NCBI GenBank assembly: GCA_902627635.1
Contig: CACOKA010000002.1
Location: forward strand, 1 to 55,403
Reading direction: 5' to 3'
From: an uncultured Candidatus Actinomarina sp.
GTDB lineage: Bacteria; Actinomycetota; Acidimicrobiia; Actinomarinales; Actinomarinaceae
DNA: 55,403 nt
Shown here: one piece after another, positions 1-55,403 of the stretch
Layout of the letters: every line of letters begins with the position of its first letter
Numbering within the stretch: position 1 is the stretch's first letter
Translations under genes and position numbers: made by a program
Notes under the pieces: generated by a model
Database searches by the model: none
What the model was told of the DNA's origin: nothing
What the model saw: the letters and a program-made list of their open reading frames with translations, nothing else

Positions 1-606
1 ACAGATTGTAAGAAGTTTGTTTTTAGCTCTTCTGGGGGAACAATATTCGGTGAACCTAATATAATTCCAACTTCTGAAGAAGACTTTGCAGGTGAGCCAG
101 TTTCTCCTTATGGTGTTGCAAAAAAAAAGCTTAATGATTTTATAAAGTTGATGTTAAAAAATGAAAAAATTTCATACTCAATTTTGAATTTATCAAATGT
201 TTATGGTCCACGTCAAGATCCTCATGGTGAAGCAGGAGTAATGTCAATATTTACGGGAAAAATGCTGAATAATGAAAAACCTATAATTTATGGTGATGGA
301 AACCAAACAAGAGACTATGTATACGTAGCGGATGTTGTGAATGCATTAATTAAATCATCTGAAAATGATAATGATCTATTTTTAAATATAGGTACTGGTA
401 TAGAAACATCTGTTAATGAGTTGGTGTCATTAATCGCATTAAAAACTTCATGGCAAGGAGAGCCTGATTACAAACCTCAAAGAGACGGAGAATTGCTGAG
501 GAGTGTTTTAAACAACAACAAGGCAAAGAAAACTTTGGATTGGGAACCAGAATACAATTTAAATAAAGGTATTGAAGAATTAGTAGATTGGTTTAGGAAT
601 TCATAA
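1..606 (+). CDS. NAD-dependent epimerase/dehydratase (UDP-glucose 4-epimerase-like), 5'-partial
   Basis: Frame 1 is open from nt 1 (TDCKKFVFSSSGGTIFGEP...SPYGVAKK), upstream of the listed ATG at 148. It has the SDR-type YxxxK (YGVAKK) and a GalE-like C-terminal region (YGDGNQTRDYVYVADV). Confidence 0.8.
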   Translation, partial: TDCKKFVFSSSGGTIFGEPNIIPTSEEDFAGEPVSPYGVAKKKLNDFIKLMLKNEKISYSILNLSNVYGPRQDPHGEAGVMSIFTGKMLNNEKPIIYGDGNQTRDYVYVADVVNALIKSSENDNDLFLNIGTGIETSVNELVSLIALKTSWQGEPDYKPQRDGELLRSVLNNNKAKKTLDWEPEYNLNKGIEELVDWFRNS

Positions 607-613
607 TAAATTT

Positions 614-1321
614 TTAAAGAAAAAAATCTTCATCTTCTTTTCTAATCAACTCTCCAACTCCTAAAGCAGAAGATTTATAATTAACACCTCTTAAGACTGC
701 TACAGGAATATTATCACTTTTTTTCATAACTAATTCAGCAGCTCCAGCTAATTCATCAATAATTGCAATTTCAGTCGCAAAAAGTTCATTATCGAAAGAG
801 TCTCTTTCACCGACATAACTTTCCAATGGTTCTATTCCAGATGAACCTATAGCAACATTAGTTTGACCCTTTCTCCATGCTCTTCCAAAAGTATCGGATA
901 TGATCACGCTGACTTTTTTATTTGAGTTGTATTCAATTTTCTTTTGTATATTTCTAGCTGTCTTATCTGGATCCTCAGGCAATAACAAAACCGAACCTTT
1001 TTTGATATTTGACTTATCTATACCTGCATTTGCACAAATAAAACCATGTTTTGTTCTAGCAATTATCGTATCGCCTCTTTTTCTTAAAATTTCTAAAGAC
1101 TCTTTTTGAATTAATTCTTCAATATTTTCCAAATTGTTATCTATCAATCTATTTTCAGCTTTAGATACTATTTTTTGGGTTACAACAATTACATCATTGT
1201 TTTCAAGAATAATTTTGTTGGTTTCAAATCCTTTTATTAATTCATAAGCTAAATCATGCTTAGGTGAAAATTCAGGCAAATTTTTTATTGGAATGATTGT
1301 TATATTATTCATGGTCGACAA
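614..1321 (-). CDS. cofE: Coenzyme F420-0:L-glutamate ligase (CofE domain only, 235 aa)
   Basis: CofE-like motifs (VVVTQKIVSKAE, GFICANAGIDKSN, ISDTFGRAWRKGQTNVAIG, DELAGAAELVMKK). Overlaps the end of cofD by 17 nt. Confidence 0.8.
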   Translation of the reverse strand: MSTMNNITIIPIKNLPEFSPKHDLAYELIKGFETNKIILENNDVIVVTQKIVSKAENRLIDNNLENIEELIQKESLEILRKRGDTIIARTKHGFICANAGIDKSNIKKGSVLLLPEDPDKTARNIQKKIEYNSNKKVSVIISDTFGRAWRKGQTNVAIGSSGIEPLESYVGERDSFDNELFATEIAIIDELAGAAELVMKKSDNIPVAVLRGVNYKSSALGVGELIRKEDEDFFL

Positions 1322-2201
1322 TATATCTAGCTAAGCTAATTGAGTCTGCTACAGATTTAAATAATATATTTTTTTCAATAGTATTTTCAGCATCATCTGA
1401 ATCACCATTATGCACTATGTAGAAATTTCCAACATTATCATAAAATTTTTTAATGCCAGTTATGTCACTTTTATAACCGAGGTCTTCAAAATTTTTCTTG
1501 GATGGACCCTTTATTGCTTTATCTTTTATAAATGGTGAAACAATATACGTTGCTTCATCATTAATTAATTTTTCCTTTAAGTTCTTTAGTGAAAGAATTG
1601 GTCCGATAGACAGTATAGGATTTGAAGGGCCAATTACTATTTTCTCAGCTTCCTCAATTGCTTTAGAAACTTCAGTAGTTATATCTGCATCTTCAGAGTT
1701 TAAGTAAATAACGTCATTTAAATTTGGTTCAGATTTTAATTCAACAAAATATTCTTGAAAGTCTAATAATTTATCGTTAGAAGTTTTTAATTTTGTACTT
1801 ACTGAATTATCTGACATGGGTAATATTTTGCAACGCAAACCTAATTTATCAGAAATTATCTTTGTTATTTGAGTAAGTGATTTACCCTCCGAAAATAATT
1901 GATTTCTAAAAAGATTTAAGGCAAGATCTTTATCACCAATACTGAATTCCTGTGGCAAATATTTTTTATATTCTTTGCTTACAACAAAAGTATCATTTTT
2001 TTGGCCCCATCCAAACTCACCCTCTATATCAGCCAAAGCATACATTACTGAATCTATATCTGGTGATAACCTTACTCCTTGAATCGTCTCATCATCACCT
2101 GTGTTTACAATAATCGTTAGATCAATATCATTTAGTCTGTAAAAACCTTTAGCAAGTTTAGCTCCACCAATTCCACCCGACAAATACACAATTTTTTTCA
2201 T
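1305..2201 (-). CDS. cofD: 2-phospho-L-lactate transferase (F420 biosynthesis)
   Basis: N-terminal LSGGIGGAKLAKGF glycine-rich motif, CofD-like length (298 aa), adjacent to cofE. Confidence 0.85.
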   Translation of the reverse strand: MKKIVYLSGGIGGAKLAKGFYRLNDIDLTIIVNTGDDETIQGVRLSPDIDSVMYALADIEGEFGWGQKNDTFVVSKEYKKYLPQEFSIGDKDLALNLFRNQLFSEGKSLTQITKIISDKLGLRCKILPMSDNSVSTKLKTSNDKLLDFQEYFVELKSEPNLNDVIYLNSEDADITTEVSKAIEEAEKIVIGPSNPILSIGPILSLKNLKEKLINDEATYIVSPFIKDKAIKGPSKKNFEDLGYKSDITGIKKFYDNVGNFYIVHNGDSDDAENTIEKNILFKSVADSISLARYIVDHE

Positions 2202-2241
2202 ACTTAATTACTCTTACCAATATTCCATTAACATTTTAATA

Positions 2242-2496
2242 ATGGTAGATAGGGAAATTCTAGAAGCAATATCTGAATTAGGTGAATCAGATTTAAAAAG
2301 ATTACGTATCCTAATCGATAATAAACTTGGTCCTACAAGTGTTGAACAAAAAATATCTTACAGGCAAAAGTCAATCAAATGTGGAAGAGAATCTTGTAAT
2401 AGTTGCCCTCACGGTCCTTATTGGTATGCTGAGTGGTCAGAAAATGGTAAAAGAATTACTAAATATCTTGGAAAGATCTTAAATGAACTCAGTTAG
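2242..2496 (+). CDS. Small zinc-ribbon-like protein of unknown function
   Basis: 84 aa with CGRESCNSCPHGPYWYAEWSENGKRITKYLG. This Cys cluster followed by HGPYWY resembles, from memory, an uncharacterised DUF family. Overlaps the downstream gene by 14 nt. Confidence 0.5.
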   Translation: MVDREILEAISELGESDLKRLRILIDNKLGPTSVEQKISYRQKSIKCGRESCNSCPHGPYWYAEWSENGKRITKYLGKILNELS

Positions 2497-4681
2497 TAAA
2501 AATTTAAATTCAAATATTACTTATAAGTTATTTTATTTTCTTGTTTTAGTTCTTTTTCTAAGAGTTGATTTAGTCTTTGAAAATAACACACCTACAGGTG
2601 GTGACATGGGAGCCCACATAGTTGCAATTAATACATTTATTAAAGACTTTATGCCGAATTTTCAAATCAATGGTTGGTCTAACGATTGGTTTAGTGGATA
2701 TCCTTTATACTATTTTTATTTTCCTCTACCAGCGATAATCACTTTTTTCTTTAATCTCATATTTCCTTTTGGAGTTGCTTTCAAAATTATGGTCGTCATG
2801 TCTATGATTTTAGTTGTTTACTCTATAGAAAAACTGATGAGGATTACACCTAATCAAATTTCTATCTTTGGTGCCACAGCTGGATTATTTTATGTTTTTA
2901 CTGAATCGTTTACTATCTATGGTGGAAATCTAGCATCTACATTGGCTGGGCAGTTTTCTTTTGCTTATTCATTAGCATTTGCAAATTTATCTATTTTTTA
3001 TTTGATAAAATCAAACAATAATTTTAGATTTCCAATTAGTTCAACTTTTCTTGCTCTATGCTTACTGTCACATCTAATCCCTTTTATTATTTACTCTCCG
3101 GTATATGCTTTTTATTGGCTATCAAAAAAACAAAATTTGAATCAAAGAGTACTATCTATTTCCATTTTTTTAGCACTTGTTTCAAGATGGTCTATTTCAT
3201 TGTTGGTGAATTTAGAATACACGACAAACATGAGCTACACTCCATTTTCAAAATTAGAAGATTTAATCAAAGAAGATATTTTACCCATGGTCTTCATTTT
3301 GATAAGTTTATTGGTAGTAAAGCATAAAAATTTAATCAAAAACAAAACTTATAACATATTTGATCTTTATATAGTTTCCTCATCTGTCCTTCTTTATTTT
3401 TTTGTTCCAGAGGGTGCTCTTTGGAATGGAAGATTGATACCATTTTTCAATCTCGGGGTTGTTTTTTTATTTTTCAAAGCCATAGAAACTTTTATTAAGG
3501 ACATAGATCTTTTCCAACATGGAGTTAGTGTGCTTACCATTCCTTTTTTAGGTGGAACAATATATTGCCTGTATATTTTTTATGAAAAATGGTCAGATAA
3601 TCAATCTTATTTAAATCTTTACATACCCATAATTTTGTTAATAATGATTTTTGCAATTTTAAATTTTAATAATGTTGTAATACAACTTAATATGCTGATT
3701 GTTTCTATTATCTTCTCTACTGTATCATTTTTGCCACATTGGTTAAATTGGAATTTTACAGGTTATGAGGGAAAGAATGACTGGAATCAAATTCAAAGAT
3801 TATATTCTAAATTAGATAATTTAAAACCTGGAAGAATTATGTGGGAACCAAATTCTGATATGAATAAATATGGTACTCCAATGACACTGATGACGATTCC
3901 ATATTTTACAAAACACACAAGCATGGAAGGTCTATATTTTGATTCAAGTATAACAACCCCGTTTCATTTTATATCCGTATCTGGTTTGGCAAAGAGACCA
4001 TCGAATCCTGTAGGTGGCCTTTCGTATATAAATAACCAATTTGATAAAGGAGTAGATTATCTTTATGACCTAGGTATAGATTATTTTATTTCTTATACAG
4101 AAGAAATTGAAAGTAAAGCAATGAATTCTGACAGACTAACTTATCTTTTTTCAACTGACCCGTTTTCTGTATTTCAAGTGAACTCCTCCAAAGTAGAATT
4201 AATTAATCAAGATATTGAAGTTTTCTCAAAAGTAAATAAACAACAAGGGATTTTAAGCTCAGTTTTTAGGGACACTAATATAATTAATTTTTTTGAAAAA
4301 GCTTATGAAAATTTTAGTGAACTTGATGAAAGAAGGGTTATTGAAACAAGCAATAACATATTGATTCAGCCTTCATATAAGAATGATTTAGAAGTTACAG
4401 GACTAAAAATTACAAATAAGAAAATTTCGTTTTTTACTAACAATCCAGGTGAATTACATTTAATTAAGATTTCCTATTTTCCAAATTGGTCTATCTCAAA
4501 CGGTCTAGGACCGTTTAGGACATCACCATCTTTTATGTCAGTTATACCTAATCAAGAATATGTAGAGATTAATTTTCAAAAAACTGCTCTGGAAAATAAT
4601 AGCTTCTATTTTTCAATATTCTCATTACTCTTATCATTAATAATTTTTATTAGATCTATTAGAAATGTTAGAAAAATTTAG
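2483..4681 (+). CDS. Large polytopic membrane protein, possibly a GT-C-type glycosyltransferase
   Basis: 732 aa. About 12 or more hydrophobic segments in the N-terminal ~430 aa, then a ~270-aa soluble domain and a terminal TM. Sits beside GtrA-like, GT2 and mannose-activation genes. The function is inferred from context. Confidence 0.55.
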   Translation: MNSVSKNLNSNITYKLFYFLVLVLFLRVDLVFENNTPTGGDMGAHIVAINTFIKDFMPNFQINGWSNDWFSGYPLYYFYFPLPAIITFFFNLIFPFGVAFKIMVVMSMILVVYSIEKLMRITPNQISIFGATAGLFYVFTESFTIYGGNLASTLAGQFSFAYSLAFANLSIFYLIKSNNNFRFPISSTFLALCLLSHLIPFIIYSPVYAFYWLSKKQNLNQRVLSISIFLALVSRWSISLLVNLEYTTNMSYTPFSKLEDLIKEDILPMVFILISLLVVKHKNLIKNKTYNIFDLYIVSSSVLLYFFVPEGALWNGRLIPFFNLGVVFLFFKAIETFIKDIDLFQHGVSVLTIPFLGGTIYCLYIFYEKWSDNQSYLNLYIPIILLIMIFAILNFNNVVIQLNMLIVSIIFSTVSFLPHWLNWNFTGYEGKNDWNQIQRLYSKLDNLKPGRIMWEPNSDMNKYGTPMTLMTIPYFTKHTSMEGLYFDSSITTPFHFISVSGLAKRPSNPVGGLSYINNQFDKGVDYLYDLGIDYFISYTEEIESKAMNSDRLTYLFSTDPFSVFQVNSSKVELINQDIEVFSKVNKQQGILSSVFRDTNIINFFEKAYENFSELDERRVIETSNNILIQPSYKNDLEVTGLKITNKKISFFTNNPGELHLIKISYFPNWSISNGLGPFRTSPSFMSVIPNQEYVEINFQKTALENNSFYFSIFSLLLSLIIFIRSIRNVRKI

Positions 4682-5135
4682 AAATTTAAAATTGTTCGAA
4701 GGTGATTCAGCCTACTCACAATTATTTAGAACGTATATTGTTGGTGCATTTAATTTAGTTTTTGGTCTTGGAACAAGCTATATATTTCAATTTTTTGTTT
4801 TTAACTTAATTGAGATACCTCTCAGAACTTATTTAACAAATATTTTTTCTTTTTCAATTGGGGTGATTGTCTCATATTTTCTATCGCGAAGAATTATTTT
4901 TAAGTTGCCCATGAATGAAGGGGGATTTAAAGAGTTTGTAAAATTTTTTATTACAAATTTAATCAATTTAGTTATTCCATTATTTATATGGTATTTAATT
5001 GACTTGATAAGACCATCAATTCAAGACAACGAAGCCGAATTTTTAATGGCAATAATATTGATAAATGGATTTATTCTTCCTATCAAGTATTTAATTTATA
5101 AATTATTTGTATTTAAGGACTCTTTAAATAATTGA
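4665..5135 (+). CDS. GtrA-like small membrane protein
   Basis: 156 aa, four hydrophobic segments, SYFLSRRIIFK motif typical of the GtrA family, adjacent to a GT2 enzyme. Confidence 0.65.
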   Translation: MLEKFRNLKLFEGDSAYSQLFRTYIVGAFNLVFGLGTSYIFQFFVFNLIEIPLRTYLTNIFSFSIGVIVSYFLSRRIIFKLPMNEGGFKEFVKFFITNLINLVIPLFIWYLIDLIRPSIQDNEAEFLMAIILINGFILPIKYLIYKLFVFKDSLNN

Positions 5136-5836
5136 AATCTCAATTTAAATAAACTTTTTAGTGTCCTTGGTATTCTTGTAAAAATAACTGACACACTAGG
5201 TCTTATTTCATTTACTTTTGCAGGTACTTCAGAAATCTTGAATCCTGATCTCTCTATTCTAATTAAAAGTTCAGTATCAAAAATATCCTGAGTTGATATC
5301 ACGTTATTGATTTCTTTTTCAATGTTATCTCTTCTAATAGCTTTCATTCCATGTGTATCACTTAGAGAGGTTCTAAATAAAATTTTTATAATAAATACAA
5401 AAACTGATGTTGCCATTTTTCTAATAAGCGTTCTTTCATCCTCGGATTCGCTTAGCCTTTTTGATGCAACAAGAGCTACGAAATTTTCATTTAGTTGCAA
5501 TGCTTGCAAAAGAAATTTTTTAGAAAAATAATCGATATCAAATGAAATTACAATATCATTTTTGACACTCTCGAATCCATTTTTTAATGCAAGCCCATAA
5601 TTTGCAAAATTGTTATTTATCATAAAACAATTGTCTTTACCCCTTATGAATGTTTCAATGAGTTTTACTGTGTTGTCTGTTGAGCCGTTTTCGGAAAAAA
5701 TAATTTCAAATGGCTTATTCATTTCTAGACAAATTTTGTAAATCTTATTTGCGGATTCTAAAAAGACTTCTTCCTCATTGAATACTGGTATTACAACTGA
5801 AAAATTATTAATCATGTTGTTCATTTTCATAAACAT
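5096..5836 (-). CDS. Family 2 glycosyltransferase (polyprenol-phosphate sugar synthase-like)
   Basis: FSVVIPVFNEEE N-terminal GT2 motif, internal DxD-like FDIDYF, ~245 aa as in Ppm/DPM-like enzymes. Confidence 0.8.
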   Translation of the reverse strand: MFMKMNNMINNFSVVIPVFNEEEVFLESANKIYKICLEMNKPFEIIFSENGSTDNTVKLIETFIRGKDNCFMINNNFANYGLALKNGFESVKNDIVISFDIDYFSKKFLLQALQLNENFVALVASKRLSESEDERTLIRKMATSVFVFIIKILFRTSLSDTHGMKAIRRDNIEKEINNVISTQDIFDTELLIRIERSGFKISEVPAKVNEIRPSVSVIFTRIPRTLKSLFKLRFQLFKESLNTNNL

Positions 5837-5851
5837 TACAATACATATGGA

Positions 5852-7192
5852 GTGGATGAAAATAAACTAAATTTAATTTTTAAGGCTTACGATGTTAGGG
5901 GGCTTTTTAATGAAACAATTACACCTGAAATAGGTTTTAAAATTGGGGCAGCTTTTGCTACATATGTAGATTCAAACGAAATAATTGTTGGACATGATGG
6001 TCGAATCTCAAATAATGAAATGTTTGCTGCAGTAAGTTCAGGAATACAAACTATCAATAAAAAAGTTTTGTATGTTGGTATGGTTCCTACAGATGTTGTT
6101 TATACATTGTCAGGAATTAAGAATTTACCTGGTCTAATTATTACAGCTTCTCACAATCCTAGTGAGTACACAGGTATGAAATTTTGTAATGCTGGAGCAG
6201 TAGCGATTGGTCAAGAAACAGGATTAAGAGAAATACAACAAATAGCTGAAAATTTCAATGGTAATTTTGTCATTTCAGATCTACCAGAAAAGCAGACAAT
6301 GAATCAAATCTATTTAGAACATTTTAAAAAGATAGTAGATCCAAAAGACCTAAGTGAAGAAGTAAAATTTTCTATTGATGCTGGAAACGGTGTACTTGGT
6401 GCAATTATTGAAGACCTATCTGATGCTTTTAATTTAAATTTTGTGGGTCTTTATATGAATGTAGATGGTAGTTTCCCCAATCACCCAGCAGACCCCTCTG
6501 ATGAAAACAATCTTTCAGATCTAAAGGATAAAGTAATATCAGAGAACCTCGATTTTGGAGTTGCTTTTGACGGAGATGCAGATAGGTCTGTATTTATTGA
6601 TGATAAAGGCAATCTTATAAGTGGAAGTTTGATGACGTGTTTGATCTCCGATTGGTTGTTTGAAAAAAAATCAAAAGTAAAGGTAGTTCACAATGTAAAT
6701 GTTCAACCTTCTGTTGTCGAGTATTTAAATAACAAAGGAATAAAAACAATAAGATCAAAGGTTGGTCACTCATATATAAAAAAGATTATGAGGGATGAAG
6801 ATGCTGATTTTGGTGGTGAACATAGTGCTCATTTTTATTTAAGGGAGAATTTTTATGCTGATTCTGGAATATTGACATTGTTAATATTTTTAAAAATCTT
6901 ATCTGAAAAAAATGTGAAAACTTCAGAACTTGTAGAAAATTATGAATTTTATCCTTCATCAGGTGAAATAAATTATGTTGTTGAAGATGTAGAGATAAGT
7001 TTGAAAAAAATCGAAAATTCGTTTGAGGGTCAATTTGATAAATTAGACGGAATATCATATTTTGCTGATGATTTTTGGTTTAACTTAAGAGGATCGAACA
7101 CTGAACCCATGCTTCGATTAAATGCAGAAGCAGTAAATCAAAAAACTTTAGATAGCATCATTGATAAAATTTCAAATATAATAAGTTTATAA
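5852..7192 (+). CDS. manB: Phosphomannomutase/phosphoglucomutase
   Basis: Active-site TASHNPSEYTGMKF, metal-binding FDGDADR, GTG start. Confidence 0.85.
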   Translation: MDENKLNLIFKAYDVRGLFNETITPEIGFKIGAAFATYVDSNEIIVGHDGRISNNEMFAAVSSGIQTINKKVLYVGMVPTDVVYTLSGIKNLPGLIITASHNPSEYTGMKFCNAGAVAIGQETGLREIQQIAENFNGNFVISDLPEKQTMNQIYLEHFKKIVDPKDLSEEVKFSIDAGNGVLGAIIEDLSDAFNLNFVGLYMNVDGSFPNHPADPSDENNLSDLKDKVISENLDFGVAFDGDADRSVFIDDKGNLISGSLMTCLISDWLFEKKSKVKVVHNVNVQPSVVEYLNNKGIKTIRSKVGHSYIKKIMRDEDADFGGEHSAHFYLRENFYADSGILTLLIFLKILSEKNVKTSELVENYEFYPSSGEINYVVEDVEISLKKIENSFEGQFDKLDGISYFADDFWFNLRGSNTEPMLRLNAEAVNQKTLDSIIDKISNIISL

Positions 7193-8188
7193 ATGTTAAA
7201 TATTGCTTTTGACTTAAAAAATCAAATAATATCCGATCTCGAATATTCAAGTAATTTTGAAAATGTTTCATACGAAAGTTTATTAATTATGGGCATGGGC
7301 GGATCAGGTGTTGCCGGTGATGTAATGAAGTTATTATCAAACGAAATATCTGATAAAAACATTTTTGTGCAAAAAGATTATTCAATTCCTAAACAAGTTA
7401 AAAAGTTTAAACCTTTATGTCTATTTATTTCTTATTCTGGCAATACTGAGGAAACCTTATCAGGAATATCAGATGCAAAAACAAACAATTTTGATTGGAT
7501 GGTTATTTCAAGTGGTGGCAAGTTGATTGACATGGCCAAAAATGAAGGTAAAGAATATATTCAAATTCCGAATGGTTTACAACCAAGGGCGGCATTTGGA
7601 TATCTTACACTTGCGGTTTCAAAAATAATTGATGTTGCTGAGGGTTCAAATTATATATCTCAATTAAATGATGTAAGTCTATACATTGATAAATTGTCTG
7701 AAAAGGGTAATGAATCAGATATCAATAAGCTGTCAATCGACATATGTGAAAGTATTAATAAAAAAACTGTAATTCTTTATTCAGGTACCGACATGTCAAG
7801 AGTTGTTTCGTCACGTTGGAAAACACAAATTAATGAGAATGCTAAATCCAAAGCTTTTATTGGTAATTTACCAGAGGTTCATCATAATGAAATTCTCTCC
7901 TGGGATGCAGATAAAGATGGAAGTAAAAAAAACTATATTGTTATTTTCATTAGAGATCAAAATGAACATCCTCAAATTAAAAAAAGATTTGAACTCACTA
8001 AAGATTTAATTGGGGAAAAAGTGAATATTACCGAGGTAAATATAGCCAATCAAGAAAGTACACTAAAAACTCTATTGGAGTTAGTATTACTAGGTGATTT
8101 GGTAAGTTTGAATCTTGCTTCAAAGCTTGCTGTTGATCCTAATAATATAGACATAATTGAAAAGTTGAAAAAATTACTAGGAGGATAA
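7193..8188 (+). CDS. SIS-domain bifunctional phosphoglucose/phosphomannose isomerase-like protein
   Basis: GMGGSGVAGD and SYSGNTEET SIS motifs. Position between manB and ahcY matches actinobacterial synteny. Confidence 0.75.
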   Translation: MLNIAFDLKNQIISDLEYSSNFENVSYESLLIMGMGGSGVAGDVMKLLSNEISDKNIFVQKDYSIPKQVKKFKPLCLFISYSGNTEETLSGISDAKTNNFDWMVISSGGKLIDMAKNEGKEYIQIPNGLQPRAAFGYLTLAVSKIIDVAEGSNYISQLNDVSLYIDKLSEKGNESDINKLSIDICESINKKTVILYSGTDMSRVVSSRWKTQINENAKSKAFIGNLPEVHHNEILSWDADKDGSKKNYIVIFIRDQNEHPQIKKRFELTKDLIGEKVNITEVNIANQESTLKTLLELVLLGDLVSLNLASKLAVDPNNIDIIEKLKKLLGG

Positions 8189-9432
8189 TGTCTACAATAA
8201 AAGATAAAAATTTAGCAACAATTGGTCAACAAGAAGTTGATTGGGCTGCAAGGCAAATGAAAGTCCTTGAGGAAATTAAGACAGAGTTTTCATCCTCTAA
8301 ACCCTTAAATGGTTTGAGTATAGGTGCTTGTATGCATGTTACAAAAGAGACGGCTAATTTAATGCTCACTTTAAAGGCTGCAGGAGCAAATGTTGCCTTA
8401 TGTGCATCTAATCCATTATCAACTAAGGATTCGGTTGCAGCTTATTTATCCGAGAATGATATCGAGGTACATGCTGTGCATGGCGTATCAAATGATCATT
8501 TTTTCAAGCATCTCAATTCTGTATTAGATACCAAACCGGATATAACAATGGATGATGGAGCAGATTTAGTAACACTATTATTAACGGACAGATCTGACAT
8601 TCCAGTTATGGGTTCAATGGAAGAAACTACAACAGGAGTGATAAGACTAAAATCTATGGAAAAAAATAATAAGTTGCGTTTTCCTGTCGTTGCTGTAAAC
8701 GATTCAGAAACGAAACATTTATTTGATAATAGATTTGGAACTGGTCAAAGCGCTATGGATGGTGTTGTTAGAGCAACAGATCTTTTAATTGCTGGTTTGG
8801 ATGTTGTTGTTATCGGTTTTGGAGATTGTGGAAAGGGAGTTGCAGAGAGAGCATATGGAATGGGTGCAAAAGTTACAGTTGTTGAGCCTAATTCTGTCCG
8901 TGCTTTAGAGGCTTTGATGCATGGTTACGAAGTAAAGAGTAGTATAAATGCTTCAAAAATTGCAGATGTAATTGTATCTGTGACAGGCAACATGCATGCA
9001 TTAGACAAACAGCATTTTGATGTAATGAAAGATGGGGTAGTTTTAGCTAACGCAGGGCATTTTGATGTGGAAATTAATTTAGAAGCATTGAAACAAGAAA
9101 GTGCTGAGGTCCATAGAGTTAGGGACCACGTAGAAAGTTATTTATATGATGGAAAAGAAATATTAGTACTTGCTGAAGGAAGGCTTGTTAATTTAGCTGC
9201 AGCATCTGGGCATCCAGCATCTGTAATGGATATGTCATTTGCTAACCAGGCATTAGCTGCTGAATGGATTAAAGAAAATCATGAAGAATTAGAACCTAAG
9301 GTTTACACTCTTCCAAACGAAGTTGATTTAAAAATTGCAGCTACAAAATTAGGACTCATGGGTGGAGAGTTAGAAATACTTACCAAAGAGCAAATTGATT
9401 ATCTTGACTCTTGGGAGCATGGCACAAGCTAA
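8188..9432 (+). CDS. ahcY: Adenosylhomocysteinase
   Basis: Short-type AhcY, 414 aa. NAD-binding GFGDCGKGVA, and EGRLVNLAAASGHP. Confidence 0.9.
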   Translation: MSTIKDKNLATIGQQEVDWAARQMKVLEEIKTEFSSSKPLNGLSIGACMHVTKETANLMLTLKAAGANVALCASNPLSTKDSVAAYLSENDIEVHAVHGVSNDHFFKHLNSVLDTKPDITMDDGADLVTLLLTDRSDIPVMGSMEETTTGVIRLKSMEKNNKLRFPVVAVNDSETKHLFDNRFGTGQSAMDGVVRATDLLIAGLDVVVIGFGDCGKGVAERAYGMGAKVTVVEPNSVRALEALMHGYEVKSSINASKIADVIVSVTGNMHALDKQHFDVMKDGVVLANAGHFDVEINLEALKQESAEVHRVRDHVESYLYDGKEILVLAEGRLVNLAAASGHPASVMDMSFANQALAAEWIKENHEELEPKVYTLPNEVDLKIAATKLGLMGGELEILTKEQIDYLDSWEHGTS

Positions 9433-12035
9433 ATTTGAGTATCTTTAAAAAAGTCTTATCTGTTGGAAGTGGAAAGCTTGCTCAAGAGCTTGATAAAAAA
9501 GTTGAGTTAATTAATAATCTAGAGTCTGAGGTTGAAAAATATTCTGATGAAGAAATAAAAAATAAATTTCAAGAACTAAAAACAAAAATTACCAATGAAA
9601 ATAAGTTTGATTATGAGGTCGAAGCATTTTCACTTGTAAGAGAGGCATCTAAAAGAACGATTGGACAACGTCATTACGATGTCCAGTTATTTGGTGGGAT
9701 GGTTTTACTTAGAAATAAGATAGCTGAGATGAAAACAGGAGAGGGTAAAACATTAGTTTCTACACTTCCAATCTCATTTATGTCACTCTTCGAACAAGGT
9801 GTTCATGTTGTAACTGTGAACGATTATCTATCGAGAAGAGATGCTGAATGGATGAGTCCAATTTACAACTTTTTAGGTTTAGAAGTAGGTTTAATTTATT
9901 CAAATCAAGAATATCAAGAAAAAGTCTCTGAATATAAAAAAGATATTATTTATGGAACTAATAATGAATTTGGATTTGATTATTTAAGAGACAATATGGC
10001 CCAATCTTCAGACCAATTAACTCAGGGAAATTTATTTTATGCAGTTATTGATGAAGTGGATTCAATATTAGTTGATGAAGCTAGAACCCCATTAATTATT
10101 TCTGGAAGAGTAGAGGAGTCTACAAAATGGTATTTGCAATTTTCAAAATTTGTAAAACAAATGAAAAAAGAATTTCACTATGAAGTTGATGAATCTAAGA
10201 AACAAATTCACCCAACTGAAGATGGTATTGAATATATAGAACAAAAACTAGATATTGAAAATCTTTATGAAAATACATCTACAAACTTTATTCATTATCT
10301 AACAGCTTCTTTGCGTGCAAAAGAAATATATAAAAAAGATGTGGATTATATTGTCTCAGATGGTCAAGTAAAAATAGTAGATGAATTTACTGGCCGTGTT
10401 TTGGAGGGTAGACGATACTCTGATGGACTTCATCAAGCAATTGAAGCAAAAGAAAATGTAAGCATTCAAGATGAAAACCAAACATTAGCTTCCATAACTT
10501 ATCAGAATTATTTTAGGATGTATGAACATCTTGCCGGTATGACAGGTACAGCCAAAACTGAAGAAGAGGAACTTATTCAAATCTACAATCTTGAAGTTGT
10601 TGAAATACCAACCAATTTACCTATCGCAAGAAACGACAATCAGGATACGGTTTATAAAACAAAAAAGGCAAAGTTAAAGGCTGTAGTGGATGATATAAAA
10701 CATCGACATGAAATTGGTCAACCAGTCTTGCTGGGTACTGTTTCCGTTGATTCATCAGAAGAAATTTCAAAGGAATTAACAAAAAATAGCATAAAACATT
10801 CTGTGTTAAATGCTAAAAATCATTTGGAAGAGGCAGCAATTATTGCTCAAGCTGGAAGATTAAAATCTGTAACCGTTGCAACAAATATGGCAGGTAGAGG
10901 TGTAGATATAAAACTCGGAGGTAATAGTGAATTTATGGCTAAAACCCAAGCAGAAAATGAAAATAAATCTGATGATCCAAAATTTGTTGATAATTTAATG
11001 AGTAAATTTGAATCAATCATTAGTGAGGAAAAAGAGAAAGTAATTCAACTGGGCGGTCTTTATGTCATTGGAACTGAAAGGCACGAATCTCGAAGAATAG
11101 ATAATCAGCTTAGAGGAAGATCAGGAAGACAAGGTGATCCTGGTGAATCTAGATTTTACATAAGTCTCGAGGATGATTTAATGAGAAGATTTCAAGGTGA
11201 AAGAATACAGTCAATTATGGACAAGCTCAATCTTCCAGATGATGAAAAAATTGAACAAAGCATGGTTACAAAAAGTATTGAAAGAGCACAAGCCCAGGTT
11301 GAATCATTGAACTTTGAAATTAGAAAAAATGTACTAAAGTTTGATCAAGTTCTAAATCAACAAAGAGACGTAATTTATAAATGGAGAAGAGAATTACTAA
11401 AGTCTGACAATATTGAAAATCTAATTATTGATTGGCGTGACGATATTTTTGATGATTTACAAAATAATATTGATAGTTATAAGACTCAATATGAAACTGT
11501 TGAAGATTTTAAAAATTTTGTTGATGATGAGTTAAGTTTGGTCTTGTCAGACAACATAAAAAAAGAAATTTTTAGAGATATTGAAGTAAATGATAAATTA
11601 CAAATAACACCAATCCTTCAATCCTTGTATGTTAAAAATTTCGAATCGGACAAAAATAATTTTATGAATTTAGCAAGAATGGGCTCATTGTCATTTATTG
11701 ACCAGTCATGGAAAAATCATCTTTCAGAAATGGATTATTTAAGATCGGGAATTGGTCTAAGAGCAATGGGCCAAAGAGATCCCCTAGTTGAATATCAAAA
11801 AGAGGGATATGATTTATTTGAAGATTTAATTCACAATGTAAAATTATCTGTTGTTAGACTTTTATTAAACTTTGAAAAAATCTCAAATGAAAAGAACAGT
11901 TTAGATAAAGAAAATAAGAATAAAACAAATGAAGATAACAAAGATAAAATTGGAAGAAACGATCCGTGCTATTGCGGTTCTGGCATAAAATATAAAAAAT
12001 GTGGAATGATAGATAAATGTATAAAGAACTCATAA
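9411..12035 (+). CDS. secA: Preprotein translocase ATPase SecA
   Basis: MKTGEGKTLV Walker A, DEVDSILVDEARTPLIIS, C-terminal zinc motif CYCGSGIKYKKCG. The true start may be the in-frame TTG at 9435, just after the ahcY stop. Confidence 0.95.
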   Translation: MGAWHKLNLSIFKKVLSVGSGKLAQELDKKVELINNLESEVEKYSDEEIKNKFQELKTKITNENKFDYEVEAFSLVREASKRTIGQRHYDVQLFGGMVLLRNKIAEMKTGEGKTLVSTLPISFMSLFEQGVHVVTVNDYLSRRDAEWMSPIYNFLGLEVGLIYSNQEYQEKVSEYKKDIIYGTNNEFGFDYLRDNMAQSSDQLTQGNLFYAVIDEVDSILVDEARTPLIISGRVEESTKWYLQFSKFVKQMKKEFHYEVDESKKQIHPTEDGIEYIEQKLDIENLYENTSTNFIHYLTASLRAKEIYKKDVDYIVSDGQVKIVDEFTGRVLEGRRYSDGLHQAIEAKENVSIQDENQTLASITYQNYFRMYEHLAGMTGTAKTEEEELIQIYNLEVVEIPTNLPIARNDNQDTVYKTKKAKLKAVVDDIKHRHEIGQPVLLGTVSVDSSEEISKELTKNSIKHSVLNAKNHLEEAAIIAQAGRLKSVTVATNMAGRGVDIKLGGNSEFMAKTQAENENKSDDPKFVDNLMSKFESIISEEKEKVIQLGGLYVIGTERHESRRIDNQLRGRSGRQGDPGESRFYISLEDDLMRRFQGERIQSIMDKLNLPDDEKIEQSMVTKSIERAQAQVESLNFEIRKNVLKFDQVLNQQRDVIYKWRRELLKSDNIENLIIDWRDDIFDDLQNNIDSYKTQYETVEDFKNFVDDELSLVLSDNIKKEIFRDIEVNDKLQITPILQSLYVKNFESDKNNFMNLARMGSLSFIDQSWKNHLSEMDYLRSGIGLRAMGQRDPLVEYQKEGYDLFEDLIHNVKLSVVRLLLNFEKISNEKNSLDKENKNKTNEDNKDKIGRNDPCYCGSGIKYKKCGMIDKCIKNS

Positions 12036-13121
12036 ATAAGGTTGTAGATTTTAAAGAGAGGATAACTTCCGCTAAGGAGTATCTTTGACTTTGATAACAA
12101 GAAAAAACAACTTCTAGAAATTAATAAAGTCATTTCGAAAGAAAATTTTTGGTCATCAAATCCTAACGCGCAAAATGTAGTTAAAAATGCATCAATCATT
12201 GAAAAAATCGTGAATTTGTTGGAGATTATTGATAATGAAATTAAAGATATTGAAGAACTTGTTGAATTAAGTAAGGATAATATATCTGAATTAGATGAAT
12301 TAAAGAATCAGCTTGATGAAACAGAAAAAAAAATTCAAGATCTTGAAGAGGAATCACTTTATTCAGAAGAGTTTGATAATTATTCTGCAGTTTTGACAGT
12401 TAATGCAGGTGCCGGCGGTGTAGATGCTCATGACTGGGCAGAAATATTGTTAAGAATGTATACAAGATTTCTAGACGACAATGATATGAAATATGAAATT
12501 GAAGAAATATCATCCGGAGAAGAAGCTGGAATAAAATCAGGGTCTATTAGAGTTGAAAATTTTAGAGCATATGCAAATTTAGAAAGTGAAAGGGGAGTTC
12601 ATCGATTGGTAAGGATAAGTCCATTTGACAGCAATAAAAGAAGACATACAAGTTTTGCTGGAGTAGACGTTATTCCTTTAATTGAAGATTCTGAAGACTA
12701 CGAATTAAATGATGATGATATCCGTATAGACGTTTATAGGTCTTCAGGGGCGGGAGGACAACATGTAAATACAACTGATTCAGCTGTTAGAGTCACACAT
12801 ATTCCAACAGGTATTGTTGTTGCTTGTCAGGCAGAAAGATCACAATTACAGAATAAAATTCGTGCATTAAGTCTTCTTAAATCAAAATTAATCATCCGGG
12901 AAAAAGAGGAAAAATTAAAAAAACTTGATTCAATTAGAGGAGAACAAGTTGAAGCTGGATGGGGTAGGCAAATAAGATCCTATGTAATGCAACCTTACCA
13001 ACAAGTAAAAGATTCAAGAACAAATATTGAAGTCGGGAATATACAATCAGTTTTAGATGGAGATATTAACATATTTATAAATGAGTATCTAAAATGGCGT
13101 AGACAGGGATTAAATGATTAA
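12017..13121 (+). CDS. prfB: Peptide chain release factor 2, made by a programmed +1 frameshift (12017-12085 joined to 12087-13121)
   Basis: ATG at 12017 gives MYKELINKVVDFKERITSAKEYL, then an in-frame TGA at 12086-12088. Shifting +1 at CTT TGA C continues DFDNKKKQLLEINK... into the listed ORF, which carries SPF and GGQ. Total is about 367 aa. Confidence 0.9.
12074..12089 (+). promoter_or_regulatory. RF2 autoregulatory +1 frameshift site (SD-like AAGGAG, TAT, CTT TGA C)
   Basis: The sequence aaggag tat ctt tga c has the same layout as the canonical prfB site (internal SD, 3-nt spacer, CUU UGA C). Confidence 0.85.
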
Positions 13122-13791
13122 GTTAGATAACGTTTCATTAGTTTTTCAAGGTGGAAGTGTTGCGCTTTCAAACGTCTCCACGCAAATTTCTGAAGGTGAA
13201 TTTGCATACATCATAGGTCATTCTGGAAGTGGGAAATCCTCATTACTAAAACTTTTATACAAAGAATATTCACCTACAAAAGGAGAGATTGAGGTTGTCG
13301 ATATGGATGTATCCACTTTACCAAAATGGAAAATACCATTGCTAAGAAGAAAATTAGGTATTGTCACACAAGAACCCCAGCTTCTTGAAGATAGGACTAC
13401 TTACGAAAATATAAGTTTTGCATTAGAAGTCCTCGGTTTTGATGAAAAAGAAATAGATGAGAAAACAAGCACACTCATAGATTTGGTTGATTTGAACCAG
13501 AGCATGTATAAATTCCCTAATCAACTTTCAGGGGGTGAACAAACAAGAGTTTGTATTGCTAGAGCGTTGGCATCTAATCCATTAGTACTTTTATGCGACG
13601 AACCAACTGGTAATTTAGATCCAGATTTAAGTATTCAAATTGTTACTTTGCTTGAAAAAATTAATAGAGCTGGAACAACAGTTTTAATGGCGACTCATGA
13701 TTCATCAATAGTAAATAGACGTAAGAAGAGAGTCATACAACTTAAAGAAGGTAAATTGATAAGCGATGTTGAACAAGGAAGGTATATCTAA
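13114..13791 (+). CDS. ftsE: Cell-division ABC ATPase FtsE
   Basis: GHSGSGKSS Walker A, LSGGEQTRV signature, followed by ftsX. Confidence 0.9.
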   Translation: MIKLDNVSLVFQGGSVALSNVSTQISEGEFAYIIGHSGSGKSSLLKLLYKEYSPTKGEIEVVDMDVSTLPKWKIPLLRRKLGIVTQEPQLLEDRTTYENISFALEVLGFDEKEIDEKTSTLIDLVDLNQSMYKFPNQLSGGEQTRVCIARALASNPLVLLCDEPTGNLDPDLSIQIVTLLEKINRAGTTVLMATHDSSIVNRRKKRVIQLKEGKLISDVEQGRYI

Positions 13792-13796
13792 AAGGT

Positions 13797-14672
13797 ATGA
13801 AAAAACTAAATTATGTCATAAAGAATACTTTCATAAATATGAGAAGGAATCCTTTATTAGTTATCGCAACTATGCTTGCAGTTCTTGTATCTTCCTTTCT
13901 TGTATTTACAACACTTTCGGCAAGAGCAATTGTTGAAAACAATACATCACGATGGCAAAATGGTGTTCATGTAGTAATTTTTTTAGATGATAGAGTTACT
14001 TCTACAGCCCATCAACAACTGCAAGAAACATTAGAAAGTTATTCAGAGGTAAGGATGGTTGAGTATTTTTCGAAATCTGAAGCAACCGAAGAATTTAAAA
14101 CATTATTCCAAGATCAACCAGAATTAGTACAAGAAGTAGACTTTGATATCCTTCCTACTTCTCTAAGAATAAATTTGAATGATCCAGCCGATTATGAATT
14201 AATTATTGAGAGAATGGAAGGAAATCCAGCAGTAAAGGAAATCAGAGCTTCTGGAGAAGCGATTGAAAGACTTCTAACGCTGACAAATACTCTTGTTCTA
14301 TCTGCAAGCATTTTTGCTGTTTTAATTGCGTTTGCAGCTTTTATATTGATCATTAACACTTTGAGGCTTACTGCATATGCAAAAAGAAAAGAAATTAAAA
14401 TAATGAGGACCATTGGTGCATCAGCTACATATATCCGCTTACCATTTATTTTTGAAGCTGTATTTGAGTCACTAATTGGAACAAGTATTGCAGTCGGACT
14501 TGGATGGGGTTTTATACAGTATTCAAAAACTTCATTTATAGCTGAGAGTATATTTGATATTGCAATCACTGATTCTTATTTGATAAATTTGACTTTAGTT
14601 CTATTACTATCAACAATTATTTTTGGATTTTTTGCAAGTTTTGTAGGGATAAGAAAAGTTTTAAATGATTAA
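13797..14672 (+). CDS. ftsX: Cell-division permease-like protein FtsX
   Basis: One N-terminal TM, an extracellular domain and three C-terminal TMs. Immediately downstream of ftsE. Confidence 0.85.
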   Translation: MKKLNYVIKNTFINMRRNPLLVIATMLAVLVSSFLVFTTLSARAIVENNTSRWQNGVHVVIFLDDRVTSTAHQQLQETLESYSEVRMVEYFSKSEATEEFKTLFQDQPELVQEVDFDILPTSLRINLNDPADYELIIERMEGNPAVKEIRASGEAIERLLTLTNTLVLSASIFAVLIAFAAFILIINTLRLTAYAKRKEIKIMRTIGASATYIRLPFIFEAVFESLIGTSIAVGLGWGFIQYSKTSFIAESIFDIAITDSYLINLTLVLLLSTIIFGFFASFVGIRKVLND

Positions 14673-16041
14673 AAAATTCTTCATTTCTTTTATATTATTT
14701 CTTCAAATTATCCAATTAAGCGTTGTAGATACATCTTTAGCGATCACTGCTGAAGAAAGACTTGAAGAGGTCGAAAAACAGCTCATTGCAGTTGCTAATC
14801 AAATCAAACAATATGAAGGAGAGAAGACTGATTTAGAAAAAGCAATATTATCAAATGACGCAGCTATTAAGAAGGTAAATGATGAGTTAGCTGCTGTACA
14901 AAAAGAATTAGTTGCTGCTGAACTTGCTTTAGAAAATGCACTACAAGGTTACGACGAGTCCTTAAACAATCTTGCAGCTGTTCAGCAAAATATTCTAAAA
15001 GAGCAAGTCAATCTTGGTGTCACAAAAAATGAAATATCAAAAGTCAAAGATGAATTATTTGAGACACAAAAAAGTCTAAATTCTGCAAAAAATCAACTAC
15101 AAGATAAAGCTGTTGATATGTACATCAATGGAGTTATGAGTCCAGCAACTGCATTGTTTGTAGATTTAAATGATTTATCGGACTTTCTTGCTGTATTAGG
15201 TTATGCGTCGGCAATTGTGAATACAGCATATGAAATAATTGAATCTTTAAATTCTTTTGAAAATTTATCCGAAACCCAAACAGAGTTTTTGAAAGATCGT
15301 GAAGAACAAAGAGAGGAAATAATTTCTTCACTACAAATTGAAGAGGAAAAAAAGAACCAGATATCGATTGAGGCTGAAGAGTATGCAGAAGATGTAGAAG
15401 AAAGTAAAAACAGAGTTGAAATTGAAAAGAGAAAAGTTGAAAATAAAAAAGCGGCAGTTTTAGCTGAAAGAAGAAATGCTCAAAATCTTCTAACTCAAGC
15501 TAATAACCAACTTGCAAAGCTAGATGCTGAACATGCAAATCTTGAAAAACTTGAAGATGCTATTCAGGCTGATATTGAGAGGTTAAGTTCACTAGGAGGA
15601 GTAGCTCCAGATAAATTAACATGGCCAGTAACTGGTAGTTACGTATCAAGTGGTTATAAATGGAGGCGTTTTAGAGGTGTAACGAGTTTTCATGGTGCTA
15701 TTGATATACCTGGAAGGACTGGAACGCCTATAAAAGCAGCTGCTGGAGGTGTTGTAATTCTTGCAAGGTACTACGGCTTAGCTGGAAGGACAGTGTTTAT
15801 CGATCATGGTGGAGGCATGACTACTCTTTACTTCCATATGAACGAAATTAAAGCATCTGTTGGTCAAACAGTCATTACAGGTGATGTGATTGGTACCGTT
15901 GGAACAACTGGAAGATCAACAGGGCCACATTTACATTTTGAAGTAAGGCTTAAAAATCCTAATTCTGTTAGTTGTAGTCTTCCATACTTAGATCCAACGT
16001 CAAGAGGCAGAATGAACCCCTATTGTTTTTTAGATAGATGA
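14665..16041 (+). CDS. Secreted coiled-coil M23 peptidase (murein DD-endopeptidase family)
   Basis: Signal peptide, ~300 aa of heptad-like coiled coil, and a C-terminal M23 domain (HGAIDIPG, GPHLHFEV). Confidence 0.85.
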   Translation: MIKKFFISFILFLQIIQLSVVDTSLAITAEERLEEVEKQLIAVANQIKQYEGEKTDLEKAILSNDAAIKKVNDELAAVQKELVAAELALENALQGYDESLNNLAAVQQNILKEQVNLGVTKNEISKVKDELFETQKSLNSAKNQLQDKAVDMYINGVMSPATALFVDLNDLSDFLAVLGYASAIVNTAYEIIESLNSFENLSETQTEFLKDREEQREEIISSLQIEEEKKNQISIEAEEYAEDVEESKNRVEIEKRKVENKKAAVLAERRNAQNLLTQANNQLAKLDAEHANLEKLEDAIQADIERLSSLGGVAPDKLTWPVTGSYVSSGYKWRRFRGVTSFHGAIDIPGRTGTPIKAAAGGVVILARYYGLAGRTVFIDHGGGMTTLYFHMNEIKASVGQTVITGDVIGTVGTTGRSTGPHLHFEVRLKNPNSVSCSLPYLDPTSRGRMNPYCFLDR

Positions 16042-16472
16042 AAGTTTTTGCCGAAAATCGTAAAGCTAGAACTTCATATGAGTTTTTAGAATTTTTTGAA
16101 GCTGGAATTGTACTTACAGGAGCAGAAACAAAAAGTATCAGAAACGGTGGAATTTCAATAATTGATGCTTTTGCAAGTCTTGAAGATGAGGAAGTTCTTA
16201 TTAGAGAGATGAATATTGAACCTTATAAGTACGCAGAGTTAATTGACTATGATCCTAAAACTCCAAGAAAACTCCTTCTTCATAAAAAAGAAATAAAGAG
16301 ATTAATTGGATTAACCTCTACAAAAGGCCTTACATTAATTGCAACAAAAGTATTTGAACAAAATGGATTTATAAAAATTGAATTAGCTTTAGCAAAAGGT
16401 AAAAAAAATATAGACAAAAGAAGAAAAATTACTGATAAACGAATCAAAAAAGAAATTAGAGACCTTAAATAA
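16038..16472 (+). CDS. smpB: SsrA-binding protein SmpB
   Basis: NRKARTSYEFLEFFEAGIVLTGAETKSIR and the basic C-terminal tail are typical of SmpB. Confidence 0.9.
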   Translation: MKVFAENRKARTSYEFLEFFEAGIVLTGAETKSIRNGGISIIDAFASLEDEEVLIREMNIEPYKYAELIDYDPKTPRKLLLHKKEIKRLIGLTSTKGLTLIATKVFEQNGFIKIELALAKGKKNIDKRRKITDKRIKKEIRDLK

Positions 16473-16535
16473 TTTTATTTTAAATTACTTTTATAAATTT
16501 AGAATTTATAGACTGATAGGAAATTAAAGGAAAAA

Positions 16536-16847
16536 ATGGTAAAAGAAATTAATGCTGAAGAATATGCTGAAATCATCAACTCTTCATCGCCGGTTGTAAT
16601 TGATTTTCATGCGACTTGGTGTGGCCCATGCAAAGTATTGAGCCCAATTTTGGAAGAGTTAAATGACGAAATCGAAGGCGTAGAATTCGTTAAACTTGAT
16701 GTTGATCAACATCCTCAAATCGCAGGGCAAAATCAAGTTATGGGTGTGCCCACTGTTGTAATCTTAAAAGATGGTGAAGTTAAAGATAGATTTGTAGGTG
16801 TTCAACCGAAAGAAGTTATTAAAGAAAAAATTACTTCACTAGGTTAA
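16536..16847 (+). CDS. trxA: Thioredoxin
   Basis: WCGPC active site, 103 aa. Confidence 0.9.
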   Translation: MVKEINAEEYAEIINSSSPVVIDFHATWCGPCKVLSPILEELNDEIEGVEFVKLDVDQHPQIAGQNQVMGVPTVVILKDGEVKDRFVGVQPKEVIKEKITSLG

Positions 16848-16849
16848 TA

Positions 16850-17110
16850 GTGCTTAGAATTGTATTAGTTTTACAAGTTCTAATACTTATTATGTTTGGT
16901 TACTTTGTTGTGAACATTCAAAGTACAGTTAATGAGTTAACAATTCAATTAGAGAGTGCATTATTAGTAGTCGAGGACATGAAATCAGTGCTTCCTGAAA
17001 TTGAAGAAGCAGTAGATAACTTTAACCAACTAAAGCCATTATTTGAAAATCTTGGGAAACTTAGCGAATTACTATCAGTACTGACTGACCCATTTGGTTC
17101 AAATGGATAA
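16850..17110 (+). CDS. Small membrane-anchored hypothetical protein
   Basis: GTG start, one N-terminal TM (IVLVLQVLILIMFGYFVV), helical remainder. No recognisable motif. Confidence 0.45.
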   Translation: MLRIVLVLQVLILIMFGYFVVNIQSTVNELTIQLESALLVVEDMKSVLPEIEEAVDNFNQLKPLFENLGKLSELLSVLTDPFGSNG

Positions 17111-17354
17111 CAAATCTGAAATTGTTATGTACAGCACACAGTGGTGTGGTGACTGTATCAGGTCCAAGAAAGTTTTTGATAAGTTAAATATTAAATTTAC
17201 TGAAATCGATATTGATTTTGATAAAGAAGGATTTGAAATTGCTAAAAAAATACAAAATCAAAATCCTAGAATACCAACTATAGTTTTTGAAGATGGAAGC
17301 TTCCTTATTGAACCTACAGATGTTGAGCTCACAGACAAATTAAACTCCTTATAA
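17094..17354 (+). CDS. Glutaredoxin-like protein (mycoredoxin/NrdH-like)
   Basis: WCGDC redox motif in a ~80-aa thioredoxin-fold protein. The internal ATG at 17103 (MDNKSEIVMY) may be the true start. Confidence 0.75.
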   Translation: MVQMDNKSEIVMYSTQWCGDCIRSKKVFDKLNIKFTEIDIDFDKEGFEIAKKIQNQNPRIPTIVFEDGSFLIEPTDVELTDKLNSL

Positions 17355-17362
17355 TTTGTGTA

Positions 17363-18154
17363 ATGTTTGAAAATAAATTGGATACTCAGAATTTAATAAG
17401 TTTTTGTAATGAAACTCTAAATATCTCAGGAAAAATAGCCTTGGCTCACTTTCGTGATGTAAGGGATCTGACAATCAAAACTGATGAAAGTCCAGTTACC
17501 CTTGCAGATAAACAAATTGAACAAGTAATTAGAAGAGAAATAGAAAAAAACTACCCTAATCACAATATTGTTGGTGAAGAGTTTGAAGTACTTAACAATG
17601 AGTCAGAATATACATGGTATATTGATCCAATTGATGGAACAAGAAGTTTTGTGGCTGGAAAGAACGATTTTGGTACTTTAATTGCATTAGTAAAAAACGA
17701 GAAAATTATTGGAGGGGTTATTGATTGTCCAGCGTTGAAAGAAAGATGGATCTCTTTTGAAAGAGATGTAACTACTGTAAATGGTGATGTAATTAAGTGT
17801 AGAAAAATTGATCAACTTGAATACTCTGTAATGGCAACAACCTCAAGTCATCAATTCGGTATGAAAAAATGGAGAGCTTATCAATCTCTTGAAGAGAGCG
17901 TTAAAGTAACAACAACAGGAAGTGACTGTTATAACTATGGATTACTAGCAAGTGGATATGTTGATATTGTGGCTGAAAAACTTACTGCTCCACATGATTA
18001 TCTACCTCTTGTAAAAGTAGTTGAAGGATCAGGCGGAGTTATGACTGACTGGGATGGAAACAATCTTTCTCTTGAGGATAAAGATGTTTATGTTTTAGCC
18101 TCTGCTTCTAAAGAGCTTCATGAACTAGCATTAGAGAAACTAAAAGATAAATAA
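17363..18154 (+). CDS. Inositol monophosphatase-family phosphatase (HisN-like candidate)
   Basis: IMPase motifs WYIDPIDGT and a metal-binding region; 263 aa. Confidence 0.75.
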   Translation: MFENKLDTQNLISFCNETLNISGKIALAHFRDVRDLTIKTDESPVTLADKQIEQVIRREIEKNYPNHNIVGEEFEVLNNESEYTWYIDPIDGTRSFVAGKNDFGTLIALVKNEKIIGGVIDCPALKERWISFERDVTTVNGDVIKCRKIDQLEYSVMATTSSHQFGMKKWRAYQSLEESVKVTTTGSDCYNYGLLASGYVDIVAEKLTAPHDYLPLVKVVEGSGGVMTDWDGNNLSLEDKDVYVLASASKELHELALEKLKDK

Positions 18155-18155
18155 T

Positions 18156-19082
18156 ATGAAAATCTTAGTTTGTGATAATTTAGAAAATAAAGTTATAGAA
18201 AAATTAAGTGAGCTTGGTGAAGTTACAAATATTTCAGATTCCAAAACCAAAACTGAGGAATTGATAAGTAATATTGTTGATACTGACATTGTCGTAATTA
18301 GAAGCAGTACAAAAATAAATAAAGATATATTGCAAGAAGCAAATAAATTGAAAATTATTGCACGATGCGGAGTTGGTATTGACAACATTGATATTGAAGA
18401 AGCAACAAATAAAGAAATTTATGTTACTAATTCACCAAATGCAAATATAATTTCAGTTGCAGAATTAACAATCGGACTTATAATTTCTGCCGCTAGAAAC
18501 ATTCACACATCCAATAACTCACTAAAAGATAAAAATTGGGATAGAAATAAATTTCTTGGAACTGAACTTTATAAAAAACAATTAGGATTAATCGGCTTTG
18601 GTAAAGCTGCCAGAGAAGTAGCAAAAAGATTAACTGCATTTGGTATGGACATAGTTTTTTACGATCCTTATGTAGATGTATCTGTAGATGAGGCAAACAA
18701 AGTTGAGCTGGATGAACTGTTGAAAACCTCAGACGTTATATCGATTCATGTTGTAAAGAATGAAGAAACAAAAAATATGATCAATGATGAGAAACTTAAT
18801 TTAATCAAAAAAGGTGGAATTTTAGTAAATACATCAAGGGGAGGGATTGTTGACGAAGTGGCACTTTTTAAAAGGTCAAGTGATCATGTTATTTTTGCCG
18901 GCCTTGATGTATTTAGCCAAGAACCACCTGATATAAACGAAACATTTTCAACATCAAATATAGTAACAACACCTCATCTTGGCGCATCAACACAAGAAGC
19001 ACAGCTTAGAGCTGGTTTAGAGACCGTACAGAACATATCAGATATTTTGAATGGTGAACTTTCAAGCGTAATAAACATTTAA
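18156..19082 (+). CDS. D-isomer-specific 2-hydroxyacid dehydrogenase (SerA-like, no ACT domain)
   Basis: NAD-binding GLIGFGKAAREVAKR, catalytic-region NTSRGGIVDE, TPHLGAST. Confidence 0.8.
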   Translation: MKILVCDNLENKVIEKLSELGEVTNISDSKTKTEELISNIVDTDIVVIRSSTKINKDILQEANKLKIIARCGVGIDNIDIEEATNKEIYVTNSPNANIISVAELTIGLIISAARNIHTSNNSLKDKNWDRNKFLGTELYKKQLGLIGFGKAAREVAKRLTAFGMDIVFYDPYVDVSVDEANKVELDELLKTSDVISIHVVKNEETKNMINDEKLNLIKKGGILVNTSRGGIVDEVALFKRSSDHVIFAGLDVFSQEPPDINETFSTSNIVTTPHLGASTQEAQLRAGLETVQNISDILNGELSSVINI

Positions 19083-19158
19083 AAAAATAAAAAAGTATTT
19101 GTTATAAGAATCTAATTTAACGATAATTAGATAACCAATTAGTTGTTACTGGCACCAA

Positions 19159-20073
19159 TTAATTGTCTTCACTTGGTAAAAAAGAATAAGTATTTATACC
19201 AAATTCTTTTTCCAAGATTTCATATATAGGCCATCCATAAGGTCTACAGCCCATAGTTGATTTACTTTGTTGCATCATGACTGGTGCCAATGCTCCTTCT
19301 TTAGGACAACCTACATGACCCCATCCTAAAATATGTCCAACTTCATGGTTTATAAGATACAATCTATATGTTTCTAAGTCCGATCCAAAATCTATAGCGC
19401 CATTGACCCATCTAAAAAAATTTATAATAATTTGATCTTCGTTTCTACAAGAATAAATTCCATTTGTCTCGAGTGGATAACATAACTCGTCAGTTTTTTC
19501 TGGCGATGCAAAGATGAATTCAAATTCCTTCTCTTTATCTTCAACTAGTTGAAATTCTTTCTCGGTTACTTTAACCCAACCTCTCGTATCATTTAAGATC
19601 GAGGTTATTAAATTTCCAATACAATCAACCTTTAGGCCAAGAGTTGAATCAATTTTTAAGCTGAAATTTATTTTATTTTCATCATATGTAAAAAATTCAA
19701 TTGGTGTAATCCATTCTTTTTCAGAATCAGTTGATTCATCTTTTTTACAACCACTTTGTAAGAAATCATATGAAATCTTTTTACTATTATTTATCTCTTC
19801 TTGGGTAGCATATATAGCTGTTTGATTTGGTGGAATTGTAGTTGTAGTTGTCGAGCTTGTAGTAGTTGTAGATGTTGTTGTAGGCTCCATTATTGTCGTA
19901 GTAGTTGTTGATGTTGTGGAGTCACTTAATGTTGTAGTAGTAGATTCAATTTCATTTACTACTTGGATGTCAGTTTGCTGATCTGTATTCTCATCAAAAA
20001 ATATAACATAGGATAATCCAGCTATTCCAATTAAGGCAATGAACAAAAAAAGTAGTCTTGAGTTATTACTCAT
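19159..20073 (-). CDS. Membrane-anchored secreted zinc metalloprotease-like protein (DUF3152-like)
   Basis: N-terminal TM, Thr/Ser-rich linker (...TTTTSSTTTTTIPP), and the HEVGHILGWGH metzincin-type HExxHxxGxxH motif. Confidence 0.65.
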   Translation of the reverse strand: MSNNSRLLFLFIALIGIAGLSYVIFFDENTDQQTDIQVVNEIESTTTTLSDSTTSTTTTTIMEPTTTSTTTTSSTTTTTIPPNQTAIYATQEEINNSKKISYDFLQSGCKKDESTDSEKEWITPIEFFTYDENKINFSLKIDSTLGLKVDCIGNLITSILNDTRGWVKVTEKEFQLVEDKEKEFEFIFASPEKTDELCYPLETNGIYSCRNEDQIIINFFRWVNGAIDFGSDLETYRLYLINHEVGHILGWGHVGCPKEGALAPVMMQQSKSTMGCRPYGWPIYEILEKEFGINTYSFLPSEDN

Positions 20074-20118
20074 TGTTTAATGTTATATCTTGAAAATCAA
20101 TGAAACAATATTTAATAT

Positions 20119-20682
20119 TTATTTGGTTTTATAGCCTTTTTCATCGATAAACTCTTCTGGTTCTAATCCAAGTCCGTCAGCGACTCTATTTATGTAGTTA
20201 AAATATGCAATTATCTGCACGATTTGCGAAATATCTTTATCCGATAAATTGTAACTCCTCAATAATTCAATATCTTTTTTATTAACTTTACTTGGATTTT
20301 CCGTTAGTTTTTTTGCAAATTCGCACATTGCCATTTGGACTGATGAAATAGAACTTGTTGTCCAGTCCTTTGCGATTTCATCCACTAATTTTTGATTATC
20401 TGTCTCCGACCGAAGATCATACAAATGTGCCCTTATTCAATATTCACATTCGTTTGAAATAGAAGTAACGACAGCTAGTAATTCACTATCGAACCTCGAG
20501 ATGTTTGAATTACCAAACATCGTTGAACTGTATAGATTCATGGAATTTTTTAAAATTTCGGGAGTTTGAGATTGAATAGTAAGGACATTCCAAATTCTCC
20601 CAGCTCTTCTAAGTCCTTTCTCATACTCTTTTTTAAGAAGGCCAGTAGATTCTTGAAATTTGAACAATTTTATAAATGCCAT
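20119..20682 (-). CDS. AhpD/carboxymuconolactone-decarboxylase-family peroxidase-related protein with an in-frame TGA (Sec candidate or pseudogene)
   Basis: The two listed ORFs (20437-20682 and 20119-20424) share one frame and are separated only by TGA at 20437-20439. The joined read is ...VVTSISNECEY[TGA]IRAHLYDL..., which matches the family CxxCxxxH motif with TGA at the second Cys. Confidence 0.6.
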
Positions 20683-20712
20683 ATTTACAATTTTTACTTA
20701 AAATAAAAGCGT

Positions 20713-21156
20713 ATGCAACTTCCAATTGAACTAAAACAAGCAATCGATAACAATGCATTTTGCGCATTAGCAACCAAACTTAATGAAAAAGAGATTCAGA
20801 ATCATCTAATGTGGGTTGATTACAAGGATAATAAAATCCTAATCAACACAGAACAAGGAAGAAAAAAAACAGAGAATATTAGGCAGGAACCAAACATTTC
20901 CCTTGTTATATTTCATCCAACTGACATGTATACATGCTGGGAAATAAGAGGTGTGGTAGAAAATATAGTTCAAGACTCTTCCGCTAATGATCATATAGAT
21001 TATTTATCAAATAGATATTCTGGTAAGCCCTATGGCAGAACAGAAGATGTTACCTGGGAACAAGCAGGATTCACATCTAGAGAAATATGGGAAATAGATG
21101 TTAGTAAACTAATTCCTATGGTCAGTAGAGCTCAGACTAAATCAGAACCAGAGTGA
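20713..21156 (+). CDS. Pyridoxamine 5'-phosphate oxidase-fold protein (possibly F420-dependent PPOX class)
   Basis: 147 aa. Split-barrel-like pattern (CALATK...H.MWVD..DNKILINT...K..NI...PNISLVI). Sits in an F420-encoding genome context. Confidence 0.55.
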   Translation: MQLPIELKQAIDNNAFCALATKLNEKEIQNHLMWVDYKDNKILINTEQGRKKTENIRQEPNISLVIFHPTDMYTCWEIRGVVENIVQDSSANDHIDYLSNRYSGKPYGRTEDVTWEQAGFTSREIWEIDVSKLIPMVSRAQTKSEPE

Positions 21157-21779
21157 AATTTTAAAAAAGGACTCTCTTCAAAAAGTTTCGCTTGGGCATC
21201 AACAAGATTTTTCTTTATTAATTCTTCAGCATCGAAAGTTAAATTTCCCCCTCTTGATTCAAGATGTCCTGTTTTTCTAAATATTTTATCTGGAACTTTT
21301 TTTAATAATCTTTTAAATACTTCTTCAGAAACTCTTAAATATTTTGCTAGTGTTAACTCTACTTTTATTGATTCCGGAATTACATTACATGCAAAAACAT
21401 ACAAAGATCCAAACATAGACCAATCAAGATCACTAGGTCTTCTGGATTTTTCATATACAGAAAAATCATATTCTAAAAATGAATCAAATGGTGAATAATT
21501 AAACGTTGCTTTGTCACTTAACTGCTTAAACAAAAATCTATCAAGAAGTTTTAAATCCAGACTATTTAAGGTTTGTTCTAACCCAACTTTTGAAAGAGAT
21601 AGTTCATCTTCAAGGTATTTTATTGACAAATCATTAATTACAATCTTTCCGAAATAATTTACAATTTTAACTTGTACATTTACATTTTTAGGTACAAAAA
21701 TTAATCCATCATTGTCCTCAAAACCAATTGAGATACTTAGTTCTTCGTCTAATTCAAAAGTTTGTTTATCAATTTTCAT
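21132..21779 (-). CDS. Hypothetical protein
   Basis: 215-aa ORF with no motif I recognise. Its 3' end overlaps the convergent 20713 gene by 25 nt. Confidence 0.5.
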   Translation of the reverse strand: MKIDKQTFELDEELSISIGFEDNDGLIFVPKNVNVQVKIVNYFGKIVINDLSIKYLEDELSLSKVGLEQTLNSLDLKLLDRFLFKQLSDKATFNYSPFDSFLEYDFSVYEKSRRPSDLDWSMFGSLYVFACNVIPESIKVELTLAKYLRVSEEVFKRLLKKVPDKIFRKTGHLESRGGNLTFDAEELIKKNLVDAQAKLFEESPFLKFHSGSDLV

Positions 21780-21791
21780 ATAAAATATGTA

Positions 21792-21820
21792 TTGGCTAAT
21801 AACTATTGTAAAGCCATAAT
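21792..21820 (+). promoter_or_regulatory. Putative ssrA promoter (TTGGCT-17 nt-CATAAT)
   Basis: -35-like TTGGCT at 21792-21797, a 17-nt spacer, and -10-like CATAAT at 21815-21820. The mature tmRNA 5' end lies 9 nt downstream. Confidence 0.35.
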
Positions 21821-21828
21821 AGTGATAT

Positions 21829-22169
21829 GGGGGTGAACTGGCTTCGACTTTGAAGCGAGCCTCTCAGTAGCGAGCTGAGGGTCCTAGGGCCTCATTAAAA
21901 ACGTAGGAAAAAAAAGATAACTGCCAAACCTAAATTGGCCGTAGCAGCTTAATTGTTGCTCGTCGACTATCGGGGCTCCCACCTCGGATAGTATCGGCGT
22001 CGAAATGTGGGATGCTGAGTTAGATTACCGGCTAGCTTTTAAGATTTAAGGTAAAAACTATTGAGAATTTGTTTCTGGTGACTCTCTCAATAGTATTTCA
22101 CCAGATGCGCTCGGAGAAGCTGTTGGGTAGCTTAAAAGGACCGGGGTTCGACTCCCCGCACCTCCACCA
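21829..22169 (+). ncRNA. ssrA: tmRNA (SsrA)
   Basis: The 5' end GGGGGUGAACUGGCUUCGAC pairs with the 3' end ...GCACCUCCACCA, with G3:U in the acceptor stem. T-arm is GGGGUUCGACUCCCC. The internal tag frame ends ...AKPKLAVAA-TAA (21923-21952). Confidence 0.9.
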
Positions 22170-22171
22170 AA

Positions 22172-23359
22172 ATGACTAATAATAATACATATGACTATGC
22201 AGTTATTGGAGCTGGAATTGTTGGTTTGTCTACAGCACTTCACTTACAAAAACAAAATGTTAGTGTTGTTGTTCTTGAGAAAGAAAAAGAGCCAGGACTC
22301 CATCAATCTGGACGAAACTCTGGGGTCATCCATTCAGGAATTTATTACAAACCAAATTCAAGTAAGTCAGAACTTTCTATAAGAGGAAGAAATTTGCTGA
22401 TTGAATATTTAAAAAAGAAAGATATTAATTATCGCCAAGAAGGAAAAATTGTAGTAGATAACGATCTAAATAAATTAGAGAATCTATTGGATAGAAGCAT
22501 TGAGCTTGACATGGACGGTGTAAAAATTGTTCGAGATGATGAACTTCTTTCTATTGAACCAAGCTCAGTTATGTTAAAAGGACTTTTTGTTCCACAGGCT
22601 GGAGTTGTAGATTATAAAGAAGTAGTTCAGGCATATGCAAAAGATTTTATAGAGATGGGTGGAGAAATAAAATATATCGAGGAAATAAAAGAGATTGAAA
22701 ATATAAATGGTTTGAAATCTATAAAAGGAAATAAAGATACATACAACTGTGAATTTTTAATAAATTGTGCAGGCCTTTTCTCAGATGAAATTGCAAAATT
22801 AGACAATATGTCACCAAATGTAAAAATAATTCCTTTTAGGGGAGAGTATTACAAAATAAGTAATACAAAAAATAAAATTCTAAACAATATGATTTATCCA
22901 TTGGCTGATCCTGATCTTCCATTCTTGGGTATACATTTAACAAAAACAGCAAATGGTGACATTGAAGCCGGACCAAATGCAGTACTGGCTTTTTCAAAAG
23001 AAGGTTATAAATGGACAGATATTAATTTTGTAGATTTAACTAAAGTAGTAACTTTTCCTGGAATGCTCAAACTTGGAAAAAAATATTTCAGGACTGGTAT
23101 CTCTGAAATGTATAGATCCTTAAATAAAAATATTTTTGTAAAAGAGATTCAAAAATTAATTAATGGAGTTGATCTAAGAGATATAAAACAAATTCCATCT
23201 GGTGTAAGGGCACAAGCTGTTGATAAAGATGGTAATTTAGTTGACGATTTTCTGTTTGAAGAGGGAGAAAACTCACTACATGTTCTTAATTCACCAAGTC
23301 CGGCAGCTACTGCTTCCTTAGCTATTGGAGAATCGATAGTTTCAAAAATCTTAAATTAA
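22172..23359 (+). CDS. FAD-dependent L-2-hydroxyglutarate oxidase-like oxidoreductase
   Basis: YDYAVIGAGIVGLSTA dinucleotide-binding motif and GRNSGVIHSGIYYKP, typical of LhgO-like enzymes. Confidence 0.7.
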   Translation: MTNNNTYDYAVIGAGIVGLSTALHLQKQNVSVVVLEKEKEPGLHQSGRNSGVIHSGIYYKPNSSKSELSIRGRNLLIEYLKKKDINYRQEGKIVVDNDLNKLENLLDRSIELDMDGVKIVRDDELLSIEPSSVMLKGLFVPQAGVVDYKEVVQAYAKDFIEMGGEIKYIEEIKEIENINGLKSIKGNKDTYNCEFLINCAGLFSDEIAKLDNMSPNVKIIPFRGEYYKISNTKNKILNNMIYPLADPDLPFLGIHLTKTANGDIEAGPNAVLAFSKEGYKWTDINFVDLTKVVTFPGMLKLGKKYFRTGISEMYRSLNKNIFVKEIQKLINGVDLRDIKQIPSGVRAQAVDKDGNLVDDFLFEEGENSLHVLNSPSPAATASLAIGESIVSKILN

Positions 23360-23360
23360 T

Positions 23361-25124
23361 TTATCTTTTGATCTTTCCAGTTTGGACATCCCATAATTTT
23401 GCATACACACCTTGGTTGTTTAGTAGTTCATCATGAGTACCCTGTTCAACAATCTCACCGGACTCTAATACGTAAATTAAATCAGCGTTTCTAATCGTTG
23501 AAAGCCTGTGAGCAATAGCAATTACAGTTCTGCCTTCTTTCAATGTTTCAAGAGACTCCTGAATTGCAGCTTCAGTTTCATTATCAACTGCTGAAGTTGC
23601 TTCATCGAGTATTAATATTTCAGGATTTTTTAATATTGCTCTAGCTATAGAAATTCTTTGTCTTTGTCCGCCCGATAGTTTTTGTCCTCTCTCACCAACA
23701 ATTGTATTTTCTTGACTAGGAAGTTCACTTATGAATTTATCAGATTCTGATAAACGTGCAGCATTCCAAACCTCTTCAATTGATGCGTCTATATTTCCAT
23801 AAGCTATATTTTCAAAAACAGTGCCTTCAAATAGAAAAACATCTTGGCTTACTAATCCTATTTTGCTTCGGAGACTATCAATAGTTAACGATTCAATTTC
23901 GATATTGTCGAATAATATATTTCCAGATTTTTTTTCATAAAATCTTAGGATTAATTTTATCAATGTAGATTTACCAGAACCTGTACTCCCCACAATCGCT
24001 GTTGTTTTTCCTTTGACAATCTCAACATTTATATCTTTTAATACCGGAAAATTTGGTACATATTCAAAATTAAGATTTTCAAATGTAATATTTTCTTTAA
24101 GCTCCTCCATCTGTATGTCTCCATCTTTTATCAGCGGTTTGGTTGCTTTCAAATTTATTATTCTTCTAAAAGAGGCCATAGCTTTTTGATAGACGTCAAA
24201 AATCATTCCTAATTCAGTCAATGGCCATAAAAGTCTTTGAGTTATAAATAACATAACGGAATACATAGCTACTTTAATTTGTCCATCTAATGCAAGAAAT
24301 CCACCAATTAAAAGTGTTGCAGTAAAGCCAAATAATATTGCAATTCTAATTATGGGTATAAATGCGGCAGATAGTTTTATTGCCTCATAATTTGCAGTTT
24401 TTACTTCCTGTGATGCTTCTTCAATTCTTCTATATTCTTTATCTTTTCGATTAAAACTTTTTACAGTAAGGATTCCCGTAATCGAATTTGAAAGATGAGC
24501 ATTAAGTGATTCAACGTTATTTCGTATTTTTGAATATCTCTCAGCTATTCGTTGTGTAAATTTGTATGAACCGAAAATTATCACAGGAATTGGTATAAAT
24601 GCAAACACTGCAACTAAAGGGGATATATAAATAAAAGTCCCTCCAATGACTATTACGGTTGTTGCAGTCTGAATTAAACGATTAGCAGCTTCATTCAAAA
24701 ACTGTTCCATTTGGTTTACATCGTCATTCAAAATAGCCATAAGGCGCCCTGAAGATTTATTCTCAAAAAAAGCTAAATCTAGATCCAGTGTTTTCTCAAA
24801 AGTCTCAGTACGTAGTGAATGTTGAAGATCTTGTGCAATATTTCTCCATGTAACTGCAGCGACATAATCAAAAATTGATTCTAAACCCCAGATTATAAAA
24901 GTTATAAATGCAAGAATAATTAATTGTTGTCGTCTATCTTCAAACCCAAATGAACCAATGAAAGAATCAGATCCTTCTACAACAATATCAATTGCGACGC
25001 CAATCAAGACTGGTGGAGCTAGATCAAACAACTTGTTAAGAATTGAATAGAGGATTCCTCTTTTTACTTTAGTTTGATTTTGTTGAGCGTATTTATATAA
25101 ATCTCTCAGATTATTTTGTTTCAT
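23361..25124 (-). CDS. ABC exporter, fused permease/ATPase (MsbA/MdlB-like)
   Basis: Six-TM N-terminal half. GSTGSGKST Walker A, LSGGQRQRISIAR, ILILDEATSAVD. Confidence 0.85.
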   Translation of the reverse strand: MKQNNLRDLYKYAQQNQTKVKRGILYSILNKLFDLAPPVLIGVAIDIVVEGSDSFIGSFGFEDRRQQLIILAFITFIIWGLESIFDYVAAVTWRNIAQDLQHSLRTETFEKTLDLDLAFFENKSSGRLMAILNDDVNQMEQFLNEAANRLIQTATTVIVIGGTFIYISPLVAVFAFIPIPVIIFGSYKFTQRIAERYSKIRNNVESLNAHLSNSITGILTVKSFNRKDKEYRRIEEASQEVKTANYEAIKLSAAFIPIIRIAILFGFTATLLIGGFLALDGQIKVAMYSVMLFITQRLLWPLTELGMIFDVYQKAMASFRRIINLKATKPLIKDGDIQMEELKENITFENLNFEYVPNFPVLKDINVEIVKGKTTAIVGSTGSGKSTLIKLILRFYEKKSGNILFDNIEIESLTIDSLRSKIGLVSQDVFLFEGTVFENIAYGNIDASIEEVWNAARLSESDKFISELPSQENTIVGERGQKLSGGQRQRISIARAILKNPEILILDEATSAVDNETEAAIQESLETLKEGRTVIAIAHRLSTIRNADLIYVLESGEIVEQGTHDELLNNQGVYAKLWDVQTGKIKR

Positions 25125-25135
25125 TGGTTGTTACT

Positions 25136-25543
25136 TTACTTTGTTTGTAAATTATTTATACCGTCTCTTATTTCTTTCAGAAGAGTTACTTCCTTTGATT
25201 CTGTTGCAACAACTTCTTCATTTTCTTCATCATCAACCATTTCTTCAAAATGATTGTAAGCTTTTATGACTAGAAACATTACAAATGCAATAATCAAATA
25301 ATTGATTATTTCTCCAAGAAATGCTCCAAAACTCCCTGATTGCATTCCAGAGTTTGGATCTACATCTCCAAACAGTCCAAGATTGTCTAAGTTTGGAAGA
25401 TTTATAATCAATCCAATTAATGGTTCTATTAGCCTTTTAGTAAAGACATCTACTAATGATTTAAATGATGCACCCATAACAAATGCAACTCCTAATTCAA
25501 CTACATTTCCTCTATTAATAAAATTTCTAAATTCTTTTACCAT
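25136..25543 (-). CDS. mscL: Large-conductance mechanosensitive channel
   Basis: FINRGNVVELGVAFVMGASF N-terminus, two TMs, 135 aa. Confidence 0.9.
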   Translation of the reverse strand: MVKEFRNFINRGNVVELGVAFVMGASFKSLVDVFTKRLIEPLIGLIINLPNLDNLGLFGDVDPNSGMQSGSFGAFLGEIINYLIIAFVMFLVIKAYNHFEEMVDDEENEEVVATESKEVTLLKEIRDGINNLQTK

Positions 25544-25596
25544 GAATCCTCCTATTTCTATCTCAATATTTAAGATTACAATTATTCTTAAGTCCT

Positions 25597-26988
25597 ATGA
25601 GAAAATACCTAAATTATTTACTAGTAATCACTTTAATATCTAGTTGTGCATCGGAACCCGAGTCCCGAAATCAAGTTATTGAGACTACTTCTATAATTAC
25701 TTCTACAACTTCTTCTTCAACTTCTACAACAGTTCAGAAAGTTAAAGAAGATATTTCATATGATGAGTTTGGAATTGAATTATTAGATGTAAGTCCTGAG
25801 ATGAAGGAACAATTTGATGAGCTTGTTAAATATGTTGAAAAAAAGACAGGCTTATCGTTTGTTGAGTATCCAAAATTTAATTTATATACCCTAGATGGGT
25901 ACAGAGATTATAACGCAGCTTCATACCTTGATGATTTTGATAAAGATTATGAGGAGGGTGAGTGGGAAAGAGCTGTTTTATCAGAGAACATGTGGGGGTT
26001 AATAGAATCTACGCCAGAAAAAATGAAAGAACTTATTGTAGAATTTCAAAGGTGTGCTTCAGCTGGATCATATAATTTACTTGATCAAATTTTAAGAGTT
26101 CCAGTAGAGAAAAATCAAAAAAAATTAAATCTTTGGGAGCAATCTGTAATTGTACACGAGTTGGTACATTCACTTCAGGGTCAAATAGTTGGTCTTTCAG
26201 ATTGGTATAGCACTATGAAAGAGAATGACGATTTTATGGATTATCCGGGAAGAAGATCAATTATGGAAGCTCAAGCAGACCTTGTACAAGGTTATTGGAT
26301 GGCTGAGCTAGATTTCGATCAAAGACAAGACATGACATCTCAACGACCAAACTTTAGATGTTCGGTATCGCTTCCGGCTTATTTTTATATTCCATTTGAT
26401 CTTTATTATGATTTTGGAGGTCGTTTAGGTAAACAAATTCATACTATGGAAAGAATGGAGGGACTTAACAAGGCATTATTTGAATTACCTACTGCAGAAC
26501 AAGTGTATTCGCCTGAAAAATATTTTTCTAAGGAACCATACATTGATGTTGATATCCAGACACTCGAACTAAATGAATTCTCAGTAATTGATGAGGGGCA
26601 ACTTGATTCATTAGATCTTGTATATCTATTACAAACAAAAATTGGTCAGAATGATGCTGTAAACGCAGCAATCGGATTAGGTGGTGGTTCGTGGGTTGAT
26701 TACATTAATGACAAAAACGATTTATTTATGACTGTCAAAATACAAGGAGATGATATTAATGAATTGAATGAAATCTCGAATGCTTTTCAAAACTGGGCTG
26801 ATTTTCAATCAAGATTTACTAAGAGATCAAACAATTCAAGTTGGAATGGAATCTTATATGAAGGTGATACAAATTTTTGGATTTACAATGATGGAAACTA
26901 TTTAAGATTAGCACTATCAAACGATCAAGAATTTATTATTGATTTCCTTAGTGAATGTACTTCTGACCAGTGCAATACCAACTTTTAA
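25597..26988 (+). CDS. Putative lipoprotein with an HExxH motif
   Basis: Lipobox LISSC, a Thr/Ser linker (TTSIITSTTSSSTSTT), and an internal VHELVHSLQG. Confidence 0.6.
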   Translation: MRKYLNYLLVITLISSCASEPESRNQVIETTSIITSTTSSSTSTTVQKVKEDISYDEFGIELLDVSPEMKEQFDELVKYVEKKTGLSFVEYPKFNLYTLDGYRDYNAASYLDDFDKDYEEGEWERAVLSENMWGLIESTPEKMKELIVEFQRCASAGSYNLLDQILRVPVEKNQKKLNLWEQSVIVHELVHSLQGQIVGLSDWYSTMKENDDFMDYPGRRSIMEAQADLVQGYWMAELDFDQRQDMTSQRPNFRCSVSLPAYFYIPFDLYYDFGGRLGKQIHTMERMEGLNKALFELPTAEQVYSPEKYFSKEPYIDVDIQTLELNEFSVIDEGQLDSLDLVYLLQTKIGQNDAVNAAIGLGGGSWVDYINDKNDLFMTVKIQGDDINELNEISNAFQNWADFQSRFTKRSNNSSWNGILYEGDTNFWIYNDGNYLRLALSNDQEFIIDFLSECTSDQCNTNF

Positions 26989-26989
26989 A

Positions 26990-27805
26990 ATGGGATCATT
27001 TTATATTTGTCCAACCCCAATTGGGAATTTGAACGACATATCAAGTAGATTGAATCAAGTTTTGTCTGATGTAGATATTATTTATGCTGAGGATACACGT
27101 GTAGCAAAAAAATTATTATCACATTTGAATTTAAAAAAGGAAGTTTACTCCTATTTTAAGGGAAATGAAGTAAAAAAAATTGATGAGATAATCAATTTTT
27201 TAAATGATGGAAAATCAATTGCTATGATTTCAGATGCTGGAACACCCCTCATTTCAGATCCTGGAAGCATGCTTGTTAAAGAACTAGTGAAAAAAAACGT
27301 AAATATTATATCTATACCAGGCCCATCAAGTGTTTTGGTTGCTCTGACTTTATCAGGTTTTGATACAGATAAGTTTACGTTTTTGGGTTTTATTCCAAGA
27401 TCTGGAAAAGAGAGAACTAAATTTTTTGATATTGTTATGGATACTGAATTGACATTGATATGTTTCACTTCTCCTAACAGATTAAAAAAAGACCTAGAAG
27501 AATTTGCTAGTAAGAATATAGAAAATGAAATAGTCGTCTGTAGAGAGCTTACAAAAAAATTTGAATCTATTTATAGAGGTAACGCAAAGAAACTCTTGAA
27601 GGACATTCCTGACACAAAATATAAGGGAGAGATAACTCTTGTTATAAGTAGATCACAAAAGATTAAAAATATTGATGTAGATAACGAGGCTTTAGCGAAA
27701 AAGTTGATTGAATACAAGGTTCCAAAAAGAGAGATAGCAAAAATTATTTCATCGATAACACAGGAAAAAGTAAATAAAGTTTATGATCTAATTAAAAATC
27801 TTTAA
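26990..27805 (+). CDS. rsmI: 16S rRNA (cytidine1402-2'-O)-methyltransferase
   Basis: MGSFYICPTPIGNLNDIS matches the RsmI N-terminus, so I prefer the ATG at 26990 over the listed 26939. SDAGTPLISDPG motif. Confidence 0.85.
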   Translation: MGSFYICPTPIGNLNDISSRLNQVLSDVDIIYAEDTRVAKKLLSHLNLKKEVYSYFKGNEVKKIDEIINFLNDGKSIAMISDAGTPLISDPGSMLVKELVKKNVNIISIPGPSSVLVALTLSGFDTDKFTFLGFIPRSGKERTKFFDIVMDTELTLICFTSPNRLKKDLEEFASKNIENEIVVCRELTKKFESIYRGNAKKLLKDIPDTKYKGEITLVISRSQKIKNIDVDNEALAKKLIEYKVPKREIAKIISSITQEKVNKVYDLIKNL

Positions 27806-28031
27806 TGGTATCAACGCAGTTTTTGCACAAAAATTTATCTTTAATCTGTATCTCGATTTTCTCTTTTCCACATATTGTGCATACGTTATTATTTTTTGTA
27901 ATTATTAAAGCTTGATTTTCGACATGCATAGATATTTCATCATTGTGTTCAACATTTAGAGCTTTTCGAATTGACTTAGGTATTACGACTCTTCCTAAAT
28001 TGTCTATCTTGGATTTATTGCCTTTGACCAT
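27792..28031 (-). CDS. AbrB/SpoVT-type DNA-binding protein with a C-terminal CxxC...CxxC zinc ribbon
   Basis: LGRVVIPKSIRKAL swapped-hairpin motif, then CTICGK...CKNC. Overlaps the rsmI 3' end by 14 nt, convergently. Confidence 0.65.
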   Translation of the reverse strand: MVKGNKSKIDNLGRVVIPKSIRKALNVEHNDEISMHVENQALIITKNNNVCTICGKEKIEIQIKDKFLCKNCVDTIKDF

Positions 28032-28058
28032 ATTTTTAATACTCCTATTCTTATAGTA

Positions 28059-28826
28059 GTGAATAAATCGAAATCATTTATGGAATTCAAATGGGTTGAT
28101 ACCCATTGTCATTTACAGCTTTTAAATGAAGATTTTGATGAAACTCACTGCAAAAACATTGAATTTTTAATAATTCCAGGAGTTGATGTTAAATCATCTT
28201 TAAAGGCAAAAGAGATAAGTTCTAGTTTAGATCTAGAAAGTTATTGGTCTGCGGGTCTTCATCCTCATGATGCAAAACTTTTGAATACACAAAGAGAAGA
28301 CTTAAAAAAGCTTTTTAGTGAGGCAGATTTAATTGGAGAAACAGGGCTTGATTTTTATAGAAATTTATCAACAAAAGATCAACAGAGAGAAAGTTTTTTG
28401 TTTCACCTAGAATTTTCTAAGCAGTTAGATAAACCAATTATTATCCATTGTCGAGATAGTTTTCAAGATACATATGATTTATTAGTTGAGTTTAATAACT
28501 CATCACCGATTATTTTACATTCATGGACAGGGGGTAGAAAATGGACTAAAAGATTTAGAGAATTAGATGTTTATTTTTCAATATCTGGAATAGTTACTTA
28601 TGAAACCGCAAAAGATTTACAATTATCTGTCAAAGAGATACCAATGAACAGACTACTGTTGGAAACAGATACACCTTACTTAACACCAGTACCCCTGAAG
28701 GGCAAAGATAACAGACCAAACTTTATAGCTCACACAGCATCAAAAATATCAAACTTATTAGAAATTGATGAAAAAAAATTATCTGAAATTACAATTAAAA
28801 ATTCTAGAGGATTATTAAAGAGGTAA
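28059..28826 (+). CDS. tatD: TatD-family metal-dependent hydrolase
   Basis: VDTHCHL N-terminal motif, internal HCRD, C-terminal ETDTPYL. Confidence 0.85.
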   Translation: MNKSKSFMEFKWVDTHCHLQLLNEDFDETHCKNIEFLIIPGVDVKSSLKAKEISSSLDLESYWSAGLHPHDAKLLNTQREDLKKLFSEADLIGETGLDFYRNLSTKDQQRESFLFHLEFSKQLDKPIIIHCRDSFQDTYDLLVEFNNSSPIILHSWTGGRKWTKRFRELDVYFSISGIVTYETAKDLQLSVKEIPMNRLLLETDTPYLTPVPLKGKDNRPNFIAHTASKISNLLEIDEKKLSEITIKNSRGLLKR

Positions 28827-28828
28827 TC

Positions 28829-29620
28829 TTGAGCGAAATTTTTTGGATTAATAAATTAAATATAAAACCCAAAAAAAATTTGGGACAAAACTTTTTAATT
28901 GATACAAATATCTCAAGAAAAATTACAAAACTAGTACAGGGTCAATTGGCAGATCCAATTATAGAAATTGGACCTGGAACAGGTTCACTAACTAATGAAT
29001 TACTAAAAGATAATTACAGGATTAAAGCTGTAGAAATTGATGATGCTTTGGTTGGCCTTCTTAATGAAAGGTTTCTTGATGTTCCCAATATAGAAGTTAT
29101 CAATGAAGACGCAATGGATTATGACTACACTCAATTATCTGGCCCATGGTGGATAATGGTTGGTAATTTGCCATACAATATTGGTACCCGATTATTGGTC
29201 AAGTTGATAACTGAAGTTCCACAAATACATCGATATGTTGTGATGCTTCAGGATGAAGTGGCAGAAAGAATGGTCGCAAAACCAAATACTAAGCAATATG
29301 GATCACTTTCTGTATTATGTGCATTATTTACTAATACAAAAATTCAGTTCAATGTAAGTAAAAATTGTTTTGAACCGAAACCAAAAATTTTATCAACAGT
29401 TTTAACAATACAAAGAGAAACTCTCATTGATGAAGAACTGAGATTGAAAGCTTTTGAAATCTCAAAAATTGCATTTCAACAAAAAAGAAAAAAAATAAAG
29501 ACAGCTTTATATGGGTATGTTGATAAAGAAACATCAGAGAAACTATCACTAAGTCTAGATCTAAGACCACAGGAATTAACTCCTGAAGACTACCTAGCAA
29601 TCGCGGAAAACTTAAAATGA
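28829..29620 (+). CDS. rsmA: 16S rRNA (adenine1518/1519-N6)-dimethyltransferase
   Basis: KKNLGQNFL, IEIGPGTGSLT SAM motif, GNLPYNI. TTG start. Confidence 0.9.
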   Translation: MSEIFWINKLNIKPKKNLGQNFLIDTNISRKITKLVQGQLADPIIEIGPGTGSLTNELLKDNYRIKAVEIDDALVGLLNERFLDVPNIEVINEDAMDYDYTQLSGPWWIMVGNLPYNIGTRLLVKLITEVPQIHRYVVMLQDEVAERMVAKPNTKQYGSLSVLCALFTNTKIQFNVSKNCFEPKPKILSTVLTIQRETLIDEELRLKAFEISKIAFQQKRKKIKTALYGYVDKETSEKLSLSLDLRPQELTPEDYLAIAENLK

Positions 29621-30441
29621 AAATTAAATCGTTTGGAAAAATAAATCTAAACCTAAGAGTGTTAGATGAAGTAATTAATGGACTTCACAAAATTGAGTCT
29701 TTAATAATTCCAATTGATTTTTATGATGTTATTGAGATCAAAGAGATCGATAATGATAAGGATATTATCACTTTTGACTCAACAGATATCCCAGATAACA
29801 ATACGGTCTCTAAAACTCTAGATTTAATCAGAAAAACTAATGATTTTTCACAATATTTTGAAATAAATATAATTAAAAATATTCCTACAGAATCTGGCTT
29901 AGGTGGCGGAAGTTCTAACGCAGGGACAATAATTTCAAAGCTGTCTCAAACATATGACCTATCTATTCCATCTAATAAAGATGTTGTAGAGAAAATTGGT
30001 AGTGATGTACCTTTTTTTATAACTGGTAAGCCAGCGTTTGTGAAAGGAGTCGGTGATATTATCGAACCTAAAACAATCGATTTTGAAATGAATATGTTAC
30101 TCGTAGTACCTAAAGAGACTATCACAACAGGAGATGCATTTTCTGAATTTGATAGACATGGAAATACTTCAACGATATTAGACATTTATAACGGTATAGA
30201 AATATTTAATGACTTCTGGAATGCATCTTCAACAATTGAACCTAAATTAATAAAAGTAAAAGATTATTTAGAATCAACAACAGGGGAGAGATTCTTTTTG
30301 TCTGGAAGCGGTAGTTCAATGTTTTGTTTGGGCACTTTAGAGAACCTACAAAAAAAGATTGACCTTATAGACGAGAACCAATTTAGAATTGTAAAAGTAG
30401 TAAAAAAAATTGATTTTAGTTTGGAAACAATTTCGGATTAG
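29617..30441 (+). CDS. ispE: 4-diphosphocytidyl-2-C-methyl-D-erythritol kinase
   Basis: KINLNLRV N-terminus, GHMP-kinase motif IPTESGLGGGSSNA. Confidence 0.85.
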   Translation: MKIKSFGKINLNLRVLDEVINGLHKIESLIIPIDFYDVIEIKEIDNDKDIITFDSTDIPDNNTVSKTLDLIRKTNDFSQYFEINIIKNIPTESGLGGGSSNAGTIISKLSQTYDLSIPSNKDVVEKIGSDVPFFITGKPAFVKGVGDIIEPKTIDFEMNMLLVVPKETITTGDAFSEFDRHGNTSTILDIYNGIEIFNDFWNASSTIEPKLIKVKDYLESTTGERFFLSGSGSSMFCLGTLENLQKKIDLIDENQFRIVKVVKKIDFSLETISD

Positions 30442-30456
30442 AATTAAGACAAGTAA

Positions 30457-30531
30457 TGGGGGATGGTGTAATTGGCAACACATTGGGTTTTGGTCCCAAC
30501 GTTGAGGGTTCGAGTCCTTCTCCCCCAGCCA
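30457..30531 (+). tRNA. tRNA-Gln (anticodon UUG)
   Basis: Cloverleaf drawn by hand. Acceptor UGGGGGA pairs with UCCCCCA. Anticodon stem TTGGG/CCCAA has loop TT-TTG-GT, with the anticodon at 30490-30492. T-arm is GGTTCGAGTCC and CCA is encoded. Confidence 0.9.
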
Positions 30532-30539
30532 AAAATTAA

Positions 30540-31913
30540 ATGAGTATTTCAGGTGTAATTTTAGCTGCTGGTCAAGGGACAAGAATGAAGTCCTCTCTTC
30601 CAAAAGTTCTTCATAATGTATTAGGAATCCCTATGATTGTTTATGCTCAAGAAGCAATTAGTCATTTTGATAATAAATATGTAGTTGTTGGACATCAATC
30701 AGAAAAAGTATCCTCAACATTATCTGAAACTTTTATTCCAGTTGTACAAAAAGAACAGCTTGGTACAGGTCATGCTATTTCTACATTATTAGAGAGCAGT
30801 GAGTTTAATAGTGACCAAAGTCAATACCTAGTCGTGATTCCAGGTGATGTTCCTTTAATAAGAAAAAAAGATATAGATAAATTAGTAAATGATGTTGTAG
30901 AAAGTAATGCCGCAATTGGATTAATTTCAGCAAATGTTCAAAATCCGTTTGGGTATGGAAGAATTGTAAAAAACAATGAAGAGTTTGAAAAGATAATTGA
31001 AGAATCGGATGCTAGTGAAACTGAGAAACTCATCAATGAAATTAATTCTGGAATATATTGTATAGATATAAATTTCTTAAATTCGAATATTGGAAGTTTA
31101 GAAAGTTCAAATAATCAAAAAGAGTTTTACCTTACAGATTTAATAAATATAGCTTTTCAAAACAAACTTGAAAGGGTTATAGTACAAGTAAATGAAGATT
31201 CAATACAAGGTATAAATTCCATGAGTCAGCTGAATGATGTTGAGAACACGCTACGTAAAGAATTAATTGAATCTCATATGGAAAATGGTGTATATTTTCA
31301 AGATCCAAATTCAACATACATAGATAAATCTGTTGAGATAGCCTCAGGAGCGAAAATTCTCGCTAATTGTCATTTAACTGGAACAACAAATATTGAAAAA
31401 GATTGTGTCATCGGACCAAACTCAATAATTAATGATTCAAAAATAGGGGAGGGCTCCATTGTTCAATTTTCAGTTATTGATGAAGCTGAAATAAAAGGTA
31501 AAGCAAATATTGGTCCTTATGCTCATTTAAGAAAAGGATCTGTTCTTGATGAAAATGTAAAAGTTGGAGCTTTTGCAGAAACAAAAAATTCAAAAATTGG
31601 AAAAGGTAGTAAGGTACCCCATCTTGCCTATGTTGGAGATGCAGAGTTAGAAGAAGATGTAAATTTTTCAGCTGGAGCAATAACAGTAAATTATGACGGT
31701 AAAGAAAAACATAAAACTGAAATAAAGAAAAATGCATTTGTAGGTTCAGATACAATGCTTGTTGCTCCTGTAACTATTGGCGAGGGAGCTATGGTAGGTG
31801 CTGGGTCTGTAATTACAAAAGATGTTCCTGCAGGAGCTCTTGGTATTGAAAGAAACGATCAAAAAAACATTGAGGGCTACATGGATCGAAAGAATAAAAA
31901 AGGAAAGAAATGA
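30540..31913 (+). CDS. glmU: Bifunctional UDP-GlcNAc pyrophosphorylase / GlcN-1-P acetyltransferase
   Basis: ILAAGQGTRMKS N-terminus and C-terminal left-handed beta-helix hexapeptide repeats. Confidence 0.9.
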   Translation: MSISGVILAAGQGTRMKSSLPKVLHNVLGIPMIVYAQEAISHFDNKYVVVGHQSEKVSSTLSETFIPVVQKEQLGTGHAISTLLESSEFNSDQSQYLVVIPGDVPLIRKKDIDKLVNDVVESNAAIGLISANVQNPFGYGRIVKNNEEFEKIIEESDASETEKLINEINSGIYCIDINFLNSNIGSLESSNNQKEFYLTDLINIAFQNKLERVIVQVNEDSIQGINSMSQLNDVENTLRKELIESHMENGVYFQDPNSTYIDKSVEIASGAKILANCHLTGTTNIEKDCVIGPNSIINDSKIGEGSIVQFSVIDEAEIKGKANIGPYAHLRKGSVLDENVKVGAFAETKNSKIGKGSKVPHLAYVGDAELEEDVNFSAGAITVNYDGKEKHKTEIKKNAFVGSDTMLVAPVTIGEGAMVGAGSVITKDVPAGALGIERNDQKNIEGYMDRKNKKGKK

Positions 31914-32887
31914 TTGAAAGAGCCGGCAAAAAGAAAATGCTCTTATTTTCAGGTTCATCAAATGCCGAGCTAGCTGATAAAGTTGCAAAAGAACTTGGAA
32001 CCGAACTTGCCGAAGTTGATAAAACTCAATTTGCAAATGGAGAAATTTATATACGTCTACAAGAAAGTGTTCGTGGTGCTGATTGTTTTGTAATGCAAAG
32101 CCACTCAGGCCAAGTTAACTTTACAATTATGGAACAGCTTTTAATTGTAGATGCTTTGAAAAGAGCGTCTGCAAAGAGAATTACTGCTGTGCTTCCTTTT
32201 TATCCATATTCAAGACAAGATAAAAAAGCACTACCAAGAGAGCCAATTTCAGCTCGATTAGTTGCTGACTTATTTATTGCAGCTGGAGCAGATAGGATTG
32301 TTTCCATTGATTTACACACTCAACAAATTCAAGGATTTATAGATCAGCCATTTGATCACTTGACAGCTATGCCACTATTTGTAAATTATTTCAAAGAAAA
32401 ATTTCAAGAGCCTATAACAATAATTTCTCCTGATGCTGGAGGGGTGAGGAGAGCTACAACTTTTGCAAAAAATATGGAGGCTTACGTTGGTTTTGTACAC
32501 AAGAAGAGAGATCCAAAGATACATAATGAAGTTAAAGCATTTACAGTTATCGGTGAAGTCGAGGATCGACACGCAATTTTATTTGATGACATAATTGACA
32601 CAGGAGGAACAATTGCCGCTGCATCAAGAGCTTTAATTGAAAGAGGTGCAAAATCTGTAAGCGTAGCAGCAACTCATGGAATTTTTTCAGACGAAAGTGT
32701 GGAAAAACTTAAAGATACTCCCATTGAAGAAATTGTTGTGACAGATACTCTTAAACAAAATGGAAATATTGAAAAAATTGGAAATGTAAACATTCTCTCC
32801 GTTTCCTCTATTATTGCAACGGCACTAACATCTATTTTTGCGGATGATTCAGTCTCCGCAATATTTATGGGTGAAAACGTTTTATAA
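31910..32887 (+). CDS. prs: Ribose-phosphate pyrophosphokinase
   Basis: YSRQDKK, DLHTQQIQGF, and the PRPP-binding motif ILFDDIIDTGGT. Confidence 0.9.
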   Translation: MIERAGKKKMLLFSGSSNAELADKVAKELGTELAEVDKTQFANGEIYIRLQESVRGADCFVMQSHSGQVNFTIMEQLLIVDALKRASAKRITAVLPFYPYSRQDKKALPREPISARLVADLFIAAGADRIVSIDLHTQQIQGFIDQPFDHLTAMPLFVNYFKEKFQEPITIISPDAGGVRRATTFAKNMEAYVGFVHKKRDPKIHNEVKAFTVIGEVEDRHAILFDDIIDTGGTIAAASRALIERGAKSVSVAATHGIFSDESVEKLKDTPIEEIVVTDTLKQNGNIEKIGNVNILSVSSIIATALTSIFADDSVSAIFMGENVL

Positions 32888-32896
32888 GGAGATATT

Positions 32897-33121
32897 GTGG
32901 CTAAGCAAAAAGTAAAAATCGCACTACTTGGTTCAATGAAAGAATTTCAGACCGAAGTTGATGATAAGAAAAAATTTACAAAAGAAATTGAAGAGCTAAT
33001 TCAAAACGGTGGAATGTATTGGATCAAAGATGAAGATGGTGAGATAGGGATAAATGCAAAACAAATACATTCTATTGAGTTTGTAGATGATACCGATAAA
33101 AGGGAAGCGGGCTTAGTCTAG
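32897..33121 (+). CDS. DUF3107-like small protein
   Basis: 74 aa. The layout (VKIALLGSMKEFQTEV...IHSIEFVD...GL) resembles the actinobacterial DUF3107 family from memory. Confidence 0.5.
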   Translation: MAKQKVKIALLGSMKEFQTEVDDKKKFTKEIEELIQNGGMYWIKDEDGEIGINAKQIHSIEFVDDTDKREAGLV

Positions 33122-33402
33122 GATGACACAAGAGTACCTGTTTTTTTGTACTCTCTTCTAATTGATTTTCTCTCGTCTTCTGTTGCTCCGCCCCAAACAC
33201 CAGAATCTTGATTTGTACGAATAGCATATTCTAAACATTCAATTTTTACATCACATTCATTACAAATTGCTTTTGCTTCAGCAGCTTGTTTCAGTGCTTT
33301 CATAGACGAACCAACTGGAAAAAATAGATCGGGATCTGCGAAAACGCATGCTCCCTCTTGCATCCAAACTTCTTGCTCTAAGTCAAAATTTACTATTTGC
33401 AC
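33118..33402 (-). CDS. whiB: WhiB-family (WhiB1-like) Fe-S transcription factor
   Basis: VWMQEGACVFADPDLFFPVG...AKAICNECDVKIECLEYAI...DSGVWGG has the four WhiB cysteines and the GVWGG turn. I prefer the GTG start at 33402, preceded by AAGGA five nt upstream. The listed ATG at 33477 is an alternative. Confidence 0.85.
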   Translation of the reverse strand: MQIVNFDLEQEVWMQEGACVFADPDLFFPVGSSMKALKQAAEAKAICNECDVKIECLEYAIRTNQDSGVWGGATEDERKSIRREYKKTGTLVSS

Positions 33403-33478
33403 ATTATTCCTTACTTTGTGAATTGTTTCACAATCTAGTGAATTTATTGTACTAAAATTGGTAACATAAGGGAGCATT

Positions 33479-34117
33479 TTGAGAAAAATTTTTGGTCATA
33501 GAGGTTTACCGCAAATTTACATCGAAAACACTATAAAAAGCCTTAATAAAGCCCTTGAAATATGCGATTTTGTCGAAACTGATATACGTATAACTAAAGA
33601 TGAGCAACTCATTTTTTATCACGATCCAACAATTGAAAACAAAAAAATTGAGGAATTAACATTATCAGAAATTAAAACGTTTATTGACATTGATATTTCT
33701 GAAATTCATTTTGTATCACGAGATCAAATCAAAGGACGTGCAAATTTTGAATTAAAGGTTAATAAAGAAGAAAGTGAATTAAATAAAATATTCATAAATA
33801 AGGTTACAAATCTTACCAAACAAGATGATATTATTTCGTCTTTTGACTGGGAGACAATACTTAACAATAGAGAAAACTTTAAATCTAGGTATGGAATATT
33901 GATTGATAAAGAGAATCAGCTTTTTGAAAGCAAAGCGATATCCAATTTAGATCCAAAGTTAATGTTTATGGTTGAGAAGGAAATATTTTATTCAAGAAAT
34001 TTTGAATTACCAAAAGAGAGATGTGTTGTTTGGACTGTTAATGATAGTGACGAGATTATGAATATTTTAAATATGAATGTATATGGTGTAGTCACAGATA
34101 TTGGTGATAAACTTTAG
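33479..34117 (+). CDS. Glycerophosphodiester phosphodiesterase-family protein
   Basis: FGHRG...ENT...ETDIRITKD...HD motifs at the N-terminus. TTG start. Confidence 0.7.
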   Translation: MRKIFGHRGLPQIYIENTIKSLNKALEICDFVETDIRITKDEQLIFYHDPTIENKKIEELTLSEIKTFIDIDISEIHFVSRDQIKGRANFELKVNKEESELNKIFINKVTNLTKQDDIISSFDWETILNNRENFKSRYGILIDKENQLFESKAISNLDPKLMFMVEKEIFYSRNFELPKERCVVWTVNDSDEIMNILNMNVYGVVTDIGDKL

Positions 34118-34136
34118 ATTGACAGAAAGAGAGATT

Positions 34137-34583
34137 ATGGCTTTAGCCGATGATTTAAGTGCAGCTTTGAAAGAAGCAATGAAAGCAAAAGATAAACCAA
34201 AACTTGATGCTATTAGACAAATTCAAACTGAGATAGCAAAAAAGAAAGCTGAAAAAGGTGAAGAGGTTAATGATGAGCTTGTGCTTGGAGTCATTTCCTC
34301 ATATGTAAAAAAAATGGCAAAAGCTGTAGAGGAGTATCAGTCGCTTGGTGAAAAAGGTGTTGATATGGCTAACAAAATTCAATTTGAAATAGATTTCCTA
34401 AGTACATATCTACCTGAACAACTTAGCGAGGACGAAGTTGAAAAAATAGTTGATGATGTCTTGACTGAATTAGGAGATGTAGATATTTCACAAATGGGAA
34501 GAGTAATCGGTGCAGTTATGGCAAAAGGTGATGGCATAGATGGATCGGTAGTGAGTAAAATAGTTAAACAAAAGCTCACTTAA
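34137..34583 (+). CDS. GatB/YqeY-domain protein
   Basis: LSAALKEAMKAKDKPKLDAIRQI is typical of YqeY. ATG at 34137 has an AAAGAGAG RBS-like tract and gives the usual ~148 aa. The listed 34101 start overlaps the upstream gene. Confidence 0.75.
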   Translation: MALADDLSAALKEAMKAKDKPKLDAIRQIQTEIAKKKAEKGEEVNDELVLGVISSYVKKMAKAVEEYQSLGEKGVDMANKIQFEIDFLSTYLPEQLSEDEVEKIVDDVLTELGDVDISQMGRVIGAVMAKGDGIDGSVVSKIVKQKLT

Positions 34584-34715
34584 ATTATTTGAAATAGAAC
34601 GTTACCTAAAATACAATTTTTTTCTATGGGTTTGAGAGTATTTACTTTTTTTATTTTTGTATTTTCTGGATATATACCACCTACAATTAATCTTGTTGAC
34701 TTTAATGTGTAAAAA

Positions 34716-35654
34716 ATGTTAAGAAAGTATTTTGTTGTCTTAATCTTGTTAGCTGCATGTTCACAAAATGTAGACACCACAACTCAAGAAATTACTAATA
34801 ATGGTGGTGGACAAAATGTTGATGATTTGGATTTAGAAACTGACAAACTATCAACAACTATTCAAGATAATTTAAAGCAAGCAGCTGACAGAGCTTTAAA
34901 ATCTCTTGACAGATTAATTATTGAGGATCCTCTAGCTGCTTCTAGTTCCACAACTCCTACAACTATTCCAGTCACTTCATCCACTACTATTCCAGAAACT
35001 ACTTCAATACCAATAACTACTGAAACTCCACCACCGACAGATCCAATAGAAAATATAATTACAATGCATACACCTTCTGAAAGAATTGGAACACTCTACG
35101 AAAAATTTGGATATAAAGATTTTATTGATCGATTTCCTGGCTACGAAGGAGATGAAAAAGCAAATTTACTGATTCAAATTGCTGTAAATCAATTACCAGA
35201 TACATTTAGAACAATGATTAAAGAAGAGATAATTGTTCTCAATGGCTGTCATCCATATGGACAAAAGCTCTTTGATAAATGCGTATATGGAGTTTTTGAT
35301 CCTGTTGGTTATGACGGGGAAGGTAATTATGGAAACGATTGGTCACAATCAATTTGGATTTCAGATAGAGGTCTTACATCTGGATACTTAAATGACATAC
35401 TTCTTCATGAATCAGCTCATGCGTATTCATTTTTAACATTGAGAACATGCAAACTCCCAGGTGGGGAGAGTTATAGAAACTTAGCCCATGAAAAATTTGG
35501 AGGAGAGGAAAATTTAGCTGATATTTTTGTTTACTATTTTGGAGGTAAATGGACAAACTACATAGATTTAGAGATTTTATCAATGAGTGATCGTAAATGG
35601 ATTGCTGAAATGATTTCATATTGCGATTTATATAAATTAGAGAAAAATCTTTAA
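34716..35654 (+). CDS. Lipoprotein with a Thr/Pro-rich linker and a Cys-rich HExxH domain (paralog of 53558-54427)
   Basis: Lipobox LLAAC, linker SSSTTPTTIPVTSSTTIPETTSIPITTETPPPT, and domain motifs NGCHPYG...CVYGVFD...LLHESAHAYSF. Confidence 0.65.
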   Translation: MLRKYFVVLILLAACSQNVDTTTQEITNNGGGQNVDDLDLETDKLSTTIQDNLKQAADRALKSLDRLIIEDPLAASSSTTPTTIPVTSSTTIPETTSIPITTETPPPTDPIENIITMHTPSERIGTLYEKFGYKDFIDRFPGYEGDEKANLLIQIAVNQLPDTFRTMIKEEIIVLNGCHPYGQKLFDKCVYGVFDPVGYDGEGNYGNDWSQSIWISDRGLTSGYLNDILLHESAHAYSFLTLRTCKLPGGESYRNLAHEKFGGEENLADIFVYYFGGKWTNYIDLEILSMSDRKWIAEMISYCDLYKLEKNL

Positions 35655-35737
35655 ATGACACCTTTGAGAAAAATACTCAAAAAGTCATGAATAAAAAACT
35701 GTTGTTTCAATCTGAATAACATTTATCCTTACTAAAT

Positions 35738-36994
35738 ATGGAAAATAATAGGTTTAATGTTGCTGTGTTAGGTGCTGGAAATATTGGTTCAGCAGTTATC
35801 ACACGTCTTCTTGATCTAGACAAAGGAATAGTTGGATTAAATGTAAAAAAGGTTTTAGTAAAAGATAAAAGTAAAAAGAGAGCAATCTCAGCTGATATAT
35901 TAGTTGATAATTTTGAGGATATTCTAAATGACGACTCAATTGACTTAGTAATTGAGGTACTCGGTGGAATTGATCCTGGAAAAGAGTATATAGGTGCATT
36001 ACTTAAAAAAGGAAAAGCCGTTATTACAGCAAACAAAGATATCATTGCTGATGCGGGTGTTGATTTAATTCAAACTGCAAAAGAAAATAATTCATGTCTT
36101 TATTTTGAAGCAGCTGTGGCTGCTGGAATTCCAGTCCTAAAACCGCTCATTGAAAGTCTCAGAGGTGAAGAATTGTCCAAAGTTTTAGGAATAATTAATG
36201 GAACCAGTAATTACATGCTTACTTCAATGGAAGAGGGAAGTTCTTATGATGATGCATTATCAACTGCACAAGAACTCGGATATGCAGAACCCGATCCGAC
36301 AAATGATGTTGAGGGATTAGATGCAAAATACAAAGCTGTGATTCTATCACTTCTTTGTTTTGGAGTCTCTCCGAGTTCGGATGAACTATTTACTGATGGA
36401 ATTTCTGGAATTACGAAAGAAGATTTCGAATGGGCAGCAAGATTAGGAAAGACAATTAAGTTGGTTGCACAGATCGATAATAAGGATGGCTTTAATGCAA
36501 GGGTTCATCCGGTATTAATTGATATGAAACACCCTCTAGCTGCAATAAGAGGAGCATTAAATGCAGTTGTTGTTGAGGGAGAAAATATCAATCAGTTGGT
36601 GTTTTCAGGACCAGGTGCGGGTGCAGAACCTACAGCAAGTGCAATTATTGGAGATGTCTTAAGTGCATGCCATCAATTAAGTTCCAATCAAACAAATTGG
36701 TATCCTTTAAGAGAATTTAAAGGTGAGATGAAAAGTTTTGAGGATGTTGAATCAAGTATGTTTATTAGGCTTTCTGTTAATGATGAACCCGGAGTTTTAG
36801 CAAAAATATCTGGAACCTTTGGAGAGAATAACGTAAGCATTGAAAGTGTAATCCAAGAGGGAAGGGGAGATAAAGCAGAACTTGTTTTAGTTACCCATGA
36901 AGCACCTGAAAAAGATATAAAGAACTCTATTGATCAAATTTCAGCATTAGATTCCGTCACAACTGTGACCTCAACACTTCGCGTATACGTCTAA
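35738..36994 (+). CDS. hom: Homoserine dehydrogenase
   Basis: VAVLGAGNIGSAV NAD motif, a catalytic domain, and a C-terminal ACT domain. Followed by thrC. Confidence 0.9.
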   Translation: MENNRFNVAVLGAGNIGSAVITRLLDLDKGIVGLNVKKVLVKDKSKKRAISADILVDNFEDILNDDSIDLVIEVLGGIDPGKEYIGALLKKGKAVITANKDIIADAGVDLIQTAKENNSCLYFEAAVAAGIPVLKPLIESLRGEELSKVLGIINGTSNYMLTSMEEGSSYDDALSTAQELGYAEPDPTNDVEGLDAKYKAVILSLLCFGVSPSSDELFTDGISGITKEDFEWAARLGKTIKLVAQIDNKDGFNARVHPVLIDMKHPLAAIRGALNAVVVEGENINQLVFSGPGAGAEPTASAIIGDVLSACHQLSSNQTNWYPLREFKGEMKSFEDVESSMFIRLSVNDEPGVLAKISGTFGENNVSIESVIQEGRGDKAELVLVTHEAPEKDIKNSIDQISALDSVTTVTSTLRVYV

Positions 36995-38320
36995 GTGGTA
37001 CAGTATCAATCAACAAGAGGATATGAAGAGAAAATCTCTTTTGAGGATATTATTCTTTCGGGATTAGCACCGGATAAAGGCCTTTATTTACCTGATTCGC
37101 TAACAATTGATAACCTCAATCATTTAACAGAAGAGGACTTAAGTTATGAGGATTTTGTTAAAACCATCTTTATTGCACTTGATAAAAATTCTGCGAAATA
37201 TGTTGAAGATTTATCAATTTATTCAGGATTTGAAAGCTCGCCAACACCAACATTAAAAAAAATAGAGGAAAACAAATATGTGATGGAGCTATTTCATGGG
37301 CCAACAAAATCCTTTAAAGACTATGCTCTTCAACCCCTAGGCGCAATAGCAGACAGACGCTTAGGTGAGATTGGAGAAAAAGGCATGGTAATTGTTGCTA
37401 CCAGTGGAGATACTGGCAGTGCTGCAATTCAAGCAGTAAAGAATTCAAAAAATATTGACATTGTTGTACTTCATCCACATAACAAAGTGAGTGAATACCA
37501 GAGACGACAAATGACTGAGGTAATTCAAGACAATGTTTTGAACATAGCTATAGAAGGTTCTTATGATGATTGTCAAAAAATTGTAAAGAAACTTTTACAA
37601 AGTAATTCATTCAACAGAAAAGTTGTCTCATTAAATTCTATAAACTGGCTTCGAGTGATGGGTCAAACTGCTTATTATGTTTGGCTTACAAAGCAGTTTT
37701 CATCTCCAATTAATATTGCCATACCATCAGGAAATTTTGGAAATGCCTATTCTGCTTGGTTTGGAAGAGATAACGGTCTATCAATAAATGAAATATTTTG
37801 TGCCTCAAATGTTAATGATGTTTTAACTAGATTTATCTCTACAGGAAAATTAGAGCCTAAAGAAACCATACCCTCAGTTGCTCCGAGTATGGATATTCAA
37901 ATCCCTTCCAGCCTAGAGAGATTGATTTACAATTTTGAAGGTGATGCTTCATCGTTTTATGATCAGCTACAAAATGAGAAAATCGCAAAACTTTCGGAGG
38001 AGTCAGTTGTTAGGTTACAAAACATTTTCTCTTCCCTATCTTTTAATGACGAAATGATTTTAAAAGAGATTGATTTATTTTATAAAAATTATGGATGGGT
38101 AATTGATCCGCACACTGCAACGGCATTATCATCAAGTGTTACTTTTTCTTCTACCCTTCCAGTAGTCGGGGTAGCGACTGCTTCACCAGAAAAATTTAGT
38201 GATGTAATTTCTAAAACAATTGATGAATTTAGAGTTGAAAATACAAAAAATGAAGAAAAATATTTTGTGGAAAAAGCCAATTCATCATTGGTTGAAAATA
38301 CAATCAAAGAGTGTTTATAA
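36995..38320 (+). CDS. thrC: Threonine synthase
   Basis: YQSTRG N-terminus, PLP-lysine region GPTKSFKD, GTG start. Confidence 0.9.
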   Translation: MVQYQSTRGYEEKISFEDIILSGLAPDKGLYLPDSLTIDNLNHLTEEDLSYEDFVKTIFIALDKNSAKYVEDLSIYSGFESSPTPTLKKIEENKYVMELFHGPTKSFKDYALQPLGAIADRRLGEIGEKGMVIVATSGDTGSAAIQAVKNSKNIDIVVLHPHNKVSEYQRRQMTEVIQDNVLNIAIEGSYDDCQKIVKKLLQSNSFNRKVVSLNSINWLRVMGQTAYYVWLTKQFSSPINIAIPSGNFGNAYSAWFGRDNGLSINEIFCASNVNDVLTRFISTGKLEPKETIPSVAPSMDIQIPSSLERLIYNFEGDASSFYDQLQNEKIAKLSEESVVRLQNIFSSLSFNDEMILKEIDLFYKNYGWVIDPHTATALSSSVTFSSTLPVVGVATASPEKFSDVISKTIDEFRVENTKNEEKYFVEKANSSLVENTIKECL

Positions 38321-38364
38321 AAAAAATATTTAAAAAGATTATATTCATGGATTAATATCTGCCT

Positions 38365-38982
38365 ATGACTTCTATAAGAGACGGAAGAGCATTAAGGCAA
38401 CAAAATATTTACGACCTTAATAGGGAAAGACTGATCAATACAGCAGTTCAAGTAATTAATGAAGTTGGAGACATAAGGGAAGTAACTTTAACACAGATTG
38501 CTAAAGAGGCTGGAGTATCACCTGCAACTGCATATAACCATTTTCCTGAAAGGATGGAGGATGTGTATTCAGCTATAGTGCATTCAAAAATGGATGTTGC
38601 TGCAAATATGGGAGCAACAATTCTAGATGAGTCTTTAAGTTCTATTGAAAAAATAAAACAGATCCCTGTAACTTACGCTGAAAGTTTAATCAGCCTTGGG
38701 TACACAGGCAAGGTTCTAATAACTCAAATGTTTAATTTAATCAAAGTTGATAAATGGTTAGACCAAGACCCAGTGCAGGCTATTTCAGCGTTATTAAACA
38801 CAACTGATGAATACAAAGATCAGGCAGATGAAATTGCCCTAAATATTGCAACCGCATTCAGAGGAGCGATGTTCGAGTATGCTTTGAATATTGGCGATCA
38901 AGTACTTTTTAATAGATATACAGATGAATATTTCCTCAAAACTTCTGAAAAACTTGTAGACAATATTCTCAAACAGTACTGA
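38365..38982 (+). CDS. TetR-family transcriptional regulator
   Basis: N-terminal HTH LTQIAKEAGVSPATAYNHFP; ~200 aa, all-helical. Confidence 0.8.
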   Translation: MTSIRDGRALRQQNIYDLNRERLINTAVQVINEVGDIREVTLTQIAKEAGVSPATAYNHFPERMEDVYSAIVHSKMDVAANMGATILDESLSSIEKIKQIPVTYAESLISLGYTGKVLITQMFNLIKVDKWLDQDPVQAISALLNTTDEYKDQADEIALNIATAFRGAMFEYALNIGDQVLFNRYTDEYFLKTSEKLVDNILKQY

Positions 38983-39066
38983 TACACCCTTAAAACCCTA
39001 AATGAGGGAAAAAATTATTAACCAATGAACTTTACTTTTAATGGATTCTAGTTAAACTGAAATAAG

Positions 39067-39090
39067 TTGATTAGAATCAAATCTAATCAA
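39067..39090. promoter_or_regulatory. 24-bp palindromic element abutting the giant-gene ATG (candidate operator or promoter)
   Basis: TTGATTAGA-ATCAAA-TCTAATCAA has perfect 9-bp inverted arms and ends 1 nt before ATG 39092. It matches 54501-54524 at 20 of 24 positions. An extra half-site GATTCTA at 39044-39050 is complementary to TAGAATC at 39072-39078. Confidence 0.5.
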
Positions 39091-39091
39091 A

Positions 39092-42000
39092 ATGTTGTTG
39101 GGTAGTATGAGAAATAAGTACATTTATTGGTATTTAAATTTTGCGTCTTATATTAACTCGTCAACTATCAAAAAAATACTCAAAACAACAACTTACATTG
39201 CGTTATTTTCAATTGTATTTATCACTTCTTGGGCTGTGCCGCAAGAGGAGGCAAGTGCAAACAGTAACTGGCAATGTAACGATGCATATGCGAGAGCATA
39301 TTTTTATAAACTAGATTGGGATTATTCCTCTACTAGTTTCACTATTGATCAATATGTTGCAACAGAGACAACAACAATCCAGCGTACAACAGTTACTGTT
39401 GACTTTAGTTCAACATCCAATATTGCTGGAACGGTTAAAGGTATTAACGCGTTGGCGATGTCACCAACAGGGGTTATGTATGTAACCATAACTTCCGACG
39501 GGCATGGTACACATCTCTTTACAATTAATCGAGATACGACAACCAGCACAACAGCAACACTAACTCCACTAGCTCATATCGCAGACTACCAACAAGTCGG
39601 TGACAATAACTTTTATAGTGGTGTAAATGGATATTACGGGTTTTCATCAGGTGATTATGTTGTAAATGCCAACGGTAATGACCAAATTTATATGGCTCAG
39701 GCTGGTTTTGAGCATGGTTATATTTATAACGTTGCTACTGGTGGTGTGACAACATTTTCTGATCCAGGAATGGTCACCCCTATTAATGCCGCTGACTTTT
39801 CTTACATTGGAAGCTGGGATGGATATGAAATAGCAACATACAATGCGTTAGCAAATAAAGTTATACTCTACGACAAAGACAACAACACTATCTCTGAAGT
39901 TACGCCAACGAACTCTGCATTTTCTAATGTCTCAGCGACATTAGCTAGCTACAGTTACAAAACTCCAGAAGGAGAGATCCGTTTTATCATTGATGACGGT
40001 CTTGGTAACAGGTTTGAAGTAAAACGATTAGGCACTAATTCATATACAGTTGAACAAAAAGGAACAACATTTACTACAGACAACTCCGATGGTGCATCTT
40101 GTGGACCTAATGCATATGATCCATTTGGACCTACGTTTAAAACATCACTTGGCACCTGTGCTAGTGGTTACCAACAGCCATCTTTGCTTATTACCAACAA
40201 CAGAGGAACAACTCAGTACTTTGATGTACAGTACAGAATCTCCGGAGGTTCTTGGGTTGATCTATTAAATGGAGAAGAGATTACTCCAAATGGGCAGTTC
40301 CCCGCGAGTGGTATACCACAGGTATACAGTGGACAGACGGTCGAGTTCCAAATGCGGTACGGCTCATCTAATCCATCATCTGGAAATTTCTACACAGTCG
40401 GAGACCTTCTAACAGGTTCAGGTTGCGGTGATTATGCAGCTGGTACGGTAAGTACTTCTGCTGGAACATGTGATGGAGGATCCTCTACACCTTCAGTGAC
40501 ACTCACAAATACTGGTACAGTAACTACATATTTTGATGTGCAGTACAAGATTGGAAATGGGTCTTGGACAACATTCATTGACGGCGAGGCCGTCTCTGCA
40601 GGATCTCCAGAAACAATCTCTATGCCTGTCTCAGTTATAAATGGTCAACAAGTTCAGTTTCAATATCTTTTTGCCAACGCTAATCCAACAGCCACAACAG
40701 GATTTACTGCAGCCACTTCAAGAACGATAGATTGTCCAACATATTCAGCTACCATAACAGCTACTCCTGGAGCATCATGTACTAACGATTTTTTGTATCA
40801 CACTGTAACAGTAAATAATACTGGAAACACAACAATGTGGTTTGCAGTCGCAGAGAGAGACTACCGAGGTAACGCAAACTTTGATTGGATAGATTCACAA
40901 AGACAAATTCCTGCCGGAGAAAGTGCTGTATGGAACACAAGACTTGTATACAACGGTACAACTCCAGAGTACAAGATGGTGTATGGAACTTACAGATATC
41001 AGTACCAAGCTACAGATCTATCAAACGTGGGTCACACTGAAGGTACGTTTACGCAGAGACAAAATGGTAGTTATTTAAAATCTGGAGATAGTTGGGTTAG
41101 ATGGACCGCAAATAGCCCAGTAGATTGTGATTGGTGGGGTAATGGTGGAGCTGGGACAAACAGCAGTAATAATTATACTCTTGTAAGCCAGTCTACTAGT
41201 CAGATTTGTGATGGATCAGGTAATGCAACTATAAGACTAACTGTAACAAACTTCAATGCGTCAAACGATGCATACGCTGGTTTTATAGATGTTCAGTGGT
41301 CGACAAATAATACGAACTGGGTAGATGTAGTCGATGGTCGGGCATTAGCTGATGGGGAGAGTATCACTTTTGAATCGCCTGAACAGATAGCAACCTCCTC
41401 CACAGGATATTTTAGGTATCGAATTGCTGCGACAAACCCAACTGACTCTACAACAAATGCATCTTGGGCAGTATTTAGTAGAGAGGCAAACTGTATTGCT
41501 AGTTACTCACTATCAGCATCATTTAGTGAATGTTCAGCTACTGGTCAATACTCTACACTTTCAATAACCAACAACGAATCCCAGACTCTGTATTTCAGAG
41601 CAGTTCCTACAAGAAACGATACATATTATGATTACAGCTCAGCTAACGGTTTGAATTATGACTTTAATAGCGAAGCAATTACATTCTCTGTTCCGGCAAA
41701 TTCTACACTTACATATGATGCATCAAACAGTCCAAATATGAGAAAGCTTTACCCTGATGGAGCTTACGGATATATGCAGTGGATTGTGCAGGGCTCTTAT
41801 ATTGAGACACCGGATTGGACCAACACTACGGCGTATCCGTATGAACTCACTAACGGTCAAATACATCAATGTATACCAGATATCACTGCAAGTTATGATG
41901 TTACCGCCTGTAGCTCAGCTGGACAGACATCAACGTTGACAATAACCAACAACGAATCACAAACAATTTATTTTAAAGTTAACCCATCAAGAACTGCCTC

Positions 42001-45000
42001 AACACTCAGCGGAAGTTCTTCCTATAATTTGAACTACTTGACGTCAGATGCCACGACATTCTCAGTAGCTGCTAATACTACATATGTACACACTTCTGGT
42101 GCAAAAAACTATGCGGTTAATGAAGACGCTTACATGTTCTGGAGGATTCAAAAATCTTATTCAGAGAATCCAACTTGGAATACGCAAGCTTATCCTTATC
42201 AGTATTTAAGCTCTCCAACAAGTGGGTTAAGTTATCATCATGACTGTGATCTAAATGTAGATCCACATAATGACTACAATTATCAATACGAAACAAGACC
42301 TTCTAACGAACAAAATAGTTGTGTAGACAACAAGCAGTGGATGGGCTGGGTCTTGTATAACCAAAACTATAATGATGCCAACAGAACATCTCTGTGGTAT
42401 GCATTTGAGGTTTCAATTGATAACGGTGCCAATTTTAATACCAATAATCTTTTTTATAGAATGGATGATACTTTCCACGACAATGATTACTTCGCTGTAA
42501 ATAACGGTTCAGGAAGTCTTTCAGCTGACGGATACACGGCAGTTCAAGCAACAAATAATCTAAATATGGCAAATTCATCTAATAATCGGTACATATATCT
42601 TTCAACTAGGGCTGTATCAGGATCGATTATGAAAATAAGGTATAAAGTAGCGTATGCAGAGAATGAACTTGGCACAACTGAATGGATAACACTTGGAAAT
42701 CACAATAAAACTACAGAACAGAGAACTACTGATTGTGAACCTGAAATAAATTCATCTGGATGGGGAACAACTACTACTACTGATTCTGCAAACGATACTT
42801 TCAGCGATCTTGTTACTATTGGCGAATGTCAAAATACAATTGAAACTGGCGGTTTTGCACTCTCTACACTCACGCTTACAAGACCAAGCGGTGTGCAATA
42901 TTATCTGAACCTTTGGCAATCGACAGATAGTGGAAGTAACTGGACACCTATTGAAACTAATTATGCAATGGGTTCTACCTATACAAAAGAATTAACAGTT
43001 AATCATGCAGGCAAAATTAAATATAAATTTCAGTTCTCCTATATAAGTGGAGATTTCTCAAATTCTAATACCTATTATTCAGCGGAAAAGACAGTTAACT
43101 GTCCAACTGTTGGAGCTAGCACAGCATCTATTGCTTTAGGAACATGTGTAACTGGTGGTGCGACACCGACCATTACAATTGGCAACAATGGTTGGGCTAC
43201 TGGTTATTTTCATATACAGTACTCAACCGATCTGGGGCAAAACTATACCGACGCCTTCTATGATCCAAATAACGGTAACGCCACACTCTATCAGATGATT
43301 CTTCCAGGTGAGGTTAAAACATATACCATACAGGATACAATTCCTCAGGGTACGACAGTTGTTATGCAGTACAGATACGCAGCAACATCACCACCTACTG
43401 GTGCCTTCACCACCACGAATACAGTATTGATCGACTGTTCCTCTGATGTATCATCCGTAACATTTGAACAAAATACAACACCAGAACAATGTTTCAACGG
43501 TTCACAACAATTAAGGATAAATTACACGAACTCTTCTAGTACTACTAATTATTTTTATTACAAAATAAATAAGAATAGCCAGGGTTATGATACGAACTGG
43601 TCTGTCGCTACATTAAATGCAAATACGAGTAACGGTTCGGTGACTCTTCCAGAATCTTACGGAGACAATGATACTGTATTGATTAAATATCACATTGAGA
43701 GCACAGAAGGCGGATCATACGGTACAGAAGTTATAAATGATTTAATAACGATTGATTGTGGTACAGAGGACTTTTTTACAGTAAGTACAGATTATGTATC
43801 TTGTAACCTCTATGGAGCTGATAAGTTAGAGTTTAAATTTCAAAGAAACAGTACTTCAGCATCCTTTAATTACAATTCATACATTCATATAGAAGCTGAA
43901 ATCTCACATGATGGCAACATATGGAAACCACTGGGCAGAATGCAGTATTCAAACCAAAGTACCGGTAGTTGGTTCTCTAGCTCTGGAACTAAGGGAAATT
44001 TAAACGATACTCACCCTACATACTGGGGATATATTAGGCCAAGTAACTTTAGCACTGGTCATCATGTATCCGGCGTAATTCTTACTGACTCAACACATCA
44101 GTACCAAATAAGATATAGAACATATTCCTCAACGACTAACAACCTTACTATGGGTAATTTTACTGGGGTCTTTACAACATTAACTATCCCAGCAGATACC
44201 AATTGTGATCAGAATGATGTAGAACCTGTCACACTTATTACTACGCAGTTGACTTGTTTAGAAAATAAAGGACAGGTTGAGTTTACGTTTAATGACACTA
44301 CGGTTACCCATTTAGATCCTTATCAAGCTGCAAGACTTTTCTATCAATACTCAACAAACGGGGGTGTTACGTGGTCTAAACATATAGATCAGAGAGCGGC
44401 TTTATCTAATACGACAACTATTAATTTGCCAGGTGTGAAAGTAACAAATGGTACTGTGCTAAAAATGAAATGGGGTTACGTAAGAGATCATTCCATGCCT
44501 TATACTTCCAATTCTTATACGACGTATCACAACACCTATTCAAGTTCAAACCTCAACGCAAGGCAGTTTGACTATATAGGCGGTTTGACAAGTACAGGGT
44601 CATATTATGAGCACTATAGAGTTGATGATTCTTCAAATGAATTCAATGCTAATTTCATGAGCCATAATATGGTCAACACAGTAGATGTAAGTGTTGATTG
44701 TGATCCGGACTCAACTTACTCTCAAACATTAACGACTTGTGAATGTAATGATTTGGGAGCAACCTCTACATTAGAAATTACAAATAATGACAACTACACC
44801 TCTTACTACAAGGTGGAATACAAGATTGGAAATGGTCAGTGGGTATCAGCCACGGATTCCTTAGAATCTGCCTTCGATATTTCGGTTAGTGGTGGCTCGA
44901 CTAATGATAGTTTGTCAAAATTTGTTCCAGATGGAGAGACCATACAGTGGAGAATAAAAGACACAACTAATGGTGGTGACTTTGATGGTCAAGAGTGGGA

Positions 45001-48000
45001 AGAAGTAACTGCTAGTGCAACAATTGATTGTGGTTGTGCAGGCGGTTCAGTAGATATAAACGTAGGCACCTCAACTTGTGGAAACGGCTCTTCTACACCA
45101 ATCATAAACCTAGTTCCATCAAGTTCTGACACAGCTTATTTCACTGTTCAATACAAGAGAAATACTGATAACGACTGGGTTTCATTTAAGACATCGGAAT
45201 CTGTAACAAATGGACAAACTGAAAACCATACTATGCAAGTCACTGTTGTGCACCAGGGAACAATCCAAGTTCGTTATAAAGTTAATAAAATTTTGAGTAA
45301 CTTAAATGCACAGGAATGGAATTACACGGATACAAAGACAATCAATTGTCCTTATAGTTTAGTAACAGTAGAAGCACAATATTCAAGTTGTGGATCGAAT
45401 TTCAGAGCAGCAACATTTAAGGTAACTAATACCGGCGCTTCTACATCTGCTGCTAAATTCCGTGTTCAGTACAAAATTGTGACGCCTACTACAACAGTCA
45501 CAGATTGGACAAACTCCTCGTTAATAGATACTGTAGTTGCTCCAGGAGCCTCCCAGGTAAGTTCAGATAATATACAAATAACTGAAGGACAGAAAATTAT
45601 CTGGAGATACGAATCTGTCAATACTTCTGCAGACTTCTTAAACAACTGGACAGAAGATGATACAAGTGGTTATGTGAACTGTGTAATAAATGTAACAGTC
45701 ACTAACTCAATGGGTTCTTGTGATAACGGATCTCAAACAGCGACACTTAATGTAACAAATGATGAAACAAACAATACTGTTTATTTCAAGGTTCATTATA
45801 AAACTGGCAATACTTGGATTTTAAAAGATCCAAATTTAGAAGTTGGTTCCAGTTTTACAAATAGAACATTAACTGTTGATGTTCCACATGATAAAAATAT
45901 TCAATGGAAATATCAGGTTAGTAATACACCTAATGATTATGCAAATGCGGAAGTCGTAGAACTCACGGCTTCAGCTACTGTTGATTGTGTAATTCTTGAT
46001 GCAACCGGGTCTTCAGCATTTGGGTCCTGTATAAGTGGTCAAAGAAGATCAACTTTTACTATGCAAAACTCTTCTTCTGCCAATGATGGAGCATACTTTT
46101 ATGTTCAATATGATTTGAGTGGCGATAATCAATCTTGGCAGTATCACACGAGCGGCCAAGCAAATTTCGTAGGTGTGGGAGCGCAAAATGTCATACATCA
46201 AAGCGTCCCTAATGGAGAAACAATTCAATGGAGATACTATCCAATGACCTCAGCTACAGCTCCTGCTGAAAGTGACTGGATAAATGAAAGTACTCAAACT
46301 CCAGAGGATTGCTCACTAGATACACTCATCAGTCATACATTAGATACATGTATAAGCAATAGCCAGGTATCTAATTTTGTCTTAACCAACAACACGGCTG
46401 GAGAGGTACATTATCATGTCCAGTATTTTATTGAGGGTACCTCAGCATATGCTGACGCAGATAATGACTTGATACTTTCCGCAGGTTCACCACAGGGATT
46501 CACACAGACTGTAGCTTCTGGAAAATATATCCAATGGCGTTATAAAGCAGCAACTTCTAATGCTGGTTTGGCATCTGCAACCTGGGTTGATCACACTGAC
46601 AACTCCGCATTTAAAAAGACTATAAATTGTGAAAACATTGATCCGAGTGTTGTTCAATCATTTGGTCTTTGTTATAACGACACAAAGAATGTGAAGTTCA
46701 TAATAAAAAATAGCTCAAGCGCTACAACTTCAGCATATTTCAAAGTTCAGTACAAAATTGGTTCTGGAGAATGGATTGATAAATCAGACCAAGAAATAAG
46801 TGTAGGTGGTCAATTTTCACATTCACAAAATGTTCCAGCTGAACAGACGATACAGTGGCAATATAAAGTTGCAAAAACTCAAGCAGATCTTCCAACTGGA
46901 TGGACAACTTTAAATGCGACAACTATTACCTGTAATGGTGAAGATATCTCTATTACAATGGATCCCGCCTGTGATGCTAATGGCTACAAGACCTCAAAGT
47001 TAAATATATTCAACTCAAGTTCGGGAAATTTATACTATCAAGCCCAATACACATTTGAAGGAGCTAATAGCAACAACTGGACTACTGCAGCTGAACAAGT
47101 TGTGGTATCGACTGGAAATTCAACATTCGTACCAATATCTGTCCAACAGGGACAAGCAATAACGTGGAGATACAAAGTCTCTGAAACGGGAAATGATTTT
47201 GATTCTTTAACCTGGACTACACCACCGACCTCAGAGGTAGTCGATTGTACAGGGGTAAGTATTTCGACTCCATATACTTCATTAAGTCAATGTGTCTCTG
47301 GTGCAAAGACTTCAACTTTCAACTACTCCACATTGTCAAATAGCGCAAACGCAGCTTATTTCCACATACAATACAGAATTGATGGTGGAGCATGGATTAA
47401 TAAAGTAACATCCTCTGATGGAACGCTTGCTGCAGGGCAGTCTAATTCGGTTACACACTCTGTAACCTCTGGTAGTACTATCGAATGGCAATACAAAGCT
47501 GCTTACAACACCACAGCTTTAACAAATGCAAGCTTTATTTCTCTTGCAGCAGGAGCTGAAGAGGTTGATTGTGGAGTCCAACTAACAGTAAGTCATGGAT
47601 TCAGCACATGTACAAATCAAACAGCAACTTCTACACTTTTATTGAAAAACACAGGTGCAACCCCAATGCTTGTTACGGTACAATCTAAACTCAATACTGG
47701 AGATTGGGCTACCGAAGTATCGACATTTGAAATAACTGCTGGTAATGAAATATCGTTAGACAAAACAATAGTAAGTGGTCAAACGATTAGCTGGAAGTAT
47801 AAATATGCTGGAACGGTCGTAAAACTTACATCTGCATCAGAGACAACAATGGACACGATACCGGCACTAGATTGTGAAACACCTATTCTTAATCAAGTCG
47901 CTGTTAGTAATGTTCTTAAAGAGTGTGTTGCAGGAAAGAGAATATCAGAATTAACATTTACAAATAACTCAAATGAGACAGTGTATGTTGAGGCTTTGTA

Positions 48001-50329
48001 TGACACAGGGTCCGGCTACCTTCTTAAAGGAACTTATTCTGTTACTAATGGAACCCCAATGGTCCTGGAGTCTCCTAGCGTTCTTAGTGGTTCAAGTGTT
48101 AAATGGAAATATCGATTGGGACTTTCCAGTACATTAACTGGAAACTATACAGAGCTCGAAGCTTTATCGGTTAGTTGTATACAGACATCTGACGTTACAG
48201 CTGCTTTTGACGCTTGTACAAATCTAACCAGAGATTCCAGAGTCACGATTAAAAATACTGGATCATTAACCCAGTATTATCAACTCTTTTACTCAATAAG
48301 TGGTGGTTCTTATCAATTCCTAACAGAGGTAACTGTTGGAGTAAATCAGGAAAATACTTCTAATTATCAAAATTTAACCTCTGGACAATATATCAACTGG
48401 AAATGGAAGTCATCTATTGTTCAAGGTGATTTTGCTAATTCACAGGATAATTTCCTCACAAGATCTACGTCAGTGAACTGTATCGATGATAGCTTGTCAG
48501 CATCAGCAACCCCCACGTGTACCCCAAATGGAGCTACCTCAACGAAGACATCTGGATTTACAATTACAAGTAGTTCAACCGACTCAAAACAAGTTGAAGT
48601 TCAGTATTCAACAGATAGTGCTACCTATCTTGCAATGGGTACACATACTGTTAGTAGTTTGCAGCCGTATGTAGATAGTAGACCATTTACTACAAACTAC
48701 TACACCTATAGATATCGAATTTCTGGCACAACAAATTGGTCTCAACCAGTAGTCAGCGTAGCTCCATCAGACTGTTCTATAGTTACAAATGTTATCAGTG
48801 CATACAATACAAATGAATGTGTAGATGGTAGCTCATTTGCTAAATTGTCTATTGTTAACCCCGGTCAAGTTGCAACTGTAATTTATGACATCAATATCAA
48901 TAACGCAGGTTGGCAGAGTGTTGGATCACCCTCTGTAAATGGTACGTATACTTCACCTGGAGGAGTAAAAATACCAGCAAATACTCCTTTCCAATGGAGA
49001 TACAAACTAGCTACTGATACAGATTATAAATTCGTTCCCGGCACAGGAGACGACTGTTCTCAAGCTAACGCAATTACTGCTGTTACAGAAATTATATGTC
49101 CTATTGACACCAGTAGTAAATCAGCAAAATTGCGAATTATAAATGTTGGGCCTCAATCAGTTAGTGCGATGTACAACTACTCCATCAATAATGGACCTTC
49201 ACAGTCTGGTCCAGCACCGGTTCCAATAAATCCAACTTCATCGAATTACTCTATTGAAGTTCCTTTAAATGATGGAGATCAAATTGTATTTGAATATAAG
49301 CTCACAAGTGACGCAAGCTATCAACAAACACCGGCTAAATCAACTTCAGAATGCGGAGATGGTTTAATCTCAAATCCTCAATTGATTCAAACTATATCTG
49401 AATGTACTGAAAGTGCTGCCGTATCTACAGTAGAAATGAGAAACCTATCTGATCAAGTTAAGACATTTTATCTTGAATATAAATTAAATAATGGACCATG
49501 GACTAGCTATGACACAGTCACAGTTAACGCATCAAGTCCTGTAACGAGAAAATTAACGGTATCTGACAATACGACTATACAGTGGAGAGCAGTTGAAAAT
49601 AGCTTTACACAGTTCGACCTCAACTCTCCTTATCAGTTATCTCAAGCAGAAACAGTTATATGTCAGTCAGTCACTACTACAACATTGCCACCTGTGAAAT
49701 ATATATTCGAGCCAATTGTCTCAACTAACAGGGTTTGTGACTTCGAAGACGGTGGAGCAGAGTTTGGTATTACAGTAGATAATTCAAGATCTAATGTTTC
49801 TGCAAAAGTACTTAAGAAAATCTGGATCAACACAACACTCATTGCTCAAGAGACTGTCAACGTCCCAGCAGGCCAAACAATAGATTTCTCCTCTATAGAA
49901 GTAGGAGAAAATAAATTCTTTACAGTTGCTCTTGAAGTAACAAACAATGAAAATGGTAAAGTTCAAAAAATGATTAAGAACAAGGATGCTGATTGTATCG
50001 AAGATGAGCGTCCAATTAATGAGGAACAGAATCCTATCGATGAAGTAGAAGTTACTGAAAATACAGATAATGTTATGGAAGGTGATGGCGACGATCAAGA
50101 AATGGAGGATAATGGTGAATCACTCTTGTTCCTTCCAGGTGATGATTTCGTTGAATTTGTTTATATAGAGGATGCATCGAATCCATTTACACCACAATTT
50201 ACTGATGATTCCCCTCCAACACCAGGAATACCATTTACAGGTCGAAATGTTGGTGGTTTAATCATTTCATTTGGATTGATGCTAATCGGATTTGGTGCTT
50301 TTATACTAAGAAGAGCATTCAAATTTTAG
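39092..50329 (+). CDS. Giant (3745 aa) sortase-anchored modular cell-surface protein
   Basis: Uninterrupted 11.2-kb ORF. It has an N-terminal hydrophobic signal-like segment, a ~280-aa unique domain, ~29 Cys-bracketed modules, an acidic stalk, and a C-terminal IPFTG plus hydrophobic stretch plus RRAFKF. Confidence 0.9.
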   Translation: MLLGSMRNKYIYWYLNFASYINSSTIKKILKTTTYIALFSIVFITSWAVPQEEASANSNWQCNDAYARAYFYKLDWDYSSTSFTIDQYVATETTTIQRTTVTVDFSSTSNIAGTVKGINALAMSPTGVMYVTITSDGHGTHLFTINRDTTTSTTATLTPLAHIADYQQVGDNNFYSGVNGYYGFSSGDYVVNANGNDQIYMAQAGFEHGYIYNVATGGVTTFSDPGMVTPINAADFSYIGSWDGYEIATYNALANKVILYDKDNNTISEVTPTNSAFSNVSATLASYSYKTPEGEIRFIIDDGLGNRFEVKRLGTNSYTVEQKGTTFTTDNSDGASCGPNAYDPFGPTFKTSLGTCASGYQQPSLLITNNRGTTQYFDVQYRISGGSWVDLLNGEEITPNGQFPASGIPQVYSGQTVEFQMRYGSSNPSSGNFYTVGDLLTGSGCGDYAAGTVSTSAGTCDGGSSTPSVTLTNTGTVTTYFDVQYKIGNGSWTTFIDGEAVSAGSPETISMPVSVINGQQVQFQYLFANANPTATTGFTAATSRTIDCPTYSATITATPGASCTNDFLYHTVTVNNTGNTTMWFAVAERDYRGNANFDWIDSQRQIPAGESAVWNTRLVYNGTTPEYKMVYGTYRYQYQATDLSNVGHTEGTFTQRQNGSYLKSGDSWVRWTANSPVDCDWWGNGGAGTNSSNNYTLVSQSTSQICDGSGNATIRLTVTNFNASNDAYAGFIDVQWSTNNTNWVDVVDGRALADGESITFESPEQIATSSTGYFRYRIAATNPTDSTTNASWAVFSREANCIASYSLSASFSECSATGQYSTLSITNNESQTLYFRAVPTRNDTYYDYSSANGLNYDFNSEAITFSVPANSTLTYDASNSPNMRKLYPDGAYGYMQWIVQGSYIETPDWTNTTAYPYELTNGQIHQCIPDITASYDVTACSSAGQTSTLTITNNESQTIYFKVNPSRTASTLSGSSSYNLNYLTSDATTFSVAANTTYVHTSGAKNYAVNEDAYMFWRIQKSYSENPTWNTQAYPYQYLSSPTSGLSYHHDCDLNVDPHNDYNYQYETRPSNEQNSCVDNKQWMGWVLYNQNYNDANRTSLWYAFEVSIDNGANFNTNNLFYRMDDTFHDNDYFAVNNGSGSLSADGYTAVQATNNLNMANSSNNRYIYLSTRAVSGSIMKIRYKVAYAENELGTTEWITLGNHNKTTEQRTTDCEPEINSSGWGTTTTTDSANDTFSDLVTIGECQNTIETGGFALSTLTLTRPSGVQYYLNLWQSTDSGSNWTPIETNYAMGSTYTKELTVNHAGKIKYKFQFSYISGDFSNSNTYYSAEKTVNCPTVGASTASIALGTCVTGGATPTITIGNNGWATGYFHIQYSTDLGQNYTDAFYDPNNGNATLYQMILPGEVKTYTIQDTIPQGTTVVMQYRYAATSPPTGAFTTTNTVLIDCSSDVSSVTFEQNTTPEQCFNGSQQLRINYTNSSSTTNYFYYKINKNSQGYDTNWSVATLNANTSNGSVTLPESYGDNDTVLIKYHIESTEGGSYGTEVINDLITIDCGTEDFFTVSTDYVSCNLYGADKLEFKFQRNSTSASFNYNSYIHIEAEISHDGNIWKPLGRMQYSNQSTGSWFSSSGTKGNLNDTHPTYWGYIRPSNFSTGHHVSGVILTDSTHQYQIRYRTYSSTTNNLTMGNFTGVFTTLTIPADTNCDQNDVEPVTLITTQLTCLENKGQVEFTFNDTTVTHLDPYQAARLFYQYSTNGGVTWSKHIDQRAALSNTTTINLPGVKVTNGTVLKMKWGYVRDHSMPYTSNSYTTYHNTYSSSNLNARQFDYIGGLTSTGSYYEHYRVDDSSNEFNANFMSHNMVNTVDVSVDCDPDSTYSQTLTTCECNDLGATSTLEITNNDNYTSYYKVEYKIGNGQWVSATDSLESAFDISVSGGSTNDSLSKFVPDGETIQWRIKDTTNGGDFDGQEWEEVTASATIDCGCAGGSVDINVGTSTCGNGSSTPIINLVPSSSDTAYFTVQYKRNTDNDWVSFKTSESVTNGQTENHTMQVTVVHQGTIQVRYKVNKILSNLNAQEWNYTDTKTINCPYSLVTVEAQYSSCGSNFRAATFKVTNTGASTSAAKFRVQYKIVTPTTTVTDWTNSSLIDTVVAPGASQVSSDNIQITEGQKIIWRYESVNTSADFLNNWTEDDTSGYVNCVINVTVTNSMGSCDNGSQTATLNVTNDETNNTVYFKVHYKTGNTWILKDPNLEVGSSFTNRTLTVDVPHDKNIQWKYQVSNTPNDYANAEVVELTASATVDCVILDATGSSAFGSCISGQRRSTFTMQNSSSANDGAYFYVQYDLSGDNQSWQYHTSGQANFVGVGAQNVIHQSVPNGETIQWRYYPMTSATAPAESDWINESTQTPEDCSLDTLISHTLDTCISNSQVSNFVLTNNTAGEVHYHVQYFIEGTSAYADADNDLILSAGSPQGFTQTVASGKYIQWRYKAATSNAGLASATWVDHTDNSAFKKTINCENIDPSVVQSFGLCYNDTKNVKFIIKNSSSATTSAYFKVQYKIGSGEWIDKSDQEISVGGQFSHSQNVPAEQTIQWQYKVAKTQADLPTGWTTLNATTITCNGEDISITMDPACDANGYKTSKLNIFNSSSGNLYYQAQYTFEGANSNNWTTAAEQVVVSTGNSTFVPISVQQGQAITWRYKVSETGNDFDSLTWTTPPTSEVVDCTGVSISTPYTSLSQCVSGAKTSTFNYSTLSNSANAAYFHIQYRIDGGAWINKVTSSDGTLAAGQSNSVTHSVTSGSTIEWQYKAAYNTTALTNASFISLAAGAEEVDCGVQLTVSHGFSTCTNQTATSTLLLKNTGATPMLVTVQSKLNTGDWATEVSTFEITAGNEISLDKTIVSGQTISWKYKYAGTVVKLTSASETTMDTIPALDCETPILNQVAVSNVLKECVAGKRISELTFTNNSNETVYVEALYDTGSGYLLKGTYSVTNGTPMVLESPSVLSGSSVKWKYRLGLSSTLTGNYTELEALSVSCIQTSDVTAAFDACTNLTRDSRVTIKNTGSLTQYYQLFYSISGGSYQFLTEVTVGVNQENTSNYQNLTSGQYINWKWKSSIVQGDFANSQDNFLTRSTSVNCIDDSLSASATPTCTPNGATSTKTSGFTITSSSTDSKQVEVQYSTDSATYLAMGTHTVSSLQPYVDSRPFTTNYYTYRYRISGTTNWSQPVVSVAPSDCSIVTNVISAYNTNECVDGSSFAKLSIVNPGQVATVIYDININNAGWQSVGSPSVNGTYTSPGGVKIPANTPFQWRYKLATDTDYKFVPGTGDDCSQANAITAVTEIICPIDTSSKSAKLRIINVGPQSVSAMYNYSINNGPSQSGPAPVPINPTSSNYSIEVPLNDGDQIVFEYKLTSDASYQQTPAKSTSECGDGLISNPQLIQTISECTESAAVSTVEMRNLSDQVKTFYLEYKLNNGPWTSYDTVTVNASSPVTRKLTVSDNTTIQWRAVENSFTQFDLNSPYQLSQAETVICQSVTTTTLPPVKYIFEPIVSTNRVCDFEDGGAEFGITVDNSRSNVSAKVLKKIWINTTLIAQETVNVPAGQTIDFSSIEVGENKFFTVALEVTNNENGKVQKMIKNKDADCIEDERPINEEQNPIDEVEVTENTDNVMEGDGDDQEMEDNGESLLFLPGDDFVEFVYIEDASNPFTPQFTDDSPPTPGIPFTGRNVGGLIISFGLMLIGFGAFILRRAFKF
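40100..49996 (+). repeat. About 29 divergent protein-level tandem modules (roughly 95-190 aa each) delimited by Cys residues
   Basis: Hand count of the recurring pattern C-x2-G-x2-[ST]-x-[LF]-x-[IV]-x-N...YF-x-VQY-[KR]-x3-G-x-W...G-x2-I-x-W-[RQK]-Y-[KR]...[DN]-C, from Cys337 to Cys3635. I saw no long identical DNA repeats. Confidence 0.7.
50228..50326 (+). other. Cell-wall sorting signal (IPFTG, hydrophobic segment, basic tail)
   Basis: IPFTG-RNVGGLIISFGLMLIGFGAFIL-RRAFKF at the extreme C-terminus, with a sortase gene immediately downstream. Confidence 0.7.
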
Positions 50330-51988
50330 ATGGCATATTTTTTTATATATTTACTGATAATAATTATCAACATCTTTGCTGTTCTATTTGTATTAAAAAT
50401 TAGAAGAAAAAGATCAAATGATCCAGATGTCATTTCAGATGCAACACTTTTAGAAGAAAATTCAATCGAACCAATAAAAGCTAGAAGGCCTTTTTCACGT
50501 TTCAAAAAAGAAGATCCTAGTACAAATATTTTTGTTGAATATGAAGAAATTGAAGAAGATGTAGCTGAGCAAATATTTGATGGTAAATTTCTAGATATTG
50601 CTGTAAGCGAAAAAATTGTAACAAAAAAAGGTAATTGGTTTTTATATGGTGAAGAAAAACTCGGGTATGGCAAAGAAAAAGCTAAATTATATTTGCTTGA
50701 GAATCCTGATATAGCAACTGAAATAAGGGATCAATTAAGTAGTGCGAAAGAAATAGAAAATTTAATAAACCAAAAAGACTTAAAAAAAATAAATTCTGAT
50801 GATTCCGGAAATGAAATAAATCTATCTTCAGACGAAATTGAAAATCAAAAATCGCTAAGTTATGTTAATCAGAATTTTGAAGTAGAACTTTCAGAAATTT
50901 ATGTAAAATCAAATATTTTAAAAAAAGTTCTTGAGAATGCTATCGGCACAGAAGTTATTATCAGTGTAGACGTAGGTGAGAGATTTAATCCTTTAATTGC
51001 TGAGCCTGATAATTTCACAGAAGACATCATGACAATGCTAAAGGAGATAGACTATCTAACATCTGCAGTCAAAAATATATCTAAAAATGCAAAGTACTTA
51101 GGAGTTGATGTAACAAAAGAAATGTTATTAGAAAAGTTGGCATTGATGACATCTGATCGATTTTCTATTGTCTTTTCAAAAAAACCAGTTGAGAAACACA
51201 GAAACATTCCAAGACTTAAATTTGATTTACCACTAAAAAAAAACCGAAAACAAAGAGAAGTAGCAGAATCTAAAAAATCATTTGAAAGTACAAATACAAG
51301 ATCACTTCTCCCACTTGGTGTAGGTCTATTAATAGTTGGTTTTTTAATTTTGATTTATTCAATTAATCAAACATTTTTTTCTACTTCAGTGATAAATGAT
51401 GAGCAATATCTATTAGAAAATAAATTTAATGTTAGTGATGTTAAACTTTCTGAATTAAGAAATAAAAACATCGCGACTGATAGTTCATTAAATAATTTAT
51501 CTCAAACAGATGAATTTCAAGAGTCTGTCATCTCAATTGCAACAAAAACACTTACTAATCAAGCAGCAAAGGCAAAGTTTCTTCCAGATGTTGTTGGAAG
51601 GTTAACAATCCTATCTGCAAATATAAATCATTATGTAGTCTTTGGGGCAACGAGTAACAAATTAGAGTATGGACCCGGTTATATACTTGGAACTGCACTT
51701 CCAGGTTCGGGAGGAAACTTCGCAATTGCTGGACATAGAACTACATATGGTGCACCTTTCGGCAATCTTGATAAAGTTCAGATTGGTGAAACAATAATAT
51801 TCCAAACAAATACAAATCAATATGAATATCGTGTTGTAGATGTGAAGATCGTCTCTCCCGAAGATAATTATGTACTTGAGAACTATGGTGACGACAGAAT
51901 AACGTTAACCACATGTCACCCAAAATTCTCTGCAAGAGAAAGGCTTGTGGTTATTGGACAACTGGAAAGGGTAGAGGTATTTGGATAA
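50330..51988 (+). CDS. Sortase-family transpeptidase with a long N-terminal extension
   Basis: The C-terminal ~190 aa carry a sortase triad context: AIAGHRTTYGAPF (His), ITLTTCHP (Cys529, nt 51914-51916) and ARERLVV (Arg). Two TMs sit at about aa 3-24 and 327-350. The ATG directly follows the giant-gene stop. Confidence 0.85.
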   Translation: MAYFFIYLLIIIINIFAVLFVLKIRRKRSNDPDVISDATLLEENSIEPIKARRPFSRFKKEDPSTNIFVEYEEIEEDVAEQIFDGKFLDIAVSEKIVTKKGNWFLYGEEKLGYGKEKAKLYLLENPDIATEIRDQLSSAKEIENLINQKDLKKINSDDSGNEINLSSDEIENQKSLSYVNQNFEVELSEIYVKSNILKKVLENAIGTEVIISVDVGERFNPLIAEPDNFTEDIMTMLKEIDYLTSAVKNISKNAKYLGVDVTKEMLLEKLALMTSDRFSIVFSKKPVEKHRNIPRLKFDLPLKKNRKQREVAESKKSFESTNTRSLLPLGVGLLIVGFLILIYSINQTFFSTSVINDEQYLLENKFNVSDVKLSELRNKNIATDSSLNNLSQTDEFQESVISIATKTLTNQAAKAKFLPDVVGRLTILSANINHYVVFGATSNKLEYGPGYILGTALPGSGGNFAIAGHRTTYGAPFGNLDKVQIGETIIFQTNTNQYEYRVVDVKIVSPEDNYVLENYGDDRITLTTCHPKFSARERLVVIGQLERVEVFG

Positions 51989-53568
51989 TGAAAAAACTAA
52001 TTATTTCATTAATCTTTTTCTTTTCTTTTTTTAACGGTGTATACCCCAATGGATATTTAGATACAAATTTACATGATACTGATGAAGCAACTATTGAAAT
52101 AGAATCTGCGAGATTAGATGAAAATAATTTACAAATTTCATGGTTAGTTAGTGGTCTTGAAAATATTGATGAATTGATTATTTCAGTTCGTGAACTTACA
52201 TCTGATGGATTGCAAGGAGAACCATTGGAGATTATCGATTACTCTGAAAAAGGACAAGAAATTATTCAATGGGATGGGACTACAGATCTTTCGATAACTT
52301 TAAAAATTTTATCAACAAACTACACACAATATAGTGGACCGGACTGCGCTTCGGTTTATTGTTATAGAGATATTACTACTGAAATTACTTCAGATGAGTA
52401 TATAATTAACAAAATTCCTGATCTTCCTGTAATAACTACTACTGTTCCCGTCGATGATTTTATTATTGAAGAAACAGCAATTGATACATCAACAAATATA
52501 ACATTCACAAATGAGCTTATTACAACTATTCCACTCTTCAGTGATATTGATTTTTCAGATCAGGCTAAAAATGCTTTTGCATTTCTTATAACTTCTGGAA
52601 TTATATTTCTATTTTATGGAGTTTTACTAGCCCAGGAGTGGTTCAACAGAATAATTGCACACTATAGAGTCAGGTGGTCAAATCGTGAAAGCAAATTAAG
52701 AAATAAAACAAGGCTTGAGATAGCAATGGAGATAACGCTTGTGGCTCTAATTACATCTCTCTTGTATGCATTTGTTGAGGAGGGCTTCACATTTCAAGTA
52801 CGGCAAGAGAATTTAGCAATTTTTGTTGGTGTATTATTTGGACTAATTATTGTTACCTTCTTTTATGAGGGTATAGAATCTCTAATTGAATATTTTCTGT
52901 ATGACCAAATTGTGAAATTTGATTGGAATCCACAAGCCATGTTTTTTGCAGTACTCTCAACAATACTCTTCATTGTTATTGATCTTCCTTTTGGATTTAT
53001 TCTTGGTTTTATAGCAGCAATACATGTAGTTTCGAAGAGACCAAAAGCGGAATTGTCACCTAAATTTTATTCAATGATAAGTCTTTCAATTGTTGGATAT
53101 TTCTTCTTCTACGCAACATCATTTGAATCGGTTAGCTCTTCAGGTGTTTTAATGGCAATTTGCAAACTTACTTACTTAATGTGTTTAGAGGGAGTTATAT
53201 TTAAAGCAGTTCCTTGGGGAGGGAATGAGTTATTTGATGCAATTGGTGACTCAGATGGAATTTATCAGGCAATGCCAATTGTTAGCTTTTTGATAAGTAT
53301 CTGGCTATTTATAAGAATTCTTGTCTTACCACCTGACAGTGAGTTTAATGAATTACAACAAACTTTATTACAGAGTGGAGAGCTAGCTTACAGATTCATG
53401 CTTGTTTTATTAATTTATATATTCATAATTTTACTACTAGGTAACTTCATGAAAAAATATGCTGAATTGAATAGGCCTGCTGACTATGAAGAAAGTTTAA
53501 AGATTGATGATGAAGAAATTATAGATTTAATTGATGATGACCTTAGCGAATCAGTAAATGAGTGGTAA
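51988..53568 (+). CDS. Polytopic membrane protein with a signal peptide and N-terminal ectodomain, unknown function
   Basis: I prefer the ATG at 51988 (MKKLIISLIFFFSFF, a signal-like start; TAATG overlap with the sortase stop) over the listed 51913. A ~200-aa ectodomain is followed by about 7-8 TMs and an acidic tail. Confidence 0.6.
   Translation: MKKLIISLIFFFSFFNGVYPNGYLDTNLHDTDEATIEIESARLDENNLQISWLVSGLENIDELIISVRELTSDGLQGEPLEIIDYSEKGQEIIQWDGTTDLSITLKILSTNYTQYSGPDCASVYCYRDITTEITSDEYIINKIPDLPVITTTVPVDDFIIEETAIDTSTNITFTNELITTIPLFSDIDFSDQAKNAFAFLITSGIIFLFYGVLLAQEWFNRIIAHYRVRWSNRESKLRNKTRLEIAMEITLVALITSLLYAFVEEGFTFQVRQENLAIFVGVLFGLIIVTFFYEGIESLIEYFLYDQIVKFDWNPQAMFFAVLSTILFIVIDLPFGFILGFIAAIHVVSKRPKAELSPKFYSMISLSIVGYFFFYATSFESVSSSGVLMAICKLTYLMCLEGVIFKAVPWGGNELFDAIGDSDGIYQAMPIVSFLISIWLFIRILVLPPDSEFNELQQTLLQSGELAYRFMLVLLIYIFIILLLGNFMKKYAELNRPADYEESLKIDDEEIIDLIDDDLSESVNEW

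Positions 53569-55403: not shown

Follow-up and report, generated by a model that had tools for sequence, protein, structure and literature searches.

AhpD-like selenoproteins with the CxxU motif have been known since 2005, when 'AhpD-like 1' was described from the Sargasso Sea (PMC1088965). Table 2 of the GOS report contains 299 selenoprotein sequences of this family (PMC2398784), and PMC13188914 counts 'AhpD-like protein, TIGR01926, CxxU' among those 'Predicted with high confidence'. The sequence-only reading of the locus considered here, which named AhpD-like proteins as a recognised bacterial selenoprotein family of marine metagenomes, agrees with these reports (PMC1088965, PMC2398784). 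The gene resembles Sargasso and GOS proteins in its TIGR01926 score above the cut-off, CxxU motif, marine origin and in-frame UGA followed by a hairpin with G in the loop. Unlike those reports, the present analysis deals with a named host and offers evidence for selection and for the SECIS element at the level of orthologues.

Of the CxxC proteins compared, the D. radiodurans structure 6K40, taken to be DR1765 judging by titles, shares the fold, and Pseudomonas PA0269 shares the spacing of Glu, Cys, Tyr, Cys and His, whereas here the second position is occupied by Sec and the Sec machinery is needed. AhpD of M. tuberculosis likewise has a CxxC core on a helical hairpin and a relay that includes Glu and His, and its lipoamide-linked reduction can be likened to the route proposed below (PMC3141380, PMC8945050, PMC6300522). 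It differs in topology (PMC3141380) and has His132 in place of the Tyr found here. Moreover, unlike the AhpC/AhpD pair of M. tuberculosis, the locus has no ahpC-ahpD operon and no classical AhpC scored above the cut-off in 22 genus genomes, and we do not assign the gene to a system of this type.

A preprint of 2026 on Ca. Actinomarina reports selA, selC and selD in 84/84 genomes, together with divergent selB, and ~5 predicted selenoproteins per genome; no SECIS was obtained there with Rfam models, and its main text contains neither 'AhpD' nor 'peroxidase' (bioRxiv 10.64898/2026.04.03.716425). The AhpD-like gene may be present, unnamed, in its supplementary candidate lists. This preprint was the only publication found by searching the literature on Actinomarina or Actinomarinales with selenocysteine, selenoprotein or SECIS, while searches joining Bmp8 or debrominase with AhpD, or Acidimicrobiia with selenocysteine and AhpD, found none.

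The AhpD-like gene and its in-frame TGA

The window, i.e. the whole analysed stretch of 55,403 nucleotides, belongs to contig C2 of a draft host assembly (813 kb, 41 contigs, 77% complete, ~33% GC). Two of its ORFs, 20437-20682 (81 aa) and 20119-20424 (101 aa), have a common frame on the minus strand and, as was noticed at the outset, are parted by nothing but a TGA: from ATG at 20682 to TAA at 20119 there are 187 codons, and codon 82 is the sole internal stop (translated context N-E-C-E-Y-*-I-R-A-H). The read-through protein, encoded by a single copy in the host genome, gained 133.8 bits in the profile search with TIGR01926 'peroxidase-related enzyme' (cut-off 81.8) and exceeded the cut-off of PF02627 (CMD); its score with the 357-position model NF041238 (AhpD-related CFYUT selenoprotein) was 51.3 bits, below the cut-off of 175. 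Approximately 160 residues align with the AhpD-like structures 3C1L, 6K40 and 2PFX in such a way that the TGA coincides with the second Cys of the CxxC motif in each, exactly the redox position to which it had been ascribed, and the motif of the product is E67..C79-E-Y-U82..H86. Based on the conservation of the TGA, selection past it, the presence of selA, selB and tRNA-Sec(UCA) in the genome and a short hairpin at SECIS distance, we consider it nearly certain that codon 82 encodes Sec. Sequence comparison also makes it highly probable that 20682-20119 constitutes a single undamaged gene, encoding an AhpD-like selenoprotein of the CxxU type in Ca. Actinomarina.

Table 1. Features of the AhpD-like locus and its surroundings in the window
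Feature	Coordinates	Strand	Basis
AhpD-like (TIGR01926 / PF02627) gene of a very probable selenoprotein, 187 aa	20119..20682	-	HMM scores, AlphaFold2 model, TM to 6K40
TGA codon 82, almost certainly read as Sec (U of CxxU)	20437..20439	-	29/29 genus orthologues; aligns with second Cys
Cys79, first Cys of the motif, putative resolving residue	20446..20448	-	invariant in 29 genus orthologues
Active-site helical hairpin: Glu67 (20482-20484), Cys79, Tyr81, Sec82, His86 (20425-20427)	20425..20484	-	PA0269 relay spacing
Putative bacterial SECIS, 5-bp stem (one U-G wobble in host), GGUC loop 20408-20411	20403..20416	-	comparison
Longer hairpin of the sequence-only reading; lower stem not conserved, excluded from element	20391..20425	-	pairing counts
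30-bp gap between starts of the AhpD-like and divergent PPOX-class genes	20683..20712	.	13/13 genus loci
Divergent PPOX/F420-dependent oxidoreductase-like gene, context only	20713..21156	+	PF01243 above cut-off, TIGR03618 below
Release factor 2 gene prfB, context	12210..13121	+	TIGR00020 413.7 bits vs cut-off 370

The PPOX-class neighbour is syntenic in 13/13 genus loci examined, always with the same divergent spacing, and no Shine-Dalgarno sequence is evident there by eye. Overlapping promoters and leaderless mRNAs are possible in this gap, for which the promoter/terminator scan gave no signal above chance. The window also contains a tmRNA gene (21829-22169, plus strand) and, at 16038-16472, a gene resembling smpB by eye.

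AhpD-like matches were found in 30 of 36 same-genus genomes, and no match was obtained in the other six (72-90% complete). The set of full-length orthologues, 28 fetched ones plus the query gene, comprises sequences at 70-99% identity, and in 29/29 of them codon 82 is TGA without any other internal stop. In one more genome (G028) the match consists of three fragments with a TGA apiece, in another (G021) of a fragment ending short of the site, and 11 further genus genomes have one TGA each within the AhpD-like match. Averaged over sequence pairs, pN/pS amounts to 0.15 in codons 1-81, 0.30 in codons 83-185 and 0.12 in codons 150-185, with pS of ~0.6 on either side of the TGA, and dN/dS after it is 0.05-0.09 in five pairs with the query gene; as estimated from these ratios, purifying selection acts on the halves of the gene both before and after the TGA. 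E67, Y81, position 82 and H86 are invariant in 26 aligned sequences, where Sec was shown as C.

Beyond the genus, TGA occupies the same site in 25 Acidimicrobiia and 6 Gemmatimonadota orthologues examined. The latter (L094-L099) are 41-42% identical, have the same stem register along with the TGA, and were placed by the midpoint-rooted tree among Acidimicrobiia on a long branch. Remoter AhpD-like paralogues of the class have two TGAs inside the match (G042:C1:383911-384369, G318:C1:283016-283483, G186:C41:82328-82795, G297:C156:3320-3871 and G077:C13:19719-20174) and are possibly double selenoproteins. Support for the nucleotides themselves at 20437-20439, which was worth checking in a draft genome, came from an RNA-library contig covering 20375-20653: it has six differences, none at the TGA, among the 40 of 46 variant rows listed. 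This comparison is based on contigs and is uninformative on expression level or strand. Each of 14 public runs contained half or more of the words sampled from the region.

In public protein sets the family looks different. Among 54 sequences where the site was found, query included, 44 have W at the Sec position, the Trp-bearing public orthologues being of full length, and two others have Arg (set P0002-P0045, P0055 and P0056). The W forms are most likely artefacts of gene calling with code 4 on short contigs. Public protein sets, then, hold AhpD-like selenoproteins either split or with Trp in the active site.

Selenocysteine machinery and competing readings of the TGA

The host has selA above the cut-off at C25:4537-5820 and tRNA-Sec with anticodon UCA at C11:17026-17116 (75.2 bits; called SeC by ARAGORN). 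A contig gap splits its selB: the N-terminal 293 aa lie beside selA where C25 ends, the C-terminal 75 aa where C37 starts, and each piece is under the cut-off set for the whole protein. The gene selD was not found in the 77% complete assembly, and neither were any AIRS_C-domain genes, while this family was matched in 14/14 control genomes; since the family is missing wholly, the absence of selD points to an assembly gap. Thus the search for Sec genes proposed along with the sequence-only reading succeeded for selA, split selB and tRNA-Sec and failed for selD, which is nevertheless present in 35/36 same-genus genomes, each match containing one TGA (site checked in 12). In the same 36 genomes selA was found in 31. 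Matches to RF01852 with 55-57 bits in G258, G303 and G309 and with 48.7 bits in the host were rejected as tRNA-Sec candidates, being tRNA-Ser. Among closer Acidimicrobiia, selA accompanies TGA in 25/26 genomes and was found in 0/3 TGC genomes tested; as it is common in the class (71/80 in the sample, 9/24 in an unselected set), this co-occurrence discriminates weakly. One genome (G059) combines a TGA paralogue and TGA-bearing selD with selA not found.

Three readings without Sec have to be weighed against these data. A nonsense mutation (pseudogene) or a sequencing/assembly error at a Cys codon was initially taken to be equally possible, and indeed TGT or TGC is one base away from TGA, the genome is an incomplete draft and the hairpin is weak. 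Orthologues with the same TGA and no further internal stop (29/29 in the genus), TGA at this site in those from Acidimicrobiia and Gemmatimonadota, purifying selection past the TGA and the match of an independent RNA-library contig across it make such damage exceedingly improbable, far less likely than Sec. The results named beforehand as contrary to Sec, namely the lack of all Sec genes, Cys orthologues devoid of the hairpin or further disabling mutations, did not occur in the genus data. Two genes, the first encoding an 81-aa peptide ended by the TGA and the second a separately started C-terminal protein, might be suggested by TTG at codon 87, which opens the 101-aa ORF in the host, and by the ability of UGA to work as a stop; some truncated product should be expected from RF2 competition regardless. 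Yet this TTG is present in 3/29 orthologues and no start codon within codons 83-125 is common to more than 12/29. The break would also fall in the active-site helix H80-92, parting Cys79 from His86, and structurally solved homologues are single chains, so that this arrangement is very improbable. It is the conservation of the TGA, selection, rarity of TTG and the RNA contig that together reject the pseudogene, error and two-gene readings.

Reading of UGA as Trp (genetic code 4), or its non-specific read-through, could find support in the numerous W-containing public sequences. At the same time the only tRNA-Trp found in the host has anticodon CCA, which reads UGG, and the sole UCA tRNA is tRNA-Sec; Trp would destroy the CxxC motif. 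The RF2 gene in the window and 176/767 long ORFs of the genome ending in TGA indicate that UGA is an ordinary stop in the host, as had been noticed earlier from other genes of the window, and the chance of a Trp reading is practically negligible.

A related genus has both TGA and Cys forms. In 13 searched genomes of genus g124 from the same class (G323 was left out) there are 2 TGA forms, 8 full-length and 2 partial forms without a stop, and one genome without a match, while selD was found in G325 only, a TGA genome. Seven of the eight fetched TGC loci were scored (L212 was left out): in all 7 the site is TGC, the first Cys is replaced by Thr (TxxC) and 3-5 of 6 Watson-Crick pairs are present; the full 6-bp Watson-Crick stem was seen in 22/25 closer Acidimicrobiia TGA orthologues versus 0/7 TGC forms. 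In the Cys forms (L119-L121, L210-L217) Leu of the SECIS stretch is changed to Phe or Tyr. A 100/100 branch separates these Cys forms from the other sequences, and they are nested within the TGA forms of a midpoint-rooted tree from which 20/29 genus orthologues were left out and where Actinomarina rows have a composition bias. This nesting, from which the direction is deduced, suggests a Sec-to-Cys change upon loss of the machinery. Genus g124 may serve as a natural control, in which loss of selD goes along with TGC forms whose stem is degraded and whose first Cys is missing. An exception is G309 (92% complete), where the orthologue (L118, G309:C31:8581-9123) has TGA and a perfect stem, and selA, selB, selD and tRNA-Sec were searched and not found: either the assembly is incomplete or sel genes were lost recently, leaving an orphaned selenoprotein gene.

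The SECIS candidate and other putative selenoprotein genes

A 35-nt hairpin at 20391-20425 was proposed from the sequence as a weak SECIS-like element. Its nucleotides are as written there and the GGUC loop starts 25 nt after UGA, i.e. at SECIS distance, and its weakness is real. The minimum-energy fold given by ViennaRNA differs from the proposed hairpin, energies are -5.8 kcal/mol for the 35-mer and -7.6 kcal/mol for 60 nt from UGA, the latter with another predicted fold, and folding was no better than that of shuffles (z = -0.57 and -0.10, respectively). Over four segments z was -0.10, 1.39, -0.57 and -1.78, which gives no support for the hairpin. Comparison of orthologues divided it into two parts. 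Across the 25 distinct sequences of the genus, 123/125 cells of the upper stem (20403-20416) are paired and the pair in its Leu codon varies only between C-G and U-G, whereas the lower stem is paired in 116/175 cells with one proposed G-C pair kept in 2/25; in the wider orthologue set the lower helix is 58.9% and the upper one 92.4% paired. Alignment of orthologues thus retained the TGA and the upper stem, and the lower stem was not conserved.

Codon usage points to the same short element. Codons 91-93 (CGG-TCG-GAG), which form the GGUC loop and the 3' arm of the 5-bp stem, are identical in 29/29 orthologues, while genome-wide CGG makes up 1.0% of Arg, TCG 4.5% of Ser and GAG 24% of Glu codons. 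Of the residues that never change and could be encoded in more than one way (81 in total), five have the same codon throughout the 29 sequences: two are Lys AAA, and three make up this very run, the only fully frozen one of 32 three-codon windows of invariant residues. RNAalifold recovered the upper stem from the alignment. In 50 distinct sequences (25 genus plus 25 Acidimicrobiia orthologues) pair 24-37 is U-A in 26, C-G in 21, U-G in one and unpaired in two. The U-A form occurs also among GC-rich orthologues (L115, L117, L138) spread across separate parts of the tree, which means that the change is not only an effect of GC-content. Two-sided change is confined to this one pair, such pairs being no more numerous than in shuffles (414/500), and other pairs of the stem are mostly invariant, partly because they are fixed by the protein sequence.

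The model of bacterial SECIS assumes a loop of 3-9 nt with G in its first two positions, an upper stem of 4-16 bp, a distance of 16-37 nt from UGA and an energy of at most -7.5 kcal/mol (PMC13188914, Fig. 2A). The loop (4 nt, GGUC), stem (5 bp) and distance (25 nt) of the host element agree with three of these four constraints, and its energy is borderline. GU of the apical loop recalls G23-U24 of the E. coli SECIS (PMC8659212). Judging from the alignments, the SECIS is likely to be the upper 5-6 bp stem with its GGUC loop, not the 35-nt hairpin.

Two other candidates of the host genome with like stems support the Sec reading of the AhpD-like TGA. One is a SelW/Rdx-like CxxU protein of 78 aa (C21:6714-6947, minus strand), above the cut-off of TIGR02174, with TGA in 29/29 matches among 31 genomes searched and a frozen 6-bp stem-loop. 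Its gene lies directly upstream of a membrane-protein gene, and its length equals that of the 78-aa 'uncharacterized' family, the most abundant one in the preprint (10.64898/2026.04.03.716425). The other is a TlpA/ResA-like UxxC protein of 153 aa (C12:19418-19876, minus strand) with an N-terminal hydrophobic stretch; here too TGA was found in 29/29 matches among 31 genomes searched, and the stem shows G-C/C-G compensation. It was not among the PF00578 matches listed. Both genes have a stem of 6-7 bp whose loop contains AGUU, 16-17 nt downstream of UGA. In selD of 12 relatives a similar GU-containing hairpin can be seen by eye farther from UGA, where alifold picked another stem. All 35 genus selD matches have one TGA, and the preprint's text infers the Sec form in about half of its genomes.

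A genome-wide scan for UGA followed by a GGT[CT] hairpin was swamped by chance matches, and a dicodon score was abandoned as antisense frames topped its ranking and the AhpD-like gene was missed. The ranking that replaced this score left 271 candidates with the AhpD-like gene 6th; high-ranked C21:3231+ was dropped on inspection, since it looks like a junction of two adjacent membrane-protein genes. A motif filter with at least 3 G-C pairs passed 2/271 candidates and 12/35,688 TGAs, missing the AhpD-like gene. With at least 2 G-C pairs it passed 3/271, exactly the three candidates discussed, 45/35,688 TGAs and 0/176 long ORFs ending in TGA. Built post hoc from the three genes, this filter is descriptive and not an independent test. 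These genes provide a candidate form of SECIS for the genus: a stem of 5-7 bp, the loop of which includes GU, at a distance of 16-25 nt past UGA.

Fold, possible function and significance

The AlphaFold2 model based on the 26-sequence alignment, with Sec folded as Cys, had pLDDT of 88.8 (49.8 with a single sequence). It matches D. radiodurans alkyl hydroperoxide reductase 6K40 with TM 0.86 at 31% identity, and five peroxidase-related entries, 6K40 and four others, with TM 0.81-0.87. The model has the all-helical fold with a Glu-Cys-Tyr-Cys-His relay on the helical hairpin, and the spacing of Glu67/Cys79/Tyr81/Sec82/His86 equals that of the PA0269 relay Glu36/Cys48/Tyr50/Cys51/His55 (PMC3141380). 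PA0269 reduces H2O2 weakly (PMC3141380), and, according to a review, a Deinococcus AhpD-like mutant is sensitive to H2O2 and AhpD is reduced via lipoamide proteins (PMC8945050).

In the proposed scheme, drawn from established Sec biology, SelB-GTP with Sec-tRNA(UCA) would bind GU of the loop and, competing with RF2, insert Sec at codon 82. The product, by analogy with the AhpD family, would be an all-helical thiol/selenol oxidoreductase, in which Sec82, aided by the Glu67/Tyr81/His86 relay, may attack a hydroperoxide or a disulfide of the partner, and Cys79 may resolve it to selenenylsulfide. These roles are suggested by the TxxC forms, which keep position 82 alone, and by the mechanism of M. 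tuberculosis AhpD. Electrons for re-reduction would most likely come from NADH, passed on by lipoamide dehydrogenase and lipoylated proteins. Lipoamide dehydrogenase was matched in 21/21 relatives, in 20 of them above the cut-off, and was not found in the 77% complete host assembly. Classical AhpC (TIGR03137) was above the cut-off in 0/22 genus genomes, 19 of which gave only a weak ~150-aa match; this makes it more likely that the enzyme is itself a peroxidase or serves another small peroxiredoxin. Participation of the AhpD-like selenoprotein in peroxide defence is the somewhat favoured assumption.

Sec may also be inserted in an enzyme that reduces an electrophile other than peroxide. Debrominase Bmp8 shares the fold (TM 0.82-0.83 at 16-17% identity), classical AhpC was not found in the 22 genomes, and the gene is placed not beside peroxide genes, its conserved neighbour being the PPOX-class oxidoreductase. 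Sec is suited to halogen abstraction, and the TxxC forms of the relative, implying that position 82 alone is indispensable, would fit the one-residue chemistry of a dehalogenase. The weak peroxidase activity of PA0269 (PMC3141380) speaks against such a substrate, and we regard another electrophile as unlikely; a Se-dependent reductase such as a dehalogenase of marine brominated or iodinated compounds, similar to Bmp8, is more doubtful still. If true, this would account for the retention of both the gene and the Sec machinery in a ~1-Mb genome, and an abundant ocean bacterium would be involved in halogen cycling.

The general picture of bacterial selenoproteins is left unchanged by the AhpD-like gene, whose family has already been published. 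Most Sec targets of the organism were left uncharacterised in the text of the 2026 preprint, and the AhpD-like gene puts a name to one of the few for which a highly streamlined, abundant marine bacterium would keep the Sec machinery.

Follow-up and report, generated by a model that had tools for sequence, protein, structure and literature searches.

How is it that the streamlined 1.1-Mb genome of an abundant, uncultured ocean lineage keeps a gene of 11.2 kb in which every module is conserved, and what could the product of this gene be doing? The gene lies in a stretch of Candidatus Actinomarina DNA of 55,403 nucleotides, which is called the window. Candidatus Actinomarina is marine, has a low GC content and a genome of about 1.1 Mb, of which the giant gene takes up about 1%, and it is among the smallest free-living marine bacteria. 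The giant gene is located within a core housekeeping region of the genome. A promoter and terminator scan upstream of the gene gave signals no better than those of shuffled sequences.

The giant ORF (39092..50329, on the + strand like all other features described here) codes for 3,745 aa that comprise, in this order, a signal segment, a head, 29 Cys-bracketed modules, an acidic linker and a sorting signal. The N-terminal export signal region (aa 1-56; 39092..39259) has a basic KKILK followed by the hydrophobic TTTYIALFSIVFITSWAV and then ASA-NS, within which the export signal would be cleaved. This signal-like segment is also kept in two orthologue fragments (P0162 and P0163). The head domain (aa 57-336; 39260..40099) is all-beta by AlphaFold and Foldseek. 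It is followed by the module array from Cys337 to Cys3635 (40100..49996), a span identical to the one proposed in an earlier note on this DNA, and by an acidic, Pro-containing linker (aa 3636-3712; 49997..50227) in which 25 of the 77 residues are D or E and which is probably the wall-spanning segment.

Cysteine brackets and kinship of the modules

The giant protein has 62 Cys, 61 of which fall within the Cys337-Cys3635 pattern that marks the 29 modules. In this region short gaps of 13-31 residues alternate with long gaps of 79-148 residues, and 28 consecutive short-then-long gap pairs were observed, while random placement of 62 Cys in 20,000 trials gave a mean of 2.7 such pairs and a maximum of 11. 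The alternating gaps confirm that the Cys mark module boundaries, as had been claimed, and so does the finding that all 62 Cys and the same modules are kept in the Candidatus Actinomarina orthologues, in which modules can be as low as 41% identical. The claim that modules close with [DN]-C holds at 23 of the 30 boundaries. The TIDC, TVDC, and TINC boundaries that had been quoted as examples are all present in the giant protein, a YFxVQY-type motif was found in 10 modules, and an IxW[RQK]Y-type motif in 12. The modules measure 94-165 aa and not up to 190 aa as had been stated, and among M7, M8, M11, and M12, which were thought to be enlarged, this is so for all except M8, whose 122 aa do not exceed the length of M3-M6.

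When the modules were compared with one another by BLASTP, 21 of the 29 had at least one partner at E<1e-3 with 25-45% identity, and the best matches reached E 1e-25. The self-comparison that had been suggested as a check reveals significant internal repeats. A profile HMM of 16 core modules matches nearly every module of the giant protein, and in leave-one-out hhalign to the core profile 25 modules had a probability of at least 93% and M12 had 82%. The exceptions are M7 (163 aa; 42245..42736) with 20%, M11 (149 aa; 43757..44206) with 1%, and M29, the module nearest the cell wall (49661..49996), with 9%. Because these probabilities are low, the strict count is 25 modules plus M12 plus three uncertain segments, M7, M11, and M29 being of uncertain kinship and sharing only the Cys bracket with the others. 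Thus, the earlier figure of about 29 related modules is right for the 29 Cys brackets and for the homology of 25 of them, and it is not demonstrably right for M7, M11, and M29. At the DNA level repeats are confined to 18-39 nt with 61-91% identity, long identical ones being absent, and the BLASTP, HMM, hhalign, and DNA repeat results agree that the tandem modules are old and diverged.

With T at 12.8%, S at 11.0%, and N at 8.4%, the giant protein has a biased composition, and it could be argued that the pattern is an artefact of an ORF so rich in Thr, Ser, and Asn, or that the gene is dead. This explanation, to which we assign practically no likelihood, is refuted by a Cys periodicity far above chance in the random trials, by the module-to-module matches, by a confident AlphaFold model of M19-M20, and by an ORF that is intact in three genomes with an overall dN/dS of 0.18-0.27. 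The two intact orthologues, in loci L002 and L003, are 3,742 and 3,745 aa long and lie in the same gene neighbourhood. An exact look-up of these two proteins in the sequence collection gave no match. Related loci were found with a single query of 1,261 aa. In the locus L006, where the sortase is just 52% identical, M13-M29 occur in unchanged order. L004 and L005, labelled 'Methanobacteriota' and 'Flavobacteriales', were rejected as signs of a wider taxonomic spread because they are contigs of 2.7 and 4.4 kb that are 79-92% identical to the Actinomarina giant gene and are thus probably mis-binned.

Fold, family, and proposed disulfide pairing of the modules

The AlphaFold model of the M19-M20 tandem has a pLDDT of 80.7 and consists of two tandem beta-sandwiches of 6-7 strands each, the strands being at residues 12-22, 25-34, 42-50, 61-63, 68-76, and 80-88, with short bridges at 99-105. 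Foldseek matched this model, with a probability of 1.0 and E of about 1e-6, to the tandem FnIII domains of RbmA of Vibrio cholerae, transglutaminase C-terminal barrels, and Tie2 FN3. The seven-strand beta-sandwich of fibronectin type III is thus seen both by DSSP of the model and by Foldseek, as a resemblance at the level of the fold only. All of these proteins have seven-strand-type sandwiches arranged head-to-tail, but their sequence identity to the modules is just 6-15% and they are without the conserved Cys bracket. The TM scores for the module pair are about 0.3 because the inter-domain angles differ from those of the FnIII tandems. The fn3 model (PF00041) had no match in the giant protein at E<=1. 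Two remote matches that contain fn3 (P0053 and P0093) cover only parts of the profile and were set aside as fold-level or compositional similarity.

The modules are an unnamed family of immunoglobulin-like domains. In line with the earlier note, which could place them in no named family, searches of the whole giant protein against Pfam, NCBIfam, and, by profile, PDB sequences gave no significant match, and in distant homologues Pfam had no match for modules or heads (P0016, P0027, and P0051) or found only a fused Sortase domain (P0017). The family is rare; among 1.84 billion cluster representatives the module profile has 288 matches at E<=1e-3. These suffice to seed a new Pfam entry, with which many metagenome fragments of the giant gene could then be annotated.

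By sequence, the closest family is DUF7507/CLIPPER_2 (PF24346), with one confident block. It has to be asked whether the modules are very diverged DUF7507/DUF11 (CLIPPER_2/CLIPPER) isopeptide domains and hence already have a name. The module profile matches giants rich in DUF7507/DUF11 (P0096, P0157, and P0077) with E values of 1e-7 to 1e-13, and these share with the Actinomarina protein tandem units of about 105 aa in giant surface proteins and a 'VxxGxxVxWxY...C-x13-C' block with the same 13/96 Cys spacing. By hhalign a module matched DUF7507 at 90% over 43 of 106 columns, and tandem units matched at 92.6% over 175 columns, but the per-column confidence was near zero outside the W-Y...C block, which leaves 'VxxGxTIxWxY...C' as the sole confident block. 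The alignment of tandem module pairs was made with non-overlapping ones. By hmmscan neither Pfam DUF7507 (PF24346) nor DUF11 (PF01345) had a match in the giant protein even at E<=1. The folding units are also in different registers: the C-x13-C of DUF7507 is an in-domain hairpin with a central PGE turn, and its arrays finish after 'SHYxG', about 45 aa past this hairpin, whereas in the AlphaFold model the Actinomarina C...C segment is strand A of the following module and the array ends with the closing Cys3635. CLIPPER isopeptide domains have a conserved Lys-Asp-Asn triad (PMC12617251, Table 1). In the module alignment just three Cys columns and one Tyr column are invariant or nearly so, and since Lys and Asp stay below 50% in every column of the 26 homologous modules, the triad is absent. 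A covalent bond within the domain that strengthens the stalk, as in DUF7507/DUF11 (PMC12617251), may be common to both; in the Actinomarina modules it would be a disulfide from the A-B turn to the C-terminus, in DUF7507 it is an isopeptide bond along with a local Cys hairpin. We therefore regard membership in the named family as very doubtful. A clean map to a known domain would, as had been pointed out, take away the novelty of the modules, and these remote matches, confident in one block and in another register, come only weakly near to it.

For the modules we argued a disulfide pairing from the topology of the model and from Cys parity. It had been proposed that the second Cys opens the next module and that there is one disulfide per module or per linker. 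The second Cys does not open the next module; AlphaFold places it at the end of the first beta-strand of its module. In the M19-M20 model the segment from the first to the second Cys forms an unbroken strand of 11 residues that makes a hairpin with strand B, and because this strand lies between them the first and second Cys cannot meet. Strand A is modelled with confidence where its own module follows, and with a pLDDT <50 where its own module is absent. Since the second Cys ends the first beta-strand of its module, one disulfide per module, and not per linker, is most likely, joining the second Cys (end of strand A, A-B turn) to the closing Cys that is the last residue of the module. Pairing in this way gives a local partner to 62 of the 62 Cys, including 62-337 in the head and 3549-3635 in M29. 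If the pairing were across the short gaps, Cys62 and Cys3635 would be left without a partner, there being no Cys after Cys3635. The same parity logic is valid for the distant homologue P0016. Cys62 is the sole Cys of the head and probably pairs with Cys337, thereby closing the head, and a Cys gap of 268-288 at the head is kept in the distant homologues P0016, P0017, P0021, and P0027. M13 (44699..45031) has an extra Cys at each end, the second Cys being doubled two residues on (1883/1885) and the closing Cys likewise (1980/1982), so that a second disulfide would run parallel to the first, in line with this pairing. The paired CxC...CxC of M13 is also present in divergent orthologues (P0031 and L006). 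Co-loss of Cys across 375 module instances was examined as well and was discarded, the apparent losses being alignment-end effects.

Exported proteins of Actinobacteria fold oxidatively via MdbA (PMC9974433), and the stalks of fibrillar adhesins commonly carry covalent stabilisation (PMC12617251). If the modules are stapled as proposed, successive staples would be spaced only by strand A of about 13 residues, and a pulling force would be carried by strand A together with the S-S bond, leaving about 85% of each module out of its path. Such a stalk would be nearly inextensible and protease-resistant, and the staple would do the job of the intramolecular isopeptide bonds in CnaA/CnaB/CLIPPER stalk domains. 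In Gram-positive pilins such as Spy0128 an isopeptide bond between the first and the last strand blocks mechanical extension. The proposed logic is the same, in that the N-terminal strand region is tied covalently to the C-terminal end and force is short-circuited, but the giant protein would use a disulfide instead of an isopeptide bond, and it is one polypeptide of 29 domains whereas pilins of the Spy0128 type are polymerised subunits. This suggests that in the stalk domains of bacteria the covalent lock can be a stapling disulfide instead of an isopeptide bond.

Wall anchor, sortase, and head

The C-terminus carries a tripartite sorting signal (50228..50326), IPFTG-RNVGG-LIISFGLMLIGFGAFIL-RRAFKF, in which IPFTG (50228-50242) is followed by RNVGG, a hydrophobic helix and the basic tail. 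IPFTG is a non-canonical sorting motif. The Pfam Gram_pos_anchor model had no match in the giant protein. At the same position relatives have LPETG (P0014), LPGTG (P0066), and FPRTG (L006). The sortase gene (50330..51988) begins one base past the stop codon of the giant ORF, and it is directly downstream of the giant gene in L001, L002, L003, and L006; in the homologue P0017 surface protein and sortase are fused in a single ORF. In the sortase TM1 and TM2 flank a cytoplasmic stretch of about 300 aa that includes a RecA_C-like domain at aa 85-137 (Pfam RecA_C E=1.2e-17), and a catalytic domain follows at aa 425-545. The catalytic domain matches Pfam Sortase with E=1.5e-29, and the catalytic His, Cys, and Arg are found with the AGHRTT and TLTTCHP motifs visible. 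The best NCBIfam sortase match is class E with 114.9 bits against a cutoff of 160 bits, and because the score is under every NCBIfam class cutoff no class was assigned. The signal-like segment, the IPFTG with its TM helix and RR, and the adjoining sortase gene bear out the extracytoplasmic location that the earlier note had deduced from the Cys spacing, and they constitute a cell-surface anchor.

An adjoining sortase gene and a sorting signal would also be expected if the giant protein were a subunit of a sortase-polymerised pilus. We consider this highly improbable because the YPK(N) pilin motif is nowhere in the giant protein, the one sortase has its best match to housekeeping-type class E and not to pilus-type class C, only one gene, coding for 3,745 aa, supplies a substrate, and the operon has no second pilin-like gene. 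The two further downstream ORFs code for a multi-TM membrane protein and for a protein with a TM segment, a Thr/Ser tract and HExxH.

The AlphaFold model of the head has a pLDDT of 59, a pTM of 0.61 and about 20 strands, and its best Foldseek matches are the propellers of the PknD sensor, Kelch, Pizza6, and PLL lectin, with TM scores of 0.37-0.47. From this low-confidence model the head is probably a six-bladed beta-propeller. It has no Pfam match and matches no known adhesive domain family, and because of this and of the pLDDT of 59 ligand binding by the head is a guess.

A proposed surface rod that presents a conserved head

In our judgment the giant protein is probably a sortase-anchored fibrillar surface protein, a disulfide-stapled rod that presents its head as a fixed-length tether or adhesin. 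It would be exported by Sec through its N-terminal signal-like segment and fold oxidatively outside the membrane, and the adjoining dedicated sortase would then cut at [ILF]PxTG, the motif observed here, and join the protein to the peptidoglycan. The acidic linker would cross the wall, the 29 beta-sandwich modules would form the rod, and the conserved propeller-like head would be held away from the cell. Assuming about 4 nm per module, the rod would be roughly 100-120 nm long. At this fixed length the head could be offered to a ligand on a particle, on an algal or bacterial surface, or on a polymer.

Fibrillar adhesins are defined by a surface anchor, a stalk of tandem repeats, an adhesive domain, and target binding (PMC8286594). 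The giant protein has the anchor and, with its 29 modules, the tandem-repeat stalk; its adhesive function is putative. Like fibrillar adhesins it has a likely signal peptide, an N-terminal non-repeat head, a long beta-sandwich stalk that evolves faster than the head, and a sortase signal with an adjoining sortase. It differs from them in that its stalk domain is outside Pfam and NCBIfam and its head matches none of the known adhesive families. In addition, repeats of typical fibrillar adhesins are near-identical and variable in number, whereas the Actinomarina repeats share 25-45% identity and are constant in number, and every one of them has its own orthologue across genera. Its host is ultra-small, free-living, and oceanic and not host-associated. 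Candidatus Actinomarinales have been described as strictly free-living plankton (PMC7771536), a lifestyle that sits awkwardly with an adhesin. The genome analysis in which they were so described makes no mention of the giant gene, a sortase, an adhesin, or LPXTG (PMC7771536), and in the literature we found no paper that links Actinomarina with sortase.

The free-living, planktonic host (PMC7771536) raises the question whether the same architecture serves, not as an adhesin, but as a fixed-length spacer or coat of the envelope, a sparse 'fur' that would hold off phages, grazers' receptors, or other cells, or would alter drag or the diffusion boundary layer, with the head being structural or a decoy. 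That the number and order of the modules and the length of 3,742-3,745 aa are strictly kept indicates selection on length. The stalk modules evolve much faster (dN/dS of 0.1-0.7) than the head (0.03-0.06), and dS is uneven from module to module, which suggests a recombination mosaic as expected of surfaces exposed to phage and grazer pressure. However, dN/dS is >1 in none of the stalk modules, and the head is surpassed in conservation only by M29 (dN/dS of 0-0.03; 96-100% identity, the highest of any module). A head so conserved and with a fold of a ligand-binding type fits specific binding better than a passive spacer, and we think a spacer unlikely, though it deserves to be taken seriously.

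The head-presenting rod may be carried a step further by combining a fixed-length surface rod, disulfides that act as serial 'short-circuits', and docking to a partner at a defined distance. This combination is, in our opinion, quite unlikely to hold as a whole. If it were true, the rod would extend about a third to half of the cell diameter, the 29 modules would not be interchangeable, and an inextensible tether based on disulfides, which has not been described previously, would be at work. Candidatus Actinomarina would then not be purely free-living, and its partner would be picophytoplankton, particles, or gels.

The repeat array and its copies

The repeat region lies wholly inside one ORF (39092-50329, plus strand), which codes for a giant protein of 3,745 aa, and the span 40100-49996 singled out in the earlier note runs exactly from Cys337 to Cys3635. 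There are 62 cysteines in all, and over this span short gaps of 13-31 residues take turns with long ones of 79-148 residues, in 28 consecutive short-then-long pairs. When 62 cysteines were placed at random in 20,000 trials, the mean was 2.7 such pairs and the maximum was 11. Thus, the diverged Cys-bracketed repeat that had been read from the sequence is real and can be taken as established. Self-comparison also showed significant internal periodicity: BLASTP between the modules, numbered M1 to M29 from the N-terminus, gave 21 of the 29 at least one partner at E<1e-3 with identities of 25-45%, the best pair being M5/M6 (E=4e-25). An HMM from 16 core modules matches nearly all modules of the protein. 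In a leave-one-out profile-profile test, in which an alignment of each module and its two orthologues was scored against the core profile, the probability was at least 93% in 25 modules and 82% in M12, but M7 (20%), M11 (1%) and M29 (9%) have only the Cys bracket in common with the rest. The count of about 29 modules therefore stands for the bracket, and for these three modules it stands for nothing more. The modules are 94-165 aa long and not up to 190 aa as had been thought, M8 is not of unusual length although it had been listed among those with large insertions, and the [DN]-C expected at each module end is found at 23 of the 30 boundaries. A module-length tandem array was looked for in the DNA of the giant gene and was not found; there are only motif echoes of 18-39 nt with 61-91% identity. 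This shows that the copies are old and diverged, as had been supposed.

Predicted module fold and cysteine pairing

Pfam and NCBIfam searches over the whole giant protein gave no credible match, and the module profile found nothing significant among PDB sequences (best match E=0.1), which agrees with the earlier note, where the module could not be placed in a named domain family. In an exhaustive search of 1.84 billion cluster representatives only 288 proteins matched the module profile at E<=1e-3, 103 of them at E<=1e-10. The strong matches share the Cys spacing of the modules and are fragments or shorter relatives. The weaker ones belong to other giant surface proteins, fn3-rich in some cases, and several of these weaker matches are made of DUF7507 and DUF11 and show a striking Cys spacing of 13/96. 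The domain family is new in being unnamed and lineage-restricted. AlphaFold2 was run on the tandem M19-M20 with an alignment of six other tandem pairs, and in the model (mean pLDDT 80.7) each module folds as a sandwich with six clear strands and an irregular seventh. The Foldseek neighbours of the model are tandem FnIII/Ig-like folds, namely, RbmA, transglutaminase C-terminal barrels and Tie2 FN3, at E ~1e-6, 6-15% sequence identity and a TM of ~0.3 that is low because inter-domain angles differ. This establishes the predicted fold class, and by this model the fold is ordinary while the sequence family is unnamed.

The short gap separates the first and second Cys of a module, and the long gap runs from the second Cys to the first Cys of the next module, which is also the closing Cys. 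Pairing across the long gap is favoured on four grounds. In the M19-M20 model the 11 residues preceding the second Cys are a continuous strand hairpinned to strand B, which would place the first and second Cys more than 30 Å apart. A seven-strand sandwich has its A-B turn at the same pole as the end of strand G. Long-gap pairing gives all 62 cysteines a local partner, with Cys62-Cys337 closing the head and Cys3549-Cys3635 closing M29, whereas short-gap pairing leaves over Cys62 and Cys3635, which are 3,573 residues apart; the parity of array-end cysteines in a distant homologue of 1,661 aa (P0016) likewise fits the long gap. Lastly, only two cysteines are extra: 1885 follows the second Cys of M13 by two residues and 1982 follows its closing Cys by two, and divergent orthologues retain this paired CxC...CxC pattern. 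Of the disulfide per module or per linker proposed earlier, the former is the more likely. Since consecutive staples would have only strand A between them, about 85% of each module would lie outside the path of the tension, and the module would be locked mechanically.

DUF7507 (CLIPPER_2) and DUF11 (CLIPPER) are isopeptide-bond stalk domains of fibrillar adhesins (PMC12617251). Neither Pfam model matched the giant protein. With hhalign a module aligned to this family at 90% over 43 columns and tandem units at 92.6% over 175 columns, where per-column confidence is high in a 'VxxGxTIxWxY...C' block only. In DUF7507 units C-x13-C forms a hairpin inside the unit, turning at PGE, and arrays finish ~45 aa later, whereas here the inter-Cys segment is predicted by AlphaFold to be strand A of the following module and the array finishes at Cys3635 with no Cys beyond, so that the folding registers differ. 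The modules share no conserved Lys or Asp column and, therefore, have no isopeptide triad. Membership in the family was rejected, and it is improbable that the modules are a diverged CLIPPER_2 domain. The mapping to a known domain such as DUF11 that had been allowed for comes down to this remote likeness with no clean match, and the modules are at most a remote relative. Also new is the apparent lock, in which a single disulfide would join the A-B turn of each module to its C-terminus and take the place of the isopeptide bond.

Head, sorting signal and adjacent sortase

The giant protein begins with a signal-like segment, basic then hydrophobic and ending in ASA, by which it would be exported. 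The 280-aa head (aa 57-336) has no Pfam match and is predicted to be all-beta (AlphaFold pLDDT 59, pTM 0.61); the best structural matches of this low-confidence model are six-bladed propellers (PknD sensor, Kelch, PLL lectins; TM 0.37-0.47). The modules are followed by a linker of 77 aa, of which 25 are acidic, and by a C-terminal sorting signal consisting of IPFTG, a hydrophobic helix and RRAFKF; the motif varies among relatives as IPFTG, LPETG, LPGTG and FPRTG. The sortase gene (50330-51988, plus strand; 552 aa; sortase domain E=1.5e-29) starts one base past the stop codon of the giant gene. With the sorting signal and the adjacent sortase established, the protein is probably a fibrillar surface protein, fixed in length and anchored by sortase, in which disulfide-stapled Ig-like stalk modules present a conserved propeller-like head. 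It would be linked to the wall, the stalk would be ~100-120 nm long, and the head might bind a ligand. Giant repetitive sortase-anchored surface proteins are already a known kind. That it is a pilus subunit is very improbable because it has no YPK motif and the best class match of the sortase, with a score below cutoff, is class E and not C.

Residues 85-137 of the sortase resemble the RecA C-terminal domain (Pfam RecA_C E=1.2e-17; TIGR recA E=4e-10). This segment sits within a presumably cytoplasmic region of ~300 aa, flanked by two TM helices, that is 78-82% identical in the orthologous locus L002. The RecA_C and Sortase pairing was found again in relatives down to ~50% identity, in only 32 proteins in total in a search of 5.8 billion, and we know of no described sortase with a RecA_C domain. 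Another distant homologue, P0017 (1,471 aa; region of interest ~1060-1471), has the head, some six modules and one like M29, 'ITMADTG', one TM helix and RYRKRR, and then continues in a single ORF with the cytoplasmic region and the catalytic domain of the sortase; either substrate and sortase are truly fused here or the assembly has lost a stop codon. The GC content of the giant gene (40001-50000) is 37-41% against 30-33% in flanking core genes, which probably reflects a Thr/Ser/Gly/Ala-rich composition and not foreign origin, since the gene is syntenic across several genera.

Orthologues, selection and gene neighbourhood

GTDB species-representative genomes were scanned with the M13-M24 region. 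Intact ORFs in the same gene neighbourhood were found in 'uncultured Candidatus Actinomarina sp. AH-287-A16' (L002; 3,742 aa; best-segment identity 66%) and 'Acidimicrobiaceae bacterium AH-736-J19' (L003; 3,745 aa; 95%). In two long-read assemblies, L001 and L006, the gene is frameshift-broken beside an equivalent sortase; that of L006 is just 52% identical, yet the order of M13-M29 is unchanged. All 62 cysteines are conserved in the orthologues, and it is scarcely credible that the array is an artefact or a pseudogene. Identity to L002 is 87% in the head, 96% in M29 and 41-87% in the other modules, and dN/dS is 0.03-0.06, 0-0.03 and, for the stalk, 0.1-0.7. Conservation and purifying selection are thereby established, and it is new that 29 modules are each conserved individually. 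The fixed length and the fast evolution of the stalk would also suit a non-adhesive spacer or a protective coat, which we consider unlikely though the least so of the alternatives. Per-module dS is very uneven (0 to 0.5), and M3 (40733-41128) is 77% identical to L003 with a dN/dS of 0.68 while neighbouring modules are 91-95% identical; this unevenness hints at a recombination mosaic within the gene.

Genomes of Candidatus Actinomarinales are ~1.1 Mb, and the paper describing them makes no mention of the giant gene or the sortase (PMC7771536). It is new that the host is an ultra-streamlined planktonic cell, about 1% of whose genome goes to this gene. In short-read assemblies the gene is nearly always in fragments. 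Two contigs of 2.7 and 4.4 kb (WTIV01000120.1 and CAXDOW010000147.1) carry fragments 79-92% identical under the MAG labels 'Methanobacteriota archaeon' and 'Flavobacteriales bacterium', respectively, which are probably binning errors. Many database fragments of the gene, among them P0001, P0003, P0004, P0009, P0011 and P0012, end in LSLIHI, CLLYTSPSPRD, VSYTHLTLPT or similar tails that look like translated sequencing-adapter sequence.

Two plus-strand ORFs follow the sortase gene in an operon-like overlap; both are conserved in L002, L003 and L006, and they may code for accessory factors of the giant protein. The first (51913-53568) has a signal peptide, a ~200-aa extracellular part and a multi-TM half, and weakly matches the model 'FGLLP motif-containing membrane protein' at 6e-11, which is below cutoff. 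In the second (53558-54427) a TM helix and a tract rich in Thr/Ser come before a C-terminal domain that contains LLHETSHAL (HExxH), so it may be a tethered metalloprotease. Upstream of the giant gene are hom, thrC and a TetR-type regulator, and core housekeeping genes make up the remainder of the window (secA, ahcY, glmU, prs, prfB, ftsEX, smpB, tmRNA). The tmRNA (21829-22169, plus strand; tag peptide AKPKLAVAA) is near smpB (16038-16472), and tRNA-Gln(TTG) is at 30457-30531 on the plus strand. Four sizeable ORFs had no Pfam match at the thresholds used: 25597-26988 (plus, 463 aa), 34716-35654 (plus, 312 aa), 21132-21779 (minus, 215 aa) and 2483-4681 (plus, 732 aa), the last beside GtrA-like and GT2 glycosyltransferase genes. 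Genes like cofE (F420-0:gamma-glutamyl ligase) and cofD, for F420 biosynthesis, are present in this streamlined genome at 614-2201 on the minus strand.

Follow-up and report, generated by a model that had tools for sequence, protein, structure and literature searches.

The window analysed here is a stretch of 55,403 nucleotides from an uncultured Candidatus Actinomarina sp., a tiny and abundant ocean bacterium. At positions 50330..51988 on the + strand, on which the features of this gene and of its neighbours described below also lie, it carries an open reading frame for a sortase of 552 amino acids plus stop, with matches to the Pfam families Sortase and RecA_C. The product consists of a transmembrane helix (TM1), a loop of approximately 300 residues, a second transmembrane helix (TM2) and a complete sortase domain, in that order, and the RecA_C module lies inside the loop. 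Full-length orthologs from Ca. Actinomarina SAGs, MAGs and metagenomes are 543–555 residues long. An internal start that would give an ordinary short sortase was considered and rejected: the window contains no in-frame ATG, GTG or TTG between residue 274 and TM2, and it is therefore unlikely that translation starts only near TM2. The original prediction correctly described an insert between two transmembrane helices but made it slightly too long, at about 320 residues; the loop (residues 25–325) has about 300.

Hydropathy analysis identifies exactly two segments of transmembrane grade, at residues ~3–24 and ~326–349. TM1 (50336..50401, residues 3–24, with values of up to 3.09 in Kyte-Doolittle 19-residue windows) is predicted to be oriented N-out/C-in: there are no lysines or arginines ahead of it, and four in the sequence RRKRS that follows it. 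The residues N14, I15, A17, L19, V21, L22, R25 and R26 in this region are invariant down to 52% overall identity. TM2 (51305..51376, residues 326–349) is the anchor of the catalytic domain, and the alignment to the NCBIfam model of class E sortases begins at residue 335, within this helix. It is preceded by a basic juxtamembrane stretch (51200..51304, residues 291–325, net charge +7), which is variable in sequence and always rich in lysine and arginine, while these residues are absent from the 15 positions C-terminal to TM2. By the positive-inside rule, the loop between the helices is predicted to be cytoplasmic, and the catalytic domain is predicted to lie outside the membrane, anchored by the helix N-terminal to it. 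The topology originally proposed, with two helices and the insert on the positive side, agrees with both the hydropathy and the lysine/arginine asymmetry, and nothing places the loop outside.

The region after TM2 (51377..51985) comprises an extracytoplasmic stalk (residues 350–420) and the sortase catalytic domain (residues 421–552). The match to Pfam PF04203 (MEROPS C60) covers positions 1–124 of the 125 in the profile, with E = 1.5e-29 and 102.7 bits (cut-off 26.6), and the general model TIGR01076 (sortase_fam) gives 71.8 bits against a cut-off of 39.35. At the sequence level, six sequences of 52–100% identity all have H469 (in AGHRTTYG), C529 (in TLTTCHP) and R538 (in RLVVIG). Among the six NCBIfam class models the best is class E (NF033747), for which residues 335–548 align with model positions 10–208 of 211, ahead of class C (82.2 bits) and class D (74–80 bits); the PDB sequence matches include SrtE1 and SrtE-type enzymes. 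A full sortase after TM2, as first suggested, is therefore present. Because it reaches only 114.9 bits with the class E model, for which the curated cut-off is 160, we describe it as class-E-like rather than as a certified member of class E.

The RecA C-terminal-domain module occupies 50576..50740 (residues 83–137). Pfam RecA_C (PF21096) matches residues 85–137 over profile positions 1–53 of 57, with E = 1.2e-17 and 64.2 bits (cut-off 27), and for the most divergent orthologs the score is still 57–60 bits. A phmmer comparison with the RecA chains of the PDB gives E values of about 1e-8. The similarity to RecA is far beyond chance, and the homology suspected from the peptide FLDIAVSEKIVTKKGNWFLYGEEKLGYGKEKAKLYLLENPDIATEIRDQL (residues 87–136, positions 50588–50737) is genuine; the peptide was correctly located, although the homology begins somewhat earlier, at residues 83–85. 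AlphaFold2 gave a poor model of the whole protein (mean pLDDT 46) because the alignment was shallow, and we used only its RecA_C part, for which pLDDT is 74–82. Foldseek matches this segment to the RecA CTD in about 50 RecA structures, superimposing 55–58 residues on M. tuberculosis, M. smegmatis and E. coli RecA with an RMSD of 0.8–1.5 Å and a probability of 1.00. The module is thus predicted to have the same three-dimensional fold as the RecA CTD.

The sortase protein is not a RecA. It has no Pfam match to the ATPase core (PF00154), which would carry the Walker A/B motifs and the L1/L2 loops, and the NCBIfam recA equivalog model TIGR02012 is matched only at positions 267–319 of 321, with 39.4 bits against a cut-off of 325. 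When E. coli RecA was used as a tblastn query against the window and all the fetched Actinomarina loci, only its residues 271–320 matched, inside the sortase gene; this agrees with the original observation that no ATPase core precedes the CTD, and no genuine recA occurs in the window or in any fetched Actinomarina locus. A hidden or degenerate core upstream of the CTD was not found, most alignments to 135 RecA-type sequences beginning at residues 82–84. A few profile alignments extend weakly to about residue 71 ('VEYEEIE' against RecA 'AEFDIxYG'), which we regard as unproven.

The remainder of the loop consists of two linkers and a second domain, Dom2. Linker 1 (50402..50575, residues 25–82) is variable, with a mean pairwise identity of 57%, dN/dS of 0.19–0.52 and pLDDT below 50, and it ends in an acidic stretch (residues 60–82, net charge −8). 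Linker 2 (50741..50854, residues 138–175) is variable and acidic/polar, with 43% identity, dN/dS of 0.25–1.1 and a net charge of −4. Dom2 (50855..51199, residues 176–290) is conserved, with 83% identity and dN/dS of 0.06–0.28, and an AlphaFold2 model of residues 165–300 (pLDDT 79, pTM 0.72) predicts the order long helix, strand, long helix, helix, strand. We found no match to it in Pfam at E ≤ 10, none to its family profile among PDB sequences, no fold match with Foldseek in the PDB (best E = 0.59, TM 0.26), and none among viral structures. Just 13 proteins among 1.84 billion representatives match at E ≤ 1e-10, the strongest being fragments or divergent members of its own family. An origin from RecX was considered and dropped, as the model contains β strands and there is no RecX match.

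The same architecture recurs hundreds of times in sequences of Ca. Actinomarina/Actinomarinales, among them marine contigs, single-cell genomes and MAG contigs of ~1 Mb, and no instance turned up outside this group; within it, the fusion is present in all the Actinomarinales clades sampled, at 52–99% identity and on contigs of up to 1 Mb. More than 700 clusters (at 90% identity) hold both domains at 543–555 residues, and these derive from independent samples, from single-cell genomes, and from both short-read and long-read assemblies. The frame stays open, and purifying selection acts on it, over its whole length. Mean pairwise identity is 79% for RecA_C and 85% for the sortase domain, compared with 43–57% for the linkers, and dN/dS is 0.00–0.18 for RecA_C and 0.19–1.1 for the linkers. 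RecA_C and Dom2 are therefore under purifying selection like the catalytic domain, while the linkers drift. As selection on RecA_C is as strong as on the catalytic domain, the 'fusion relic' considered in the original prediction is disfavoured.

The finding could in principle be an artefact of chimeric assembly, of a frameshift joining two genes, or of chance similarity to RecA, and some database entries are short (243–477 residues) or have just one of the two Pfam domains; one chimeric ORF (P0412) couples the N-terminal part with a Trans_reg_C domain. The short entries are explained as contig-end fragments, as frameshifted calls or, in long-read assemblies, as truncations at an A-run. In no ortholog is the N-terminal part a gene of its own, and orthologous sortases keep the segment. 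The divergence of 52–99% among assemblies excludes a common template error, and the number and independence of the two-domain clusters, the selection on the open frame and the Pfam E value all speak against an artefact, which we reject as having a negligible chance of being correct.

The sortase gene is part of an operon. Directly upstream is a gene for a giant protein of 3,745 amino acids (39092..50329), whose TAG stop abuts the sortase ATG and in which a Pfam search found no domain. Its C-terminus (50228..50326) has the form of a sorting signal, with IPFTG, a hydrophobic stretch of 22 residues and RRAFKF. Orthologs of the giant protein have LPVTG, FPRTG, FAKTG or FADTG at the same place, followed by the same hydrophobic and basic tail; FAKTG and FADTG occur in the most divergent clade, and IPFTG, LPVTG and FPRTG in the others. 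Every clade has the signal on the upstream protein, and operon order is conserved, with the giant gene and the sortase gene adjacent in loci L002, L004, L006–L008, L018 and L025. The sortase gene is translationally coupled to that of the giant protein, its likely substrate. Downstream, likewise translationally coupled, through a TAATG overlap with the sortase gene, is a gene for an operon-conserved membrane protein of 526 residues (51988..53568), with seven hydrophobic segments and no Pfam match. Besides the giant secreted protein, the sortase and this multi-TM protein, the conserved operon encodes a protein that is rich in threonine, secreted or anchored, and has an HExxH motif; it contains no cytoplasmic protein. 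PADLOC found no defence-system match for the sortase or its two downstream neighbours, and we dropped a defence context. The probable role of the operon is to build the Actinomarina cell surface; the envelope of these bacteria is essentially uncharacterised (PMC7771536).

Taken together, we have very little doubt that this is a real, conserved Ca. Actinomarina gene, and that its product is a class-E-like sortase which specifically serves the giant LPXTG-type surface protein encoded directly upstream, or is at the least expressed together with it. We also have high confidence that, unlike in ordinary sortases, the TM2 anchor is preceded by TM1 and a cytoplasmic loop of some 300 residues, and that this loop contains two folded, selectively maintained modules (a core-less RecA CTD and an orphan helical domain) joined by drifting acidic linkers. 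A literature search found no paper describing the combination of a sortase with a RecA C-terminal domain, and the two papers on Actinomarina genomes are silent on both sortase and recA; the combination therefore appears to be undescribed.

The residues of the module give some indication of its function. It keeps the equivalents of RecA G272, D276, K286, G288, W290, Y293, G299, G301, E303, L309, N312 and P313. The counterparts of K286 and K302, namely K99 and K115, are invariant in the family; in RecA these two lysines are reported as necessary for double-stranded DNA binding and homologous pairing (PMC4666392, citing Kurumizaka 1996 and Aihara 1997). Further lysines are specific to the family (K100, K117 and, in most members, K98), and Y113 invariantly replaces Gln300, which is 99% conserved in RecA. 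The other invariant changes relative to RecA are E271 to D, S287 to K, A/S289 to N102, S292 to L105, N304 to K and K/R310 to L123. Residues 95–119 have a net charge of +5.0 ± 0.45 in 241 family members compared with +1.9 ± 1.2 in 135 RecA-type CTDs, and the whole domain has +2.7 compared with −2.6.

The retention of the dsDNA-contact lysines together with the extra positive charge suggests binding to DNA or another polyanion. There are several arguments against DNA. The lysines K286 and K302 are present in essentially all RecA CTDs, and could be kept for the fold or by inheritance; the invariant hydrophobic replacements S292 to L105 and K/R310 to L123 look more like a protein–protein or intramolecular interface; and the window's own clade is less basic, with a net charge of −1 over residues 83–137 and strongly acidic linkers on both sides. 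There is moreover no established biological reason for a sortase to touch DNA, and in NMR work the isolated RecA CTD reportedly bound dsDNA only weakly.

We nevertheless tentatively propose a mechanism, which as a whole we consider possible rather than probable, in which the sortase anchors the giant protein outside the cell while standing on a RecA-derived, polyanion-binding foot inside it. Outside the membrane, the His469/Cys529/Arg538 domain would cleave the Φ-[P/A]-x-T-G signal of the co-translated giant protein and join it to the wall. Inside, the most probable ligand of the foot would be duplex DNA of the nucleoid, which fills most of the very small Actinomarina cells. Contact would be through the RecA 'gateway' lysines K99 and K115, reinforced by K100, K117, in most members K98, and Tyr113; the orphan domain would probably oligomerise or stiffen the loop, and the acidic flanks may damp binding as RecA's acidic tail does. 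The module would carry out no recombination chemistry. The arrangement as a whole would serve to position or restrain the sortase, and with it the site at which the giant protein is anchored, relative to chromosome and membrane. A stronger form of this idea is that the charge-reinforced RecA CTD, by binding duplex DNA, physically couples the sortase to the chromosome. Wall anchoring would then take place where the nucleoid is attached, with a built-in 'transertion' tether, or would depend on the condition of the DNA, UV damage in surface waters being one example. This we think unlikely, but if true it would be the first sortase to carry a cytoplasmic domain that binds nucleic acid, and a natural case of the RecA CTD acting as an autonomous DNA-binding module outside the recombinase filament.

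Almost as likely as polyanion binding, and hence also only a tentative suggestion, is that the RecA-CTD fold has been repurposed for docking and binds no nucleic acid: together with Dom2 it would recruit a cytoplasmic partner that localises or regulates the sortase. RodZ, which binds MreB through a cytoplasmic helix-turn-helix fold, offers an analogy. The partner might be a protein of the divisome or elongasome, a component of Sec/SRP, or RecA; of the Sec components, SecA is encoded in the window, at 9411..12035. Family-invariant changes at near-fixed or polar RecA positions (Y113, L105, L123, N102) fit such a role, as does the strong purifying selection on nearly every residue of the module and not only on its lysines; the RecA CTD itself makes protein contacts, the LexA–RecA filament 8trg being among our fold matches, and the SafA-like domain in Bifidobacterium provides a precedent for an accessory module on a class E sortase (PMC9282373). 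The conserved operon however offers no candidate partner, and docking does not predict the extra positive charge on the DNA-contact segment, though an acidic partner would be compatible with it. Lower in probability than either, and in our view unlikely, is a passive role, in which TM1 and the bulky loop mainly hold the sortase in the membrane by turning a signal-peptide-like anchor into an uncleavable internal helix, and RecA_C is a ligand-free filler, convenient in its structure, inherited from a recA 3′ fragment. Other actinobacterial class E sortases have a signal-peptide-like anchor that signal peptidase cleaves unless SafA protects it (PMC9282373), whereas no AXA-type site follows TM2 here (SINQTFFSTSV), and streamlined genomes favour fused solutions. 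Filler would not, however, be expected to hold 79% identity and the low dN/dS noted above beside drifting linkers, nor to gain additional lysines and surface substitutions that are invariant and peculiar to the family.

Sortases are generally regarded as simple ecto-enzymes with one anchor, and their positioning and regulation from inside the cell are poorly understood. Here an entire, globally abundant lineage with a streamlined genome of ~1 Mb maintains 300 additional residues in the cytoplasm on a sortase that may be its main one, and that it bears this cost argues for a real link from inside to outside. For RecA the family is a natural experiment, in which a CTD detached from the filament has stayed under selection and changed at a few defined positions (Q300Y, N304K, S287K), and which could show what the domain can do alone. 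The finding also draws attention to the conserved operon of giant wall-anchored protein, sortase, 7-TM protein and Thr-rich HExxH protein.

The closest known enzymes are the class E sortases, such as Streptomyces coelicolor SrtE1 (PDB 5CUW) and Actinomyces oris SrtA. These share with the Actinomarina protein an actinobacterial host, the His/Cys/Arg residues and TLxTC motif, and a single helix directly ahead of the catalytic domain, and the FA[K/D]TG signal of the most divergent Actinomarina clade resembles the class E LAxTG. They differ in that the Actinomarina sortase scores below the class E cut-off, that most of its clades have Φ-P-x-T-G rather than LAxTG, and that it alone has TM1 and the 300-residue cytoplasmic loop before the anchor helix. 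In Bifidobacterium, class E sortases fused to a SafA-like domain also carry an extra module in cis, and show that the family tolerates fusions affecting membrane behaviour; that module is a small C-terminal TM element antagonising signal peptidase (PMC9282373), whereas the Actinomarina module is an N-terminal helix with two soluble cytoplasmic domains, of unrelated sequence.

Compared with the RecA CTD itself (PF21096; E. coli RecA ~270–328; isolated-domain NMR structure 1AA3), the sortase module has 38–44% identity to the crystal structures at the RMSD given above, and is likewise followed by an acidic, poorly conserved stretch, corresponding to the acidic tail after RecA's CTD. It differs in being tethered to the membrane between two TM helices, in having a central segment about 3 charge units more positive, and in having no attached ATPase core, which prevents it from taking a place on a RecA filament within a protomer. 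RodZ and regulators of the ToxR/CadC type couple an extracytoplasmic domain through the membrane to a cytoplasmic nucleic-acid-binding fold, and in RodZ this helix-turn-helix fold binds MreB and not DNA. None of these proteins is a sortase or has a RecA CTD, and they have no sequence or fold kinship with the Actinomarina protein; they serve here as functional models, both for DNA binding at the membrane and for a fold repurposed for docking.

The sortase gene (50330..51988, + strand) is an uninterrupted ORF encoding 552 amino acids, and its ATG abuts the TAG stop of an ORF of 3,745 residues. A Kyte-Doolittle scan of the protein found exactly two membrane-grade hydrophobic segments, TM1 (residues ~3–24) and TM2 (residues ~326–349). 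TM1 is preceded by two residues only and followed directly by RRKRS; residues 291–325, just N-terminal to TM2, have a net charge of +7, and the 15 residues C-terminal to TM2 contain no Lys or Arg. By the positive-inside rule the loop of ~300 residues between the two (residues 25–325) is predicted to be cytoplasmic, and the need for the sortase catalytic domain to sit outside the cell leads to the same placement; both the N-terminus and the C-terminal domain would then be extracytoplasmic. Hydropathy and charge asymmetry are consistent with the original prediction of two transmembrane segments separated by a cytoplasmic insert.

The C-terminal part matches the Pfam Sortase family (E = 1.5e-29), and the NCBIfam class E sortase model aligns end to end with residues 335–548 at 114.9 bits, the top score among all NCBIfam sortase classes, yet below the curated cut-off of 160. 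The family alignment shows H469 (in AGHRTTYG), C529 (in TLTTCHP) and R538 to be invariant. At the level of sequence the protein thus has every feature expected of a sortase, with class E as its nearest relative, short of the curated threshold. A complete ordinary sortase starts at TM2, and TM1 and the loop are therefore an addition.

The peptide that had been identified as resembling the RecA C-terminal domain is residues 87–136, encoded by the nucleotides to which it had been assigned, and its homology is borne out by four kinds of comparison. Pfam RecA_C (PF21096, gathering score 27 bits) matches residues 85–137 over profile positions 1–53 of 57 (E = 1.2e-17, 64.2 bits); only the last 53 positions of the NCBIfam recA equivalog align to the protein; phmmer against the PDB matched mycobacterial and E. 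coli RecA at ~1e-8; and the modelled segment superposes on ~50 RecA crystal and cryo-EM structures over 55–58 residues at 0.8–1.5 Å (Foldseek probability 1.00). The segment has a pLDDT of 74–82 within a poor whole-protein AlphaFold model (mean pLDDT 46). As had also been noted, no RecA ATPase core precedes it: a Pfam search found no PF00154 match in the protein, tblastn of E. coli RecA against the window and related loci matched residues 271–320 only, in the sortase gene alone, and a family profile of residues 55–145 meets the great majority of RecA-type sequences from residues 82–84 onward. By sequence, the module is a true RecA_C domain, and the protein as a whole is not a RecA.

Among 5.8 billion proteins searched, 785 clusters matched at E ≤ 1e-5, the best 120 of which are all 544–554 residues long with both Pfam domains present, and a second search seeded with a member 62% identical gave 717 further clusters of the same kind. 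In a scan of one genome for each species, the gene turned up in single-cell genomes and MAGs of Ca. Actinomarina and Actinomarinales, at identities of 99%, 83%, 68% and 62%, including two contigs of ~1 Mb. Starting from the most divergent family fragment, a scan of metagenomes recovered full-length genes of 543–545 residues, 52–53% identical to the window protein. These keep both TM1 and TM2, RecA_C (57–60 bits), the second domain and the sortase domain, and have the same neighbours as in the window. With the cytoplasmic region alone as query, an exhaustive search of 1.84 billion representatives by HMMER gave no more than 13 matches at E ≤ 1e-10. The top-scoring ones are divergent members of the sortase family or fragments, and the hundreds of weaker matches fall on the C-termini of RecA proteins.

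Orthologous sortases of Actinomarinales, 52–99% identical to the window protein, thus retain the RecA_C segment, and in none of those examined is the N-terminal part a separate gene, as an artefactual fusion would have it; we regard an artefact as having a negligible probability. Where database entries are shorter, they are fragments from contig ends, start from an alternative call, or were truncated at an A-run in long-read assemblies. An A-run in the basic juxtamembrane stretch (window ~51228–51240) coincides with truncated long-read ORF calls, and one database ORF (P0393) terminates there. We conclude that the domain fusion is real, lineage-wide and selectively maintained, and so far confined to Ca. 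Actinomarinales. Copies on short contigs from MAGs labelled “Flavobacteriales bacterium” (CAJWWC010000029.1, 83% identity) and “Methanobacteriota archaeon” (NYXO01000060.1, 80% identity) most likely represent binning contamination. A search of representatives also found several short metagenomic ORFs of 96–124 residues (P0136, P0155, P0174 and P0258), in which RecA_C follows unrelated sequence such as half a cold-shock domain; these may be chimeras produced in assembly or gene calling, or RecA_C proteins that stand alone.

Conservation along the loop was compared in 15 representatives less than 93% identical in this region, and dN/dS was calculated by the Nei-Gojobori method in six pairwise comparisons. 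Mean pairwise identity is 79% for RecA_C, 83% for the second domain (residues 176–290) and 85% for the sortase domain, with dN/dS of 0.00–0.18, 0.06–0.28 and 0.04–0.17, respectively, as against identities of 57% for linker 1 (residues 25–82), 43% for linker 2 (residues 138–175) and 48% for the basic stretch, with dN/dS of 0.19–1.1 for linkers overall. This sharp contrast implies that the loop consists of two folded, constrained modules joined by drifting linkers. The earlier suggestion of a fusion relic is disfavoured, since both modules are under purifying selection and are not decaying. Residues 165–300, modelled separately with AlphaFold, gave a reasonably confident structure (pLDDT 79, pTM 0.72), predicted to run as a long helix, strand, second long helix, short helix and strand. 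The second domain has no match in Pfam, in PDB sequences by family profile, in PDB structures (best E = 0.59, TM 0.26) or in viral predicted structures, and is regarded here as an orphan. Judging by the long paired helices of the model, it may have a role in oligomerisation or as a scaffold.

Possible functions of RecA_C were assessed by a column-by-column comparison of 135 RecA-type domains with 241 members of the sortase family. The fold-defining residues are retained (G272, D276, G288, W290, Y293, G299, G301, L309, N312 and P313 in E. coli numbering), as are two lysines, K286 (K99 here) and K302 (K115), whose importance for homologous pairing and the binding of dsDNA has been reported (PMC4666392, citing Kurumizaka 1996 and Aihara 1997). 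Q300, where Gln is 99% conserved in RecA, is invariantly Y113 in the sortase family; the other invariant family-specific changes are S287 to K100, N304 to K117, A/S289 to N102, S292 to L105 and K/R310 to L123. The net charge of the central segment is +5.0 ± 0.45, compared to +1.9 ± 1.2 in RecA, and that of the whole domain is +2.7, compared to −2.6. The linkers flanking the module are acidic (net −8 over residues 60–82), recalling the acidic C-terminal tail of RecA.

The extra lysines and the aromatic residue on the DNA-contact segment speak for a polyanion as ligand, in the simplest case duplex DNA, and we tentatively place first a role for RecA_C as a tether to DNA or another polyanion. Its new hydrophobic positions would better suit a protein or intramolecular interface, and repurposing as a protein-docking module, which we rank next, is only slightly less likely. 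That TM1 and the loop are simply a passive anchor or spacer we consider improbable: this would account for TM1, by way of the SafA/signal-peptidase problem of class E sortases (PMC9282373), but leaves the conservation of the module unexplained. An artefact comes far below all three. If the module does bind DNA, wall anchoring could thereby be linked to the chromosome. The isolated domains make the function experimentally accessible even though the organism is uncultured.

The ORF directly upstream (39092..50329, +) encodes a giant protein with no Pfam domain, whose N-terminus is long and signal-like and which contains many repeat modules of ~100 residues bracketed by Cys. The G+C content of the ORF, 37–41%, clearly exceeds that of the remainder of the window (~31%), and in one long-read contig (L001, positions 1–10000) the gene is split into ~11 ORFs, presumably by homopolymer errors. 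The protein ends in IPFTG (50228–50242), a hydrophobic stretch of 22 residues and RRAFKF, which by sequence is a canonical cell-wall sorting signal, making it the obvious predicted substrate of the sortase. Upstream genes of related loci (L006, L007, L008, L018 and L025) have LPVTG, FPRTG, FAKTG or FADTG at the same place; the motifs across Actinomarina clades include LPXTG-like and class E LAXTG-like forms, while the sortases are 52–99% identical.

Downstream, the ATG of a gene for a 526-residue protein (51988–53568, +) overlaps the sortase stop (TAATG); orthologs place this start at 51988, where the ORF list has 51913. The protein has a signal peptide, ~190 extracytoplasmic residues and then seven hydrophobic segments, matches no family in Pfam or PADLOC, and is encoded next to the sortase in all clades examined. 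The end of its gene is overlapped by that of a 289-residue protein (53558–54427, +), which has a hydrophobic anchor at its N-terminus, a long mucin-like tract rich in Thr and Ser, and a C-terminal domain in which HETSH forms an HExxH metalloprotease-type motif. The order of these four genes is kept in every clade examined, and together with the overlaps it indicates that the sortase is embedded, and translationally coupled, in an operon whose very probable product is a major surface structure. A TetR-family gene immediately upstream of the giant gene (38365–38982, +; TetR_N E = 5.5e-7) possibly regulates this operon. Elsewhere the window contains secA (9411–12035), a tmRNA gene (21829–22169, +; tag peptide AKPKLAVAA), tRNA-Gln(ttg) (30457–30531, +) and glmU (30540–31913).

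The original observation and its structural interpretation were thus correct. Our literature searches turned up no account of a sortase that has a RecA C-terminal domain or a TM-loop-TM N-terminal architecture; papers on Actinomarinales genomes (PMC7771536; bioRxiv 10.64898/2026.04.03.716425) mention neither sortase nor recA, and the source annotations read merely “LPXTG-site transpeptidase (sortase) family protein”. Among class E sortases, the closest known case of a fused accessory module is the SafA-like element at the C-terminus of Bifidobacterium enzymes (PMC9282373), which is unrelated to the Actinomarina insert in position, sequence and location. The Actinomarina protein is a variant sortase, and not a new kind of system.
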